Shown: piece by piece, positions 1-64,000 of the stretch
Position numbering within the stretch: position 1 is the first letter of the stretch
Layout: each line of letters opens with the position of its first letter
Source: a virus
Strand: one strand, 5' to 3'
DNA: 64,000 nt
IMG/VR virus record: IMGVR_UViG_3300020419_001305
Span: 1 to 64,000 of that record
Position numbers and translations under genes: made by a program
Notes under the pieces: generated by a model
Told to the model about the DNA's origin: nothing
The model's database searches: none
The model's input: the letters and a program-made list of their open reading frames with translations, nothing else

Positions 1-34
1 GAAGTTTCAACTACAAAATAAAAGTTTTAGGTTA

Positions 35-460
35 ATGTTTGAATTAAAATTTGAAGATAAAGTAAAAGTCTGGAAAAGTTTACGTGAAAATTTAGAATCT
101 CACCCAAGACCTTTCGAAGCAGTTCTACAATTTACAAACAAGTTACCAAGATCTTCCAGTAAAACTAATGCATGGGATCCTAAGGCAAAGATAGAACCTT
201 GGCACCTCATAGAAAAGGATGCGTTTTCTGAGTATGAAATTGCACAACTTACGGCATATACTTTACAGTTAACCGATAGGTTTTGTTCATCTCAAATAGA
301 GATACATATCAGTAAGGAAACAAAGAAAAGTAAATTATTATATTTGGTGTATGTGGATAACTTTATTGTAATTGGACACAATAATGGTATCACAACTGTT
401 GAGGAACTTCCTGAGTCTGTAGTTTCACAAAAGATTTATAACATGCCAACGTTACACTAA
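35..460 (+). CDS. hypothetical protein
   Basis: 141-aa ORF in the same orientation as its neighbours; no recognisable motif. Confidence 0.6.
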   Translation: MFELKFEDKVKVWKSLRENLESHPRPFEAVLQFTNKLPRSSSKTNAWDPKAKIEPWHLIEKDAFSEYEIAQLTAYTLQLTDRFCSSQIEIHISKETKKSKLLYLVYVDNFIVIGHNNGITTVEELPESVVSQKIYNMPTLH

Positions 461-488
461 ATATTTTTTATTACAAAGGGAAAGAAGT

Positions 489-2828
489 ATGAAGACAGAC
501 CTCAATATTACCAAAAGAACAGGCGAAAGTGTACCACTAGATATACAAAAAATACATAAGGTTGTAGGTTTTGCATGTGAAGGATTAACAGGAGTGTCAA
601 GCAGTTTAGTGCAAATGAATGCAGGGATACAATTTGCACATGGCATAACATCAAGAGAAATACAAGATCTATTAGTAAGATCTGCTAATGATCTAATTAC
701 ATTAGAAAATCCAAACTATCAATATGTTGCGGCAAGATTATTATTGTACGGAATTTATAAAGATGTGTATGGAGGATTTGACAAAACATCTTTATTAGAG
801 ATGGTTAAGAAGAATATAGAAAGAAGAGTATATGATTCAGCTATATTAGAATCATATTCTGAAGAAGAGTTTGAAAAAATGGAGAAGTATCTCAAACACA
901 ATAGAGATGAGAACTTTACCTACGCAGGACTTAGACAGATTGTAGACAAGTATCTTTGCCAAGACAGAAGTTCTGGTGAAGTATACGAATCTCCACAACA
1001 CATGTACATGATGATCGCGGCAACTCTTTTTGCAAACTATCCTAAAGAAGATAGATTACATTACGTCAGGAGATATTATGACGCGACCTCACTTTTTAAA
1101 ATTAATATCCCAACGCCAGTCATGGCCGGTGTCAGAACGCCTATTAGACAGTTTGCTTCGTGTGTCCTTGTTGACAGTGACGATACCCTTGATAGTATCT
1201 TCGCAAGTGATATGTCGATTGGTAGATACACGGCACAAAGAGCAGGTATCGGAATCAACGCAGGACGTATCAGAGGAATCAACTCTAAAATAAGGGGTGG
1301 AGAAGTAGCACATACAGGTGTTGTCCCATTCCTTAAAAAGTTTGAAGCAACTGTAAGATGTTGTACACAAAATGGTGTACGTGGCGGAAGTGCTACAACA
1401 CACTTTCCTTTTTGGCATCAAGAGATAGAAGATATCCTTGTGCTTAAGAACAACAAAGGTACAGAGGACAATAGAGTTCGTAAGCTAGACTATTCAATAC
1501 AACTGAATAAAACTATGTATGAAAGGTTGTTGTCCCAGGGCGATATAACTCTTTTCTCGCCACATGATGTGCCAGGATTGTATGAAGCATACTTTGGAGA
1601 CGCTGACGAATTTAAAATTTTATATGAAAAATATGAGAAAAGCACAAAGATAAAAAAGAAAAAAGTAAGTGCCATGGATTTGTTTTCAGCTTTGGTTAAA
1701 GAACGTGCTGAAACTGGTAGAATTTATATTATGAATGTTGATCATGCGAACGTACATAGTTCCTTTAAGGATACTGTTTATATGAGCAACCTATGCCAGG
1801 AAATTACATTACCAACTAAACCTTTAAACCATATAGATGACGAAGAAGGTGAAATAGCACTTTGTATTTTGTCTGCTATTAACATTGGTATCATTAAAGA
1901 TTTAGAAGACTTAGAAGAACTTTGTGATCTAGCAGTAAGAGCCTTAGACGAAATTATAGATTATCAAAAATATCCTATCAAAGCCGCCGAAATAAGCACT
2001 AAGGCAAGGCGTTCATTAGGCATAGGGTACATAGGGTTAGCACACTACCTAGCAAAGAATGGTTGTAAGTATTCTGATAAGAAAGCACTTACTAAGGTAC
2101 ATGAGTTAACAGAAGCTTTTCAATATTATCTATTGGTAGCAAGTAATAAACTTGCTCAAGAAAAAGGGCAATGTGATTATTATGACCGCACAAAATATAG
2201 TGACGGAATACTCCCAATAGACACTTATAAAAAGGAGTTAGACGAGATATGTTCTATAAAATTAAAATATGATTGGGATACTCTTCGCACAGACATTAAA
2301 CAGCACGGTCTTAGGCACAGCACATTGTCCGCACAGATGCCTTCGGAGAGCAGTTCCGTTGTGTCGAACGCAACAAATGGAATTGAGCCTCCTAGAGGAT
2401 TCTTGTCCGTTAAGAAGTCAAAAAAAGGGCCTCTTAAGCAGATTGTTCCGCAGTATCAAACGTTAAAGAATAACTACACGTTGTTGTGGGATATGCCTAG
2501 CAATGATGGATATATAAATATCGTAGCAGTAATGCAAAAGTTCTTCGATCAAGCAATTAGTGGTAATTGGAGTTATAATCCTACACACTTTGATAATAAT
2601 GAAGTTCCGATGAGTGTAATGCTTAAAGACTTGTTAAATACATACAAGTACGGTTGGAAAACTTCTTATTATCAGAACACTTATGATTATAAAACTGATG
2701 GCGATGTTGAAGAACCTCAACATAACTTAGGCTGGCACGATAACGTAAAAGAGAATCCAGTTGAAAGAACAGAATTTAACGGTACCGATGAGGAGTATGA
2801 AGAATATTGTGACAGTTGTGCTATTTAA
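489..2828 (+). CDS. nrdA: ribonucleotide reductase class Ia alpha subunit with ATP-cone
   Basis: ITKRTG ATP-cone, PTPVMAG, SCVL, SNLCQEI, C-terminal CDSC; no intein or intron. Confidence 0.98.
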   Translation: MKTDLNITKRTGESVPLDIQKIHKVVGFACEGLTGVSSSLVQMNAGIQFAHGITSREIQDLLVRSANDLITLENPNYQYVAARLLLYGIYKDVYGGFDKTSLLEMVKKNIERRVYDSAILESYSEEEFEKMEKYLKHNRDENFTYAGLRQIVDKYLCQDRSSGEVYESPQHMYMMIAATLFANYPKEDRLHYVRRYYDATSLFKINIPTPVMAGVRTPIRQFASCVLVDSDDTLDSIFASDMSIGRYTAQRAGIGINAGRIRGINSKIRGGEVAHTGVVPFLKKFEATVRCCTQNGVRGGSATTHFPFWHQEIEDILVLKNNKGTEDNRVRKLDYSIQLNKTMYERLLSQGDITLFSPHDVPGLYEAYFGDADEFKILYEKYEKSTKIKKKKVSAMDLFSALVKERAETGRIYIMNVDHANVHSSFKDTVYMSNLCQEITLPTKPLNHIDDEEGEIALCILSAINIGIIKDLEDLEELCDLAVRALDEIIDYQKYPIKAAEISTKARRSLGIGYIGLAHYLAKNGCKYSDKKALTKVHELTEAFQYYLLVASNKLAQEKGQCDYYDRTKYSDGILPIDTYKKELDEICSIKLKYDWDTLRTDIKQHGLRHSTLSAQMPSESSSVVSNATNGIEPPRGFLSVKKSKKGPLKQIVPQYQTLKNNYTLLWDMPSNDGYINIVAVMQKFFDQAISGNWSYNPTHFDNNEVPMSVMLKDLLNTYKYGWKTSYYQNTYDYKTDGDVEEPQHNLGWHDNVKENPVERTEFNGTDEEYEEYCDSCAI

Positions 2829-2831
2829 AGA

Positions 2832-2860
2832 TTGACTTATGAGTCTTATGATAGTATAAT
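2832..2860 (+). promoter_or_regulatory. sigma70-like early promoter
   Basis: TTGACT-17 nt-TATAAT upstream of nrdB. Confidence 0.7.
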
Positions 2861-2886
2861 AGTTACACACAAAGAGGAAAATAAAA

Positions 2887-3990
2887 ATGGCAAAAACAGT
2901 ATTCAATAAAGATAAAGTAGATTTTACAAAGCAGACAATGTTCTTTGGTCCTGACCAGAACACACAGAGATATGACGTATTTAAATTTCCGGAGTTTGAT
3001 AAACTTAACCAAACAATGTTGGGTTACTTTTGGAGACCTGAAGAAGTTAGTTTACAAAAAGACAGAGCAGACTTCGCTAATTTTAGACCAGAGCAACGAC
3101 ACATTTTTACTGCTAATCTAAAATATCAAACACTTTTGGATAGTGTTCAAGGAAGAGGACCTAGCTTGGCTTTCTTACCTTATGTATCTTTGCCTGAACT
3201 AGAAGGTTGTATTGTAACGTGGGACTTTTTTGAAACAATACATTCACGTTCGTATACACACATTATTAAAAATGTTTATCCAGATCCTAGTGAAGTATTT
3301 GATACAATCTTAGATGATAAAGAAATTTTAAGAAGAGCTGAATCTGTAACTAAAAATTATGATGGATTTACTTTAGCCGCAGACGATTGGTTCCATCGTA
3401 AACAGGGAACTATGTATGATGTAAAGAAGAAATTATTTTTAGCAATGATGAATGTAAATATTTTAGAAGGATTGCGTTTTTACGTATCGTTCGCATGTAC
3501 ATTTTCATTTGCTGAATCCAAGAACATGGAAGGTTCTGCTAAGATTGTATCATTAGTAGCAAGAGATGAAGCAACACATTTGAATCTATCAACTCATGTT
3601 CTGAAACATTGGATCAAAGGAAATGATGATCCAGACTTTAAAAAAATTGCTCGCGAATGCGAAGATGAAGTGCTTGATATGTGGCGTACCTGTGTAAATG
3701 AAGAAAAAGCCTGGGCAAATTATCTTTTCAAGGACGGAGCAATAATTGGTTTGAACGAAGAACTTTTACATCACTATGTTGAGTTTATTGCTAACAAGAG
3801 ATTGAAAGCACTTGGTTATAAAACAATTTACGATCGTCCACTTAATAATAACCCATTACCTTGGACACAACATTGGCTTTCAAGCTCAGGACTTCAAGTA
3901 GCACCACAGGAAACAGAAGTAGAAAGTTATATCATTGGTGGTATTAAACAAGACGTAGACAAGGATGTACTTAAAGGCTTCAAATTATGA
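2887..3990 (+). CDS. nrdB: ribonucleotide reductase class Ia beta subunit
   Basis: FWRPEE, ETIHSRSY, EGLRFY, RDEATH, APQETEVESY. Confidence 0.98.
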   Translation: MAKTVFNKDKVDFTKQTMFFGPDQNTQRYDVFKFPEFDKLNQTMLGYFWRPEEVSLQKDRADFANFRPEQRHIFTANLKYQTLLDSVQGRGPSLAFLPYVSLPELEGCIVTWDFFETIHSRSYTHIIKNVYPDPSEVFDTILDDKEILRRAESVTKNYDGFTLAADDWFHRKQGTMYDVKKKLFLAMMNVNILEGLRFYVSFACTFSFAESKNMEGSAKIVSLVARDEATHLNLSTHVLKHWIKGNDDPDFKKIARECEDEVLDMWRTCVNEEKAWANYLFKDGAIIGLNEELLHHYVEFIANKRLKALGYKTIYDRPLNNNPLPWTQHWLSSSGLQVAPQETEVESYIIGGIKQDVDKDVLKGFKL

Positions 3991-4262
3991 TGAAAGCAAC
4001 AATCTATAGTAAAACACATTGCCCTAGCTGTTTAAAAGCAAAGGCAGAGTTTAAGAAATTGGGCGTCCAATATGAAGAAAAGTTAATTGGTTCGGACATT
4101 GCTCCACCAGAACTTTTCGCTCTTTTCGAAGAAAAAGGGTTAGCACAGCCAAGAACTGCTCCGCAAATCTTTATAGGTGATACTTATATAGGAGGATACG
4201 AAGCACTGATGTCGTATATTGAAGACACAGGCTTTAACGGAACAGGAGAGTCAGTAGGCTAA
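3987..4262 (+). CDS. glutaredoxin
   Basis: CPSC active site, TAPQIFI, IGGY. Confidence 0.9.
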   Translation: MMKATIYSKTHCPSCLKAKAEFKKLGVQYEEKLIGSDIAPPELFALFEEKGLAQPRTAPQIFIGDTYIGGYEALMSYIEDTGFNGTGESVG

Positions 4263-4555
4263 TGTTAATTGAAAAACCATATGGTATTGGAGATACCGTG
4301 ACGTTCAAAACTGGTGCTGGTGAAGAAGTAGTAGCTAGAATCACAGAAGTGAAAGACGATTCTATAAAGGTTAAGAAACCTATGGTATTGACTATGACGG
4401 AGAAAGGAATCGGTATGGTTCCTTATGCACTTACAGTTAGTATGGATACAGAGATGCTTATAAATTTAAGTAATGTTGTATTCATTGCTAAGACAAGTCC
4501 AACAACCTCAAAGCAATATGTAGAATCAACAACAGGACTAAAAGTAGTCAACTAA
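4262..4555 (+). CDS. hypothetical protein, probable Sm-like/SH3 beta-barrel
   Basis: beta-rich GEEVVARI pattern; translationally coupled to glutaredoxin. Confidence 0.55.
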   Translation: MLIEKPYGIGDTVTFKTGAGEEVVARITEVKDDSIKVKKPMVLTMTEKGIGMVPYALTVSMDTEMLINLSNVVFIAKTSPTTSKQYVESTTGLKVVN

Positions 4556-4565
4556 AGGAGATAAT

Positions 4566-4745
4566 ATGTCAGACATACACGAACAAATTAAGGCTCATTA
4601 CGAAGCATACTTGGCAGAAGCAGAGTCTTTTGATACAAAAGGTGTGAAGGCCGCGGCCGCTAGAGCAAGAAAAGCTCTTGGCGAAATGGGCAAATTGGCA
4701 AAAGCTCGAAGAGCTGAGATCCAAGATAAAAAGAACAATATGTAA
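4566..4745 (+). CDS. small basic Hc1 (histone H1-like) protein, 59 aa, absent from the ORF track
   Basis: AAGGAG RBS; MSDIHEQIKAHYEAYLAEAESFDTKGVKAAAARARKALGEMGKLAKARRAEIQDKKNNM with the KAAAARARKAL motif. Confidence 0.8.
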   Translation: MSDIHEQIKAHYEAYLAEAESFDTKGVKAAAARARKALGEMGKLAKARRAEIQDKKNNM

Positions 4746-4796
4746 ATAAATATAGTTAAGGAGGAGAAATCCTCCTTAATCTTAGAAGGGCAAACT

Positions 4797-5015
4797 ATGA
4801 CACAACAAGGTAAGCTGAAATGGTACAATCATGTCAAAGGGTATGGCTTCATTTCAAGAGAAGAAGACCAGAAAGACCTCTTTTGTCACGTGTCTGAATT
4901 TAGAAAGTCAGGCATTAAGAAAGTTAAAGAAGGTATGATTATTGAATACGAACTTTCAGACCACAATGGCAAACCAGTAGCAGTCGATATTAAAGTAGTC
5001 CACATTCCAGAATAG
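4797..5015 (+). CDS. csp: cold-shock domain protein
   Basis: GKLKWYN, KGYGFI (RNP1), DLFCHVS (RNP2). Confidence 0.93.
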   Translation: MTQQGKLKWYNHVKGYGFISREEDQKDLFCHVSEFRKSGIKKVKEGMIIEYELSDHNGKPVAVDIKVVHIPE

Positions 5016-5024
5016 GAGATCTAT

Positions 5025-5393
5025 ATGGCGGAAGCCATGTTATTATTCATGCTAGTTGTAAAACATGCTCTAGCTGATCTGGTGCTACAAAGTAGACTTA
5101 TTTCTGGAGACAAAAGTAATCTAAAAAGTTCAAAGGGATACATACACGCAGGAGACCACGCGGTTTGTACCTTTATAGTCTTGCTGTTTTTTACATCCTT
5201 CCAAAATTCTGTTCTGATAGCAATGCTAGACTATGTTCTACATTTCATCATTGATTTTACAAAAACAAAACTTATGCGATATTATGATATCGAAACAAAC
5301 TCCAAAAAGTTTTGGATATTCCAAGGCGTTGATCAAATCGCCCATTATACTTGTTACTTTATTTACGTTCTTCTCTTGACAAACCTATTATAG
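5025..5393 (+). CDS. membrane protein, DUF3307-like
   Basis: KHALAD, HAGDH, LHFIID and DQIAH His motifs within hydrophobic helices. Confidence 0.7.
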   Translation: MAEAMLLFMLVVKHALADLVLQSRLISGDKSNLKSSKGYIHAGDHAVCTFIVLLFFTSFQNSVLIAMLDYVLHFIIDFTKTKLMRYYDIETNSKKFWIFQGVDQIAHYTCYFIYVLLLTNLL

Positions 5394-5398
5394 TATGC

Positions 5399-5406
5399 TA
5401 TAAATA
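5399..5406 (+). promoter_or_regulatory. T4-type late promoter TATAAATA, overlapping a TTGACA..TATGCT promoter
   Basis: exact T4 late consensus directly upstream of the tmRNA. Confidence 0.7.
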
Positions 5407-5414
5407 CACTACAA

Positions 5415-5730
5415 CGTTGAAGCAATTCAAACGCTGAACAGGACCTGGGGGCAGTACCCAGCAGGTCCACCATAAACACATTTTTATAACGGGAGTGTGC
5501 TTATGATGGGCCTGAAATAGGATCGACTGGCAGTCAATAGAGTTCGTGGAGTTGTCCGGATCTAAGCTCGGTTAACGCGAAGACACGTTATAGATGCAAA
5601 CGATAATGTATCAAACGTATTTTCTTTCGTAGATTTTTCTAATGCGAGAAAGTACGTGAATGAGGATTTTGCCTTAGCGGCATAATCACTCGGGGTTGGC
5701 AACTTACCTAGCAACAGAAAAGTTGTGTCT
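5415..5730 (+). ncRNA. ssrA: circularly permuted (two-piece, alphaproteobacterial-type) tmRNA
   Basis: 3' acceptor half GGACCTGGGGGCAGTACCCAGCAGGTCCACCA (5441-5472) lies upstream of the 5' half GGGCCTGAAATAGGATCGAC (from 5508); G3.U wobble; tag frame 5596-5685 ANDN...FALAA*; outer ends approximate. Confidence 0.92.
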
Positions 5731-5744
5731 TTATGGGAGCTGGT

Positions 5745-6575
5745 ATGAACATTGGCGTAAGAGGAAGTAAACTAGCAATTGATTATGCTAAAAAAGTCGA
5801 AGCACATTGTTTCAAAAGTTTCCAAACCAATCTTGTAAAAATTAAAACAGACGGCGACATATTTGAAAACAAAAGTATCCAAGACATTGGAGGCAAGGGT
5901 GTATTTGTTTCTGCTATAGAACAACAACTATTAGATAAAAAAATAGATGTAGCAGTACATTCATTCAAAGATCTGCCAGCAGTAATGGATGATAGGCTAG
6001 AAATTTCTGCTGTGTTAAAAAGGAACGATCCTAGAGATTGTTATATAGGCACACTCTTTCCGCATGCGAAAGTAGGGACAGGTTCACCTAGACGAATAGC
6101 ACAACTTAAAGAAAACTTTAATGTAGAATTTGAGATATTACCTATACGGGGTAATATTGATACAAGGATTAAAAAACTAGAACAAGGCAAGTATGATGCT
6201 ATTATATTAGCCGTAGCAGGACTAGAGGCCCTAAATTTAGATCATAAGATAAAAAAGATATTTCCTTTCAGTAAAATGTTACCATGCGTAGGACAGGGTG
6301 TGATAGCAATACAAACTAGAAAAGGATCAAGCCATAGCGATGTTGCGAAACTAAATAATCATTGGAATACGTACTATTCTGTAATGGCTGAAAGAGCAAT
6401 GCTCCAAGAGATAGATGGAGACTGCCATACCGCGGTAGGTGCTATTTCTACTCTAGTTGGCGACTGTCTAAATTTAAAAGCGATAAATTATAATACAGGA
6501 AAACAGTTTGAATCAACAAGCAAACTTTTAGAGTATAAACTATTAGGTGAGGAAGTAGGTAAAAATATAAAGTGA
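5745..6575 (+). CDS. hemC: porphobilinogen deaminase
   Basis: IGVRGSKLA, GGKGVF, AVHSFKDLP, GTGSPRR, IRGNIDTR, cofactor Cys in GDCH; start may be 5733. Confidence 0.95.
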   Translation: MNIGVRGSKLAIDYAKKVEAHCFKSFQTNLVKIKTDGDIFENKSIQDIGGKGVFVSAIEQQLLDKKIDVAVHSFKDLPAVMDDRLEISAVLKRNDPRDCYIGTLFPHAKVGTGSPRRIAQLKENFNVEFEILPIRGNIDTRIKKLEQGKYDAIILAVAGLEALNLDHKIKKIFPFSKMLPCVGQGVIAIQTRKGSSHSDVAKLNNHWNTYYSVMAERAMLQEIDGDCHTAVGAISTLVGDCLNLKAINYNTGKQFESTSKLLEYKLLGEEVGKNIK

Positions 6576-7552
6576 ATAAAAAATTTATTAATGCTTGTAA
6601 CCGGAAAAAGCAGAAGGTCCCTCCTATATGGTTTATGAGACAAGCAGGTAGATACCACTCACACTATAGAGATCTTAAAACCCGTAGCACATTTGAATTG
6701 TTATGTAAGACTCCTGAACTTGCTGGAGAAGTAGCATTAGGACCTATTCTTGAATTTGATTATGATGTTGCTATTTTGTTCTCTGATATCTTGTTTCCTC
6801 TTGAAGGATTAGGCTTACCGTTAAGATTTGATCCAGGACCAAAGTTTCAATTTAATTTAAGCAAGGACAATCTTAAGGACTTACAAGACATAGAAAAAGC
6901 ATATCATTTTATGTCCTTTCAAAAAGATGCTTTACTTACAACTAGAGCTATGTTACCCAAAGATAAAAGTTTAATAGGTTTTGTAGGCGGACCTTGGACA
7001 TTAATGAATTATGCTTGTGGTAATTCCCGTGTATCTGATAAATTTAAATTAGACTACATGACAAATACGTTAATACCTTTACTCAAAATGAATATAGAAT
7101 TACAAATTAATGCTGGTGCTGAAAAAGTTATGATATTTGATAGTGGCTTACAGAACATGTCAACTAAATTTTTTAACCAAAAATATTCTCCTTTATTGAT
7201 GTCAATGGCCATGCCACAAACTGCTTACTATAGCAGACACCTGCCCAGAAAATGTATCAATAAAGTGTTAGAGGGAGACTGGGGTGGCATTGGCATAGAT
7301 AGTAAAGTTAATATAATAGACTGTTTAGAAATTGTTGATAACGGTTTTGTACAGGGTAACTTTGATGAACGTAAAATGTTATTACCAAAATATAAGTTTA
7401 TGTACGAGATAGAAAAGTATTGTGACGATATACGTAAATCAGAAGTAGATACTAGCGGATGGGTTTGTGGATTGGGACATGGAATAGATAAGGAAACTCC
7501 AGAAGAACATGTTCATTTGTTTATTGAAACTGTACGAAACAGATTTTCATAG
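6572..7552 (+). CDS. hemE: uroporphyrinogen decarboxylase
   Basis: PIWFMRQAGRY, AILFSDIL, GFVGGPWTL, VQGNFD, LGHGI. Confidence 0.95.
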   Translation: MNKKFINACNRKKQKVPPIWFMRQAGRYHSHYRDLKTRSTFELLCKTPELAGEVALGPILEFDYDVAILFSDILFPLEGLGLPLRFDPGPKFQFNLSKDNLKDLQDIEKAYHFMSFQKDALLTTRAMLPKDKSLIGFVGGPWTLMNYACGNSRVSDKFKLDYMTNTLIPLLKMNIELQINAGAEKVMIFDSGLQNMSTKFFNQKYSPLLMSMAMPQTAYYSRHLPRKCINKVLEGDWGGIGIDSKVNIIDCLEIVDNGFVQGNFDERKMLLPKYKFMYEIEKYCDDIRKSEVDTSGWVCGLGHGIDKETPEEHVHLFIETVRNRFS

Positions 7553-7684
7553 TTTATTTTTTTTCTTCTTCATGCCCATGTAATGCTCAGATGGTTCGTA
7601 ATCCCATCTCTTACCGTGATGCCCACGTATATCAGCATACCACATTCTCATTCGGACAATGAATTTTCTTATTCCAAGACTCAC
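7547..7684 (-). CDS. small hypothetical protein, 45 aa, absent from the ORF track
   Basis: GTG start abutting the upstream stop; MSLGIRKFIVRMRMWYADIRGHHGKRWDYEPSEHYMG... Confidence 0.6.
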   Translation of the reverse strand: MSLGIRKFIVRMRMWYADIRGHHGKRWDYEPSEHYMGMKKKKNKL

Positions 7685-7882
7685 TTAGATGCTCCTATAT
7701 GGTTTAGGAATACCGTCCTCGCCTAGTATCATTTCACCTGTATCAGAATATGAACCGCACATACGTCCGTTTGATCCAGGACCATAATAACGTGTAGGTT
7801 TTACTTCAATTTCCTCACCGTTTCGCATAGCAGTTTTTTTATGGTTAATAGATATTATACCTCTTTGTTTTATTCCTGCCAT
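7685..7882 (-). CDS. hypothetical protein
   Basis: 65-aa ORF tightly packed in a three-gene minus-strand unit. Confidence 0.6.
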   Translation of the reverse strand: MAGIKQRGIISINHKKTAMRNGEEIEVKPTRYYGPGSNGRMCGSYSDTGEMILGEDGIPKPYRSI

Positions 7883-7883
7883 C

Positions 7884-8087
7884 TTATTTTCCTATCTTTT
7901 TGAATCTACCTATAGGCAACTTAATTTTCTTTGTCATATCTTTGCCTTTTTTGCCGATCCAACTTACAACAGTTTCCGTAGCTTTAGCTCCGCTTTGAAA
8001 AGATTTTACAGCCTTCTTCCAACCAAGAGCTGTAACTTCTTTTGTTTCTTCCCCATCAGTGAATTTAAATACACGTTTTTTGGACAT
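7884..8087 (-). CDS. basic hypothetical protein
   Basis: 67-aa Lys-rich ORF with AGGA RBS and reverse-strand TAAATA upstream. Confidence 0.65.
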   Translation of the reverse strand: MSKKRVFKFTDGEETKEVTALGWKKAVKSFQSGAKATETVVSWIGKKGKDMTKKIKLPIGRFKKIGK

Positions 8088-8159
8088 AGTATTTCCTTTT
8101 GGGTTTATTTATATGTATTTAATAAATATACGTATATAATATGGTTGAGGGAGAATAAA

Positions 8160-8591
8160 ATGTACGAGTATAAATGCAAAATACTTAGAGTGGTAGATGG
8201 AGATACAGTTGATATTGATATTGACTTAGGGTTTGGAATGTGGATGCATAAGGAACGTGTTCGTATGATGGGCATAGATACTCCGGAATCAAGAACAAGA
8301 GATAAAATTGAAAAGAAATTTGGCTTAGCATCAAAGGCAAGACTAAAGGAATTACTACCGATTGGATCAATACAACATTTAAAAACAGAAATTGATAGGA
8401 GCGGAGAAGATGCTAGAGGTAAGTTCGGACGTATACTTGGAGACTTTCTTATTGAAGGAAATGCTGTAACCGAGCAAATGATTACAGAAGGTTATGCTGT
8501 TGCCTATCACGGCCAGAACAAAGACGAAGTAGAACAAGCTCACTTAAATAATAGAGAGAAACTTATTAAAGAAGGAAAAGTGATCCTATGA
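8160..8591 (+). CDS. thermonuclease (SNase-like) family protein
   Basis: VVDGDTVD, RMMGIDTPE, GKFGRILG; start reassigned to the ATG after GGGAG. Confidence 0.9.
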   Translation: MYEYKCKILRVVDGDTVDIDIDLGFGMWMHKERVRMMGIDTPESRTRDKIEKKFGLASKARLKELLPIGSIQHLKTEIDRSGEDARGKFGRILGDFLIEGNAVTEQMITEGYAVAYHGQNKDEVEQAHLNNREKLIKEGKVIL

Positions 8592-8890
8592 TAAACGGAA
8601 TAACATATATTTTATTAGCAACATTATTTTATACCGCCACACCAGACATTAAAGAAAATCTATACAGTTGGCAACTGAACTTCAGTAGTTACGAAAAATG
8701 TACAACATTTTTTGATCAATTTGGAGATAAACTTTTGAACGGTGTAATGGACCATGGTAAAAAGAAATATGGCAAAGATGTTGGAGTAGAATATATGTCA
8801 TGTGCTATGGTAAGGGTTGATCCACAAGCATTAATCAATGGATTCACAGAGCCTGAAATTTTAGGGCAGAAAGTGGTTTACCAACAATGA
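8588..8890 (+). CDS. small secreted/membrane two-Cys protein
   Basis: hydrophobic N-terminus, FSSYEKC...C. Confidence 0.6.
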   Translation: MINGITYILLATLFYTATPDIKENLYSWQLNFSSYEKCTTFFDQFGDKLLNGVMDHGKKKYGKDVGVEYMSCAMVRVDPQALINGFTEPEILGQKVVYQQ

Positions 8891-9147
8891 AATTTTTAAT
8901 AGTAGCAATAATGGCTTTGACTTATACAAACGGTGATAGAAATATCTTTGTGTTTACTCATACAGACTTTGATACATCACAAAAATGTGTCCAATATGTA
9001 CAACAAAATTCACAAGGTTTGATGTATAAATTAAGAGCCGAATTTCCAAATGACAAATTGGATAGGATTATGTGTGTTCCAGAAGAAAACGTTGAGAAGA
9101 TTTTGGAACAATCTAAACCAATAATTGACGAAGGTCAAAAAATCTAA
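8887..9147 (+). CDS. small secreted two-Cys protein
   Basis: hydrophobic N-terminus, FDTSQKC...C. Confidence 0.6.
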   Translation: MKFLIVAIMALTYTNGDRNIFVFTHTDFDTSQKCVQYVQQNSQGLMYKLRAEFPNDKLDRIMCVPEENVEKILEQSKPIIDEGQKI

Positions 9148-9260
9148 CCAAAACAGTTGACAGATGTTGCACTTTATTATATAGTGTAACTATGTTTATA
9201 AAAGATAAACTTAAAACAACTAGAGCTCTTCTGAGCTCTATTTTTAATAAAGGAGGCCCA

Positions 9261-9527
9261 ATGATGGCAACTAAATCAATAAACAAAGGTTCAACTTACT
9301 ACAGAGTAGGTTCACAAAACCAACAAATCCTAGCAAACTACTGGGGTACTGGAAAAACTTTCACACTAGAAGGTTTGAAAGATAAATTAGACATAGCATC
9401 TCCAGGTGCTAGAATCTCTGAATTAAGAGATAATGGTTTCAACGTAAAAGCTAAACCACAAAACGGTGGAGCGGTTGGAAGACCAGTTCTTGAATACCAA
9501 ATTTCAAGAAGAAGAACTTTTGCGTAA
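9261..9527 (+). CDS. winged helix-turn-helix DNA-binding protein
   Basis: IASPGARISELRDNGF motif; AAGGAGG RBS; upstream hairpin TAGAGCTC-TTCT-GAGCTCTA at 9221-9240. Confidence 0.7.
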   Translation: MMATKSINKGSTYYRVGSQNQQILANYWGTGKTFTLEGLKDKLDIASPGARISELRDNGFNVKAKPQNGGAVGRPVLEYQISRRRTFA

Positions 9528-9601
9528 TTAACCAAAAGAACTTGACATCTGCGCCTGTTAATGTTATTATTATATAATATTAATAGGCAGGAGCAGGCGC
9601 G

Positions 9602-10051
9602 ATGACAATGCATTTACAAAGAGGACTTACGACTCTTAATACAAAAAAACGTAAGGCATCTAAAAGAAAGCCAGACAGTTATTATATGGATGGCTGGCGT
9701 AAACAAAATAAATTTTACAAACAAAAAAATCTTCCTACAATGTCATTAGAAGAATATATTGATTATATTCATGGGGTGTACAAGCCTAAGGTAGAACCAC
9801 GTGCGGTTTCAGTTCCTTGGCATCATACAGATTCTAATTACAGAAGAGATACATCAGACGTTCCTAGCCATAGTTCAGGACACGGAATAGGTACTGCTAC
9901 TAAAAAGCCAGCAATGGAATATACTGGTGAACGAAGACTAGTTGGCATTGCTATGATGCACAAAAGTAATTTGGTTCCAGTATTTGCTGATGACGATGAT
10001 AAAAATGGATCAAAACAAGCAACAGAGATAGCACAGATGAGGAGAAACTAA
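9602..10051 (+). CDS. hypothetical protein of a type common in T4-like phages
   Basis: YTG...GIAMMHKSNLVPVF motif. Confidence 0.7.
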   Translation: MTMHLQRGLTTLNTKKRKASKRKPDSYYMDGWRKQNKFYKQKNLPTMSLEEYIDYIHGVYKPKVEPRAVSVPWHHTDSNYRRDTSDVPSHSSGHGIGTATKKPAMEYTGERRLVGIAMMHKSNLVPVFADDDDKNGSKQATEIAQMRRN

Positions 10052-10092
10052 TGTTGGAGTATTGCAATTCTATTAGAGTATTTAAATATTAT

Positions 10093-10671
10093 ATGAAACT
10101 AATATCTAAATTCTTACTTACATTAAGTTTAATCTTTGTAACCATTCCTATGTCATTTGCTTCTGCTATTACATTACAGAACGCAGTTGAGGGAGAGCTT
10201 TATTCTAACTCATCTCATCCTGAATTATACTGTATGGCTATGAATATTTACTTTGAAGCTAAATCAGAACCAAAGGCAGGCCAATATGCCGTTGCTGATG
10301 TTACTTTAAATCGTGTAAATGACAGTAGATATCCTAATTCTATCTGTGAAGTGGTATTACAAGGACCTACTCGTGAAAGTTGGAAAACACGAAAAGACGA
10401 AACACTGACTAACGAAGAAAGGAAGTTTTACCCTGTGAAACATAGATGCCAATTTTCTTGGTACTGTGACGGTAAAGCTGATACTGTAAAGGACGGTGAT
10501 GCTTGGCGTAAAGCCCAAGAGTATGCTTATCGGATTGTAGTAGAAGGAAAATACAGAGGTATTACTGAAGGTTCAACTCACTACCACGCCACTTATGTAA
10601 GTCCTAAGTGGGCACCGCAACTGGATTTGGTAGGAAGAGTAGGAAGGCATATATTTTATAGATGGCCATAA
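10093..10671 (+). CDS. cell wall hydrolase, SleB/Hydrolase_2 family
   Basis: signal peptide; CMAMNIYFEAK, RVNDSRYPNSICEVV, CQFSW, THYHA, HIFY; start may be 10051. Confidence 0.9.
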   Translation: MKLISKFLLTLSLIFVTIPMSFASAITLQNAVEGELYSNSSHPELYCMAMNIYFEAKSEPKAGQYAVADVTLNRVNDSRYPNSICEVVLQGPTRESWKTRKDETLTNEERKFYPVKHRCQFSWYCDGKADTVKDGDAWRKAQEYAYRIVVEGKYRGITEGSTHYHATYVSPKWAPQLDLVGRVGRHIFYRWP

Positions 10672-11345
10672 AACTTTGGAAAAAGATTCCTCAACGAATT
10701 AGATCAATATTTTTATTAACCTGCTTTTGGTTTTTTAGTGTCACCGTGGCTTACATGGTTGGCACTTCACAGCCTAATAAATGGGTTGTTGCTGAAATCA
10801 CAAAAACAGTACAAAACAAAGTTCAATCAGAATGGAAAGAATACGGATTCTTTGAACCTGAGATGAGTTATAATAGCAACATAACTTTTATTAAAGCAGT
10901 AACAAAATGTATCGACTACGTAAACTTAACTACGCCGGTTGAACAACGTGTACCAAGAGAAATAATTGTCGCTATGGCTGTGATTGAAACAGGATATGGT
11001 ACAAGTAGATTTGCTATCAAAGGTAACAATCTATTTGGTATAAGAACGTGGAGCAAAGATGTTGCCCAACTGAAACCAAAAGACAATCCCGACGTGGAAT
11101 GGGGAGTGAAACAATACATAACCAAATGCCAATCTGTAAAAGATATGGTTTCTATTATAAACAGATTACCTGTATATGCGGATTTTAGGGATCTAAGAGA
11201 GCAACAATTAAACACAGGTGACAAAGATATCATTGCTCTAGTGCCTCTTTTAAGTGAATGGAGCACCAATCCAAACTACACAAATCTAATAATTTCAAAG
11301 ATTAACAAGGTTCAAAACATTTTGGCAAAAAAAGTTTCCAAATAG
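10662..11345 (+). CDS. GH73-like glucosaminidase (Bax-like) with membrane anchor
   Basis: AMAVIETGYGTSRFA..GNNLFGI; WSTNPNY. Confidence 0.85.
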   Translation: MAIKLWKKIPQRIRSIFLLTCFWFFSVTVAYMVGTSQPNKWVVAEITKTVQNKVQSEWKEYGFFEPEMSYNSNITFIKAVTKCIDYVNLTTPVEQRVPREIIVAMAVIETGYGTSRFAIKGNNLFGIRTWSKDVAQLKPKDNPDVEWGVKQYITKCQSVKDMVSIINRLPVYADFRDLREQQLNTGDKDIIALVPLLSEWSTNPNYTNLIISKINKVQNILAKKVSK

Positions 11346-11347
11346 TC

Positions 11348-11376
11348 TTGACTTTTGCACTTTATTATCGTATAAT
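11348..11376 (+). promoter_or_regulatory. sigma70-like early promoter
   Basis: TTGACT-17 nt-TATAAT. Confidence 0.7.
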
Positions 11377-11428
11377 GTAATTAATAATGTAACTCGTTCA
11401 CAACGAACGTAATGAAATGGAGGCTTTT

Positions 11429-11941
11429 ATGAAAGGCATTTTAAAATTAGGCGCATTAGTAACAGTAGTAGGTATGCTTCAAGCATGTTCAGGTATGGTT
11501 ACAATCGCTGAACGTGAAGACTATGCTCAACCGAAATGGTACGCCAACTGTGTTGAGAGTGGAACCACTGGCTGGTTCTGGTGGAAAGAAGAATATGCTT
11601 ATGCCTGTGGAGCAGGTGTTAGTGTTTTCGCACAAGCGGCTGAAGAGCAAATGTATGCTATCGCAATGAATAACTTTGCTAAAAGAATTAACAGTGAAGT
11701 AAACTCTAATACAAATCTAAAATTTATCGATAACAACGGAAAAGAATCTAGAGCAACAAGCACTACGATTTCTTATGTAGTTAAAGATACAACTATTAGA
11801 GAGCATATCGCTAAAGAAACAGGTACTTTTAAATACCAAGGTAAGATGTTTACCTTTGTAAAACTGAGGATGCCAAAGAACGTTTTTGACGAACTCATCC
11901 AGGAGGCAAAAAGTGCGAAAGTTTCCGTGGCAACTAATTAA
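11429..11941 (+). CDS. lipoprotein (LPP20-like)
   Basis: lipobox LQAC; P.W motif; GGAGG RBS. Confidence 0.7.
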   Translation: MKGILKLGALVTVVGMLQACSGMVTIAEREDYAQPKWYANCVESGTTGWFWWKEEYAYACGAGVSVFAQAAEEQMYAIAMNNFAKRINSEVNSNTNLKFIDNNGKESRATSTTISYVVKDTTIREHIAKETGTFKYQGKMFTFVKLRMPKNVFDELIQEAKSAKVSVATN

Positions 11942-12266
11942 TCCGGTAATTATCGCGGGAGCAGTCATGGCTTTGAGTGCCTGCTCTTCGCACAATAAAC
12001 CTGTCATGTCACAGTTTCAGCCACAGTACTGTCATCAGACTACAACCATTAACACAAATAATGGACAGACTGTAAACAGTAAAGGCTTAACAGAATGTAC
12101 AGACAATCCAAAGAATAAACACTTCTTAGCTTACAGTGGTATTGCTAAGACATGTAGGGAGCATTTTTATGAAATTTGGCTTAACGGAAAGGCAGTTAAA
12201 CAACGTGGCTTTGTGTGTCAAAAACTCGACGGTAGTTGGGAAATCGTTAATCATCCTTATAACTAG
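11913..12266 (+). CDS. lipoprotein
   Basis: lipobox LSAC; C-terminal CRE...G..C..DGSW typical of 17-kDa-antigen-like domains; GTG after AGGAGG. Confidence 0.65.
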   Translation: MRKFPWQLINPVIIAGAVMALSACSSHNKPVMSQFQPQYCHQTTTINTNNGQTVNSKGLTECTDNPKNKHFLAYSGIAKTCREHFYEIWLNGKAVKQRGFVCQKLDGSWEIVNHPYN

Positions 12267-12669
12267 TTTGTTTTTAACGGCTTGTGGTGCTACATCGCAA
12301 CAGTTTAGTACAACTAGTGTAAGCACAGGAGCAAGTACGGCTCAATACTATCATTCTAAAAATAGTATGTTGGGTCTTGGATTAAATTACTTTAAATGGA
12401 CCTATCATATGATGGAACCGTATGATAGGGAACAACAACAACATGCGATATTTTTCGCACTTAATAATCTACAAAACGGACAAACGACACGTTGGTACAA
12501 TGGAAATACTGGGGCTAAAGGCGCCGTACAGGTAGCTATGACATATCCACAAGGAAGTGGTTACTGTAGGGTCCTAATGAGTCAAATCTATTACAAGAAC
12601 AAGCAAAGAGACTTCAAAGAGACTGCTTGTATTAACAGTATTGATAACACCTGGCGTTTCGTCCGATAA
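12136..12669 (+). CDS. lipoprotein, RT0821/Lpp0805 (17 kDa antigen-like) family
   Basis: lipobox LTAC; W.N..TG..G, YCR, AC...W; start uncertain. Confidence 0.7.
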   Translation: MVLLRHVGSIFMKFGLTERQLNNVALCVKNSTVVGKSLIILITSLFLTACGATSQQFSTTSVSTGASTAQYYHSKNSMLGLGLNYFKWTYHMMEPYDREQQQHAIFFALNNLQNGQTTRWYNGNTGAKGAVQVAMTYPQGSGYCRVLMSQIYYKNKQRDFKETACINSIDNTWRFVR

Positions 12670-12693
12670 ATATTTAATTAGTAAAGGACGATT

Positions 12694-14718
12694 ATGGCAT
12701 TAGGTATATTAGTATTATTATCTGCTTTAAGTATTTCAGCAGTAGCAATTTATTATAGTATAGCAGGTCTCGTAGCAATATTTGCCGCGGCCGCGATTCC
12801 CATTATGGTAATGGGAACTGTACTAGAAGTAGGAAAACTTGTAACCGCAGTTTGGTTACACAAATATTGGGGTAAGGCCGTATGGTGGCTGAAAACTTAT
12901 TTAAGTGTGGCCGTGGTCGTCCTTATGTTTATCACAAGTATGGGTATCTTCGGATATCTTTCCAAAGCACACATTGAACAAACATCTGCTAGTATAGAAT
13001 CTACAGAAAAGATTAATCAGATCGACACAGAGATTGCCCGTTACACAAACATTGTAACAAGATCTGAAACTAAAATAGATAAGGCAGAAAATGCTGGTGC
13101 TAATAAAAATGACACTATCCAAGATCAGATAGATAGAGAACAAAAACGTATTGATACAGCCTATACAAGAATACAGCCTCTTGTAGATAAGCAAGAGCTG
13201 ATAATAGAAAAGGAAATGGATAGGAAAGATAATAAAATTAAGCCTTATCTTGCCCAGGTATCTAGCATAGATGCTGACTTAGAAACACTTACAAACTTAT
13301 TAAACAGACGTGACAATGAAAGTATTAGACGTTTACAAAGTATAGTAGGAACACGTATTGACGGTACCTACGGTAGTAGAACTGCTAAACAAGTAGAAAA
13401 CTATAGAGATGGACTATTAGCAAAACGTGAAAGTATATTAGAAACTATATTACAAATAGAAGATAAAGAATCATCCTTAGTAATTGCGGCTAATGAAGAG
13501 ATAAAACGACTTAGAGCAATAGCAGAACAGGAAATAGCAGATTCAAATAAAGTAATTAATAAACTCAGATCAGAAATCGGCACAGTTGTAACTGATAACA
13601 GTACTGAATTAGTCCAAGGCGAATTGTTAAAGATCAAAAATGCTAATAATGAAATAGAATTACTAACTGAAGAGAAGTACAAGCTAGAAGCAGAGTATAG
13701 AAAATTAGAAGCTGAAGTAGGTCCTATCAAATACATTGCTGAATTCGTTTACGGTGAAGAAGCAGATAGAGACTTGCTTGAAGAAGCAGTACGATGGGTA
13801 ATTATTTTAATTATATTTGTATTTGACCCATTGGCTGTCTTACTATTAATAGCTAGTCAGTATACCTTTGACTTTGCTAACCCTAAACGCAGGGGGTTGG
13901 CCTGGCGTGAATATGAACAAGCTAGGGCTAAAAAAATTATGGAGAACATAGATGATAAATCAGATACTGACAATACAATTACAGAACCTGAAGATGATGG
14001 ACAAGATCCTAGGGACGAAAAGCGAGACGACCTACAAGAAATTAATGTGGGAAGTGATGAACGAGATAGAGAGACCACTGATGAGCCAAGTGTTCAGCCA
14101 GGGGAGACAGTGGAGGAAACTAAAGAACAGGTTTCTGACAATAAATTAGATAACACTGAAGAGTGGCAAGAGCTTTACGATGATGTCGAAAAAAAAGATT
14201 CCGAGTCATCGGAAGAGTCAAAAACCGATTTAGATAGTTGGAACGAATGGGTAGAGGCCGCAAATAAAGAAGCAGAAAAAGAAGTAGAAAAAGAACCAGA
14301 AGTTATAACAGGTATCGGGGCAGTTAAAGGTACTTTCAAACAAGCAGAAGTAGAAAAACAAAAACAAGAAGAAGTAAAAGATTTAGGTGAAGATATTACT
14401 CCCGAACAGATATCTGAAAGATCTTCTCTTGTACAAAAGTATGATCAAGATAGTGTATGGTCTGAAGCGAAAAGAGTATGGAAATCTAAGCATCCAGATC
14501 AAAATATAAAAGATTGGAAACATGCTTATATTTCAGGCAGGATACATGAACTACCATGGCAACAATACTTAGACTATAAAGATCAAGAAGTACAAAAAGC
14601 ACTTGAAAGTCGTATTAAACCAGATCTCACAGAAGTTATTAATCCAGATGGGTACGAACAAAATGCTGAACAAAGTGAAAAGTCAGTATGGAACAAGATA
14701 CGTGACAAGGACAAATAA
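12694..14718 (+). CDS. large membrane protein: 3 TM, coiled coil, TM, acidic tail
   Basis: N-terminal TMs with TSMGIFGYLSKAH; coiled coil; FVFDPLAV TM. Confidence 0.8.
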   Translation: MALGILVLLSALSISAVAIYYSIAGLVAIFAAAAIPIMVMGTVLEVGKLVTAVWLHKYWGKAVWWLKTYLSVAVVVLMFITSMGIFGYLSKAHIEQTSASIESTEKINQIDTEIARYTNIVTRSETKIDKAENAGANKNDTIQDQIDREQKRIDTAYTRIQPLVDKQELIIEKEMDRKDNKIKPYLAQVSSIDADLETLTNLLNRRDNESIRRLQSIVGTRIDGTYGSRTAKQVENYRDGLLAKRESILETILQIEDKESSLVIAANEEIKRLRAIAEQEIADSNKVINKLRSEIGTVVTDNSTELVQGELLKIKNANNEIELLTEEKYKLEAEYRKLEAEVGPIKYIAEFVYGEEADRDLLEEAVRWVIILIIFVFDPLAVLLLIASQYTFDFANPKRRGLAWREYEQARAKKIMENIDDKSDTDNTITEPEDDGQDPRDEKRDDLQEINVGSDERDRETTDEPSVQPGETVEETKEQVSDNKLDNTEEWQELYDDVEKKDSESSEESKTDLDSWNEWVEAANKEAEKEVEKEPEVITGIGAVKGTFKQAEVEKQKQEEVKDLGEDITPEQISERSSLVQKYDQDSVWSEAKRVWKSKHPDQNIKDWKHAYISGRIHELPWQQYLDYKDQEVQKALESRIKPDLTEVINPDGYEQNAEQSEKSVWNKIRDKDK

Positions 14719-14726
14719 GTATTAGG

Positions 14727-15116
14727 ATGACTGATACTCTTATTAATTTAATTACATACCCTGACAAACTTTTTAATGATAACAAAAGTATAATTTTGGT
14801 TAATCCAAGTGATATGCTAAAAGAGCATTTCAATTTATTAGCCAAAGATTTAAAAAGTCCAATTAACGTATATCTTTATGAAAACAACGAAACTGAGATA
14901 GAATGGCTTCTAGATGTTTGCCAAAATGTAGATAATATTATACTAGATATTGATAATACCAAAATACAACAGTGGGTAATTGGTTACATACTTAATTTTA
15001 GCAAAACTTTTTACTTGACAAACCAGGTGGGTATGCCTTATAATATAATTAATTCAAATAGAATATATGAGTTCAAACAATTTATGGAAGGAGTAAATTA
15101 TTTTGAGGTACAATAA
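14727..15116 (+). CDS. hypothetical protein
   Basis: 129-aa ORF after a TAAGTA motif. Confidence 0.6.
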   Translation: MTDTLINLITYPDKLFNDNKSIILVNPSDMLKEHFNLLAKDLKSPINVYLYENNETEIEWLLDVCQNVDNIILDIDNTKIQQWVIGYILNFSKTFYLTNQVGMPYNIINSNRIYEFKQFMEGVNYFEVQ

Positions 15117-15369
15117 ATTTAATCGAAGGCACGACAAGAATAAAGAAAAAGAAATTGGAAGTGGCATCTACGTAGAAGTTAGAGGTGGCGATGCTACAAA
15201 AGCAATTAGGATTTTCAAGAAGAAAGTTCAAGACGCAGGGATTATACAAGAGTATAGAGAAAGACAATACTATGTCAAGCCAAGCGAAAAGAAAAGAAAA
15301 GCCAAACAAGCAGGTAGAAAACGTTGGCTTAAGAAACAAGAAAAAAATTTAGTAGATAGAGGTTTCTAA
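15103..15369 (+). CDS. rpsU: 30S ribosomal protein bS21
   Basis: VEVR..D..KAIR.FKKKV...GI..E.RERQYY.KPSEKKR. Confidence 0.9.
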   Translation: MRYNKFNRRHDKNKEKEIGSGIYVEVRGGDATKAIRIFKKKVQDAGIIQEYRERQYYVKPSEKKRKAKQAGRKRWLKKQEKNLVDRGF

Positions 15370-15945
15370 ATGCCCCTAAAGGCTGAAGCATGGTTTCCTA
15401 GTCTAATCTGGTCTGGGTTGCTAGACAACACACACAACGATAAAATTAAAGATTTTGCTTATGAAAGAAAAAAGCAAGATAAAGGTGTAGAACTATCTAA
15501 TTATATAGGGTGGCAAAGCACGTCAATTAGACAAGGTGACGATGACACATTTGATAGACTTGTTGAATCTATAACTTCTAACATAGAAGATTGTAGAAAT
15601 TTAGTTGAACTTCCTGAATTACAACTTTACAATATTTGGATTAATATTAATACTCCTGGAGCATATAACGCCTTACATAATCATCCAGGAAGTGTTTTAA
15701 GCGGTGTTTACTATGTAGAAAGCACAGAAGAGCAGGGTAACATATTCTTTGAAAGAGGCGATAATGCTGAATATTTTTTACCACCTGTACAACAAACTAA
15801 TTATTTTAACGGAACTGCTACATCCTATAAAGCTATATCAGGTGCTATGTATGTATTTCCTAGTTGGTTAAAACATAGTGTACAACCTAATAAAACAGAT
15901 AAAGATAGAATATCAATATCATTTAACTACGGAGTGAAGAAATGA
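15370..15945 (+). CDS. putative 2OG-Fe(II) oxygenase
   Basis: WININ, HNHP..LSGVYY, FPSWLKHSV, RISISFN. Confidence 0.85.
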   Translation: MPLKAEAWFPSLIWSGLLDNTHNDKIKDFAYERKKQDKGVELSNYIGWQSTSIRQGDDDTFDRLVESITSNIEDCRNLVELPELQLYNIWININTPGAYNALHNHPGSVLSGVYYVESTEEQGNIFFERGDNAEYFLPPVQQTNYFNGTATSYKAISGAMYVFPSWLKHSVQPNKTDKDRISISFNYGVKK

Positions 15946-16991
15946 GAATCGAACAGGATATTAAACTAGACTACCAAGATGTGCTTTTTAAGCCTAAAAG
16001 ATCTACTTTAACATCTAGGAAAGATGTAGACCTAACAAGAACATTCAAATTTTATAATAGTGGCAAAGAATGGACTGGTGTTCCTATCATGTCAAGTAAC
16101 ATGGATGGTGTAGGAACATTTTCTATGGCAAAGATTTTACAAGAAAAGAAAATGATCACTGTGTTAAGAAAACATTATACATTAGATGATTGGAAAACTG
16201 CTATAGGTGATGGAGTGAAAATGAAGTACCTAGCTGTCTGTACAGGTACAGGAGTAATATGGGATAAAGATGCTTTGGATTATAACACTATGAAACAAGT
16301 GTTGGAAAAATATCCAGACATCCCTTTTATTTGTGTAGATGTAGCAAACGGTTATCACGAGAACTACGGTGACTTCATTGAAAAACTAAGGTACGAATAT
16401 CAGGATAAAACTATCATAGCAGGTAATGTTATTACTGGGGAAATGACTGAAGAATTAATCTTAAGAGGAGCCGACGTAGTTAAGTGTGGAATTGGTCCTG
16501 GATCAGTATGTACTACACGATTAATGACAGGTGTTGGAGTTCCGCAACTATCAGGCATCATTGAATGTGCTGATGCGGCCAATGGCGTTGGAGGACACAT
16601 TATTGCTGACGGAGGTTGTGTACATCCAGGAGATGTTGCTAAAGCCTTTGGAGCAGGTGCTCACTTTGTAATGCTTGGCGGTATGTTAGCAGGACACGAT
16701 GAGAGCGAAGGTGAAGTAATTAATGGCAAAGTACAATTTTACGGAATGAGTTCAAATGCGGCTATGACGAAGCATGGTTCACGTAAAGATGGTTACCGTG
16801 GAGCAGAAGGCAAGGTGGTTGAACTTCCTTATAAAGGTGCGGTAAACGACACAGTAACAGAAATATTAGGCGGTGTACGTTCCGCGGCTACATATATTGG
16901 TGCTAAACGTATTAAAGACATGCCAAAATGTACTACCTTTGTACGTGTCAATAATGTAGTAAACAAGGTTTATACTCCGTTTGAAGCATAA
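15942..16991 (+). CDS. guaC: GMP reductase
   Basis: PKRSTL.SR, DVANGY, GIGPGSVCTTR, YRGAEGK. Confidence 0.95.
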   Translation: MRIEQDIKLDYQDVLFKPKRSTLTSRKDVDLTRTFKFYNSGKEWTGVPIMSSNMDGVGTFSMAKILQEKKMITVLRKHYTLDDWKTAIGDGVKMKYLAVCTGTGVIWDKDALDYNTMKQVLEKYPDIPFICVDVANGYHENYGDFIEKLRYEYQDKTIIAGNVITGEMTEELILRGADVVKCGIGPGSVCTTRLMTGVGVPQLSGIIECADAANGVGGHIIADGGCVHPGDVAKAFGAGAHFVMLGGMLAGHDESEGEVINGKVQFYGMSSNAAMTKHGSRKDGYRGAEGKVVELPYKGAVNDTVTEILGGVRSAATYIGAKRIKDMPKCTTFVRVNNVVNKVYTPFEA

Positions 16992-17062
16992 AATGGTAAA
17001 AAAATCACTTGACTTTTAGCCGTATTATGCTTATATTAATACTAGTATGATAAATACTATTG

Positions 17063-17146
17063 TTGAAGATATGCCAGGGTTGGGTATTTTTAACAAGGGC
17101 ACGAGCCCAAATAACGTTAACTTGCTTATATAAGGAGAAAACAATG
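17063..17146 (+). promoter_or_regulatory. ROSE-like RNA thermometer in the hsp20 5' UTR
   Basis: two upstream hairpins, then CTTGCTT-ATAT-AAGGAG pairing the SD with a bulged G (UUGCU/AGGA ROSE signature). Confidence 0.7.
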
Positions 17147-17584
17147 ACAAGAGTAACTACACTAAACCTACCCACTTTTCACAGATCAATGATTGGATTC
17201 GATAGTTTGTTCGATGAAATGGACAGAATGTTCGAAAACAGTACAACTTCATCTGGTGGATATCCCCCATACAATATAGCTAAGATCAACGAAGATGAGT
17301 TTATGATCTCAATCGCAGTTGCTGGCTTTGGTATGGATAACCTTAAGATTGAAAAGGACAAAAATGTGCTTACAATCGAAGGTACACAGCCGAAAGGTAC
17401 TGAAGAAGTGAACTACGTTCACAGAGGTATTGCTGGACGTAATTTCAGCAGACAGTTTACATTAGCAGAACATGTTGATGTAACATCAGCAAAACTAGAA
17501 AAAGGTATGCTAAACATACATTTGACTAGAGAAGTACCAGAAGCACTGAAACCTAAAACAATTGATATTGTAGAGGCAGAGTAA
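17144..17584 (+). CDS. small heat shock protein (Hsp20/IbpA family)
   Basis: IGFD.LF, YPPYNI, AVAGF, HRGIA.R.F; start reassigned to the ATG after AAGGAG. Confidence 0.95.
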   Translation: MTRVTTLNLPTFHRSMIGFDSLFDEMDRMFENSTTSSGGYPPYNIAKINEDEFMISIAVAGFGMDNLKIEKDKNVLTIEGTQPKGTEEVNYVHRGIAGRNFSRQFTLAEHVDVTSAKLEKGMLNIHLTREVPEALKPKTIDIVEAE

Positions 17585-17593
17585 CTGAGGTAA

Positions 17594-17617
17594 GTTTAGG
17601 GGGGAAACCCCCTAAAC
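17594..17617 (+). terminator. strong hairpin (terminator or processing/stability element)
   Basis: GTTTAGGGGG-GAAA-CCCCCTAAAC perfect 10-bp stem; no U-tract. Confidence 0.5.
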
Positions 17618-17631
17618 AGACAGGATTTATT

Positions 17632-17946
17632 ATGACTGAGATTATTTTAGAAAAAGAAATAAACGTAAAAGAGCAGATTGAAGAAGTTACTAAAGAACCT
17701 TCAAAATACAAGGTTATATTTATGAACGACAACGAAACTCCTATGGACTTTGTTGTTGCTCTATTGACAGAAGTATTCAAGCATTCAGAAAAGACAGCCC
17801 AAGAACTTACCATGAAAATACATGCTGAAGGACAGGCAATAGTTGGTATATATTCATTTGAAATAGCAGAGCAAAAGGCAGTTGAAGCCACTAAATTATC
17901 ACGTGAAAATGGGTACCCACTACAGATAGCAATAGACAAAGAATAG
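17632..17946 (+). CDS. clpS: N-end rule adaptor ClpS
   Basis: YKVIFMNDNETPMDFVV, IHAEG, EIAEQK, GYPL. Confidence 0.93.
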   Translation: MTEIILEKEINVKEQIEEVTKEPSKYKVIFMNDNETPMDFVVALLTEVFKHSEKTAQELTMKIHAEGQAIVGIYSFEIAEQKAVEATKLSRENGYPLQIAIDKE

Positions 17947-17990
17947 CATAAATACTTTGTTGAATGATAATTTATTACAAGGAGTAAAGC

Positions 17991-18572
17991 ATGAGTTTAG
18001 AATCTTTAACACAAGCGTCACATCAGAACGCTGACAGAACGGAATTTGCTCGAGAGAAGATGGCCGGTAATTTGACTGAAGAAAAGTATAAAACTTTTTT
18101 ATGGAATACTTACTTGGTATATGATATCTTAGAAGATGTAGCATCTAGCATGGGAGCATTTGCGCCTATGGATCCTTCTATGCCAGCTGATGATTTACCG
18201 CTTGATGGATTAAAACAAGCAGATGATATCCTAGCTGATTTTGTTGAGCTAGGTGGTAACCCAGATAGTCCTCCTACAGAAGTACAAGCAACTGAGGATT
18301 ATAGAAATCATATCGTGAAGAACATACAACATGATAAGCAAAAGTTAATTGCTCATCTGTATGTGAATCATATGGCAGATTTAACTGACGGACCAACATT
18401 AGTAAAAAAAGTACCAGGTTCAGGAAAAATGTACAAGTTTGAAGAAATGAATCACTCTATAGAAGAGATGAAGGAACTTCTTTCAAGACGTGTTTCTGAA
18501 GGTGATGCTATAGAAGCTAACATTGGTTTCGGATTCAGAACACAACAGTACGAACAGTTAAACGCACTATAA
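17991..18572 (+). CDS. heme oxygenase-like protein with a divergent distal helix
   Basis: proximal T..SH..A motif, AHLYV, PGSGKMY.F; adjacent to pcyX. Confidence 0.8.
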   Translation: MSLESLTQASHQNADRTEFAREKMAGNLTEEKYKTFLWNTYLVYDILEDVASSMGAFAPMDPSMPADDLPLDGLKQADDILADFVELGGNPDSPPTEVQATEDYRNHIVKNIQHDKQKLIAHLYVNHMADLTDGPTLVKKVPGSGKMYKFEEMNHSIEEMKELLSRRVSEGDAIEANIGFGFRTQQYEQLNAL

Positions 18573-18573
18573 A

Positions 18574-19257
18574 ATGATTTGGGATAGGCTGGTTGAATGC
18601 CAGGACCAAATCATTAAACTGTTCGATCATCACGGAACTGAGATAAATGAACCAGGAATGGATCATTTTAATCAACCAGATAGCGGATGGATTAACAGAG
18701 TCTGGGCGAACGACGATATCAGAAGAGCTCATATAGACGTAGTAGATGCTAGAGGTTCAAAAGGCCTTTGGATGATGCACGTCTGTGTATTTCCTCAACT
18801 TAACAACAATGGACCAATTTATGGCTTTGATGTTATATCAGGAAAAAGTAAAATGACAGGAGCCTTTCATGATTTTTCAGCAAGTTCAGGTGGCGAAGAT
18901 CATCCAATGGTTCAGTGGTATCAAGATGAAGTAAAAGACTTTATTCCAGAAAAACAAAGAGAACTTCCGGAATGGGCAACAAACATTTTTACTCCTAGCA
19001 TGATTGCGGCAAGTAATGTTAGAGAAGAAGAAGCATCAGTTATCATTCAAATTGCTTTAGACAATCTTTTCACATATCTTGATACCATTGGTGAACACAC
19101 TGGTGAAGGTGACAGAGATTTAACCTTAGCTAGTCAAAATTATTATTGCCATAATCAGCAACAGAATCCACATACGCCTAGAGTAATGAAATCCTTAGGA
19201 TTAAATGAAACTGACGTAGAAAAATTCTGTACTGATATGTTATTTCCAAAAAGTTAA
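18574..19257 (+). CDS. pcyX: ferredoxin-dependent bilin reductase, PcyX type
   Basis: RRAHIDVVD (D55), WMMHVC (M67/H69/C71), PIYGFD (D86), AFHDFS, LPEWA..IF, QQQNPHT. Confidence 0.88.
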   Translation: MIWDRLVECQDQIIKLFDHHGTEINEPGMDHFNQPDSGWINRVWANDDIRRAHIDVVDARGSKGLWMMHVCVFPQLNNNGPIYGFDVISGKSKMTGAFHDFSASSGGEDHPMVQWYQDEVKDFIPEKQRELPEWATNIFTPSMIAASNVREEEASVIIQIALDNLFTYLDTIGEHTGEGDRDLTLASQNYYCHNQQQNPHTPRVMKSLGLNETDVEKFCTDMLFPKS

Positions 19258-19770
19258 TTATTTAGATATCACAGGATTATTAAGAGGATTGTCCAAAGCC
19301 TTTTGAATCTTGTTGTCTAATTGAGTTTCAAGTTCATCTATCTTCTTATCTATTCTATCAAGTTTACTATCCATTCTTAATTCGAATGTATTGATAACGC
19401 CTCTGACTGTATCAGTGTTAGCCCTGTTTCTTTCGTCTTGTTTGTCCATACTATCGTGTAAGTCACCTACATCGTCTTTCATTTCTATCTTCATATCGTG
19501 TACGTCACTTTTCACATCTCCTAACATTTCCTTAAAGATACCGATTTCTTCTTTCATTAAGATATAATCTTCTTTTAGTATTGCTAGGTTTTTATCGAAT
19601 CCACTCATATCAGGAGCCACATAGGCATCTATCTTTTGTTCCATCATAAGATATCTGTTATAAAGTTCAAAGCCTCCCCAAAGTCCACCGATAATGGTAC
19701 CTATTAAAGGCAGTATGAGTAACATCTTACTACCGCCTACTTTGATACCTTTGTATTCTATTTCTGCCAT
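19258..19770 (-). CDS. membrane-anchored coiled-coil protein
   Basis: N-terminal TM, heptad region, ALDNPL end; AGGAG RBS. Confidence 0.75.
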   Translation of the reverse strand: MAEIEYKGIKVGGSKMLLILPLIGTIIGGLWGGFELYNRYLMMEQKIDAYVAPDMSGFDKNLAILKEDYILMKEEIGIFKEMLGDVKSDVHDMKIEMKDDVGDLHDSMDKQDERNRANTDTVRGVINTFELRMDSKLDRIDKKIDELETQLDNKIQKALDNPLNNPVISK

Positions 19771-19796
19771 TTGTTTCTCCTATTAAATGTAGTTAT

Positions 19797-21968
19797 TTAT
19801 TGTAAACCAAGTCCATATCCTGGTTTGTATTGCTCATTAATCATATCGTTCATCAAGTTATCCTGTGCTGAACCAAATAGGGCACCGTATGGATCGCCCA
19901 TCATTACCTGATCTCTATAAACCTGTGTATCAGAGTACCAATCTATTGCGTCTTCATTCTGTTTTTGTACGTATTTCTTAAAATTTTCTGTATCTGCTAA
20001 TGATTGCATCAAAGCAATTTTGGTTGTTTCGTTTATAGCACTATAAGTATCAGCCATAGCACTTAGGATTCTATTAGCAATCTTCTGTTTAGCCTTAGCT
20101 ATTTCAGTCTTGATTTTTTCCTTAGTCTGTTTTGTTGTTCCCTTGGACTTAGATTTCTTATCTCCTTTGCTTCCTTTTCCATCTGTCTTTTGTCCGCCAG
20201 TGTCTTCTCTCCCGGCATCATCTCCATCTGCTTCACTAGCAGACTCTGACTCTGTGCTATCTCCGGCTTCTGACTCGCTTTCTGATTCACTGGTATCTCC
20301 TCTAGAATCAGAATCTCCGTCGGCTTCTGATGAACTGTCGCTGTTATTTTCTTCCACTGACTGTTCAGCATCACTACCGGACTCTTGTATATCTTCTGAA
20401 GCCGATTCATTGCTGTTCGTATCATTTGAACTTTCGGCTTCGGAAACTTCCGCTTCCACACTGGCATTTTCTGTTGCTCCCTCTTCTACAGTATTTACTT
20501 CTACTTCAACTGTAGCTTCTGTAGTAGCTTCAACATTTACATCCATCTCAACGTTTGTTGATCCTGCGTCAGCCATTTCTATATTAGTGTCTGGCATATC
20601 AATTTCTATTTCTATTTCTCCGACTGCGTCTGCTACTGCTGAATCTATCTGCGAACCAATGTCTGCTTCTATTTCTGCTACCGCAATTTCTGGTAGTTCT
20701 GTTGGGCCTACATCTAAATCAAAGTTTAGATCTATCTCAGCAATGGTTTCTACTTGTACTATACCTGTGTCTAAGTTTGTAGAATTCATTTCAACTGTGG
20801 CTACATTAGTTGTTTCGTCTACTTCTACACTAAACTCCATTTCTATTCCACCACCTGTGTCGTCATTTACTATAGCTATTTCAAATGAATCAACGTCTGT
20901 ATAATCTATATCAATTACTCCTGTGCTTCCGTCATCTATTGTAGGATCACCTATGAACACACTTGTCAATGTATCTTCGCTTGTATTATAAACTGTTTGT
21001 TGTGTGCTTAATATTATGTTTGTTATTGTTTCTGTGATAGTTGTTATAGCATCGTATGTAAGTGTCATAAAAGGATCGCTAAACACAGGACCATAATAAC
21101 CTGAGTGGTATCCCGCATCAACTCCCCACAGTTCCATTTGTCCCCATACCTCAGTGTAACTGTTTGAAGCAATGTCTTGCGTGAATGAATGTGTTTGTGT
21201 GCCGTTGTAAGTAAGTGTTACAAATTGACTATACTCTCCTATTAGGTTAGTAGCATTTGCTCCTGCCGCCTTGTAAAGTTTTGCTGTAATTCTAAATACG
21301 TCTTTACAGTCGCCGCCGGTTGCTGAACACAAAGGCACAGTAGTATTTGATTTGTGTGATTGTACATCAACACCATAGTTTAATTGGAAGCCTGATTGTA
21401 TTTCTGCAACAGTTAAGTCTAACCCCATTTCAAATTGTTCTGACTGTATTTCGCCGCCACCTAATGCAAGGAAGTTTGAATTTTGTTCCGTTACAAGATT
21501 GTTATTATTATTAGCTTGATAACCTGTACAGGCTTCACCTGCGCCAACAGTTGAACTTGATCCACCTGTTCTACATTGGGTTTGACCTTGTAACTTTACT
21601 CTACCAGTTGAAGACCAATCCGAATCATTTATTGTAGGCAAACTATTTGTAGTTGTTGTAGACGTTAGTACAGTTGTCTGTTGTGTTGTAGTGCTTGTTG
21701 TAGCAATTTGTTCAATAACTGTTTCTGTATATTGTGTCGTGGTTGTTGTATCTTCAAAGCCACCATTGAGAGCAACTTCTGTGTTTGTAATCACAGATGT
21801 AATTGTGCTAGATGTAACAGTACCGCCGTTAGGTCCGGTATCACCTACATTATATTGTTGTGTGTATGATAGTGCTGGACTAGAGTAAGAACAACAACAA
21901 AGCACCAATACCAATACTCCAAGTAGTTGCCTTATTTTGCCATTCTTTTTCGTATGCTTCAAGATCAT
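19797..21968 (-). CDS. large secreted protein with Thr-rich beta region and very acidic linker
   Basis: signal-like VLVLVLCCCSYSSPALS; D/E/S-rich segment; true start probably downstream of 21968. Confidence 0.75.
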   Translation of the reverse strand: MILKHTKKNGKIRQLLGVLVLVLCCCSYSSPALSYTQQYNVGDTGPNGGTVTSSTITSVITNTEVALNGGFEDTTTTTQYTETVIEQIATTSTTTQQTTVLTSTTTTNSLPTINDSDWSSTGRVKLQGQTQCRTGGSSSTVGAGEACTGYQANNNNNLVTEQNSNFLALGGGEIQSEQFEMGLDLTVAEIQSGFQLNYGVDVQSHKSNTTVPLCSATGGDCKDVFRITAKLYKAAGANATNLIGEYSQFVTLTYNGTQTHSFTQDIASNSYTEVWGQMELWGVDAGYHSGYYGPVFSDPFMTLTYDAITTITETITNIILSTQQTVYNTSEDTLTSVFIGDPTIDDGSTGVIDIDYTDVDSFEIAIVNDDTGGGIEMEFSVEVDETTNVATVEMNSTNLDTGIVQVETIAEIDLNFDLDVGPTELPEIAVAEIEADIGSQIDSAVADAVGEIEIEIDMPDTNIEMADAGSTNVEMDVNVEATTEATVEVEVNTVEEGATENASVEAEVSEAESSNDTNSNESASEDIQESGSDAEQSVEENNSDSSSEADGDSDSRGDTSESESESEAGDSTESESASEADGDDAGREDTGGQKTDGKGSKGDKKSKSKGTTKQTKEKIKTEIAKAKQKIANRILSAMADTYSAINETTKIALMQSLADTENFKKYVQKQNEDAIDWYSDTQVYRDQVMMGDPYGALFGSAQDNLMNDMINEQYKPGYGLGLQ

Positions 21969-22422
21969 TTTCTTTCAACCATTTCTCATAATCAGGACGC
22001 CTCTCAGGATTTTCAGCCCAAGCCTTGGCCGCTTCGATACCAATCTTGCCTTTGTAAGGACAAGGTGTACCTGCCATTTCCATAGCTTCAAAAACTCTAG
22101 CATCTTGACATAGTAAACTGACTGCCGCTACCTTCATTCCCATACCATATAACGATCTGGATAGTTTCAGTCTTTCACAATTTAGATCTCTTATTGTTGT
22201 TCCTCCGGCAATACCTAGTACCTGTGTTTGTACTGCGGCACTGGTTCCTGTGGAACACACATCTTGATTGTTTATCATAACGTTTGGTGCCGATGCTGTT
22301 GGAGGAGTTTTATCAACCGTCGTAGTTCCTGTTACAGTTGATGTCACTGTATTAGTTTCTGCGTGTATGGCCATTGGCCAAAAGAATACGATAAATGAAA
22401 TTAGAATAAAATATTTTTTCAC
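21880..22422 (-). CDS. secreted Cys-containing protein with C-terminal TM
   Basis: signal peptide; PPTASAP, C..., CERLKLS, LLCQD, GTPCP. Confidence 0.75.
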   Translation of the reverse strand: MKKYFILISFIVFFWPMAIHAETNTVTSTVTGTTTVDKTPPTASAPNVMINNQDVCSTGTSAAVQTQVLGIAGGTTIRDLNCERLKLSRSLYGMGMKVAAVSLLCQDARVFEAMEMAGTPCPYKGKIGIEAAKAWAENPERRPDYEKWLKENDLEAYEKEWQNKATTWSIGIGALLLFLL

Positions 22423-22486
22423 GGTTTTTTTGCCCTCTTAACTTTCTTTTTATAAGCTAAATTTACTTCAATGTTATTTATCGTTT

Positions 22487-22506
22487 GGTGTAAAAATTTT
22501 TACACC
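22487..22506. promoter_or_regulatory. perfect 20-bp palindrome with TGT-N10-ACA core (putative operator)
   Basis: GGTGTAAAAATTTTTACACC between divergent promoters. Confidence 0.65.
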
Positions 22507-22542
22507 TAGTATTATACTATCGTATAATGAATAAATAAAGCT

Positions 22543-22818
22543 ATGGACCATGAAACAGATACAAATAAGCAGATGCATGTAGAAGCAGAAGAGTTCAATA
22601 AGGCGTTTGATGAGTTATGGGGTCCCATAATTATTGATACGTCTCCTGTGACGTTACCCCAAGAAATAGCAGTCCTTGAACAAAAAAGGATAAGTTTAGC
22701 ACTTGATAACAATCAGGGAAATAGGACGAAAGCGGCTGAAGAACTAGGTTTAGGTAGAACAAATTTAATAGCTAAACTGAAAAAGTACAAATTGGATGAG
22801 TACTTAGAAGCCTGTTAG
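22543..22818 (+). CDS. stand-alone Fis/NtrC-type HTH protein
   Basis: E...I..AL....GNRTKAAEELGLGRTNL..KLKKY. Confidence 0.88.
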   Translation: MDHETDTNKQMHVEAEEFNKAFDELWGPIIIDTSPVTLPQEIAVLEQKRISLALDNNQGNRTKAAEELGLGRTNLIAKLKKYKLDEYLEAC

Positions 22819-22935
22819 AGCCCTCACGCTCTGCAATTTTATTTAGCTTAGATTTCACTTTTAAGCTAGACAAATCTTTTGCCCTATTAAATACATAAAA
22901 AGCAGATATTGCTAACCCAAAAAAAGGACTTAAAG

Positions 22936-23472
22936 ATGATAGAAGGATTTAGTATTCCGAAATCCACATTTAGAACACGGGTGTTCGACGAAACTACTAT
23001 GGAATATAAGTGGCAAGATGTCACTACAGATGATTATTTCAAAGGAAAAAGAGTAGTACTCTTTAGCTTACCAGGAGCATTTACGCCTACATGTTCAACT
23101 TACCAATTACCTGGCTTTGAAGAAAATTATGATATGATTCGTAACCAAGAAATAGATGAAATTTATTGTGTATCAGTAAATGACGCATTTGTAATGAATG
23201 CTTGGGGCAAGGATCAAAAAATACAACACGTGAAAATGATACCAGATGGTTCAGGAAATTTTACGAGATTCATGGGAATGTTAATCGGAAAAAATCACTT
23301 AGGATTTGGTATGCGTAGTTGGAGATACATGGCTGTAATAAAAGACGGCATCGTTGAAAAATGGTGGCAAGAGCCAGGTATTAATAATGACGGATCAGAC
23401 GATGATCCTTATATTCAAACCACTCCAGAAAATTGTTTAGAATATCTTAAAACAAAAATTACTGGTTTTTAA
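22936..23472 (+). CDS. peroxiredoxin (Prx5/redoxin family)
   Basis: FSLPGAFTPTCS, SVNDAFVM, GMRSWRY; start at the ATG after AAGGA. Confidence 0.93.
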   Translation: MIEGFSIPKSTFRTRVFDETTMEYKWQDVTTDDYFKGKRVVLFSLPGAFTPTCSTYQLPGFEENYDMIRNQEIDEIYCVSVNDAFVMNAWGKDQKIQHVKMIPDGSGNFTRFMGMLIGKNHLGFGMRSWRYMAVIKDGIVEKWWQEPGINNDGSDDDPYIQTTPENCLEYLKTKITGF

Positions 23473-23483
23473 CAGGAGATTAA

Positions 23484-23684
23484 ATGTATAAGTTAATACT
23501 GATCGTTTCGGCTGGCCTAATCCTCTCGGCTTGTCAAACAAATTATATAACAAGCGACGGAAAAAGACTATTAGAAAATAGTGCTGTAGGTTGTGTTGCT
23601 GGTGAAATTCTATTTGGAGAATGTGCTAAAGGAGCCGCGGTAGGAGCGGGTGCTACAGTGATTTCAGATCAAAAGAAGAATTAG
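23484..23684 (+). CDS. small lipoprotein with glycine zipper
   Basis: lipobox LSAC; GAAVGAGA. Confidence 0.7.
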   Translation: MYKLILIVSAGLILSACQTNYITSDGKRLLENSAVGCVAGEILFGECAKGAAVGAGATVISDQKKN

Positions 23685-24084
23685 GTTTTACCGACAGTTG
23701 TATAAAGTCACCTAGAAAGTCAAAGTGGTTAGCTAATTTGCCAAACAGTTCTGGGTGTAATACTTCTGACACACTTTCGTAACTAGACTTACCTATTTGC
23801 GTATAATAATTTTTGTTTAATCCATAACGACTACCATAGTTGGGAAAAACTCCACGAACGAATAAACAAGTATCGCCTAAAGTCTTAGCATCATACTTGC
23901 TTTGTTCTTGTAGTGTCAAGTAGCAAATAGCAAAAGTTTTTTCAGGAACAAAGTTTGGTTTATCAATGAAAGAAGCCAATAGCATTACGATGTAAGACTC
24001 AATCTCAACAGGGAGATCGTAACCCGACTTACATTGTGTTTCTTTTACTACATTGTAAAAGGCCGAAGAGTAAGCATCTTCCAT
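23653..24084 (-). CDS. hypothetical protein
   Basis: helical protein, LGDTCLF..G.FP; ATG 5 nt after reverse TAAATA. Confidence 0.65.
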   Translation of the reverse strand: MEDAYSSAFYNVVKETQCKSGYDLPVEIESYIVMLLASFIDKPNFVPEKTFAICYLTLQEQSKYDAKTLGDTCLFVRGVFPNYGSRYGLNKNYYTQIGKSSYESVSEVLHPELFGKLANHFDFLGDFIQLSVKPNSSFDLKSL

Positions 24085-24153
24085 AAAAATATTTACCATT
24101 TTTTCTTGACAAGTAATAAAAAGTTTGTTAGTATGCAATAAATTAACAAGAAT

Positions 24154-24227
24154 AGGGGACAAGTGTTACGGTAGCACGGCTGGCTCCAACCCAGCAAGAC
24201 AGGGTTCAATTCCTTGGTCCTCTGCCA
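24154..24227 (+). tRNA. tRNA-Trp (CCA)
   Basis: cloverleaf AGGGGAC/GTCCTCT, anticodon arm GCTGG-CTCCAAC-CCAGC, TTCAATT loop, encoded CCA. Confidence 0.9.
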
Positions 24228-24249
24228 GAGTAAAGAGTAAATAGAAAGT

Positions 24250-24735
24250 ATGAAAATTTTTCAAAAAAAGATAGACGATTTTTTCAAATGGGTAAAAGGC
24301 ACTGAACTTGTAATATTGGAAGATATAGATGTTACAGAAGATCCAGTTAGACCTGAGCTTAGTCTAGAATGGCGAAAGGAATACAACCGACAAATATTTG
24401 GTTTAAAGTACGAAGACAATATTGAGGGTGTAGTCTGTGTTGCTTATACCAAAGGTGTACCACATAGTGTTAGGGAACTTGAACTCATGAGTGAAAATGC
24501 CAGTATGAAAAACGATGCTGATACAGCCGTGGCTTATACAGTTTGGTCTAGAAAACGTGGAGCAGGCAAGGAGATTATTCATAAATTATCCGAACATGCC
24601 CAAAAAAATCCAGAGCTAAAACGTATGGTGACATTATCACCCTTGACTCCTATGGCTACACATTTTCACATCAGAAATGGTGCTAAATTGATCCAACATA
24701 ACCCGGATACTCAAAATTTTGAATACAAACTGTAA
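24250..24735 (+). CDS. GNAT-like hypothetical protein
   Basis: YTVWSRKRGAG resembles an acetyl-CoA-binding loop. Confidence 0.55.
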   Translation: MKIFQKKIDDFFKWVKGTELVILEDIDVTEDPVRPELSLEWRKEYNRQIFGLKYEDNIEGVVCVAYTKGVPHSVRELELMSENASMKNDADTAVAYTVWSRKRGAGKEIIHKLSEHAQKNPELKRMVTLSPLTPMATHFHIRNGAKLIQHNPDTQNFEYKL

Positions 24736-24805
24736 ATTTGGCTGATCGGCTCAAATTATCTACAATTAAGTATAGTTTTAATGGGCAGATCTCCCACCAA
24801 AAAAG

Positions 24806-24834
24806 TTGACAAACTGATTAAATATTGTTATAAT
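24806..24834 (+). promoter_or_regulatory. sigma70-like early promoter
   Basis: TTGACA-17 nt-TATAAT perfect consensus. Confidence 0.75.
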
Positions 24835-24863
24835 TAATTACATTATTCATAGCGGAGATCAAA

Positions 24864-25349
24864 ATGCTTATTACAACTAGAGGCGGTTCAAAAACACAGA
24901 AAAAATATGTCAAAAGCATGGCAGATTTTTGCGGACAAAAGCTTCTAGGTTCGAGATTGTATCCAAAAATTGAACTTAGAATAGAACTTGTAAAAGACCT
25001 TATGAAAAAAGAAAAAATCTATGGTGATGCTATTTGGGAGGACGATGAACGTTATCCTAAAGAGTTCCATATCAGAGCAGATGCTTCGCAACCCTTAAGA
25101 CGTGTGTTAGAAACTATAGCACATGAAATGGTCCATGTCAAACAGTATGCTAAAGATGAATTACATGAATACACTATGAAAAAAGGACACAGATATAAGG
25201 GAAAATTCTTTTCAGACAAATTGGATTACTGGGACGAACCTTGGGAGATAGAAGCTCATGGTAGAGAAACTGGTTTATTTGTACGTTGGGCTGAAAAAAA
25301 CAAACTTGGTAAAAGAAAATGGACCCAAGATCCTGGAGAAGCACAATAA
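24864..25349 (+). CDS. zinc metallopeptidase-like protein
   Basis: TIAHEMVHVKQ (HExxH) plus PWEIEA. Confidence 0.8.
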   Translation: MLITTRGGSKTQKKYVKSMADFCGQKLLGSRLYPKIELRIELVKDLMKKEKIYGDAIWEDDERYPKEFHIRADASQPLRRVLETIAHEMVHVKQYAKDELHEYTMKKGHRYKGKFFSDKLDYWDEPWEIEAHGRETGLFVRWAEKNKLGKRKWTQDPGEAQ

Positions 25350-25478
25350 CAAGCATGGATATTCTTCTTGCTTTACTTCCTTTAATTGGCATATACGGAT
25401 TTATAATTTGGTTGTTATTAATGTGGAACAACGAAAAAATCTCTTGACAAATTAGCTTTTCTTTGTTATATTAGTAGT

Positions 25479-26192
25479 ATGACATTTTTAACAAAAGAGG
25501 CAACAATGACCAAGGCAATCCAAACCCAAACTGCTCTGGCTGTAGCATTTATGGCTGATAGACTTAATGAAGGCTACATTAGAGAAACAAGAAGATTCTC
25601 TGAAGACGTTCCTACACAGTTTGCTAATAAAGAAATAGTAAAATTTTATTTCACAGAATCAGATAACTTTACACCAGAAGATTTTGTAAAAGCTATTCCC
25701 ACTGATGAGGACTTTGATAACGTTGATTTAGCATTAAAACATTTCAAAAGATATACTTTGGAACTTTTAGGTAACACACTATCTGATTTTCAAAAACAAG
25801 TATTCAATTCTATTCAAGGTCCAACTGTCCATAAAGGTACACTAGGGTTAGTATCATATGTTCCTGAACTTATTCGTAGAGAATTACAAGACGCAAAATT
25901 AAAAAAAATGCTTAGAACAGAATATCGTGAAAGCATCGCATTAGGAAAGTACGGTGAAAAATGTACAGGTAACCTAAAAATTATCGATGCTCGTTGGTCT
26001 AAGAATTGGGAAAGCTATAATTATACCGCAGACTTTGGAGGCAACATAGTAAGTTTCATGAACAAAGAAAAGTTAGATATTGGACAAAGAATTAATTTTA
26101 AAGCTAAAATAAAAGCACACCAAAGAAACAAATTCTTTGACATTCCGGAAACTAGATTAAACTATATGAGAAAAATGAAAGATGCCAGATAA
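25479..26192 (+). CDS. hypothetical protein, possible C-terminal OB fold
   Basis: 237-aa ORF after a TTGACA promoter. Confidence 0.6.
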   Translation: MTFLTKEATMTKAIQTQTALAVAFMADRLNEGYIRETRRFSEDVPTQFANKEIVKFYFTESDNFTPEDFVKAIPTDEDFDNVDLALKHFKRYTLELLGNTLSDFQKQVFNSIQGPTVHKGTLGLVSYVPELIRRELQDAKLKKMLRTEYRESIALGKYGEKCTGNLKIIDARWSKNWESYNYTADFGGNIVSFMNKEKLDIGQRINFKAKIKAHQRNKFFDIPETRLNYMRKMKDAR

Positions 26193-26676
26193 CATCAAGG
26201 TAATAACAAATAATGTTATACAAAAAGATTCATGGAGACACGACTTACAAGGAAAATGGTTTGATACCTATTCTAAATTATCACACCTAGAACCAATGCT
26301 GGTTAATATACATCAACTCCAAAAAAATATTATTATAATGGAAAACTTAAAAATCAGCCACCAATTTACATATCGATCATTCTTAGACAATATGGGATCA
26401 AATGAAACTAACATTAACCAAAATTTTATATCCAATTTATTCTCTTTAATTAAAAACTTGTGTATATTCGCTGAAAAGTATAACTTTTTTCACAATGACT
26501 TAAACAATGCGAATATACTGATAGATAATAAGGGAAACATAAAACTTATAGATCCTGACTCCTTTGTCTTTATTGATAAGTTTGAGAGATATAGATGTCA
26601 ATGGAAATATACACAAATAACAAAAGAATTTTTTGATGCTTTTTTTGAAAGGAAATATCATGAGACCTATGTATGA
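26182..26676 (+). CDS. minimal protein-kinase/APH-like protein
   Basis: HNDLNNANILI...IKLID catalytic and metal-binding loops. Confidence 0.7.
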   Translation: MPDNIKVITNNVIQKDSWRHDLQGKWFDTYSKLSHLEPMLVNIHQLQKNIIIMENLKISHQFTYRSFLDNMGSNETNINQNFISNLFSLIKNLCIFAEKYNFFHNDLNNANILIDNKGNIKLIDPDSFVFIDKFERYRCQWKYTQITKEFFDAFFERKYHETYV

Positions 26677-26893
26677 TAATAAATGTATGGTAACCTGTAC
26701 AGATAACGACAAAGTGGCAGAAGCTGAAGTAGACCATTTAATTGATAAAGACAGACTTACAATCTTTCTTGCCCAAAATAAGATCCATATGAAATATAAC
26801 GGAAGTGTTTATGTTGGCAATCAGTTTGGTTATGAATTTACAACAAAAGGGCCAGTAGAATTAACAAAGATGAAAGGAAGAGGCGATGCCTAA
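26660..26893 (+). CDS. hypothetical protein
   Basis: ATG after AAGGA, coupled to clpP. Confidence 0.6.
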
Positions 26894-27470
26894 TTTAGTA
26901 CCAGTAATTATTGAGAAAGAAGCAAGAGGAGAAAGAAGCTACGATATCTATAGTAGGCTTCTTAAGGATAGAATCATTATGTTAGACACAGATGTTAATA
27001 GCACCAGTGCCAGTTTAATTGTAGCCCAGATGTTATTCTTGGAATCAACTAACCCAGGCAAGCCTATTAATTTTTATATTAATTCGCCAGGAGGTAGTGT
27101 TACGGCAGGTATGAGTATATACGACACAATGCAATTTATTAAATCACCTATTCATACAACTGTGATGGGTATAGCGGCGAGCATGGGAAGTTTCCTAGCA
27201 ATGGCCGGTGAAAAAGGTAAAAGAGCAATTCTTCCACATGCTAGACATATGATACATCAACCAAGCGGTGGTGCGTCAGGGCAGGCAAGTGATGTAGAAA
27301 TAAGATATAAAGAATTACAATATTGGAAAGAAACACTTACAGATATCTACGTAACACACACAGGTTTAGATAGAGAAAAAGTTGCCAAAGACATGGATAG
27401 AGATTTCTTTATGAGTGCGAAAGAATCGATAGAATATAATTTAGCTGATTTTATAGCAGAGAAAAAATAA
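26886..27470 (+). CDS. clpP: ATP-dependent Clp protease proteolytic subunit
   Basis: [26 protein letters not shown] (Ser), MIHQP (His), DRD (Asp). Confidence 0.97.
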
Positions 27471-27901
27471 TGAAGATAATGGTAGATTTAAATAAAATTA
27501 ACAGTGGCTTACATTGGACTACTTTGTATAGTGAAAAAATATTATTAGCTATAATAGGTATGTTAACAATGTTAGCGGCAGGAATGGATATCTATAAGAT
27601 GGTAATAGACTTAAAGGTCACTCTTGCTGATTTATTTTTACTTTTTATCTATGCTGAGATTATCGGCATGGTAGGAGCATTTTATATCAGTAACAGAATA
27701 CCTGTCACGTTACCTATTGTCATTGCCATGACGGCATTGTGTAGGCTAATTGTGTTACACAGTAAAGATGCTGATCCATGGGTGCTTATCGCAGAAGCAG
27801 GTGCTATATTAGTATTAGGCGGAGCCGCTTATATAATGAGTTACAAGGACAAATTAAGTTTAGAAAAAGAACAGTTAAGGAAACAAAATGAATCTAGTTA
27901 A
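27470..27901 (+). CDS. PsiE-family membrane protein
   Basis: four TMs; DLFLLFIYAEI, RIPV..P..IA.TAL.R. Confidence 0.8.
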   Translation: MKIMVDLNKINSGLHWTTLYSEKILLAIIGMLTMLAAGMDIYKMVIDLKVTLADLFLLFIYAEIIGMVGAFYISNRIPVTLPIVIAMTALCRLIVLHSKDADPWVLIAEAGAILVLGGAAYIMSYKDKLSLEKEQLRKQNESS

Positions 27902-28175
27902 AGAAAAAGTTGCTGAAATGAAGGGTATACCTGAAGAAAAGGAACTCGTCGAAGCATTACAAAAAGCAATATTTGAAATTACGTTTAATAAGTTGGACGG
28001 CGAAGAAAGAATTATGACATGTACGAAACTTACAGATATGATTCCAGAAGATAAAAGACCAAAGACAGATAAACCTGCTAAAGAAGGCACTATTACTGTT
28101 TGGGATATTAAAGCTGACGGATGGCGAAGTTTTCGATACGATCGTGTTACAAAGGCAGTAGCATGTGTGTTCTAA
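27888..28175 (+). CDS. WYL_2/SH3-like beta-barrel protein
   Basis: F.KLDGEER.M.CT, VWD....GWRSFR. Confidence 0.75.
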   Translation: MNLVKEKVAEMKGIPEEKELVEALQKAIFEITFNKLDGEERIMTCTKLTDMIPEDKRPKTDKPAKEGTITVWDIKADGWRSFRYDRVTKAVACVF

Positions 28176-28178
28176 AGA

Positions 28179-28255
28179 CTTCTCGTAGCTCAGCTGGATA
28201 GAGCGTCGGTTTGCGGAACCGAAGGCCACAGGTTCGAATCCTGTCGAGAAGGCCA
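28179..28255 (+). tRNA. tRNA-Arg (GCG)
   Basis: CTTCTCG/CGAGAAG acceptor, anticodon arm TCGGT-TTGCGGA-ACCGA, TTCGAAT loop, CCA. Confidence 0.92.
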
Positions 28256-28271
28256 AAAAGAAGGAGGTAAA

Positions 28272-28523
28272 ATGAGCGATAAAGACTTTTCAGGAAACTT
28301 AATTAGAATATCTATGCTGGAAAAAGAAATAGAATATGCTAAGAGTCAATTACAACCACATGACACGGGACATATTTACACCGCGATTAGTTGGTTGGAA
28401 CATAGAATAAATGAGCTCAAAGGTATAGATGAAGATAACGAAGACTATTCATATACTGAGCAACATATTCAACAACAAAAAGATCCTAGACATAATCAGT
28501 CGGCTTTCAAAGGAAATAGATAA
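28272..28523 (+). CDS. hypothetical protein
   Basis: AGGAGG RBS; DTGHIYTAISWL. Confidence 0.65.
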   Translation: MSDKDFSGNLIRISMLEKEIEYAKSQLQPHDTGHIYTAISWLEHRINELKGIDEDNEDYSYTEQHIQQQKDPRHNQSAFKGNR

Positions 28524-29107
28524 TGGAATATCTTAGTCTCTTTCCTACCCTTATAGGGACTTTTAATCTTAAAGAAGTTGATAACGATATCTTAATTAAA
28601 AAGATGGAGATGTCAGGCAATGTTCAACACGGACTTATAGAAAACGGAGTCAGTAGTTATGTAGGCGGAGAAGATTGTTTTCTTACTAGACTAGGAGTAT
28701 CAGATTTAAAAAATAGTATTAAAACAAAAATTAATGAATATTGTTTCCAATCAGGCATAGCACCTAATTTTATTATAAACAGTTGGGCTAATGTCATTGG
28801 ACAATCAGGATATGTAAAAAGACATAGACATGAAAAATCTATTCTCAGCGGAGCATACTATCCAACGAATAGTAATGCTAATTTAATACTTGAGAATCCT
28901 AATACAAACTTTCAAATGACACAAACGAACGTTAACGAAACAATATTTAATTGTGACAAAGTTACAATAAAACCAGAGGCAGGCAAATTAGTAATTTGGC
29001 CTAGCTACATATATCATTCAACCGAGAATAACAGTGATGAAAAAAGATATACAGTAAGTTTCAATACTTTAGATGAATCTTACAAAATTGCAATAAATAG
29101 ACAGTAA
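28523..29107 (+). CDS. putative 2OG-Fe(II) oxygenase
   Basis: SWAN, HRH...SGAYY, WPSYIYH, RYTVSFN. Confidence 0.82.
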   Translation: MEYLSLFPTLIGTFNLKEVDNDILIKKMEMSGNVQHGLIENGVSSYVGGEDCFLTRLGVSDLKNSIKTKINEYCFQSGIAPNFIINSWANVIGQSGYVKRHRHEKSILSGAYYPTNSNANLILENPNTNFQMTQTNVNETIFNCDKVTIKPEAGKLVIWPSYIYHSTENNSDEKRYTVSFNTLDESYKIAINRQ

Positions 29108-29133
29108 AATTTTTTTCAGTAAAGGAGTAAATT

Positions 29134-29334
29134 ATGATAACAGGATTTATAGTCTTGGTCACGGCTTTGTGGTCAATGGATAACGCAGAATATATAGACA
29201 CAATGAACAACCAACTTGCTAAAGGTTTCAGTTGGGAACAAATAGAGTGTAGAGCTCCTACGCCAGGAGTACCACATATTGCTTTAGAGAGTCCTCTAGG
29301 CAATAAGTACGTCTGTAATAAACTTACAAAGTAA
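29134..29334 (+). CDS. small membrane/secreted protein
   Basis: AAGGAG RBS, hydrophobic N-terminus, two Cys. Confidence 0.6.
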   Translation: MITGFIVLVTALWSMDNAEYIDTMNNQLAKGFSWEQIECRAPTPGVPHIALESPLGNKYVCNKLTK

Positions 29335-29335
29335 T

Positions 29336-29411
29336 GCTGGCATAGCTCAGCTGGTAGAGCAACTGATTTGTAATCAGTAGGTCCGCGGTTCGAATCCGTG
29401 TGCCAGCACCA
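29336..29411 (+). tRNA. tRNA-Thr (TGT)
   Basis: GCTGGCA/TGCCAGC acceptor, CTGA-TTTGTAA-TCAG arm, TTCGAAT, CCA. Confidence 0.95.
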
Positions 29412-29415
29412 TTAC

Positions 29416-29634
29416 CTAATGATCGTATATATCTGGCCCGTCTTTGACTTTGACAGGTTTACAATAAGCAGTGACTCTGTGCTCAGGTGGTACTAGGCTA
29501 CTGTAACTATAGTTTCCATATTGTCTTGGAATACGTTTGGCATAATATTGGCAAACATCTATACTTCTAAATATCATAGCATTAGGTAGTTGAGCTTCTC
29601 CTATTATCACTACTAACAGGAAAGCATGTATCAT
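29416..29634 (-). CDS. small two-Cys protein
   Basis: hydrophobic N-terminus, FRSIDVC...YCKP. Confidence 0.6.
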   Translation of the reverse strand: MIHAFLLVVIIGEAQLPNAMIFRSIDVCQYYAKRIPRQYGNYSYSSLVPPEHRVTAYCKPVKVKDGPDIYDH

Positions 29635-30158
29635 TAATATCCTCTATTCATGTAAAGGTAAATTACACCTACAAAAAATCCTGCTATTGCTAAACATAAG
29701 ATTCCTATCATTATTATTTCTATAAATTTTTGCCTGCGTTCTTCTTGAGCATATATTGCGGCTTGACGTTTCTTTCTTATGTCTCCTTCAGTCGCTAATA
29801 ACTCGTCCCAAGCAGATAATCCTCTTGTCATAATAATAATCTGTTTCAGTTGGTCTCGCATATCATCAGCTTTTTTTCTAGCCATAAAAATAGTCATTGC
29901 TTCTTCTTCTACAGATCCAGATTGAAAAAGTTTTTTAAATAATGGAGGTTTCTTGTTATATTCTTCTGCTTTTTTGATATCACTTACAGCACCCATCCAA
30001 CGTCCGAGATCACCTGCCATAGACTCTATGTCTCGGCCGACTGAAAATCCTGCTTTGATTGTGTTGAAAGCGGCGGTGGCCCCTGCCAATGCGGTTATTG
30101 GATCTATCAAGATATTAGCCCTTATTCTGTAACCTGTGGCCCTACTTTGGGTCTTCAT
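29634..30158 (-). CDS. helical protein with C-terminal TM
   Basis: IDPITALAGA..., GSVEEEA; start may be the TTG at 30110. Confidence 0.65.
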   Translation of the reverse strand: MKTQSRATGYRIRANILIDPITALAGATAAFNTIKAGFSVGRDIESMAGDLGRWMGAVSDIKKAEEYNKKPPLFKKLFQSGSVEEEAMTIFMARKKADDMRDQLKQIIIMTRGLSAWDELLATEGDIRKKRQAAIYAQEERRQKFIEIIMIGILCLAIAGFFVGVIYLYMNRGY

Positions 30159-30263
30159 TATATTTATATGATAACCGTTTTGGTAAAGTAAGCATAAAAT
30201 AATGGTTGACTAATTAAGTGCAAGGTGTTATTATAAGTAATAATTAAATATTGAGAGGCACAA

Positions 30264-31601
30264 ATGAGAACACAACCACAAGAAGTAATTTCAAAATTAG
30301 AGGCAGACAACAGTCGTTTAGCAAAAGAAAAAGTTATACTAGAAGCAATGGAAGAAGGGCTAGACGAATTCTTTGAAGGAGTCAAAATGGCACTTGATCC
30401 TTTATATACTTTTGGTGTAAAGAAAGTTCCTGAATCCAAAGTAGATGGACAAGGGCTCAAATGGGAAGTATTTAAAAAACTAGCAGACCAATTACACAAT
30501 AGAGAACTTACAGGGCATGATGCTAGAGATGCAATATTGTTGACTAGAGATATAGCAACAATGGATCAATGGAATAAATTTTATAGAAGAATATTAATAA
30601 AAGATCTACGTTGTGGTGTAAGTGAGAAAACTGTAAACAAGGTAGCAAAAAAGTTTCCACAGTTTTCAATTCCAATTTTTACTTGTCCTCTAGCACATGA
30701 TTCTGCTAACCATGAAAAGAAAATGGTTGGTAAGAAACAAGTAGAGGTAAAACTTGATGGAGTAAGGGTAATTACAATCATCCAAGGAGACACAAGCCAC
30801 GGTAACTTTAGTAGGGTAGAAATGTTTAGTCGTAATGGTAAACAGTTTCATAACTTTGGACATATCATAAGTGAAATTGAAGAAGTCATTAAAGATAATC
30901 CTCCACCATATGATTTGGTTTTGGACGGTGAAGTTATGAGTGCTAACTTTCAGGACCTTATGAAACAGGTACATAGAAAAGATGGTAAGCAATCAGATGA
31001 TGCCGTATTACATTTATTTGATATGTGTCCATTATCTGAATTCCAAAAGGGAGTTTGGGACAAAGATCAAGCATTCAGAAGCCAAGCAGTAAAGGCTTGG
31101 GTAGACCAGCATAAAGGCGTCTTAAAGCACGTACAAACACTTGATTGGGAAGATGTGGACTTAGATACCCAAGAAGGTCAAGAACGCTTTGTAGAGCTTA
31201 ATAAAGCGGCTGTAGACGGTGGTTATGAAGGGGTTATGATCAAAGATCCTGAAGCACCATATGAATGTAAAAGAACACATAGTTGGTTAAAGGCAAAACC
31301 ATTTATAGAAGTAACATTAAAGGTTGTTGCGGTTGAAGAAGGCACAGGCCGTAACGAAGGTAGATTGGGTGCCGTAATAGTAGAAGGAGAAGATGATGGA
31401 TACAATTATAGCCTTAACTGTGGGAGCGGTTTCACTGACGATCAACGTGATAAGTTCTGGGCTGAACGTGCTAGTCTCATTGGTGACTTAATAGAGATTA
31501 GAGCAGATGCTAGAACGCAGTCTCAAGATTCTGAAACGTATAGTCTCAGGTTTCCAAGGTTCAAATGCTTCCGAGGTTTCGAAGCAGGAGAAAAAATTTA
31601 A
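30264..31601 (+). CDS. lig: ATP-dependent DNA ligase
   Basis: KLDGVR adenylation motif, LDGE, EGVMIK, WLKAKP, GSGF, SLRFPRF. Confidence 0.96.
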   Translation: MRTQPQEVISKLEADNSRLAKEKVILEAMEEGLDEFFEGVKMALDPLYTFGVKKVPESKVDGQGLKWEVFKKLADQLHNRELTGHDARDAILLTRDIATMDQWNKFYRRILIKDLRCGVSEKTVNKVAKKFPQFSIPIFTCPLAHDSANHEKKMVGKKQVEVKLDGVRVITIIQGDTSHGNFSRVEMFSRNGKQFHNFGHIISEIEEVIKDNPPPYDLVLDGEVMSANFQDLMKQVHRKDGKQSDDAVLHLFDMCPLSEFQKGVWDKDQAFRSQAVKAWVDQHKGVLKHVQTLDWEDVDLDTQEGQERFVELNKAAVDGGYEGVMIKDPEAPYECKRTHSWLKAKPFIEVTLKVVAVEEGTGRNEGRLGAVIVEGEDDGYNYSLNCGSGFTDDQRDKFWAERASLIGDLIEIRADARTQSQDSETYSLRFPRFKCFRGFEAGEKI

Positions 31602-31693
31602 TCCCCGTGAACGGATAGACGGGAAAAACCTTACCGATGTTGAGAAGATGGACAAAGGTTACAAAGGTAAAACATTCACAATTAACGGCTTAG

Positions 31694-31897
31694 ATGGAGA
31701 TTTTTGATATGTATTGGTTAGTTGTAATTTTAAGTATAGCGAGTTATCCTGAAATGAATTTACAGTTTGAATTTAGTAGGAGTTACTACTGTAATTTGGC
31801 AAAAGACAAATTTATTCAGGCTGATCCGCCAACAATGATAATTGGAGGGAAAGTTGTTTCGTCCAAGATTGAGAAAATTTATTGTGACAAGAGATAG
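31694..31897 (+). CDS. small two-Cys protein
   Basis: hydrophobic N-terminus, FSRSYYC...C. Confidence 0.5.
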   Translation: MEIFDMYWLVVILSIASYPEMNLQFEFSRSYYCNLAKDKFIQADPPTMIIGGKVVSSKIEKIYCDKR

Positions 31898-31907
31898 GTA
31901 TAAGTAA

Positions 31908-32075
31908 ATGAGAAATTTAAAAAGCATGTGGGCAGACTTTAGAAGAGATGACAGACCCGACTGGGAACGTATGTCAGATGACGGTATGAATAAAGTTTTA
32001 AAAACTGTTATACTTTGTATATTTGCTTACGGAACTTATGTTTTATTCATAGAATTAATTGGGAGATTTTTATAA
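31908..32075 (+). CDS. small membrane protein, 55 aa, absent from the ORF track
   Basis: MRNLKSMWADFRRDDRPDWE...C-terminal TM; TAATG coupling to the next gene. Confidence 0.5.
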   Translation: MRNLKSMWADFRRDDRPDWERMSDDGMNKVLKTVILCIFAYGTYVLFIELIGRFL

Positions 32076-32458
32076 TGAGAAGATGGGTATACGATTGTTG
32101 GAATCATATAATGGATGCTGAAGTTAATCCATTAAGAAATATTCCGGATTTACAAGTTAGGCATATGGTTATGCAGATACTGGCATTTATGTGGTCGGCA
32201 GTATTTGCTCTGCTTATTGCTGATAGCATTATGGCATTTGGTGTTAGTGCTATAGGTCATGTTATGCTTGTTGCGGCTGTTGTTGTTACTGTAGGAACAT
32301 TTAAGGTAGCAGAACATAAACCTAGTATGTTCGAATTTAGAAAAGACGGTTATCATTCGCATGGTAGAGGTAGAACATATACAATTTACAGGGACAAAAA
32401 AGGCAATGCTCATAAAGTAGAACTGCCTCCAGGTGATCCCGGCGGCGAGCATGAATAA
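32075..32458 (+). CDS. membrane protein
   Basis: NPLRNIPD...HMVMQILAFMWS, two TMs; start after GGGAG. Confidence 0.7.
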   Translation: MRRWVYDCWNHIMDAEVNPLRNIPDLQVRHMVMQILAFMWSAVFALLIADSIMAFGVSAIGHVMLVAAVVVTVGTFKVAEHKPSMFEFRKDGYHSHGRGRTYTIYRDKKGNAHKVELPPGDPGGEHE

Positions 32459-33173
32459 CGGTTGGCAATTTCCTTCCGGCTTTAAAACTATGAATGATAT
32501 AAAATTTATAAGCCACGACAAGCATGTACTAAAGCATTTTCCTATTGTACCTGCTAAAGATTGCTTACCTAAATGGTATGCTAAATTAAAAGCCAACGAA
32601 CCTAACATATCAAAATGTATGCCAGTACGTGATATGATCACTGCTGGTTACATTATTCCTAATCCCACTGAACAAGTAGTAGGATTATTAACGGAAGATG
32701 ATATTCAAAACCCTGATGTTGTATATCCTGTGGAAATAGCAGGAAAATTTTTTACATCTTTAAATTATATGACTGCCCCTAATGCTTTTCATACTCATGA
32801 CCAATGTCCTGTAAAAATTGATGGAGCAAAAAAGTCATATTACAAAATTAAATTACCTTGGAAGATTATAACTCCTAAAGGTTATAGCACTTTATTTTTA
32901 CAACCTTTTTACGAGTTCCAAAAAGATTTCGTTATGATGCCTGCTATAATAGATACAGACTTGTATGATCATAGTAATTTAATATTTCCTTGTTACTTTA
33001 ATAAGGATGTCGACCTAGCCCCTGGACAACCGTTAGTTCAGTGTATTCCTTTCAAACGTGATGAATGGAAACATTCGTTATCACACCAAGAAGAAGAAAA
33101 GTCTAGTAAGATGAATTTGTTTCTTCACAACATGTATAAGAGAGCTTTTCATCAGAAAAAGACTTTCAAATAA
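32433..33173 (+). CDS. hypothetical beta-fold protein
   Basis: PKWY, KCMPVRD..TAGY, PWKI.TPKGYS, G.PL.Q.IPFKR; start probably 32451 or 32490. Confidence 0.7.
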   Translation: MIPAASMNNGWQFPSGFKTMNDIKFISHDKHVLKHFPIVPAKDCLPKWYAKLKANEPNISKCMPVRDMITAGYIIPNPTEQVVGLLTEDDIQNPDVVYPVEIAGKFFTSLNYMTAPNAFHTHDQCPVKIDGAKKSYYKIKLPWKIITPKGYSTLFLQPFYEFQKDFVMMPAIIDTDLYDHSNLIFPCYFNKDVDLAPGQPLVQCIPFKRDEWKHSLSHQEEEKSSKMNLFLHNMYKRAFHQKKTFK

Positions 33174-33229
33174 ATTGACTTTTATATATAATGACTATAT
33201 ACTAAAAAAAATAGACAGTTGGAGATACC

Positions 33230-34504
33230 ATGGCAAAGAAAAGAAAAGGTAATATTTTCAAAACAAAAGCGACTGAACCTAAATGGGATGATAGTAAAGA
33301 CCTGACAGGTGAACAGTATAGCAGACGTATGCACGCCGCCCAAGAACACTATAGGATGGATTTTAAGTCTGACGCTTATAAGAGATGGATATTAGAATAT
33401 TGTAAAACATCTGAGAAATGGAAGGACCATGTCAAGACAATATCAAAGAATAGAGATGGTGAATTTAGAAGTACACTAGGAGGCTTATGTAGACTTGCTA
33501 ACTTAGGTTGTCCTGACTACCATAAACCTTATGCTGACTACTGGTTGACTTTAGCAGGCACTATGGGCGAAGTAGAACCACGTTCAGTTATTATAGATAA
33601 ATGGATGCAAGAGCTAGTAGACTCTGGAAGTAGAATCGTAGAAACAGAAGACAAGAAAAAAGAAGCAGAAAAGAAAAAGGGTAATGTATACAAACCTAGT
33701 ATACAAGAAAGAATTAAAGAACAAGCGAACACTCAATCTGAAGCAATTGAAGATTGGTTAGATAAATGGACTAATGATCCTAAGAAATTTAAAAAAGATG
33801 ACTTCAAGTTTAGCAAACATTTTATAGCCTATAAGGTTACACAGGCTCATGCTAGGGTAATGCTTACATGGTATGAACCAGTGGCCACTGAATTACATGA
33901 AGTGCTTAATCCACCTACTAAGGCTGAGTTTAATAGAATGACCGAAAAGGAACAAGATTATTCTGAACAGCTGATAGAAGGTTATTCAATATACGATAAA
34001 AAGGATTTACATAACTTATACGAAGGTTATGCTAATCTAATAGGTGCTTTAAATATGCTTATTGATATGGCAAAAGCAAGTAGGAAAACAAGGAAACGTG
34101 TACCCAAAAGTAAAGACAAACTAATACAAAAATTAAAATATAAAGTATCAGACGATAAGTTTAAAGTAGCAAGTATTAATCCAATCGAGATAATAGGATG
34201 TAACGAGCTATGGGTGTTTAATGTAAAAACACGTAAGATAGGAAAATACGTTGCGAGTCAAATAGATCCTTTGAAGCAAGAACGTGAAGGATCAGGTTTA
34301 AGTGTCAAAGGCACAACCATTACAGGATTTAAAGAATCACAAAGTGTTCAAAAAACAATTAGAAAGCCAGACGAAAAGCTGAAAGAATTTCATGACGCAG
34401 GTAAGGTAAAACTTAGAACTTATTTAGAGGATATAAACGCAGTTGAGATCAAGCTCAACGGTAGGGTAAATGCCGAAACTATTCTTCTTAAGGCAGTAAG
34501 ATAA
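33230..34504 (+). CDS. hypothetical protein (424 aa)
   Basis: long ORF with early promoter and GGAG RBS. Confidence 0.75.
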   Translation: MAKKRKGNIFKTKATEPKWDDSKDLTGEQYSRRMHAAQEHYRMDFKSDAYKRWILEYCKTSEKWKDHVKTISKNRDGEFRSTLGGLCRLANLGCPDYHKPYADYWLTLAGTMGEVEPRSVIIDKWMQELVDSGSRIVETEDKKKEAEKKKGNVYKPSIQERIKEQANTQSEAIEDWLDKWTNDPKKFKKDDFKFSKHFIAYKVTQAHARVMLTWYEPVATELHEVLNPPTKAEFNRMTEKEQDYSEQLIEGYSIYDKKDLHNLYEGYANLIGALNMLIDMAKASRKTRKRVPKSKDKLIQKLKYKVSDDKFKVASINPIEIIGCNELWVFNVKTRKIGKYVASQIDPLKQEREGSGLSVKGTTITGFKESQSVQKTIRKPDEKLKEFHDAGKVKLRTYLEDINAVEIKLNGRVNAETILLKAVR

Positions 34505-34512
34505 ATACTTGC

Positions 34513-35577
34513 ATGGATCAGATAACAAACATACGAGAAGGTCTTGCTAAACTTACATCAGCATTAGAGACCATTGTAACAATTGACACACCAGCAACAC
34601 CAGATGCTACAATTAATAGTATCAGCGGTAATGCTATACATGGTGGTAAAATTACGTTACTTAGAAGCACAGGTATTAGAGATCAAGCAAGTAGAACATC
34701 TTTACTAGTTGAAGATGATAAAATTACTGTTGGTAGCGCCGACATTGATAGTGTAGTAGGCGATTTGACTGTAGAAGATAATCTTACTATAGGAGGAGAA
34801 CTTACTGCTAAAACATTGAGAGTAGCAGAAACATTTACTGATCAAAAACATAATAGTTCATTAGATTTCCAAGTAGAAGGAGATACACGTTTAATAGGAT
34901 TACAGTGGCGTAAAAAAGGCGAAGCTACTAAACAAATTGTATGGCGTGATGACAGATTTTATATAAGCAACAACGTAGACTTACACAGAGATGCTTCATA
35001 TAACATAGATAATATTCCAGTAATTAAACTAGATTCATTAGGTCCTACAATTAAAAAAAGTGATCTATCAAGTGTAGGAAGACTACAAAATTTACAAACA
35101 GATGGCGACCTTACAATTGATGATTACATTTTTTATGAAAGTGGTACAAGTAGACTAGGTATAGGAACAGAAGCACCAAATGGTTCTTTAAGTGTTTCTA
35201 GTAACGAAGCAGAATTTATTGTAGATCCAGACTTTGATCATCTTAGAGTAGGTGCTTGGACAACAAGTAAAATGTCTTTGATTACAGATAATAAAGAAAG
35301 AATTGTAATAAAACAACACGGCGGAGTTGAAGTAAAAGACAAATTAGGAGTCAATGTTTCTTATCCGGGTGAAGATGTAGATTTAGAAGTTAAAGGTAAT
35401 ATAAGATTCAACGCCAAGAAGTTTACAGTTGGCGAATTTCCTCCCACAGAAGGCAATTATAATTTGGGAGATATACAGTATGATACAAATCCAAGACAAG
35501 GTGGATTTATTGGATGGGTTTGTATTATTCCAGGTAATCCTGGTACATGGAAGGGCTTTGGAGCGATAGAAAAATAA
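34513..35577 (+). CDS. putative tail/virion protein
   Basis: late promoter; RLGIGT.AP fibre motif; C-terminal GWVC...G.PG.W. Confidence 0.6.
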   Translation: MDQITNIREGLAKLTSALETIVTIDTPATPDATINSISGNAIHGGKITLLRSTGIRDQASRTSLLVEDDKITVGSADIDSVVGDLTVEDNLTIGGELTAKTLRVAETFTDQKHNSSLDFQVEGDTRLIGLQWRKKGEATKQIVWRDDRFYISNNVDLHRDASYNIDNIPVIKLDSLGPTIKKSDLSSVGRLQNLQTDGDLTIDDYIFYESGTSRLGIGTEAPNGSLSVSSNEAEFIVDPDFDHLRVGAWTTSKMSLITDNKERIVIKQHGGVEVKDKLGVNVSYPGEDVDLEVKGNIRFNAKKFTVGEFPPTEGNYNLGDIQYDTNPRQGGFIGWVCIIPGNPGTWKGFGAIEK

Positions 35578-35993
35578 TGACAAAACTTTTTAATATTGAC
35601 AATCAAGCTATTTCTGAAATAAAGTCAGGATTAAGCGATCTTTCAAATTGGATTTTAACAATGGAAAGATTGGCAGGCACATCTAATTCAAAACTTTCAA
35701 TAGACGCGAAAGGAAGATTAAATGTTGCTGGCAAAGAAGATACTATAATCCACGGTAAGCTCGGAGTTGGAGTTGATACCGTACCAAATGATGTAGCTAT
35801 AGAAACAAGTCTACCAGTTAGATTTCAAGGAAAAAAATTCGAAGTAAATAATGATGTTCCAAAGACTGGACTATACAACAAAGGTGATATGATATGGAAT
35901 GACAACCCTGTGCCAAACGGTACACTTGGTTGGATCTGTATTAGAACAGGCACACCTGGAGAGTGGCGCACATTTGGGATGATTGGTGGATGA
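35577..35993 (+). CDS. putative tail/virion protein, paralogous to the C-terminus of the previous gene
   Basis: shared G.LGVGV and GWIC..GTPG.W motifs. Confidence 0.6.
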   Translation: MTKLFNIDNQAISEIKSGLSDLSNWILTMERLAGTSNSKLSIDAKGRLNVAGKEDTIIHGKLGVGVDTVPNDVAIETSLPVRFQGKKFEVNNDVPKTGLYNKGDMIWNDNPVPNGTLGWICIRTGTPGEWRTFGMIGG

Positions 35994-36325
35994 CAGATTA
36001 CAAAAAAGTAAATAAACATGTAAACATATGGTACATGTTAGGACGAGTAGCGCCTTTTGGTGCCTTGTTTATAATCTGTGTTATGTTGATGTTTGATCTT
36101 AATACATATCTAGAATACGTTTTATTAGCAGTAGCAATCTTTTTTGCCCTTTTCGCATTTACATGGTGGTGGTGGGTATTGGATACTGTAAAGCAACTTT
36201 TCGCTATGATGGAAATGACACATAAAAAATTCGACGATGTTCTAGGTGAACTAACCAGAGTGAAACGAGACCTGAATGATAGTAATTGGGAACGGTCAAA
36301 GTCGGAAAAAAATAAACCTAAATAA
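35990..36325 (+). CDS. two-TM membrane protein
   Basis: two hydrophobic helices and a short coiled coil. Confidence 0.6.
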   Translation: MTDYKKVNKHVNIWYMLGRVAPFGALFIICVMLMFDLNTYLEYVLLAVAIFFALFAFTWWWWVLDTVKQLFAMMEMTHKKFDDVLGELTRVKRDLNDSNWERSKSEKNKPK

Positions 36326-36845
36326 TTATCACGAAGAAAAAATTGGTTGTAATGCGATCATTAGAGATCTCCATGTCAATCATTTAGTTTGTTGTGATAA
36401 GAAAATGGTTAAGCAGGCTCTTAGTCAAAACTATTCTCCTATATACACAAGACACAGATGGGTATCCGATTTTCCTATGGAACAAGTTATAGCACTTCCC
36501 AACCTACCTTATAAAGGTGACAAACGGCAAGATGATCCGTTTAATTGGGGTAGCGGTCCATATGCTATGTTGTTGGCAACTACTTTGTCTAAATATATAA
36601 AAGTTGTAGGATTTGATCTTTATGGTACTAAAGATGGAAATATCAACAATGTATATGCTAGTACAGATGGATATAAAAATTTACTTGACGAAGCAGTTGA
36701 TTGGTCATATTGGGTTTATCAAATAGCAAAAATTATTGAATATAATCCAGACATAACATTTCATTTTTACAATTTGGAGGACTGGAAATGTCCAAAACAA
36801 TGGAATTTTAAAAATATAAAGGTTGACAATATTACAAAATTATAA
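36276..36845 (+). CDS. Maf/GT29-like glycosyltransferase-fold protein
   Basis: VIGNGQS, IGCN, SG..A, GFD motifs. Confidence 0.6.
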   Translation: MIVIGNGQSRKKINLNNYHEEKIGCNAIIRDLHVNHLVCCDKKMVKQALSQNYSPIYTRHRWVSDFPMEQVIALPNLPYKGDKRQDDPFNWGSGPYAMLLATTLSKYIKVVGFDLYGTKDGNINNVYASTDGYKNLLDEAVDWSYWVYQIAKIIEYNPDITFHFYNLEDWKCPKQWNFKNIKVDNITKL

Positions 36846-36875
36846 TATAATGTAATAAACTTGGAAAGGTAAACT

Positions 36876-37325
36876 ATGGGAAAATACTATTCTACTAAAA
36901 CTTATGGACACAACATTGGATTGAGTGCTGTATTTAGACAGCCAAATGCTGATCATAGTCATTGTCATTTGTTACATGGATATAGCTTACAATTTAAATT
37001 TACATTTGGTTGTGATAAACTAGATAACAAGAACTGGGCTGTTGACTTTGGTGGCCTAAAGCCTTTGAAGGCTTGGCTAGAAGATAACTTCGATCATAAA
37101 TTATGTTTAGATAATAACGATCCGCACATAGGAAAATTTAAAGAACTTGAAGCATTGGATTTAGCTGAGCTTAGAATGTTTGATGGTGTAGGCGCTGAAA
37201 AATTTGCCGAACACGCATTTAACTTCGCAGATGAATTAATTAGAAAACATACAAATAATAGATGTTACGTGGTAAAAGTCGAGTGTGCCGAGCATGGTGC
37301 TAATTCTGCTATATATGAGAAATAA
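36876..37325 (+). CDS. queD: 6-carboxytetrahydropterin synthase / PTPS family
   Basis: C..LHGY, VDFG.LK, FDH, AE; TTGACA-17-TATAAT promoter at 36823-36851. Confidence 0.88.
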   Translation: MGKYYSTKTYGHNIGLSAVFRQPNADHSHCHLLHGYSLQFKFTFGCDKLDNKNWAVDFGGLKPLKAWLEDNFDHKLCLDNNDPHIGKFKELEALDLAELRMFDGVGAEKFAEHAFNFADELIRKHTNNRCYVVKVECAEHGANSAIYEK

Positions 37326-37339
37326 GGCATCCATGTACA

Positions 37340-38221
37340 ATGGCAAAAGTAGATAAATCTAAATATACAAAAGAACAATGGAAGATCGTTAGAGAGCAGA
37401 GGCGAAGGCAAAAAGCACTTGATCGATCTAAAAAGGCACAAAAGGTTTCTGTAGACGCAAAAGATACAGAAAGAACAATTAAAGTAGCAGTTAATGAGCC
37501 GGCCACAGATAACCGTTCAAATTATATCGTTTGTTTAAAACACGGCACAAAGTATGGTCCGGAGTATGTTAATAACCTATACAACATGGTTAAAAGGCAT
37601 TGTACTGTTCCTTTCGAATTTGTTTGCTTTACAGACGACATTAGAAACATTAACCAAGATATAAAAACAATAACACTAAAAGAAATAGGTGTAAGTGGAT
37701 GGTGGTATAAGCCTATCTTCTTTGATAAAAATTTTCCTTTGAATGGCAACATATTATATTTTGATTTAGATGTTGTAGTTCACAAAAACATAGATAACCT
37801 TTTTACATACAATCCAGGAAAGTTTTTAATTTGTAGAGATTTTAATAGAAGTATAAGACATGACTGGAATAGAATGAACAGTAGTGTATTTAGATTAGTA
37901 TCCGGTTCATTGCCTCATGTATATGATGACTTTATGGAAAATGCTCCTATGAACATGCGTAGATTTCATGGAGACCAAGATTGGATTTATGAAATGTTAA
38001 AGGATAGAAAAAGTTTATGGTTGTTTTGGCCTGATGAATGGATCAGAAGTTATAAATGGGAAATGAGAGATCGATCCCATTTAGATAGAATTGGCGGCAT
38101 AAGAAATTTCAAAGTGAAAGCAGAACCATTGGTACACAACTTATGTAATGTAGCAGTCTTTCACGGAGAACCTCACCCTCATCAGGTTGAAGATGATTGG
38201 GTAAAGGAGAATTGGAGATGA
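37340..38221 (+). CDS. glycosyltransferase (GT-A fold)
   Basis: G.KY...YVN.L, WW.K, YFDLDVV (DxD), NSSV, GDQ, FHG.P.P. Confidence 0.8.
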   Translation: MAKVDKSKYTKEQWKIVREQRRRQKALDRSKKAQKVSVDAKDTERTIKVAVNEPATDNRSNYIVCLKHGTKYGPEYVNNLYNMVKRHCTVPFEFVCFTDDIRNINQDIKTITLKEIGVSGWWYKPIFFDKNFPLNGNILYFDLDVVVHKNIDNLFTYNPGKFLICRDFNRSIRHDWNRMNSSVFRLVSGSLPHVYDDFMENAPMNMRRFHGDQDWIYEMLKDRKSLWLFWPDEWIRSYKWEMRDRSHLDRIGGIRNFKVKAEPLVHNLCNVAVFHGEPHPHQVEDDWVKENWR

Positions 38222-38381
38222 TTAGGATATGGCATTATTGGTGTAAAGCAATGGGTAGTAGAGCTTATGATAATGACCGAAAAGACGATCATGTACATAA
38301 TATAATTAGAACATTTTGGTTCTTATTACACATAGTTACTTGTTGTATGATTATAGCTGGTAACGGAAGGATGTTGAATAT

Positions 38382-39092
38382 ATGGTAGATAAATTTATTT
38401 TTGATGTGGACGGAACACTCACACCTAGTAGACGGCAAATAGATGATGACTTTGCCGTTTTCTTTTCAGACTTCTGTGCTGAAAATGATGTATATCTTGT
38501 TACTGGAAGTGATAGAGAAAAAACAATCGAACAGGTTGGAGAAGAAATATACAGTCTTGCTGATAGAGTTTACAACTGTTCTGGAAGTGATGTCTGGGAA
38601 GGAAATGTAAATGTTTATACAAGCGACTGGCAAATACCAGAAGAAGCAGAAAAATGGCTCAAGGGAGAATGTAGGTGTAGTGAATTTCCTCTAAGGACAG
38701 GATTACATATTGAGAAAAGACCAGGTATGGTAAATTTCAGTGTTGTTGGTAGGAATGCTACAATGGGAGAACGTCAACTTTATGTTGAATGGGATACTAA
38801 AGAAAATGAACGAATTAAAATAGCTAAAGAATTCCAAAAGTTTTTTCCTGCTATCCAGGCAGTGGTAGGTGGTGATACTGGAATTGATATTTTTCCGTAT
38901 GGAAAAGATAAGGCCCAAATTATAAATGACTTTAATGAATTAGATGATACTTTACACTTTTTTGGAGATAGAATGGATCCTGCTGGAAATGATTATCCAC
39001 TTAAGAAAGTAATACTTGACAACGATCTTGGTGTATGCTACAATGTAGAAGGTTGGAAACACACATGGAAGTTATTAAAAAAACATGACTAA
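38382..39092 (+). CDS. HAD-IIB hydrolase, eukaryote-type phosphomannomutase-like
   Basis: FDVDGTLT, VTGSD, FFGDR..P.GNDY. Confidence 0.85.
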   Translation: MVDKFIFDVDGTLTPSRRQIDDDFAVFFSDFCAENDVYLVTGSDREKTIEQVGEEIYSLADRVYNCSGSDVWEGNVNVYTSDWQIPEEAEKWLKGECRCSEFPLRTGLHIEKRPGMVNFSVVGRNATMGERQLYVEWDTKENERIKIAKEFQKFFPAIQAVVGGDTGIDIFPYGKDKAQIINDFNELDDTLHFFGDRMDPAGNDYPLKKVILDNDLGVCYNVEGWKHTWKLLKKHD

Positions 39093-40116
39093 ACGTATAG
39101 GATTCGCATGTAAATACATGCACGAGAATCAAAACCAAAAAAAGAAAATATTAGAAGAAATACAAAGACCTTTGAATACAAGGTCAACAACTGTTGCTTG
39201 GTTAAATAGACAAACAAAAGAAGTAGCAGAAGAAAGATTATGGGATATTTGTAAACATAATATCCAATCATATTATAACTTGATAAAGTATGTAGGAGGA
39301 TTGCCACATGAGTTACGAATGGTTAGACTTGGTTCCGATGTATTGCCTGTTTATACTGAGCCTACTTGGGGCTATTTCTGGAAGTTACCTGATGTACGTA
39401 AATATTGCGAACAGGCTTTGGCACCAGTCGGTAAGTTGGCTCGCGATCTTGATGTACGCCTTAGTATGCACCCTGGTCAGTTTACTGTCCTTGCTAGTGC
39501 TAGTGACGATATAGTTGAAAGAAGTATAGAGGAGTTTGAATATCATGTTGATGTCGCCAGATGGATGGGCTTCGGCCAGCAATTCCAAGATTTTAAGATC
39601 AATGTCCACATCTCCGGCCGTAAGGGTCCAGCCGGTATCCTCGACATCCACCCAAGATTATCTCCGGAGGCGAGAAACACAATTACAATCGAGAACGACG
39701 AAAACTCGTGGGGGCTTGACGCAAGTCTTGAACTTGGACACAAACTCGCTTTGGTCCTCGACATACACCATCACTGGGTCAAAACAGGTGAGTATATTAA
39801 CCCCTCCGACGATAGATTTTCTCGCGTGATAGATAGCTGGCGTGGTGTACGTCCTGTTATACACTATTCTGTTTCTAGAGAAGATTATCTTGTAGATTTT
39901 GATCCTAATACAAAACCCGTAATGGATACACTATTGCTTGAAGGTTACAAAAAACAAAAACTAAGAGCCCATAGTGATTTTATGTGGAACAACTCAGTCA
40001 ATGATTGGGCATTAAGTTTTTGGGAACACGCAGATATTATGGTAGAGAGCAAGGCTAAAAACCTAGCTAGTGAGAAGTTATTTCAACACTGGATGTCAAC
40101 CACGCAACACTACTAA
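39085..40116 (+). CDS. uvdE: UV-damage endonuclease
   Basis: RIGFAC, RLSMHPGQF, IEND, LDIHHH, RAHSD, MVESK.K. Confidence 0.93.
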   Translation: MTKRIGFACKYMHENQNQKKKILEEIQRPLNTRSTTVAWLNRQTKEVAEERLWDICKHNIQSYYNLIKYVGGLPHELRMVRLGSDVLPVYTEPTWGYFWKLPDVRKYCEQALAPVGKLARDLDVRLSMHPGQFTVLASASDDIVERSIEEFEYHVDVARWMGFGQQFQDFKINVHISGRKGPAGILDIHPRLSPEARNTITIENDENSWGLDASLELGHKLALVLDIHHHWVKTGEYINPSDDRFSRVIDSWRGVRPVIHYSVSREDYLVDFDPNTKPVMDTLLLEGYKKQKLRAHSDFMWNNSVNDWALSFWEHADIMVESKAKNLASEKLFQHWMSTTQHY

Positions 40117-40123
40117 ATACAGT

Positions 40124-40684
40124 ATGCGTTTTTTAGAAATACAAGACTGCCAAAGAACCAAGGCTAGGACATGTCAATGTAAAGATATTGAAAAAATATC
40201 TGAAGATGTAGACATTCCGGTGGTAGCAATAAGTGATCTAGAACACTCCGATAAAGTCAAAGGTACTATATTATTCATGCAGAAGAAAGGTTCTCCTACT
40301 CTTATTAAAGGTAAAGTAACAGGATTAGAACCAGGAGCACATGGATTTCATATACACGAGTTCGGAGACCTAAGTCAAGGTTGTGAATCAGCAGGCGCCC
40401 ATTATAATCCAGACGGTGTAGATCATGGCGATCTCGAAGATGGACATGTGGGAGATTTAGGAAACATCGAAGCAAACGAAGACGGCATTGCCGAATTTTC
40501 TTTTCCAGCAAAAAGAGTAGAATTGATTGGTGAAAGAAGTATTGTAGGTAGAGCTGTTGTCGTTCACAGTGATGAAGATGATCTAGGTAAAGGCGGAGAC
40601 GCAGAAAGCCTTAAGACAGGTAACGCAGGCGACAGGTTAGCTTGTGGTGTTATTACCTTAACAAAAGGAGAAAATAATGATTAA
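40124..40684 (+). CDS. sodC: Cu/Zn superoxide dismutase
   Basis: HGFHIH, GAHYNP, H, GHVGDLGN, VVH, GNAG.RLACG; all metal ligands present; no signal peptide. Confidence 0.95.
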   Translation: MRFLEIQDCQRTKARTCQCKDIEKISEDVDIPVVAISDLEHSDKVKGTILFMQKKGSPTLIKGKVTGLEPGAHGFHIHEFGDLSQGCESAGAHYNPDGVDHGDLEDGHVGDLGNIEANEDGIAEFSFPAKRVELIGERSIVGRAVVVHSDEDDLGKGGDAESLKTGNAGDRLACGVITLTKGENND

Positions 40685-40841
40685 ATGGTTAAAATCAAGA
40701 ATCGAAGAACGTACTTCATGGGACGGCGCGGCCTTAATCCTAATGGGAGTTGTAGTTCTTATCGCGGGTCCATTCGCGAAGTTGGCGGCTTATGCGGCCA
40801 TTGCCTATGGAATATGGACAATCTGGAAAAAAGAGAACTAA
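40677..40841 (+). CDS. small two-TM protein (holin-like), 54 aa, absent from the ORF track
   Basis: AAGGAG RBS; MIKWLKSRIEERTSWDGAALI...WTIWKKEN. Confidence 0.7.
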   Translation: MIKWLKSRIEERTSWDGAALILMGVVVLIAGPFAKLAAYAAIAYGIWTIWKKEN

Positions 40842-41125
40842 AGTTCGTCTATAGTAACTTTGGAATCAACGGGTAAATTTAATTTATTTCGTTGCTCCAC
40901 TCCTTTACGTTGAGCAAAACGTTTAGGATCACAGGAAGGGCAAACGTGGACATAATAATCGTCAAGGCGTTTAGGATCTACTTTGCCCTTTTCTCTTCTA
41001 AACTCGTTATGGCACTCGTCACACTGAAAAATGGCATAACTACGTAGACGCTTGTAAGGATGGTTTTTTCCAGATTTACTTTTTCTAACGTAAAAACGTA
41101 TTTCTTTTTCTATTCTTATGAACAT
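40838..41125 (-). CDS. zinc-ribbon protein
   Basis: CDEC...CPSC; reverse TAAATA 4 nt upstream. Confidence 0.65.
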   Translation of the reverse strand: MFIRIEKEIRFYVRKSKSGKNHPYKRLRSYAIFQCDECHNEFRREKGKVDPKRLDDYYVHVCPSCDPKRFAQRKGVEQRNKLNLPVDSKVTIDEL

Positions 41126-41179
41126 ACTGTATTTATTTACGTTCGGATTATAAAAGATTACATAAATACTAAGGAGCAG

Positions 41180-41509
41180 ATGATGTCAAACATTGTATTT
41201 TTAACAGATCAAGCTAAAACTCAAATGGTTTCAATGCTTGAAGAACATGCTAAACAGGCAGTAAGACTGTCCTTAAAAGGCGGAGGTTGTGCTGGCTTTA
41301 AATATGATTGGACATTAACTGACGAAGCAGAAAAGGACGATGAGGTTATAGAACTTCCAAAAGGTAAGTTTTTAATTGATCCAGCTAGTATTATGTACTT
41401 GATAGGATCAAAAGTAGATTACAAAAAAGAAGTTTTTGGATCATATTTTTCAATCGAAAATCCAGCTTCAACATCAAGTTGTGGTTGTGGAGAGAGCATA
41501 GGATTTTAA
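41180..41509 (+). CDS. A-type Fe-S carrier (IscA/HesB family)
   Basis: GGGCAGF.Y, CGCGES; AAGGAG RBS. Confidence 0.93.
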   Translation: MMSNIVFLTDQAKTQMVSMLEEHAKQAVRLSLKGGGCAGFKYDWTLTDEAEKDDEVIELPKGKFLIDPASIMYLIGSKVDYKKEVFGSYFSIENPASTSSCGCGESIGF

Positions 41510-41512
41510 TTA

Positions 41513-44500
41513 ATGGCAAGACAAGATATTTACTTAGGGGTTGAGGGTAACGACGGTACTGGTGATAGTATCCGCGAAGCGTTTAAAAAAGCTAACGAGA
41601 ATTTTACAGAACTGTATGCTGTATTCGGGCAAGGCGGTACTATAAGTTTTACAGCTTTAAGTGATTCTCCTTCAGCTATTACACCCAACGGAGTTTTAAT
41701 TGGAAACACAACTGGTACAGAATTAATTGCGAAAACACTTACTGGTGGCACAGGAATATCTATAGATAATACCAGTTTAACAAATATTACAATTACAAAC
41801 ACTGGTGCTAATATTAATGCTGATACAAGTCCTATTTTAGGAGGACCTTTAAGTGGTAATGCTGTATATCCTATAGGAAAGATAAACACATCTGCCGCGG
41901 CTATAGCAGAATTTAATTCAACACACGCATCACAAATTACTATTGATGACATTGTTACAGACAAAAAATACCAAGATAAAAATTATGCACCACACACTAT
42001 TACACAATCTAACAAATCTGTATATGCTAGAACAGAGCCAACTGATGATAATGAATACACACAAACAATTACAGAATATAGTTCAGGTAATGTTGTTATA
42101 TCGGGTCACGGGTTTGATAACAGCTTCAATGGTACTCAGTGGAAATATTCTACTACAAATACAGCACCAAACGGTTTAACAAATAATACAAATTACTTTA
42201 TTAGATTTGTAAGTGAAAATCAAATTAGTTTACATACAAGTAAAGCAGAAGCACAAAACGATAACGATTTAACTAGAGTAAAAGTTAATATAGGTTTAGG
42301 AACTACAACTGCTGTCACAGGCACAGATGTAATTAAAGACCAAAGCTATAATGAAAGTCTATACGGTAATTACAGAGTAGACGAAGTAATGCCAAGAAAC
42401 GCTTCAGTAAGAAGACAAGGCGATGAATTAGCAGGGTCACTTTACCTAGCAGACCATCCAGGATATCTAGCAGGCACTACAGGACCAATAGAAGATAGAC
42501 AAGCGGCAACTAAACTTTATGTTGATAACTCTTCTTATGCTTCTACAGAAGATCTATTTGTTACTAAACAAGGTGACGATACACAGGCAAACACTCCAGT
42601 AGGATTTGAAGGTAGGGGTTTAAGTTATGCCTATGGTAGTTTAAAAGCGGCGGCCTTAAAGGCACAAGAAATTATGGAGTCAGCTCCTATTGAACCTGGT
42701 GCCTATAGACAAACTATTACATACAACGCAGGTGATAATATATCACTTGTTACACTAGCTGAAACAAAAACAACAAATGCTTTGGCAAAAAGTGCTATTA
42801 AATATTTACAAGGCAGTAAAAAGTTTGTACAGAAATCTGTTGTTGATTATGTAAAAGATAATTTCCCACAACATAGTTTCTTTGACACTAATGTTATTAA
42901 TAAAAATACAGAAAGTTTATTATTTAAAAATAAAAAGTTTATACAAGAAGAAGTAACAGCTTGGATCAACTATCAAATTAATACAGGCGCTACAGTAAGT
43001 TATAGTGACGGTACAGCTAACTTTACAGGATTTAAATATAGTTCGGCAAAGTGTAAAAGAGATGTAGGCTATATTGTTGATGCTTGGGAAAATGACTTAG
43101 CTAGAGGCGGCAACATTGAAACAAGAAGAATAGCATCAAGCTATCTAGCTGGTGCTGTAAATGCTGTCAATAAAAATACATCTAACGCAGGCAATACAGT
43201 TAATCAAATAGCACAAACAAATGCCGCACTTGAATTTGCTAGAGATCTTGTTAAAGATTATATTTTAACAGGAACAGCATATCCGACAAAACAAGGTTAC
43301 TTCCAAGTTAACGCATCTAACTTAACAGCAAACGCATTTAGATTCTATATAGGTACATCATCATATGCTAATGTATATGTAAACGGCGGAGTTGTTACTA
43401 AATCAGACGGGACGGCACTTAATGTAAGTAATTTTACCTATGATTATACAACAGGATTTGCTGATGTAACTACTACTACAACACACGGATTGTCCGCAGG
43501 TAACACAGTCCAATTAACAGGTGTAAATGTTAATTGTACTTACGATGGTGCTACTACAGAAAAAATATATCCAGAGCTAAACAGCCAAGCAAATTGTTAT
43601 AAATTTGTAGTTCAAAATGCTGACTTCTTAGGAAATAGTCCTACAACTAACGGTTTCCAAATATATGTAGGACCTAGTAAATATGCTCACACTTATATTA
43701 GTGGCGGTACAGCAAAAGGAAACCTAACAGAATTTTCACCAACAGGAGCAACATATAATCCAACAACTGGAGATATGGTAATTACTATTGGAAGTCACAG
43801 CTTAACAACATCAAACACAATAGAAATAGAACCAAACAGTTTTACATTTACCTGTGCGAAAGATAATAATGCTACTCTTCATTCTTATCCAAGAAAAGAA
43901 TCTGTTACATCATCACCAAGCAGTGATCCAGCATATAATACAGCTTTAGCAATTACGGCAGTTGGCGGAACAACAATTACAGTCAACGTAGGGATATCTT
44001 CAGATACAAGTGCACACACTTTTGTAGGTGCTAGAAGAAATGCTGTAAAATATTACACAGCAAACACAAGTATTTCAGGATTTAATTACAGTAATACAAA
44101 CGGGTATGCTACAGTAACAACGTCAAGTGCTCATGGACTAGTCGCAGGTAATAAAGTTGAATTAGCAGACATATATCTATCTTGTACTGCTCCTACAACA
44201 AGTAACACATATTACCCACAACCTATATATGGTGACTATGGAACAGGTAACAGTGACATTCCTACAAGAGCAACAGCATTAACAGAACTTATAGTTGATG
44301 TTATTGCCAACGGATTAGGTAAAGTTCCTGCTCCAGTACAACCGCAAAAATCTAATAACACCTGTGAAAGAGATTTAGGATTAATAATCGATGGAATGAT
44401 TATTGATATAAGGAACGGAACCAACTCTAACTTCAATGCCTTACAAGCGGCTAAGAGATACTTTAGTACACCAAGTGGAGCTAAAGCTAGAATAAGTCAA

Positions 44501-47500
44501 AAAGCAGAAACACTTGCGGCATTGACAAAAGCAAAATCATATGTTAGAAGTGTAGTTTCAAATACGGATTTAAAAAGACAATCAAGATTGTTTTCAGTTG
44601 AAAGTGCCAACTTAACTACAACACAATTTCAAATTGCTGTAGGAACTTCGAATACAGTACACACTTATGTAAGAGGCGGAACAGTTACTTTTGGAAATAC
44701 TGTCTTTACTATTAACAATTTTTCATATAATAATGTTACAGGAAAAGGATTAATTACTACAACTACAGCACATGGATTAACAACAGGTAATGTTGTACAG
44801 ATTGATGATGTAGTATTTGAATGTAATACTGGTATAAAAGAATATCCTGGAGAGTTTTCAACAGATATTCCACAATACTTAGATAGTACATTAACAACAG
44901 TATCAGATACCATTAAAAATGCTTTAGACAACCAATTTGATATTATTATAGACATTTTAACAAATGGATTTACAGCAGTTGATACTTATACCGTAGTAGA
45001 AGGTAGTACATATAAAATACAATTTAGTAATGGTGGATCAAACTATTATACTGATCAAGGTATAAACAGCAACGTAGATATACTTCCAGGAAAAATTATT
45101 GTAGGTAAAACTACCGGAGCAAGAGGTAGAATTGTAAAATATACAAGTGGTGTAGATTTAGGTAATGTTGCCTACGACGAAGTAGAAGTAGTATTAGTTG
45201 AACCAAAAGAATTTAGAATCGGTGAGGAACTAGAGTATGGTAATGGAACAAAAGAGAAACAAATTTGTATCCATGTAGAATCAGGAATATACTACGAAGA
45301 TTATCCAATCAAAGTTCCGGATAACGTTTCTATTAAAGGTACAGACTTTAGACGTTGTCAAATTAGGCCGGCTCCTAGAATTTCTCAATCACCTTGGGCT
45401 AAAACTTATTTTTATAGAGATAAACTTTTAGACAACTTACAAATTACAGACTTTACCGGAGCCGATATTGCTACGGCACAAGATATTACGCTTACAGGAA
45501 TAAATGAAGCAGGTGGAATTATCACTGTTAGTCCAGCAGATAATATTGCTCCTATCGCTTGGGACGGTGCTTGGTTCTATACAGATAACGGCGCAGTTGG
45601 ATTAATTTCAAATGCTGATGGCGGAAGTGATTTTAATGTTACTTTGACTGTAGACATTTTACCAAACTTAGGTACAATAAGTGCAGGTGCTTGGCACGTT
45701 AAGAAAACTGTAAATTACGGATATCACTATCTAACTGATCCAGGAGACGCAACCAGTGTAGCAAAACGTAACGATCAAATGGACGTATTCTTAATGAATG
45801 ATGCTACAAGGTTAGCAAACATGTCATTCCAAGGACACGGTGGATTTGCTCAGGTACTTGACCCAGCAGGACAGGTTCTAATTAAATCTCCATATACACA
45901 GGTTTGTGGAAGTTTCTCAGGTAGTGCTAACAAACAAGCATTTAGAGGTGGTATGTTTATTGATGGTTTCTCAGGAAACTTAGAAACTGTTATCACAAGT
46001 AAAGATGACAATTATACACTTAATGTTCAATCAGCGGCTGGCACAGGTTTAAGAGTTAGAAGACCACAAACACCAGCACCGTTCTTTATAAACGGAGTAA
46101 GATACCAAGTTGATGCTATTTCAGAATATGATGGCGGAGCAGGTACTGCCAAACTGTTAATTAATAAACTATCAAATGGCGGAAGTGGTTATTCAGATGC
46201 TATACCAGGAGGCGGTACAAACATCTTTATTCAAACTGCTGGTAACAGAAGTATGTTGGCAAACGACTATACTCAGGTTAACGATTTAGGTTATGGATTA
46301 TTTGTTAACAACGCAGGACTTTCAGAACAAGTTTCAACTTTTACATATTATAACCACATTGCTTTCTTTAGTAATAATGGTTCAGAAATTAGAGCCCTTA
46401 ACTGTTCTAACGCAAATGGTAACTTTGGTTTAGTTGCGGCAGGATCAGATCCAAACGAAACTGTTGATGCTATCACATCTATTAGAACTATGCAACAACC
46501 AGCAAAAGTTTATAACGATGCTAGTAACACTTACGGCTTTGGTGCTATTTCACATGCGGCAGGTGTTAACACAATCCATTTATATGATTGTGATTATCAT
46601 CCTTATCCGAACAGTTTAATTGATGTATATGAAAGAGATGGTAGTGGCAATATTACGGCACTAAACACTTACGAAGTTACAGCAGTATCAGTCTTATCAG
46701 TACCTACTTCAAACTCAGGAGGGTACAGTGGTGCTACAGGTCCTACGGGACGTAAAGGTGCTAACTTACCAATTTACAGATTAAATATTTCAGGAGATAC
46801 TGGACTAGCAAGTGCTATAACAGGAAATCATAATCCTTCATTGGCATCAGATGCTTCATCATATGTGATAATGAGAATGAACAAGAATCACTTGTTCTCA
46901 GGTGTATCAGGTGTGACAAGTATACGACCTTCAACAGCATTAATATTTGATGAGAATCCAGGAAGAGTATACAGAACAATTAGTTTTAACAATCAAGATT
47001 CTGATAATAGTGCATTAGCGGCAGATAGATTCCAAATTGTTTTTGATTCAGGATTTAGTCATTTAAATCTTACAGTAAATCAAACAGAGGCAGTAAACAA
47101 TACATACGCTGGTTCTGGAACAACAATGGGTGCGACAGTAGGTGACGTTGTCATTGCTATCGAAAAACTTACTGCTACTGGTATAGCTAGAATTAACAAC
47201 AACGATATGATTATGGCTTGGGGTGGTAAATTACACCAAGTTACAAATTATACAGATAGAACAACATTTGCCACAGTACAACTAGGTGATGTTGCGGCAT
47301 CAAACATTAACAGTGACAGTGGATTATTCAGTGGAGCAGGTATAGCTAAAAAAGTTTACAGCGCCGGTGGAACCACTGCTATAACATTAACATTATCATT
47401 AGCAGGAAACGAAGCCGCTAATATTACAGTTGGTATCTCAACACTTAGAGCAAACGGACACGACTTTGATAAAATAGGTACTGGTGGATTTAATACAACT

Positions 47501-49396
47501 AACTATCCAAGTATTATTTACGGTGAGCCTGTTAATGCGGCTACCCAAGCAAATGAGGTTGTTGAAAGAGGAAAAGGAAGAGTATTCTTTGCCTCAACTG
47601 ACCAAGACGGATTCTTTAGAATTGGTAAGTTCTTTAGTGTAGACCAAGGAACAGGTACAGTTACATTCGCGGCAAGCATAGCAATCAGTAACTTAGACGG
47701 ACTAGGATTTAAACAAGGTGTAAGAATTACAGAATTCAGTAATGACGACACTATGTCAGATGCTGATCCAGCGGCAGTTCCAACTGAATTTGCAACTGAA
47801 TCGTTTACTACAAGAAGGTTACACTTTGACCGCGGCGGCATACTACAAACAGTAGGAACCATAGGTCCAGGTGTTGTTGCTAGAGATGGTACAACGCCAT
47901 TGACAGGAAATTTAAGTGCTGGTAGCTTTAAAATATTTAACCATGCTGATCCAACTAACCAACAAGATGTAACAACTAAATCTTATGTAGATGCTAGAAC
48001 ACCTTTTGGTAGTGAAGCAATAGGAGTTAATATTGCTAACAGAGCAACAAACGATTTCTTAGTTTGGAATGGATCCAGTTATGATAACGCTAGTCCGGCA
48101 GGTGATATTGGTATAAGCGTTGTTGGTAACATTGCTACGTTTTCAATTACCGCAGATAGTATTGTTAACGCAGACGTTAACACTAATGCCGCAATAGCTC
48201 AAAGCAAGTTGGCAATGAATGCCGCAAGTACAAGGGCTAACGCAACAGGTATTACACAAGCCGACTTAGGATTAGCAAGTTTTGATTCAGGTGACTTTAC
48301 TGTTACTAACGGATTTGTTACATTAAAAGAAGGTAGTGTTGATTACTCAGACTTACCTGATATGGCAACTAAAACAGTTTTAGCTAACATCACAGGTGGA
48401 ACAGCAGATACGGTTGCAGTTACAATTGACGACTTAGTTGATAACTACAGTAAATTTACAACCACTGGTGTTGCTTCTAGAATTGTTAAGACTGGAACAG
48501 ATGGTAGTATTGACACACAAAAATTAAAATTAGATAACTATGAAGTTTTAGATCAAACTAACTTAACAATGACACTTAAGACACCTGGTGGTGCTAAAGT
48601 GTTTGATACTGTTGGATCTGTACCAAGTAATACTACAACAACATATCCTGGTTCAATACAAATTGGTGGAACAGATACAACACCATCTTTCTTCCAAAAG
48701 AATAGTAGTTATGGAGATCCAAGTGATGCTACTCTTAATGAACCAAGACTAGCAAGTGATTGGGTGTATACTTCGTTTATTGAAGCACCTGGAGAAAAAG
48801 GAGCTTCGTCAACTGGTATTGCTGTTGGAGCTGGTACAGGATTTACAGCGGCAGGTGAGATAGCAATTATAGCAAACAATAACGTAGCGGCTATCAAGTT
48901 TACACAAACAGCGGCAAGTCCTTCAAGTAATAACGGTTATGCTTTAGGAACATCAGCTTTAAGATACTCAACTGTATATGCCACAGCATTAGATGGGTTG
49001 GCTACATCAGCAAAATATGCTGACTTGGCAGAGAATTATCTAGCAGATGCGGAATACGAAGTAGGAACTGTTTTGATCTTTGGTGGTGAACAGGAACTTA
49101 CAACGACAGATATGAAAGGTGATACCAAAGTAGCAGGAGTTGTTTCGGAAAATCCAGCACACTTGATGAACAGTCAACTAGAAGGCGATCATGTAACACC
49201 GTTAGCATTACAAGGTAGAACTCCTTGTAAGGTAATTGGACAAGTTAAAAAAGGTGACATGATAGTTACAAGTGCTATAGCAGGGTATGGTATGGTAAAC
49301 AACGTACCAGGTATAGGAACAATAATTGGTAAAGCAGTGGGCACAAAAGATGATGACGGACACGGCATTGTTGAAGTTGTGATAGGGAGAGTATAA
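41513..49396 (+). CDS. giant virion structural protein (baseplate wedge/tail fibre-like, 2627 aa)
   Basis: N-terminal NDGTGD..R.AF.K.N.NF.ELY (T4 gp9/gp10-like), beta-helix-like region, internal repeats, C-terminal YADLAE domain. Confidence 0.85.
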   Translation: MARQDIYLGVEGNDGTGDSIREAFKKANENFTELYAVFGQGGTISFTALSDSPSAITPNGVLIGNTTGTELIAKTLTGGTGISIDNTSLTNITITNTGANINADTSPILGGPLSGNAVYPIGKINTSAAAIAEFNSTHASQITIDDIVTDKKYQDKNYAPHTITQSNKSVYARTEPTDDNEYTQTITEYSSGNVVISGHGFDNSFNGTQWKYSTTNTAPNGLTNNTNYFIRFVSENQISLHTSKAEAQNDNDLTRVKVNIGLGTTTAVTGTDVIKDQSYNESLYGNYRVDEVMPRNASVRRQGDELAGSLYLADHPGYLAGTTGPIEDRQAATKLYVDNSSYASTEDLFVTKQGDDTQANTPVGFEGRGLSYAYGSLKAAALKAQEIMESAPIEPGAYRQTITYNAGDNISLVTLAETKTTNALAKSAIKYLQGSKKFVQKSVVDYVKDNFPQHSFFDTNVINKNTESLLFKNKKFIQEEVTAWINYQINTGATVSYSDGTANFTGFKYSSAKCKRDVGYIVDAWENDLARGGNIETRRIASSYLAGAVNAVNKNTSNAGNTVNQIAQTNAALEFARDLVKDYILTGTAYPTKQGYFQVNASNLTANAFRFYIGTSSYANVYVNGGVVTKSDGTALNVSNFTYDYTTGFADVTTTTTHGLSAGNTVQLTGVNVNCTYDGATTEKIYPELNSQANCYKFVVQNADFLGNSPTTNGFQIYVGPSKYAHTYISGGTAKGNLTEFSPTGATYNPTTGDMVITIGSHSLTTSNTIEIEPNSFTFTCAKDNNATLHSYPRKESVTSSPSSDPAYNTALAITAVGGTTITVNVGISSDTSAHTFVGARRNAVKYYTANTSISGFNYSNTNGYATVTTSSAHGLVAGNKVELADIYLSCTAPTTSNTYYPQPIYGDYGTGNSDIPTRATALTELIVDVIANGLGKVPAPVQPQKSNNTCERDLGLIIDGMIIDIRNGTNSNFNALQAAKRYFSTPSGAKARISQKAETLAALTKAKSYVRSVVSNTDLKRQSRLFSVESANLTTTQFQIAVGTSNTVHTYVRGGTVTFGNTVFTINNFSYNNVTGKGLITTTTAHGLTTGNVVQIDDVVFECNTGIKEYPGEFSTDIPQYLDSTLTTVSDTIKNALDNQFDIIIDILTNGFTAVDTYTVVEGSTYKIQFSNGGSNYYTDQGINSNVDILPGKIIVGKTTGARGRIVKYTSGVDLGNVAYDEVEVVLVEPKEFRIGEELEYGNGTKEKQICIHVESGIYYEDYPIKVPDNVSIKGTDFRRCQIRPAPRISQSPWAKTYFYRDKLLDNLQITDFTGADIATAQDITLTGINEAGGIITVSPADNIAPIAWDGAWFYTDNGAVGLISNADGGSDFNVTLTVDILPNLGTISAGAWHVKKTVNYGYHYLTDPGDATSVAKRNDQMDVFLMNDATRLANMSFQGHGGFAQVLDPAGQVLIKSPYTQVCGSFSGSANKQAFRGGMFIDGFSGNLETVITSKDDNYTLNVQSAAGTGLRVRRPQTPAPFFINGVRYQVDAISEYDGGAGTAKLLINKLSNGGSGYSDAIPGGGTNIFIQTAGNRSMLANDYTQVNDLGYGLFVNNAGLSEQVSTFTYYNHIAFFSNNGSEIRALNCSNANGNFGLVAAGSDPNETVDAITSIRTMQQPAKVYNDASNTYGFGAISHAAGVNTIHLYDCDYHPYPNSLIDVYERDGSGNITALNTYEVTAVSVLSVPTSNSGGYSGATGPTGRKGANLPIYRLNISGDTGLASAITGNHNPSLASDASSYVIMRMNKNHLFSGVSGVTSIRPSTALIFDENPGRVYRTISFNNQDSDNSALAADRFQIVFDSGFSHLNLTVNQTEAVNNTYAGSGTTMGATVGDVVIAIEKLTATGIARINNNDMIMAWGGKLHQVTNYTDRTTFATVQLGDVAASNINSDSGLFSGAGIAKKVYSAGGTTAITLTLSLAGNEAANITVGISTLRANGHDFDKIGTGGFNTTNYPSIIYGEPVNAATQANEVVERGKGRVFFASTDQDGFFRIGKFFSVDQGTGTVTFAASIAISNLDGLGFKQGVRITEFSNDDTMSDADPAAVPTEFATESFTTRRLHFDRGGILQTVGTIGPGVVARDGTTPLTGNLSAGSFKIFNHADPTNQQDVTTKSYVDARTPFGSEAIGVNIANRATNDFLVWNGSSYDNASPAGDIGISVVGNIATFSITADSIVNADVNTNAAIAQSKLAMNAASTRANATGITQADLGLASFDSGDFTVTNGFVTLKEGSVDYSDLPDMATKTVLANITGGTADTVAVTIDDLVDNYSKFTTTGVASRIVKTGTDGSIDTQKLKLDNYEVLDQTNLTMTLKTPGGAKVFDTVGSVPSNTTTTYPGSIQIGGTDTTPSFFQKNSSYGDPSDATLNEPRLASDWVYTSFIEAPGEKGASSTGIAVGAGTGFTAAGEIAIIANNNVAAIKFTQTAASPSSNNGYALGTSALRYSTVYATALDGLATSAKYADLAENYLADAEYEVGTVLIFGGEQELTTTDMKGDTKVAGVVSENPAHLMNSQLEGDHVTPLALQGRTPCKVIGQVKKGDMIVTSAIAGYGMVNNVPGIGTIIGKAVGTKDDDGHGIVEVVIGRV

Positions 49397-49677
49397 TGGC
49401 TATTCTAACTATAAACATAGGAACAAGTGCAAACAAAGGCGATGGTGATCCGTTAAGAGTAGCATTTGATAAAATTAACAAAAACTTTGCGGAACTTGAT
49501 GTTAGTAATACTAAAAGAGACGTTGTTGGTTCAGTGTTCGCAGACGATTCTACATTATTAGTAGATGCTGTAAATGGAGTAATACCAGGGTACGTTAGTT
49601 TAACAACACTAAAATCAACAGTAGCGGCAAGCACCGACTTCGCAGATTTTAAAAACCGAATAGCGGCGCTGAGTTAG
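49396..49677 (+). CDS. small baseplate-associated protein
   Basis: gp9/10-like INIG..AN.G.GDPLR.AF.KIN.NF.EL. Confidence 0.7.
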   Translation: MAILTINIGTSANKGDGDPLRVAFDKINKNFAELDVSNTKRDVVGSVFADDSTLLVDAVNGVIPGYVSLTTLKSTVAASTDFADFKNRIAALS

Positions 49678-49692
49678 AGAGGATGATTAAAC

Positions 49693-51732
49693 ATGGCAAA
49701 TAGATTTCCAATTATAGTTGATAGAGATGATCAAAACAAGCTAAAAGAATTACCGGCAGGTGATAATCTCGATCTTACAGGATCAGGTATAGTTGGTGCT
49801 GGAAGCATTGCGGCAACAGGACTAACAATAGGTGGTGTCAGTTATAATCCTTTCAGTGGTAGCTACACAGATCTAACAAATAAACCAACAGTAGCCGCGA
49901 ACACAGGCGAATTACCAGAAGGTACTAATTTATACTTTACCAATGAGCGAGTAGACGATAGGGTTGCGGCAGTACTAAGAGAAGGTACTGGAATAGATAT
50001 CGTGTATGACGATCTTGCTGGAACTATTACAATTACAAATACAGGAACAAGCAGTGGAGGTAGTGGAGGACTTGCTCCAGCGACAAACTTTGACGGATTA
50101 GCAAATAATCAAATTATTAAATATTCAACTACAGGCAATACCGATGGTGGAGCGGCATGGGTAAACGGAAGCATTAACTACAGTGAGATAATCGGAACAC
50201 CTAGTCTTGCTACTGTGGCTACCACTGGTAGTTATACTAATCTTACAAATAAACCTACTTTGGTAGATGACATAAGTGATTTACTAGATGTAGATACTAT
50301 TTCAAATCCTCCTTCTACAGGACAGGTACTTAAATGGGACGGTGCTAAATGGGCACCCGCAGATGATATTACAACAGGAGGCTCGGGACTCAACGCAGAT
50401 ACACTTGATGGATTCGATGGATCATACTATTTAAATTACGCAAACTTAACAAACAAACCAACTTTATTTGACAGTCAGTTTAGTTCGTTGACAGGAACTC
50501 CTACAACTTTATCAGGTTATGGAATTACAGATGCCATTAGTTCTAATCAAAGCTATACACAAAACGGATCTATTACTATTAATGATGACAATGGATTACA
50601 AATCGGCGGCAGTTCTATTAGTAAAGTTTCATTAGGTATAACAGGCGGTAATGTTGTTTTACAAAATTTAGTTAATGAACAAGACTTTGAAATAAAAGTC
50701 AAACCTATTGCTGGTGTAATCACAGCATTAAAAGTTGATACAGGTTCTGGTAGAGTAGGTATATACAAAACAACACCAACAAGAACACTAGACGTTGGAG
50801 GCGACGTTGGTGCTACAAACTTCTTTGGTGGCGGATCAAACTTAACAGATATTACTCTTACACAGGTTACTACAGCTGGATCAGAAACAACCAACAGCGT
50901 AAGTTTTGGAAATGTAAATCCATCGGCTGATAGCACATACAGTTTAGGATCTAACACTATTAGATGGGCAAACACTTATACGGATAACTTGTCCATTGAC
51001 GGAGGTTCAACATTCGCAGATGGAGCATTAAGTATTAAAACAGGCACAGGTAGTGTAGCTAGAATTGATTTATATTGTGAAACAAACAATGTACACTACG
51101 TTAGAATAGAACCACCAGCACATGCTAACTATAGCGGAAACGTAACATTGACATTGCCTAACGCTTCAGGTACTATTGCTCGTACAGCAGATATCCCAAC
51201 TGTTCCTTCTACTATAAGTTCGTTTACTAATGACTCAGGTTATCTTACAGGAATAACAGGCCAGGCTATTAATAATTTGGCTGATGTAAACATCTCAGCT
51301 TTGGCAAACGGCGAAATTTTAAAATGGAATAGTAGTACTAATTATTGGGAAAACGGCACAGGCGGCGGTCAGGTTGGAAACTTTACACTATCTAATAGTG
51401 TAATTGACACAGACGATAGTTCACAGATTGTAATGACTCCAAGTGTTAGAATGAGCAGTGACCTTACTGTTGATGGAAATTTAACAGCACAAAAATTTAC
51501 AGCTGATACATTTGAAAGTTCTGGTGTAGGTACACCACAAATAGATAGTGCTAGTTCTATTGAACTTATAGCACAGGATCAAGTTAAGATTACAAGCAGT
51601 CCTTTACGTCTAGCAAGTTTTACAAGCACACAAAGAGATGCATTAACAGCCGGCAACGGAGATACTATTTACAATACAACAACTAACAAGTTCCAAGGAT
51701 ATGCAAACGGTGCTTGGGTTGATTTACATTAA
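49693..51732 (+). CDS. tail fibre-like protein
   Basis: GSY.DLTNKP repeats, LPEGTNLYFT, GQVLKWDG, NADTLDG. Confidence 0.8.
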   Translation: MANRFPIIVDRDDQNKLKELPAGDNLDLTGSGIVGAGSIAATGLTIGGVSYNPFSGSYTDLTNKPTVAANTGELPEGTNLYFTNERVDDRVAAVLREGTGIDIVYDDLAGTITITNTGTSSGGSGGLAPATNFDGLANNQIIKYSTTGNTDGGAAWVNGSINYSEIIGTPSLATVATTGSYTNLTNKPTLVDDISDLLDVDTISNPPSTGQVLKWDGAKWAPADDITTGGSGLNADTLDGFDGSYYLNYANLTNKPTLFDSQFSSLTGTPTTLSGYGITDAISSNQSYTQNGSITINDDNGLQIGGSSISKVSLGITGGNVVLQNLVNEQDFEIKVKPIAGVITALKVDTGSGRVGIYKTTPTRTLDVGGDVGATNFFGGGSNLTDITLTQVTTAGSETTNSVSFGNVNPSADSTYSLGSNTIRWANTYTDNLSIDGGSTFADGALSIKTGTGSVARIDLYCETNNVHYVRIEPPAHANYSGNVTLTLPNASGTIARTADIPTVPSTISSFTNDSGYLTGITGQAINNLADVNISALANGEILKWNSSTNYWENGTGGGQVGNFTLSNSVIDTDDSSQIVMTPSVRMSSDLTVDGNLTAQKFTADTFESSGVGTPQIDSASSIELIAQDQVKITSSPLRLASFTSTQRDALTAGNGDTIYNTTTNKFQGYANGAWVDLH

Positions 51733-51741
51733 GGAGCAGAC

Positions 51742-53346
51742 ATGAGTGAAAAAGAATATGTTGTTACCTTAAACAAAGGTGTTGACTATAGTGAATTTAA
51801 TCAAGAAATGATTGCTTCGACTGGAGCAGGAGATATTCCGAATAGAACTGTAGACGTTGCTGACCCTAGAGCTTTATCAACAAGAAACACGCACTATGCT
51901 CTTACAGATGCTGAAGCAGTCGCTTTACGCAGTGATAGTAGAGTTACTGATGTACAGCTACGTCCTGAAGATAGAGATGATATTGAAATTGGATATGATG
52001 CTGTTCAAACAGCTAATTTTAATAAGTCATCTTCTGATTCGGGCGATTACAGAGACTGGGGTAAAATAAGACATAGCTTTGTAGAAAACAAATATGGAAC
52101 ATCAACTTCTTTAAGTTCTAATCCATTTGATAGACCTTATTCAATGGACGGCACTGGTGTTGATATTGTTATACAAGATAGCGGTCTCCAAGTAGACCAT
52201 CCTGAATTTAATGATGCCAGCGGAGTATCAAGAGTACAGCTAATTGATTGGTATTCAGAATCAGGAATATCTGGTTCACAAAGTGTTAACCATTACAGAG
52301 ACTATGATGGACATGGTACACATTGTGGAGGAACAGCAACTGGATTAAACTTTGGTTGGGCTAATAATTCAAAAGTATATAGTGTAAAAGTAAGTGGTTT
52401 AGAAGGTAGTGGAGATAGTGGCGGTATTAGTACAAGTTTATGCTTTGATGTAATCAAAGGTTGGCATCAAAATAAACCAGTAGATCCAAAGACAGGATAT
52501 AAAAGACCTACTATAGTAAATGCTAGTTGGGGTTACAGCGGAAATATAGGACAAAGTTTTTCTAACATAGAAAGCTACGTCTATAGAGGAGTCACTTATA
52601 ATTCAAGCACAGCTGGTTGGGATAGCACATCAACAGCATATCATAGAGACACATATGGATTTTATCCTTATTATAGATTTCCAGCTTACAGATATCCATT
52701 AAGGATTGCTTCTGTTGATGCTGATGTACAAGATTGTATAGATGCTGGCGTACATATTTGTATAGCCGCAGGTAATAATAGTTTCAAAGCAGATACTTCT
52801 GTAGGACCAGGAGTGGATTACAATAATGTAATTTTTTGGAGTGGTGGTTCAAACAACTTCTATCATAGAGGTAGTTCTCCTTTTGATGAAGGAGCCAATA
52901 TGGTAGGTTGTACAGATAGCACTCCTGAAAACGCAACAACAGAAAGAAAGACCAGTTTCAGTACAACAGGACCAGGAGTAAGTATTTTTGCCGCTGGTGA
53001 AAATATAATGAGCTGTTTCAGTACAACAAATAGATATACTGATGGTGCGTACTTTGGGAATAGTAGTTTTAGAGTAGGAAACATAAGCGGAACATCAATG
53101 GCATCACCACAGGTATGCGGAGTGGGTGCTTTATATTTACAAGCTGATCCTAGCTTAACTCCAGCTCAATTAAAAAGTAAATTAGAAAATGATGCCTTGG
53201 CAGTCTTGAAAGACGAATCAAATAACGCTAACTACGGTGACACAACAGATATATGTGGTGCTGAAAACAGAATGTTATTTAATAGATACAATAGAGCTAA
53301 TCCTTATACCAGTAACATATACGGTATGAGAAAAAAGAATAGGTAA
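51742..53346 (+). CDS. subtilisin-like serine protease (S8) with prodomain
   Basis: catalytic triad VIQDSG, HGTHCGG, GTSMASP; AAGN oxyanion. Confidence 0.93.
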   Translation: MSEKEYVVTLNKGVDYSEFNQEMIASTGAGDIPNRTVDVADPRALSTRNTHYALTDAEAVALRSDSRVTDVQLRPEDRDDIEIGYDAVQTANFNKSSSDSGDYRDWGKIRHSFVENKYGTSTSLSSNPFDRPYSMDGTGVDIVIQDSGLQVDHPEFNDASGVSRVQLIDWYSESGISGSQSVNHYRDYDGHGTHCGGTATGLNFGWANNSKVYSVKVSGLEGSGDSGGISTSLCFDVIKGWHQNKPVDPKTGYKRPTIVNASWGYSGNIGQSFSNIESYVYRGVTYNSSTAGWDSTSTAYHRDTYGFYPYYRFPAYRYPLRIASVDADVQDCIDAGVHICIAAGNNSFKADTSVGPGVDYNNVIFWSGGSNNFYHRGSSPFDEGANMVGCTDSTPENATTERKTSFSTTGPGVSIFAAGENIMSCFSTTNRYTDGAYFGNSSFRVGNISGTSMASPQVCGVGALYLQADPSLTPAQLKSKLENDALAVLKDESNNANYGDTTDICGAENRMLFNRYNRANPYTSNIYGMRKKNR

Positions 53347-53364
53347 ATACAGTAGGAAACAGAT

Positions 53365-54063
53365 ATGGCAATACAAACAGTAAACATAGGAACAATAGCA
53401 AACGACGGCACAGGTGATGACCTACGTGAAGCGTTTGTAAAAGTTAACAACAACTTCACAGAACTAGATGCTAGAGATCCTGAAAAAACTACAGGTGCTA
53501 ATCTTGGCTCAGCAGGTGAAGGAGTATTTGCTCAAGTCAATGCCGCAGAGATGCAATTTAAAAAATTAGTTGCTGGTACTGCCGTAAGTTTAGCAAGTGA
53601 TAATAACACTATTACAATAAATTCTACAGCAACTGGATTACCTCAATTACAAGTGTTTGCTGACAATACTAATGCTACTTTTGATGCTAACAATACAGCA
53701 TTAACAATAGCAGGTGGAAATTTAGTAACAACTAATTTAGTTGGAAGTACAATTACTATTACATCTGAAACTTCATTATTTACAGATACAACACCTAAAC
53801 TAGCCGCAAACTTAGACGGACAACAAAAAGAGATTATTAATACAAGCGATATTAAAAGTAAGATATACGGAGTAGATATTAGAGATATAAAAGATGTTGC
53901 TCCTTACTTGACATTTGATCAAGGACTTGTTTTTCCAACATCTTTTTCTAGTTCACTAGATTACCTAGTAGACGCTTTAAGTATTGATTTTGATAACGGA
54001 TCATCTACATTTACAGCTTCTGCTTTACCTACCGCAGATATGGGTACACTTCCTACAGCATAA
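53365..54063 (+). CDS. baseplate-associated protein
   Basis: gp9/10-like N-terminus NDGTGDDLREAF.KVN.NF. Confidence 0.75.
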   Translation: MAIQTVNIGTIANDGTGDDLREAFVKVNNNFTELDARDPEKTTGANLGSAGEGVFAQVNAAEMQFKKLVAGTAVSLASDNNTITINSTATGLPQLQVFADNTNATFDANNTALTIAGGNLVTTNLVGSTITITSETSLFTDTTPKLAANLDGQQKEIINTSDIKSKIYGVDIRDIKDVAPYLTFDQGLVFPTSFSSSLDYLVDALSIDFDNGSSTFTASALPTADMGTLPTA

Positions 54064-54083
54064 ATATAGTATAGGAGTACAAA

Positions 54084-57041
54084 ATGTCTGAACTATGGAC
54101 TGTAAACACAGGGCACAACCTCGGAACATACAATGAAAGCGTAACGCAAACTATCGCATTACCTGTGAATGCTGTGGACAGCATTACACTTATAACAGGA
54201 TCTCTTCCAGGAGGTTTACGTTTAGCAAATAATAATAGTTTGATAGGTACTCCCTATGAAGTCAAATCTTTAAAAGAATTTCAATTTGTCTTAAGAGCTA
54301 GAAAAGGCAATACAATAGATGATAGAACATTTAAAATTACAATAGATGGAGCCGATGCTCCGTCCTGGGTAACAACACAAGGTTCATTGCCGTTAGGTCC
54401 TAATCAAAAATTTTATATATTGGACAGTAGTCCTGTAGACTTTCAATTACAAGTAATTGATCCTGATATTCCAGCAGGAGATAACTTAGAATATTTTATA
54501 GCAGACGGTGAGGGAGAATTACCACCTGGAATAGAACTAGGTAGAACTACTGGAAAACTTACAGGAATAGTTGAACCGTTGTTAGCTTTAGAAAAGAGAG
54601 CGGCATCGGGGTTTTACGATTCTAATACGTTCGGCGAATTTCCTTTTGATTTTGGTGTTCAGAGTTTTAATGGTTATAGTAGTTTTTATTATGATACAAA
54701 CTTTTATGATTTTGCTATTCCAACACAAAGTCCAAGAAAATTAAATAGATTTTACGATTTTACTGTATCAGTAAGTGACGGCATAGTCATAGCAAAAAGA
54801 AGCTTTCAAATCTATTTGGTAGGTGACGATTTCCTCAGAACTGATAACACATTAATGCAGTTAGGAACAGGATTATTCTCAGCAGATAACACTTTTCTTA
54901 GAGCACCTGTTTGGTTAACTCCAAGTGATTTAGGTTACAGACGTGCTAACAATTATGTAACATTATTTTTAGATGTTTACGATCCAACAAGTAATCAAGG
55001 TATTATTAGTTTTACAGTTAAAAAAGCAAATCCAGATGGAACAGCAAGTGCGTTACCTCCAGGTTTAAGTATAGATTCAACAACAGGTGAAATAGGAGGA
55101 TTAGTTCCTTATCAACCTGCTGTTACAAAAGAATATAAATTTACTATAGAAGCCTTAAGACAGTTAGGTTCCGCGGCAAGTACATCTTTCCAATCATTTT
55201 TTAATAACATCGGAGTTGGACAAACTTGGTCAGGAGAGCAAAATGTTCCTTTCTTTAATTTTGCTGAGCAAAACTTTATTGGACAAAATAATGAAACTGG
55301 TTGGATAGTTTTTAATAGTGTTCCTGTAACTACAGCAGATGCTAGTGATAATTCAAAATATACATTACAAGGAATAATTGATCAATCTGTATGGGTGGTT
55401 AAAAATGGTAGAGTAGTTGGTACAGCAACAGATAAAACTTTGACAAGAGTAGAGCAAGGTGATAGTGATTTAATTAGATCAAGTTTTAAAGGAAGTATTA
55501 CTGATGTTGGTTTTAGAACATTTGATTCTAGTGGGCAAGTAACTGCCAATAAAGTTGTTACAATGTCCTTTTATGATTATGATGAAAGAATTACATCAGA
55601 AACTAATCAAGTTATAGCAAAAGATAAAACGTTTACTGTAAAACTTCTAGGAGAAGTTGAAAGTGTTATAACTTGGAATACATTAAGTGATCTAGGAAAC
55701 CTAAGAGCAAATTTTATTTCAACGTTATCAGTTAATGCTACAAGCACAGTTCCTAATGCTGTATTAGTGTATTCACTAGACAGTGGAAAGTTGCCTCCAG
55801 GAATTACTTTAGCTATAGACGGACAGCTACAAGGTAAGATAAGACAGTTTGGAGAAACAGGTAAGCCTGGACTTACCACATTAGATAAGTCAACAGGTGT
55901 GTTTACTTTAGATGGTGGCACAACAACTTTAGATAGAAAATATACATTCACAGTAAAAGCTCAAGATCAATTTGGATTCAGTGCTACTACTAGAACGTTT
56001 ACTTTGTCTACTACTGATCCAAACGATTTACTTTATAGTAATATTAGTATGGTGCCATTAATGAAAAATAAAGATAGGTTAAGTTTTAGAAACTTTATAT
56101 CAGATCCTAATATCTTTCCGCCTCAAGCAGTATACAGACCAAATGATCCTGCGTTCGGATTACAAGATCAAATTAAGGCATTAGCCTATGCTGGAATTGA
56201 AACAAAAACAGTAGGAGAATTTGTTGGAGCAGTAGCAAAAAACCATTTAAGTAAAAAATACAAATTTGGTTCAGTCAAAAAAGCTATAGCAAAAGCAACA
56301 GGAACCAACACAACTGTATATGAAGTAATTTATGTAGAACTTGTTGATCCATCTGAACCTACTACAGGAGAAACTAACCAACAATTTATTACTACCACTA
56401 GTAAGAAAGTTACAGTTGACAGTATACAATTTGAAGTTAACGATGATAATACTGGTGTAGGTACTGGACAAGGATTCTTTGATATAGGGTTACGTGGAGG
56501 AGATGGAAAGTCTCCAGCGTCAACAGGAACAATTACTATCTTTACCAGAACAGCGCCGTTGTTATTCAATCCAGGTAATCAAATCACTGTAACAGATCAA
56601 AATGGAAGTGTTATAGTAGTGGCAAACATTGACGATAGTATAAACAGTGATCCTTTAAGATTAAGACCGGTAACGAACACAATCAAAATAGACAGTGATG
56701 CTGTTAAGATAAGCGATAGTGCTGATCAAAGAAAGTATATTAGTAATATAACAAATATGAGAAAACGCATAAGAGCATTAGGAAATAACTTGCGTGAATT
56801 TTATCCGTTATGGATGCGTACATCTCAAACTACAGGACAAGGTGAATTGGGTTTTGTGTTAGCAGTACCTTTAGTTTACTGTAAACCAGGACAAGCAGAT
56901 GCTGTCTTATTGAATATTACAAATAGTACTTTTGATTTCAAAACTTTAAATATAGAGATTGATAGATATAATATCGATTCAACTAAAAATAACAGTAATG
57001 AACAATATATCAAATTCGCTGATTTCCAGTTCAACGTATAA
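54084..57041 (+). CDS. structural protein with putative Ig (He_PIG-like) repeats
   Basis: repeated G.LP.GL.....G.I.G motifs. Confidence 0.8.
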   Translation: MSELWTVNTGHNLGTYNESVTQTIALPVNAVDSITLITGSLPGGLRLANNNSLIGTPYEVKSLKEFQFVLRARKGNTIDDRTFKITIDGADAPSWVTTQGSLPLGPNQKFYILDSSPVDFQLQVIDPDIPAGDNLEYFIADGEGELPPGIELGRTTGKLTGIVEPLLALEKRAASGFYDSNTFGEFPFDFGVQSFNGYSSFYYDTNFYDFAIPTQSPRKLNRFYDFTVSVSDGIVIAKRSFQIYLVGDDFLRTDNTLMQLGTGLFSADNTFLRAPVWLTPSDLGYRRANNYVTLFLDVYDPTSNQGIISFTVKKANPDGTASALPPGLSIDSTTGEIGGLVPYQPAVTKEYKFTIEALRQLGSAASTSFQSFFNNIGVGQTWSGEQNVPFFNFAEQNFIGQNNETGWIVFNSVPVTTADASDNSKYTLQGIIDQSVWVVKNGRVVGTATDKTLTRVEQGDSDLIRSSFKGSITDVGFRTFDSSGQVTANKVVTMSFYDYDERITSETNQVIAKDKTFTVKLLGEVESVITWNTLSDLGNLRANFISTLSVNATSTVPNAVLVYSLDSGKLPPGITLAIDGQLQGKIRQFGETGKPGLTTLDKSTGVFTLDGGTTTLDRKYTFTVKAQDQFGFSATTRTFTLSTTDPNDLLYSNISMVPLMKNKDRLSFRNFISDPNIFPPQAVYRPNDPAFGLQDQIKALAYAGIETKTVGEFVGAVAKNHLSKKYKFGSVKKAIAKATGTNTTVYEVIYVELVDPSEPTTGETNQQFITTTSKKVTVDSIQFEVNDDNTGVGTGQGFFDIGLRGGDGKSPASTGTITIFTRTAPLLFNPGNQITVTDQNGSVIVVANIDDSINSDPLRLRPVTNTIKIDSDAVKISDSADQRKYISNITNMRKRIRALGNNLREFYPLWMRTSQTTGQGELGFVLAVPLVYCKPGQADAVLLNITNSTFDFKTLNIEIDRYNIDSTKNNSNEQYIKFADFQFNV

Positions 57042-57064
57042 TAAATATTTTGTTGGAGTAACAA

Positions 57065-57814
57065 ATGGCTGGTATTAGCAAATCTCAAAAACTAGAATTA
57101 TCAAATATAGCAGTTGAACTAGATTCAGAGGAAGTTGGATTAATAAGGTATGTATTAGAAAGCTACTTTACTATGACATCTGTAGCTAGATTAGTCAATA
57201 CGCTAAAATCTTGCAAATACGCTGTACAGAATAATATTCCAGGAGATTTTGTTGAATGCGGTGTTTGGCGTGGAGGTCATGGAATACTGGCTAAAAAAAT
57301 ATTTGAACGAATGGGATCAAACAAAAAAGTTTGGATGTTTGATACATTTGAAGGAATGGCAGAACCTACAGAGTTTGATGTAAACGCAAGAACAAAAGAG
57401 TTAGCAACAGTAAAATATAATGAAACAAAAACCAATACGCATGTTGATTGGTGTTACGCATCTTTAGAAGATGTGAAAAAATGTTGTGTATCATCAGGTA
57501 TAGACACAACTAACATAAATTTTATTAAGGGTGATGTTTGCGAAACATTAAAAGACCCAGATAATAGACCAACACAGATATCAGTGCTTAGATTAGACAC
57601 TGATTGGTATAAGTCAACTAAGACTGAATTACATTGGTTGTATCCTATTTTAAGTGCTAATGGTGTGTTAATCATTGATGATTACGGGCATTGGCAGGGA
57701 TCGCGTAAAGCAGTAGACGAATATTTTGCCAAAACACAATACAAACCTTTGTTTAACGTGGTAGATTTTACAGGACGTTCAGCAATTAAGATAAATAATA
57801 TGACAGGAGAATAG
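57065..57814 (+). CDS. TylF/MycF-family O-methyltransferase
   Basis: GDFVECGVWRGG, FDTFEG, LRLDTDWY.ST, IDDYG.W.G. Confidence 0.92.
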   Translation: MAGISKSQKLELSNIAVELDSEEVGLIRYVLESYFTMTSVARLVNTLKSCKYAVQNNIPGDFVECGVWRGGHGILAKKIFERMGSNKKVWMFDTFEGMAEPTEFDVNARTKELATVKYNETKTNTHVDWCYASLEDVKKCCVSSGIDTTNINFIKGDVCETLKDPDNRPTQISVLRLDTDWYKSTKTELHWLYPILSANGVLIIDDYGHWQGSRKAVDEYFAKTQYKPLFNVVDFTGRSAIKINNMTGE

Positions 57815-57815
57815 C

Positions 57816-58388
57816 ATGGCTAGTAATATAAATGATACGGGTGTAAACAAGGATTACCCAGTAGCAGGTCAAGATAACGATTCACAAGGATTCAGAGATA
57901 ACTTCAACGTTATCAAGGATAACTTTGTTGCCGCAAAAAGCGAAATTGAAACCCTACAAACTAATACAGCAAAGCTGAATGCTTCAAATAACTTCTTAGC
58001 AAATAATATTCAAAACGCAAACTTCATTAACAACAGTTATGGTTATTTTGCTGGTGGAACAGTCAACTCTAGTCAAAACGTAAACTATAGTAACGGAAAC
58101 TATCAGGCATTTACTGTTGGTGCTGATATTACACTTACATTCGCAGAATGGCCAGCAACAACTAAAACTGGTGTAGTCAGAGTTTTTGTAAACAATGACG
58201 GTGTACAAAGAACAATTACTTTCGCTTCGAATGCCGGAGCAGGTACAATCAAAAGAAATAATAATTGGTCAGGAGCAGGAAATACATTTGTTATAGACAC
58301 TCCTAACACAAGGACTTATGTATTCGAGTTTATTAGTTTCGATGCTGGTGCGACTGTATTCGCAGATTACATTGGTTACTATGAATAA
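57816..58388 (+). CDS. structural protein
   Basis: YPVAGQDNDSQGFRDNF N-terminus; late promoter. Confidence 0.7.
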   Translation: MASNINDTGVNKDYPVAGQDNDSQGFRDNFNVIKDNFVAAKSEIETLQTNTAKLNASNNFLANNIQNANFINNSYGYFAGGTVNSSQNVNYSNGNYQAFTVGADITLTFAEWPATTKTGVVRVFVNNDGVQRTITFASNAGAGTIKRNNNWSGAGNTFVIDTPNTRTYVFEFISFDAGATVFADYIGYYE

Positions 58389-58618
58389 TGATTCATCCAT
58401 TTAGTGAAGATACTGCTGACCTATCTGTAAACGAGTTACATGACAAAGTAGCAGAGTTATCCAAAAAATATTTTCAAACTCAAAATCCTCAGGTAAAAGA
58501 ACAAATATCTACGTTTATTGAGTTTTACAAACAAGAAGCCCGAATAAAAGAAGAAAAACAACGCCAAGAAGAACAAAATGGCAATTTAGATCTTGACAAT
58601 TTGATCAATGTATCGTAA
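58388..58618 (+). CDS. hypothetical protein
   Basis: 76-aa helical ORF, coupled start. Confidence 0.6.
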   Translation: MIHPFSEDTADLSVNELHDKVAELSKKYFQTQNPQVKEQISTFIEFYKQEARIKEEKQRQEEQNGNLDLDNLINVS

Positions 58619-58628
58619 AATATAATTA

Positions 58629-59150
58629 ATGCTTATGAAGACAGATAATTTCGGAATACCCAAGTTCACGGGCGAAGATCTAGTAGATTTGATTTACGAA
58701 GGTAAAATCAATAAATGCCACACGGTGTTATGTGAACCTACTGAGGAAGTTGATAAGTTCAACACCTTGGCAGAAGAGTTTGGTATTCCTACACTAAAAA
58801 AATACAAAGAAGTAGATGTTTCAAAAGAGCAGTTTGATGAGATTTGTCAAAGCGAATGGTTTATGCCTGATTACTACAAACGCATAGACGTCGAAAAGTA
58901 TCTTAAAGACAAATGTACAAATTCAAAAGAAATTGAAAGAGTTGAACAAGAACTAGTAGAGTATGAACAAAGGCAGATGTATAATTTGTTAAGGTACATG
59001 ATCTATCTAGTAGACTTTATGAGAGAAAATCATATTGTTTGGGGTGTAGGCAGAGGATCTAGTGTAGCCAGTTACATACTATATTTAATTGGTATACATA
59101 AAGTAAATTCAATCCAATATGACCTGGATTACACCGAGTTCTTGAGATAA
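58629..59150 (+). CDS. DNA polymerase III alpha (DnaE)-like fragment
   Basis: R...EL, GVGRGSSVAS..LYLIGI..V....Y.L...EFL. Confidence 0.8.
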   Translation: MLMKTDNFGIPKFTGEDLVDLIYEGKINKCHTVLCEPTEEVDKFNTLAEEFGIPTLKKYKEVDVSKEQFDEICQSEWFMPDYYKRIDVEKYLKDKCTNSKEIERVEQELVEYEQRQMYNLLRYMIYLVDFMRENHIVWGVGRGSSVASYILYLIGIHKVNSIQYDLDYTEFLR

Positions 59151-59178
59151 GTACATATATAATAGAAGGAGGTCAGTT

Positions 59179-59571
59179 ATGGCAGTTAGACAAACAGGTA
59201 GAAAACAATACCGTACAATGCAAGGTAAAAACGTTGATATGGATCTTCTACGTCAAAGAAATGAACTTACACCAGCAGTTGGTAACGTAAGAGTTAACGC
59301 AAGAGGCGACGAGCTAGGCCCAGGTGGTAAGATTGTTAGAAAACGTGAAGAAGTCCTTAGAGACTATTACGAAGACAATGTACCTGCTACCGAGTTCGAA
59401 ACACCAGTTCAGTCAGCAAAAGTAGAAGCGGACGAAGCTCCAGCAGTACAAGTAGAAGAACAAAAAAAATCTTCTAGTGTAAAAGCAAAGTCTGGAAAAA
59501 CTAAAGCGGAAACCGCTGAAGAAGATTGGGTTGAAGACAAAGACGGCAATTTTGTTAAAAGAGGTGCGTAA
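59179..59571 (+). CDS. hypothetical protein
   Basis: AGGAGG RBS; AVGN..VNARGDELG.GG. Confidence 0.7.
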   Translation: MAVRQTGRKQYRTMQGKNVDMDLLRQRNELTPAVGNVRVNARGDELGPGGKIVRKREEVLRDYYEDNVPATEFETPVQSAKVEADEAPAVQVEEQKKSSSVKAKSGKTKAETAEEDWVEDKDGNFVKRGA

Positions 59572-59969
59572 TGGCAACTAATCTACATACAATTCAGGGA
59601 GACCTTACCCCTGTAAAAAATAGAGTATTAGTAAGGGACATGTATTTCGGAGAGCAGAAAACAGCAGGTGGTTTGATTATTTCAAACGACGATGGTACTA
59701 CCCGAGGTATATATCCTAGATGGGGTAAAGTTTATGCTAAAGGACCAACCAACATAGATGATTATGATGTTGGTGATTGGATACTAATACAGCATGGAAG
59801 ATGGACTAGAGGAATTAACATTCATAACGGAGCAGAAGAAGTCGAGCTTAGAATGGTTGAAGCAGAAAGTGTTTTAGCAGTAAGTGAAGAAAGACCAAGT
59901 GATGCTATGATTGGTCAAGAATATTCCGATGGCCCAGTTGACATTCGACCTGAAGAATTTATGGGGTGA
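59571..59969 (+). CDS. GroES-like co-chaperonin
   Basis: PVKNRVLV, KTAGGLII, G.V.A.GP, VGD.IL. Confidence 0.85.
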   Translation: MATNLHTIQGDLTPVKNRVLVRDMYFGEQKTAGGLIISNDDGTTRGIYPRWGKVYAKGPTNIDDYDVGDWILIQHGRWTRGINIHNGAEEVELRMVEAESVLAVSEERPSDAMIGQEYSDGPVDIRPEEFMG

Positions 59970-60427
59970 CCAAATTGATAGATTTAGAAACAGTTAAAAG
60001 AAATACAGTAGATAAGAAACCCACTAGCATAGTAGACCTAAACAAATATAAACAGTTTGTAGAAAAAGTTACATCAGATGAATCCAATGATTGGTCATTT
60101 ACCCAAGCCAGACTTCACGAGCTTAATGACGAAGTTAATATATCATTGTTGTTAACCGGAGCAATTGGTATTGCTTCAGAAGGAGGCGAGTATGCTGAGA
60201 TTGTTAAGAAATGTATATTCCAAGGTAAGCCTTTGGATGATGACACGAAATTTCATATTAAGCGAGAACTTGGTGATATTATTTGGTATTGGATTAATTC
60301 ATGCCGGGCGTTGGATCTAGACCCAAATGAAGTAATATCAGAGAATGTGAATAAATTAAGTTCTAGGTATCCAGATGGAGAGTTTGATGTCCATTATTCA
60401 GAGAATAGAAAAGAAGGCGATTTGTAA
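59966..60427 (+). CDS. MazG-like nucleotide pyrophosphohydrolase
   Basis: G.ASEGGE, KRELGDI.WY, N..KL..RYP. Confidence 0.88.
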   Translation: MTKLIDLETVKRNTVDKKPTSIVDLNKYKQFVEKVTSDESNDWSFTQARLHELNDEVNISLLLTGAIGIASEGGEYAEIVKKCIFQGKPLDDDTKFHIKRELGDIIWYWINSCRALDLDPNEVISENVNKLSSRYPDGEFDVHYSENRKEGDL

Positions 60428-60488
60428 TACCAAAAAGTCTTGACATTCCGTGTTGTTTATGTTATTATATACAAAATAGGAGTGTAAA

Positions 60489-60653
60489 ATGAAGTTTCCA
60501 AAACCACAATCAAGCGGTATCGGTACAACAGGAGTTGTAGGCGTTGCCCTTATGACATTACATTTACTAGATATTATACAAGGCTGGGGATGGCCAATAC
60601 TGTATGTATTACTTATTTTAATAGCAATGGGTCAAGAAAATAGGAAAGGCTAA
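60489..60653 (+). CDS. small membrane protein, 54 aa, absent from the ORF track
   Basis: AGGAG RBS after a TTGACA promoter; two hydrophobic stretches. Confidence 0.55.
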   Translation: MKFPKPQSSGIGTTGVVGVALMTLHLLDIIQGWGWPILYVLLILIAMGQENRKG

Positions 60654-60778
60654 TGGCAAAAAGAAACAAACTTGAAAGAAAGCTAGACGAATACAATCAT
60701 ACAATGGAACTTATTAGAACCATTGTACCAATTGCTGTCTTAGTTTTACAAGTTATTATTTTAGTGAAGTTAATGTAA
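60653..60778 (+). CDS. small membrane protein, 41 aa, absent from the ORF track
   Basis: TAATG coupling; MAKRNKLERKLDEYNHTMELIRT plus TM. Confidence 0.55.
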   Translation: MAKRNKLERKLDEYNHTMELIRTIVPIAVLVLQVIILVKLM

Positions 60779-61453
60779 ATGGGTAAAAGTGTTTATGATA
60801 TAATAAAAAGACGTAAACATGTGGTTCATTACGACATGAATCAAATTCCATCAAAAGTAGAGATAGAGAAATGTTTAAGAGCGGCATGGTCAATGACTCC
60901 TTCAAAACAAAACTGCCATCCTTATAGTATTAATATATTAGGTCCAGAACACAAAGAACAAAAAATTAAACTATGGAATTTAGTAAAAGGTAATCATTAT
61001 ACAATGGAAGAAAAAGGTGTACAAGTAGGAATGATAGACTCAGTAAGCGGTAGACCTAATCCTTACTATTATCATATAAAGATAAATCCTTACACACTTA
61101 TCATTACACCAAGACTAATTTTAAAACAAAATGAACATTATACAAGGCAGATTAAAGGGGGACATTACATGGAGCAAATGGACCCTGTTAGAATGGAGAG
61201 CAGAAAAGATATAGATTCAATTTCAGTTGAAGTAGGATTTTTCTGTGCGAATCTATGTGCTTTATTGATGGAAAGAGGATTAGATATAAGTTATACAAAT
61301 TGCTTTCCAAGACGTTTAGAATATTGGAAAGAGTTTCCTTTTTTAAAGTATGCTCCTGTTCTACTAGTTAGTATAGGAAAGGCTGAACATTATAGAGGAC
61401 TTGTTGAAGGAGATACGAAAGCACCCTTTAAAGATATAATAGAATGGAGATAG
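60779..61453 (+). CDS. nitroreductase-like protein
   Basis: IIKRRK.V..Y, AW..TPS.QN..PY, GLD.S. Confidence 0.7.
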   Translation: MGKSVYDIIKRRKHVVHYDMNQIPSKVEIEKCLRAAWSMTPSKQNCHPYSINILGPEHKEQKIKLWNLVKGNHYTMEEKGVQVGMIDSVSGRPNPYYYHIKINPYTLIITPRLILKQNEHYTRQIKGGHYMEQMDPVRMESRKDIDSISVEVGFFCANLCALLMERGLDISYTNCFPRRLEYWKEFPFLKYAPVLLVSIGKAEHYRGLVEGDTKAPFKDIIEWR

Positions 61454-61454
61454 T

Positions 61455-62000
61455 ATGGCAACACATGGAATGATAGATTTAGAAACACTAGGAGTTAATC
61501 CTGATAGTGTTATTATCACACTAGGTGCGATAAAGTTCAACCCTTTCAATAATACAGAGCCACATAACCCTTTGTACTTAAGATGCGACATAGAAGAACA
61601 AAGTGAAAATCTAAATAGAAAAATAGATGAAAATACTATGAAATGGTGGGGTAAACAATCGCAAGAAATACAAGACGAAGCGTTTGGTGATCATGATCGA
61701 GTTGACAGTGAAGAACTTACTAAACAACTAAACAAATGGTGTGTTGGACTAGATTATATTTGGTGCCAAGGTCCTGCGTTTGATTTTGTTATGTTACAAG
61801 ATTTATACAAGGATTTAGGAAAACCTGTGCCCTGGAACTTCTGGCAAATAAGAGATAGTAGAACATTATTTAAGATGCTTCCACAAGATCCTAGAAAAAA
61901 GATTCAACAGTCGGCACATAACGCATTAGCAGATTGTTACTATCAAGCAAAATGTGTTCAAGAAACATACGAACATTTTGGAGTTAAAAGTGAAAGCTAG
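61455..62000 (+). CDS. DEDDh 3'-5' exonuclease
   Basis: MIDLETL, FD, RDSRT, HNALAD. Confidence 0.88.
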   Translation: MATHGMIDLETLGVNPDSVIITLGAIKFNPFNNTEPHNPLYLRCDIEEQSENLNRKIDENTMKWWGKQSQEIQDEAFGDHDRVDSEELTKQLNKWCVGLDYIWCQGPAFDFVMLQDLYKDLGKPVPWNFWQIRDSRTLFKMLPQDPRKKIQQSAHNALADCYYQAKCVQETYEHFGVKSES

Positions 62001-62301
62001 AAAATTAATTGATGGAAGTATAGTAGAAGAACTAGATAAACCTACAAAATTGGTTATAGAAACAAAATGTCCAGGTAAATGGAAAATAGTCGACATGGAA
62101 ACAGGTCAAGCATATATTGGAACGGACAAAGATAAAAAGTTTCAGTATTGGCAATCTATAGACAATGATAGATTGACAAATATAGAAAAAGAAATTAAAC
62201 TACTTAATGAGAAGTTAGGTAAACATATTGAATTTATTGATCAAACTTATGAAGGACTTAAAAATCCAATTAACGCGGCAAGGAGGTGGTTAGGACGATG
62301 A
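61990..62301 (+). CDS. hypothetical protein
   Basis: TKCP.KW..VD.ETG; start approximate. Confidence 0.55.
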   Translation: MKARKLIDGSIVEELDKPTKLVIETKCPGKWKIVDMETGQAYIGTDKDKKFQYWQSIDNDRLTNIEKEIKLLNEKLGKHIEFIDQTYEGLKNPINAARRWLGR

Positions 62302-63215
62302 AGGAACTTTGGGTAGAAAAATATAGACCAAAAGATGTCAAAGGCTATGTGTTCCGAGATGAACATCAACGTAAACAAGTTGAACAATGGATCAAAGACG
62401 GAACTATTCCGCACTTGCTATTTTCAGGAAATGCTGGTATTGGTAAAACTACCCTTGCTAAGATATTACTCAATCAACTAGAAGTAAATGATTTAGATGT
62501 ATTAGAAATTAATGCTAGTAGGACTAATAGTGTAGAAGACGTTAGAGATAAGGTTGTAAACTTTGTACAAATGATTCCTTTTGGAGAATTTAAAGTTGTA
62601 CTATTAGATGAAGCAGATTATCTAAGTCCAAACGCACAAGCGGCATTGCGTGGTGTAATGGAAGAATATCATACGACAAGTAGGTTCATACTTACTTGTA
62701 ACTATCCAAATAGGATTATTCCGGCACTCCATAGTAGATGCCAAGGCTTTCATATTGAAAGAATTGATCAAACTGAGTTTACTGCCCGTGTAGCAGAAAT
62801 ACTTATTGCTGAAGAAATTACTCCAGATATTGATACATTAGATACATACGTAAAGGCAACATATCCTGACTTACGTAAGTGTATAAATATGGTACAAATG
62901 AATAGTGTCAGTGGTGAATTAGTTCCACCAGAAAAAAGCGACACTGGAGAAAGCGATTGGAAACTTGAAATGACTGAACTGTTTAAAGCAGGTCAGATTT
63001 CAAAAGCAAGAAAATTAGTTTGTAGTCAGGCCCGCCCTGAGGAGATCGAAGACGTGTACAAGTGGTTATATGACAACATTGATTTGTTTGGTGATGAAGC
63101 AAAGCAGGAAAGTGCTATTCTAATCATTAAACAAGGACTTGTTGATCATACACTTGTATCTGATCCAGAGATAAATCTAGCGGCAACTATGATTAGACTA
63201 GCAAGGATGAAATGA
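62298..63215 (+). CDS. clamp loader AAA+ subunit (gp44/RFC-like)
   Basis: [25 protein letters not shown]. Confidence 0.95.
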
Positions 63216-63562
63216 CATACCTAGTTACTGAGGATTGTATTAAATGTAAACATATGGATTGCGTAGAAGTATGTCCTGTGGACTGTTTTTACGAGGGTGA
63301 AAACATGCTAGTAATACATCCAGACGAATGTATTGATTGCGGAGTATGTGAACCAGAATGTCCTGTTGATGCTATTGTTCCAGATGCGAATTTAGAAGGT
63401 ACTGAATTAGATTATTGGATGAAAATTAATACAGACATGTCTAACAAGTGGCCAAACATCACAGAAGTAAGGTCCGATGATGTACCTGCTGATGCTAAAG
63501 AATGGGCAGGCAAACCTAATAAGAGAGAACTTTTATCCTTTGAGCCTGGTAAAGGTGATTAA
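63212..63562 (+). CDS. fdxA: ferredoxin, FdxA type
   Basis: [18 protein letters not shown]...[12 protein letters not shown]. Confidence 0.93.
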
Positions 63563-63882
63563 TGAAACTTAGATGTAAACACATTCTTTTAAGTCACAAA
63601 GACGCAGAAAATACTTCACATCAACGACCCTTAGGTACAGCCGTAACAGATGCTGAAAACATAATTAAAGATTTGAAAACAGGTAAAATTAAATTTGAAG
63701 ATGCGGCCGCAGAACATAGTGCCTGTGCTAGTGGACCTAGACATGGCGGAGATCTTGGCTGGTTTGAAGAACATAAAATGCACCCTGACTTTACAAATGC
63801 TGTAAAAGTCATAGGAATAGATACTATAGGTCCACCTGTAATATCACCTTGGGGTGTTCATATTGTATTGAGGACAGGATGA
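63562..63882 (+). CDS. parvulin-type peptidyl-prolyl isomerase
   Basis: HILL, F...A..HS.C.S...GGDLG.F, S.WG.HI. Confidence 0.92.
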   Translation: MKLRCKHILLSHKDAENTSHQRPLGTAVTDAENIIKDLKTGKIKFEDAAAEHSACASGPRHGGDLGWFEEHKMHPDFTNAVKVIGIDTIGPPVISPWGVHIVLRTG

Positions 63883-64000
63883 ATATAAAAAGATATGATT
63901 GGAATCATCTAATCACTCAACGAGATAGAGATGCGGTTTGTGACGATGTAGTACAAGCTGTAAAAGATGGAAAATTTTGGACCAATAGTCCCAAGTTTCA
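63879..64000 (+). CDS. partial ORF running off the window
   Basis: ATGA overlap; open to the end of the window. Confidence 0.5.
   Translation, partial: MNIKRYDWNHLITQRDRDAVCDDVVQAVKDGKFWTNSPKF

Follow-up and report, generated by a model that had tools for sequence, protein, structure and literature searches.

The window, the whole 64,000-nucleotide stretch of viral DNA analysed here, encodes a giant tail-fibre protein of an uncultured marine jumbo phage, with two domains related to phycobiliproteins, each with its conserved cysteine in the position to which phycocyanin attaches its bilin. The same contig carries a pathway for bilin synthesis. Judged from these relationships, it is evenly balanced whether the domains bind a bilin.

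The 2627-residue protein (P0001, encoded by 41513–49393 up to the stop codon) matches the PHROG tail-fibre families phrog_9851, 5342, 17885 and 19602 (E 8e-48 to 4e-14). Its orthologues are equal in length and 46–89% identical. The gp9/gp10-type adaptor motif at its N-terminus is common to the neighbouring reading frames at 49396 and 53365, both of which match phrog_677 ("baseplate wedge tail fiber connector"). With its similarity to fibre families, its baseplate-attachment N-terminus and its fibre-gene neighbours, P0001 is by sequence a phage tail fibre or baseplate fibre. For positions of all features see Table 1. The partial module is an additional copy of the first helix alone, lacking CxRD. 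The three inserted β-sandwich domains have one invariant cysteine each, namely C675, C781 and C891 (positions C256, C362 and C472 of the modeled region). The closing helix ("FDIIIDILTNG") is similar to the helix that opens module 2; no CxRD comes after it. The C-terminal 248 residues had no match in Pfam or PDB sequence searches; from its PHROG matches and its "YADLAENY" motif, the C-terminal domain is a putative intramolecular chaperone.

Table 1. Features of the fibre protein and of the bilin pathway in the window.
Feature	Position	Strand	Basis
hemC	5733–6575	+	PF01379, E 1.5e-62
hemE	6572–7552	+	PF01208, E 2.6e-56
Heme oxygenase, 193 aa, short form	17991–18572	+	PF01126, E 1e-14
PcyX-type ferredoxin-dependent bilin reductase	18574–19257	+	PF05996, E 2.7e-16
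P0001, giant fibre-type virion protein	41513–49396	+	ORF call; PHROG tail-fibre families
N-terminal baseplate-attachment adaptor motif, aa 1–35	41513–41617	+	T4_gp9_10_N, E 0.0014 (weak, under cut-off)
Partial module, aa 406–456	42728–42880	+	A2 profile E 2.2e-5, profile positions 8–58
Phycobiliprotein-like module 1, aa 458–606	42884–43330	+	A2 profile E 3.5e-32
First motif, aa 513–534	43049–43114	+	Translation
Codon of C514	43052–43054	+	Translation
Three inserted β-sandwich domains, aa ~596–901	43298–44215	+	AF2 strands; weak E1_FCCH match
Phycobiliprotein-like module 2, aa 905–1020	44225–44572	+	A2 profile E 2.6e-20
Codon of C951 (second motif)	44363–44365	+	Translation
Fourth β domain (aa ~1026–1111) and closing helix (aa 1132–1151)	44588–44965	+	AF2 model
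Central fibre body, aa 1252–2104	45266–47824	+	phrog_9851 tail fiber protein, E 8e-48
C-terminal fibre domain, aa 2465–2613, "YADLAENY" motif	48905–49351	+	phrog_19602, phrog_22593

A preliminary description of this DNA had pointed to two K-C-x-R-D motifs and to the helices around them. Both motifs are present in the translation, at C514 and C951, and so are the flanking helices, which also recur in the predicted structure. Two profiles of the module family, A1 (built from 11 modules) and A2 (150 modules), were compared with the sequences of the PDB. Each gave 34 matches, 33 of them phycocyanin α chains (best E 3.5e-4 and 2.7e-4, respectively). The invariant cysteine of the modules aligns to phycocyanin α Cys84 in both searches, and the register of the motif is exactly that of Cys84/Arg86/Asp87. 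Since two profiles agree in this way, the resemblance to phycobiliproteins is, at the level of sequence, above chance. Three homologues (P0054, P0056 and P0077) exceed the gathering cut-off of the phycobiliprotein family PF00502 (30.8–36.9 bits vs. 22.2), and P0054 aligns in a single stretch to profile positions 34–147 of 155. P0001 itself and its two excised modules gave no PF00502 match in the Pfam scan even at E ≤ 10. Only one of 150 single modules matched PF00502 at E < 0.01, and a single-sequence phmmer search of residues 420–1155 against the PDB returned no match. Significant similarity is confined to helices A/B to E and weak beyond, and most of the profile score stems from the motif region.

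The AF2 model of residues 420–1155 (pLDDT 83.3, pTM 0.83) comprises two helical parts separated by β domains at about 596–901 and 1026–1111. Helices of the first part span residues 423–450, 464–491, 511–531 (with C514), 535–548 and 562–584; those of the second span 916–933, 951–968 (starting with C951), 974–1015 and 1132–1151. Module 1 was also modeled separately (residues 458–606, pLDDT 82.8, pTM 0.79). A wide search with this model in VIA-align ranked bilin-binding globins best, with Z-scores of 8.4–9.9 and an r.m.s.d. of 2.5–4.2 Å over 98–120 residues, as expected from the globin-like fold anticipated in the preliminary description. The top match was the photocobilin globin 8j2y_B (Z 9.9), and among the others were far-red allophycocyanin (8or7_A, Z 9.6, r.m.s.d. 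3.3 over 107 residues), phycoerythrin (5aqd_M, Z 9.4), 8imk_G (Z 9.4, r.m.s.d. 2.5 over 103) and the bilin domain of ApcE (4xxi_A, Z 8.4). Z-scores of 8–10 are modest for helical domains; colicin and RsbR-type globins reach 7–8. In Foldseek the top 30 matches of the module were phycobiliproteins, weakly (E 0.15 or worse). The 736-residue model of residues 420–1155 retrieved nothing meaningful in Foldseek, and ESM Atlas yielded no usable match. In VIA-align, model residues 1–134 were placed on chain residues 31–145; the structural alignments thus begin at about phycobiliprotein residue 30, leaving the X-Y hairpin unmatched. In module arrays the spacing from cysteine to cysteine is 100–169 residues, so there is no room for such a hairpin. 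By profile and model, the modules are diverged phycobiliprotein-type globin domains comprising helices A/B to G without the X-Y hairpin.

Both modules are members of a repeat family that recurs in the giant fibre and baseplate proteins of T4-like phages and for which we found no published description. Each member has 100–160 residues, and a single protein can contain as many as 37 in tandem. Across 751 copies with a mutual identity of about 25–30%, the cysteine is conserved in 99%, Arg(+2) in 99% and Asp(+3) in 100%. Among the orthologues of P0001, C, K, R and D of the first motif (15 sequences) and C, E, R and D of the second are invariant. The family further conserves D(+14) (100%), D(+9) (80%) and N(+20) (86%), on the same helix face as the cysteine. 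We know of no phycobiliprotein counterpart of Asp(+14) or of Tyr(+30), which is likewise invariant, and these two residues may point to a different function of the module. Cysteines number 1.19 per 155-residue segment, with 0.15 non-motif cysteines in the core; the motif cysteine is thus essentially the only one and has no conserved partner within the module. A disulfide role was therefore rejected, and the nearly invariant cysteine agrees with its proposed use as an attachment site.

The bilin-pathway genes named in the preliminary description were all found. The genes hemC and hemE (5733–7552) supply tetrapyrrole precursors. The heme oxygenase (HO) matches heme oxygenases of the PDB at E 1e-7. 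[quoted passage not shown] HO and PcyX are located 23 kb upstream of the fibre gene.

The modules also tend to occur with a bilin supply across genomes, a test suggested in the preliminary description. In every module-bearing complete genome checked, bilin is available from a cyanobacterial host or from the phage's own HO and FDBR. Both psbA-free complete genomes selected by their modules (G039, 364 kb; G045, 207 kb) contain an HO-FDBR pair, and so does the module-bearing genome G019 (77% complete); the three FDBRs are 30–54% identical to that of the window. Within the PcyX clade, module proteins occur on 16 of 22 contigs of at least 67 kb, including the complete genome G101 (357.6 kb), which lacks psbA and encodes HO and FDBR. 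The viral records are mostly fragments (10–30% complete). A search of 50 module-bearing records found four FDBRs, against about 14 expected for one per genome from their summed CheckV completeness values; many module phages, probably cyanophages, therefore encode no FDBR. CpeT, which is lyase-like, and the module go together in a set of 17 complete genomes of cultured phages (12/14 vs. 0/3; one-sided Fisher p about 0.015, without correction for phylogeny). Our lyase search covered CpeT (PF06206), as distinct from S-type and E/F-type lyases. CpeT was not found in the window's record (G000), its complete relatives G039, G045 and G101, or the records G019, G029, G051, G052, G055, G102 and G104. 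The earlier remark that no lyase is visible is borne out for the window's record and the three complete relatives; self-attachment of the bilin would be compatible with this.

Two phages limit what the association can mean for the purpose of PcyX in phages of heterotrophs. The cultured pelagiphage Mosig has HO and a PcyX-like FDBR and no module. P-SSM2, for which bilin reductase genes have been reported (PMC2984593), has no module either. The strict form of the idea, that PcyX exists to load the module, is thus rejected, and the bilin pathway must have another use. Co-occurrence of modules and bilin genes may also reflect inheritance from a cyanophage-like ancestor.

Based on the sequence relationships and the predicted structures we propose the following scheme. 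The phage would be a T4-like jumbo phage of roughly 350 kb without psbA, with the modules in a baseplate-attached fibre. Late in infection, HemC and HemE would feed the HO and PcyX of the phage, which would produce phycoerythrobilin in a host lacking bilins of its own. One bilin per module would then be bound through a thioether at C514 or C951, where the invariant arginine and aspartate would hold its propionates and pyrrole nitrogens in the manner of phycocyanin Cys84. Attachment is proposed to be autocatalytic because no CpeT-type lyase was found, as in the bilin biosynthesis-associated globins (BBAGs) of bacteria. The fibres of an assembled virion would bear a few dozen bilins. Coloured phage particles have, to our knowledge, not been reported. 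As a whole, this scheme of phage-made phycoerythrobilin self-attached to fibre modules seems to us about as likely as not. In the original suggestion of a bilin-loaded virion, the fold, the conserved cysteine and the association with bilin supply have held; covalent bilin binding, self-attachment, a pigmented tail and a function in light are inferences.

The main alternative, somewhat unlikely in our view, is that the modules are apo structural domains. On this reading, a phycobiliprotein fold acquired from a cyanobacterial host would serve fibres and baseplate proteins as a stiff spacer or as decoration, with C-x-R-D kept for packing and salt bridges; the bilin genes would have an unrelated purpose, for example heme or iron handling, bilins as antioxidants, or photoreceptors of the host. 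Mosig and P-SSM2 are consistent with this, as are the long tandem arrays in purely structural proteins, the jumbo-phage relatives without CpeT and the weak similarity outside helices B to E. Packing alone, however, hardly explains why exactly the three bilin-contacting residues are almost invariant in so divergent a family; a lone invariant cysteine is unusual in an extracellular protein, and bilin is accessible in all module-bearing complete genomes examined. Less probable still is another task for Cys, Arg and Asp: non-covalent binding of biliverdin or heme, a metal site between the chains of a trimeric fibre, or an intermolecular cross-link that stabilizes it. D(+14), D(+9) and N(+20), atypical of phycobiliproteins, would fit such a task, and BBAG-2 and photocobilin globins, the latter including the top fold match, bind biliverdin without CXRD (PMC10151467). 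Against it, the modules have no second conserved cysteine or histidine for an intramodule metal site or disulfide, and their motif falls exactly into the phycocyanin register. That a short K-C-x-R-D-x-G-Y motif in some common helical bundle mimics the chromophore helix, by convergence or chance and with no shared descent, is very improbable: despite the predominance of the motif region in the profile score, the rarity of Pfam significance for single modules and the poor Foldseek E-values, two independent profiles point to one family at E about 3e-4, P0054 covers 114 of 155 PF00502 positions, and an independent structure search ranks bilin-binding globins first in the matching register.

Should the modules bind bilin, the virion would, as far as we know, be the first phage particle with a pigment, the phycobiliprotein fold would have gained a new use outside photosynthesis, and small fluorescent domains that label themselves could be derived from the modules. 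Should they bind none, the family still clearly illustrates how phage fibres have taken over a light-harvesting fold of the host as a building unit. With up to 37 domains of phycobiliprotein type whose attachment site is intact, such a virion protein is a candidate bilin acceptor and photoreceptor, and whether the virus particle is pigmented can now be tested. The role of HemO and PcyX in phages other than cyanophages has been described as open (PMC11480375), and the reason for their presence in phages of non-photosynthetic marine bacteria can now be sought by experiment. The same holds for light-dependent adsorption. As summarized in PMC6628666, citing Jia et al. 2010, adsorption in the dark fails for P-HM1, P-HM2 and S-PM2, in the case of S-PM2 independently of host photosynthesis, and takes place for P-SSM2 and P-SSP7. 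Modules number 5–10 in each of the first three phages, and the last two have none; published phenotype and module distribution agree in all five phages checked. It is conceivable, and on present evidence unlikely, that the modules are the photoreceptor of this behaviour, with bilin-loaded fibre and baseplate domains gating attachment by a change of conformation or energy state in light. If so, the phage of the window would extend such gating to a bilin-free host by means of its own phycoerythrobilin.

Among known systems, light-harvesting phycobiliproteins are close to the modules, above all C-phycocyanin α (CpcA, PF00502). Both have globin-like helices A/B to G, a K-C-x-R-D-x-G-Y chromophore helix with the cysteine at position 84 followed by G-G, and an aromatic-Asp pair in the preceding helix and loop. 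The phage modules lack the X-Y hairpin, so neither α/β heterodimers nor ring assemblies are expected. Unlike phycobiliproteins, they occur, alone or in tandem, inside extracellular virion proteins of 1,000–6,000 residues and carry the extra D(+14) and Y(+30); the copies in the window fall below the Pfam threshold, and their chromophore is putative. BBAGs of heterotrophic bacteria, of which BBAG-1 and BBAG-3 have CXRD and attach bilin without a lyase (Rockwell, Martin & Lagarias 2023, PMC10151467), are, by description, likewise phycobiliprotein paralogues in a non-photosynthetic setting, genetically tied to HO and FDBR. They are small stand-alone cytoplasmic proteins from compact gene clusters, whereas the phage module is part of a virion fibre with HO and PcyX at a distance. 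The globin domain of photocobilin/photoglobin (8j2y, 8j2w; Z 9.9 and 8.0), the best structural match, is also a bilin-binding globin outside photosynthesis; it differs in binding biliverdin non-covalently beside a B12 domain, in lacking CXRD and in having no detected sequence similarity to the module. T4-like cyanophages have the same module family in their giant fibre and baseplate proteins, at 3–15 copies per genome; examples are S-PM2p091 ("tail fiber"), P-HM2 gp7 ("baseplate wedge initiator"), a putative fibre of Syn9 and S-WAM2 gp224. Their hosts supply bilins and most of these phages encode CpeT, whereas the phage of the window, without psbA and CpeT on the DNA examined, carries HO, PcyX, hemC and hemE of its own.

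The two motifs given in the preliminary description were recovered in the translated ORF of P0001, the module-bearing protein: K513-C514-K-R-D from position 43049 onward and T950-C951-E-R-D with its Cys codon at 44363. Each forms the core of a helical module that occurs in repeats. An 11-copy profile retrieved 766 module copies in 80 viral loci (at most 33 per locus), and a 150-copy profile yielded 1,651 representative proteins among 1.84 billion, the richest match holding 37 copies. The distance between successive motif Cys residues has peaks at 100–119 and 130–169 amino acids. Module copies share merely about 25–30% identity overall; in 751 copies, none of them from profile training, Cys is kept in 99%, Arg(+2) in 99% and Asp(+3) in 100%. 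A module contains practically no Cys besides that of the motif, which rules out an intramodule disulfide, and the earlier concern that the motif Cys might be unconserved or disulfide-bonded within the module falls away.

The module is phycobiliprotein-like on two independent lines, sequence and structure. Searched against all PDB sequences, the two profiles gave 34 matches each, 33 of which are phycocyanin alpha chains (best E-values 3.5e-4 and 2.7e-4). The aligned region extends from helix A/B as far as the chromophore helix, with the invariant Cys falling on Cys84. Three homologues score over the gathering score of Pfam PF00502, and the homologue P0054 passes PF00502 in a single stretch (profile positions 34–147 of 155). 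The predicted model of module 1, folded with a 150-sequence alignment, has a pLDDT of 82.8 and a pTM of 0.79. A Foldseek-independent structure search of 48,161 chains supported the globin-like fold suggested previously. The top matches were bilin-binding globins, namely photocobilin (Z = 9.9), far-red allophycocyanin (Z = 9.6), phycoerythrin (Z = 9.4), an allophycocyanin-like subunit (Z = 9.4, rmsd 2.5 over 103 residues) and the ApcE bilin domain (Z = 8.4), where Z-scores of 8–10 are not high for helical domains.

Judged by PHROG matches, N-terminal motif and orthologues, P0001 is a predicted fibre-type virion protein. Several PHROG tail-fibre families match it (E = 8e-48 to 4e-14), and full-length orthologues with 46–89% identity come from marine metagenomes. 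Its first 35 residues form a gp9/gp10-like baseplate-attachment motif common to two neighbouring ORFs. This motif reads I..G...N.G.GD.LR.AF.K.N.NF.EL in the three ORFs, matches phrog_677 ('baseplate wedge tail fiber connector') and looks like a shared adaptor docking several fibre genes at one baseplate site. A partial module (residues 406–456) stands ahead of the two full modules (residues 458–606 and 905–1020), with three beta domains between these and a fourth after them. The beta-sandwich domains show a weak Pfam match to E1_FCCH and contain one invariant Cys apiece in orthologues (C675, C781, C891, C1104). The window derives from a T4-like phage (RNR, clamp loader, ligase and UvsW-era genes are present) and is part of a 78-kb IMG/VR record with a CheckV completeness of 22%. 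Since complete relatives measure about 357–365 kb, it probably belongs to a jumbo phage.

Features of the window and their positions
Feature	Position	Strand	Remark
Module-bearing ORF P0001	41513-49396	+	2627 aa
~35-aa N-terminal motif in P0001	41513-41617		
ORF opening with the same motif	49396-49677		
ORF opening with the same motif	53365-54063		
Four beta-sandwich domains between/after modules	43298-44215 and 44588-44845		'HGL..GN.V' repeats
Peroxiredoxin (Redoxin)	22909-23472		stress-related
UV endonuclease UvdE	39085-40116		stress-related
Cu/Zn superoxide dismutase	40070-40684		stress-related
Hsp20	17060-17584		stress-related
ClpS	17632-17946		stress-related
ClpP	26886-27470		stress-related
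QueD-like 6-pyruvoyl-tetrahydropterin synthase	36876-37325		further auxiliary gene
Eukaryotic-type phosphomannomutase	38382-39092		further auxiliary gene
GMP reductase or IMPDH-family enzyme	15942-16991		further auxiliary gene
Nitroreductase	60779-61453		further auxiliary gene

We propose that the modules are bilin acceptors, a reading to which we give about an even chance. The bilin would be joined to the module at the invariant Cys and, in the phage of the window, would be produced by its own heme oxygenase (HO) and PcyX. Attachment would probably proceed without a lyase, as in BBAG-1 and BBAG-3. For these CXRD-bearing bilin biosynthesis-associated globins of heterotrophic bacteria this mode has been demonstrated (PMC10151467). 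No T-type lyase was found in the window's phage clade.

The contig that encodes the module protein also carries hemC, hemE, a short HO (17991–18572) and a bilin reductase that depends on ferredoxin (FDBR; 18574–19257); psbA is absent from the sequenced DNA. The reductase had been assigned to PcyX correctly (E = 9.3e-84 to the crystallised phage PcyX, 5owg, versus about 1e-14 for PcyA). Beside the pathway stands a dense gene set whose themes are oxidative stress, UV and proteostasis. Of the 50 viral records selected for the module, most metagenomic records being small fragments, only four contain an FDBR, including both complete genomes (G039, G045) and the 77%-complete G019. HO adjoins FDBR and psbA is absent in all four; at 30–54% identity their FDBRs are not close copies of that in the window. 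Module proteins are carried by 16 of the 22 contigs of at least 67 kb with a PcyX 57–89% identical to the window's. One of these 16 (G101, complete, 357.6 kb) has nine module matches in three giant ORFs, and neither psbA nor the T-type lyase-like CpeT (PF06206) was found in its genome.

Of 17 complete genomes of cultured phages, 14, all cyanomyoviruses, carry the module, and three (P-SSM2, Mosig and HTVC008M) do not. CpeT occurs in 12 of the 14 module-bearing versus none of the three module-less genomes (Fisher's one-sided p about 0.015, uncorrected for relatedness). As to the association with bilin reductases raised in the preliminary description, a bilin source is available to each of the complete genomes examined that bear the module: a cyanobacterial host, or an HO and FDBR encoded by the phage itself. 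In S-WAM2 (NC_031935) a CpeT-like gene (5258–5782) lies ~1.3 kb upstream of the module-bearing gene (7069 onward), a 4,781-aa 'short tail fiber', with tRNAs and two HNH genes in between. P-SSM4 (NC_006884), described as lacking cpeT (PMC2984593), has a 148-aa ORF at ~16642–17064 with a match to each half of PF06206 (E = 2.4e-10 and 6.4e-6), and so, contrary to that description, possesses a short CpeT-like gene.

The Pelagibacter phage Mosig encodes HO, ferrochelatase and an FDBR that shares 55% identity with that of the window; no module was found when its whole genome was searched with the profile, nor when its first 95 kb, where the structural genes lie, were searched by HMM at maximum sensitivity. 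The complete genome of P-SSM2, whose bilin reductase genes are pebS (first named pebA) and pcyA (PMC2984593), likewise yielded no module. Bilin genes in these two module-less phages imply that such genes have a module-independent use. Mosig and HTVC008M are both filed under Kyanoviridae, and the co-occurrence of module and bilin genes could in part be inherited from an ancestor resembling cyanophages. It is possible, if doubtful, that the module is an apo structural domain.

A module serving another ligand, a metal or a cross-link is unlikely. With a conservation on a par with the C-x-R-D core, D(+14) is kept in 100%, Y(+30) in 98%, N(+20) in 86% and D(+9) in 80%; we know of no phycobiliprotein counterpart of these positions, which may point to a further role of the chromophore helix. 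Convergence or chance as the source of the resemblance is very improbable; the structural register (model 1–134 on chain 31–145) concurs with the sequence alignment.

If the modules do bear bilin, dark-adsorption phenotypes (PMC6628666) offer a suggestive lead on the role that the pigment would have: they agree with module presence in five of five phages (P-HM1, P-HM2 and S-PM2 against P-SSM2 and P-SSP7), a small comparison confounded by comprising about four independent lineages, one of them a podovirus. No paper on phycobiliprotein-like domains in structural proteins of phages came up in full-text searches, and BBAG-type globins are listed only as possible partners of phage-made bilins (PMC11480375). 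The window contributes a module together with PcyX, HO, hemC and hemE on one contig, and its analysis adds the counter-examples Mosig and P-SSM2, the CpeT association and the match to light-dependent adsorption phenotypes.

In Pfam scans for PF00502 the window's own modules stay under detection, and the Foldseek E-values are weak. The module also lacks the X-Y hairpin, which assembly of the phycobilisome type requires. Given these differences alongside the profile and predicted-fold matches, we would regard it as related to the phycobiliprotein fold but diverged, rather than as a member in the Pfam sense.
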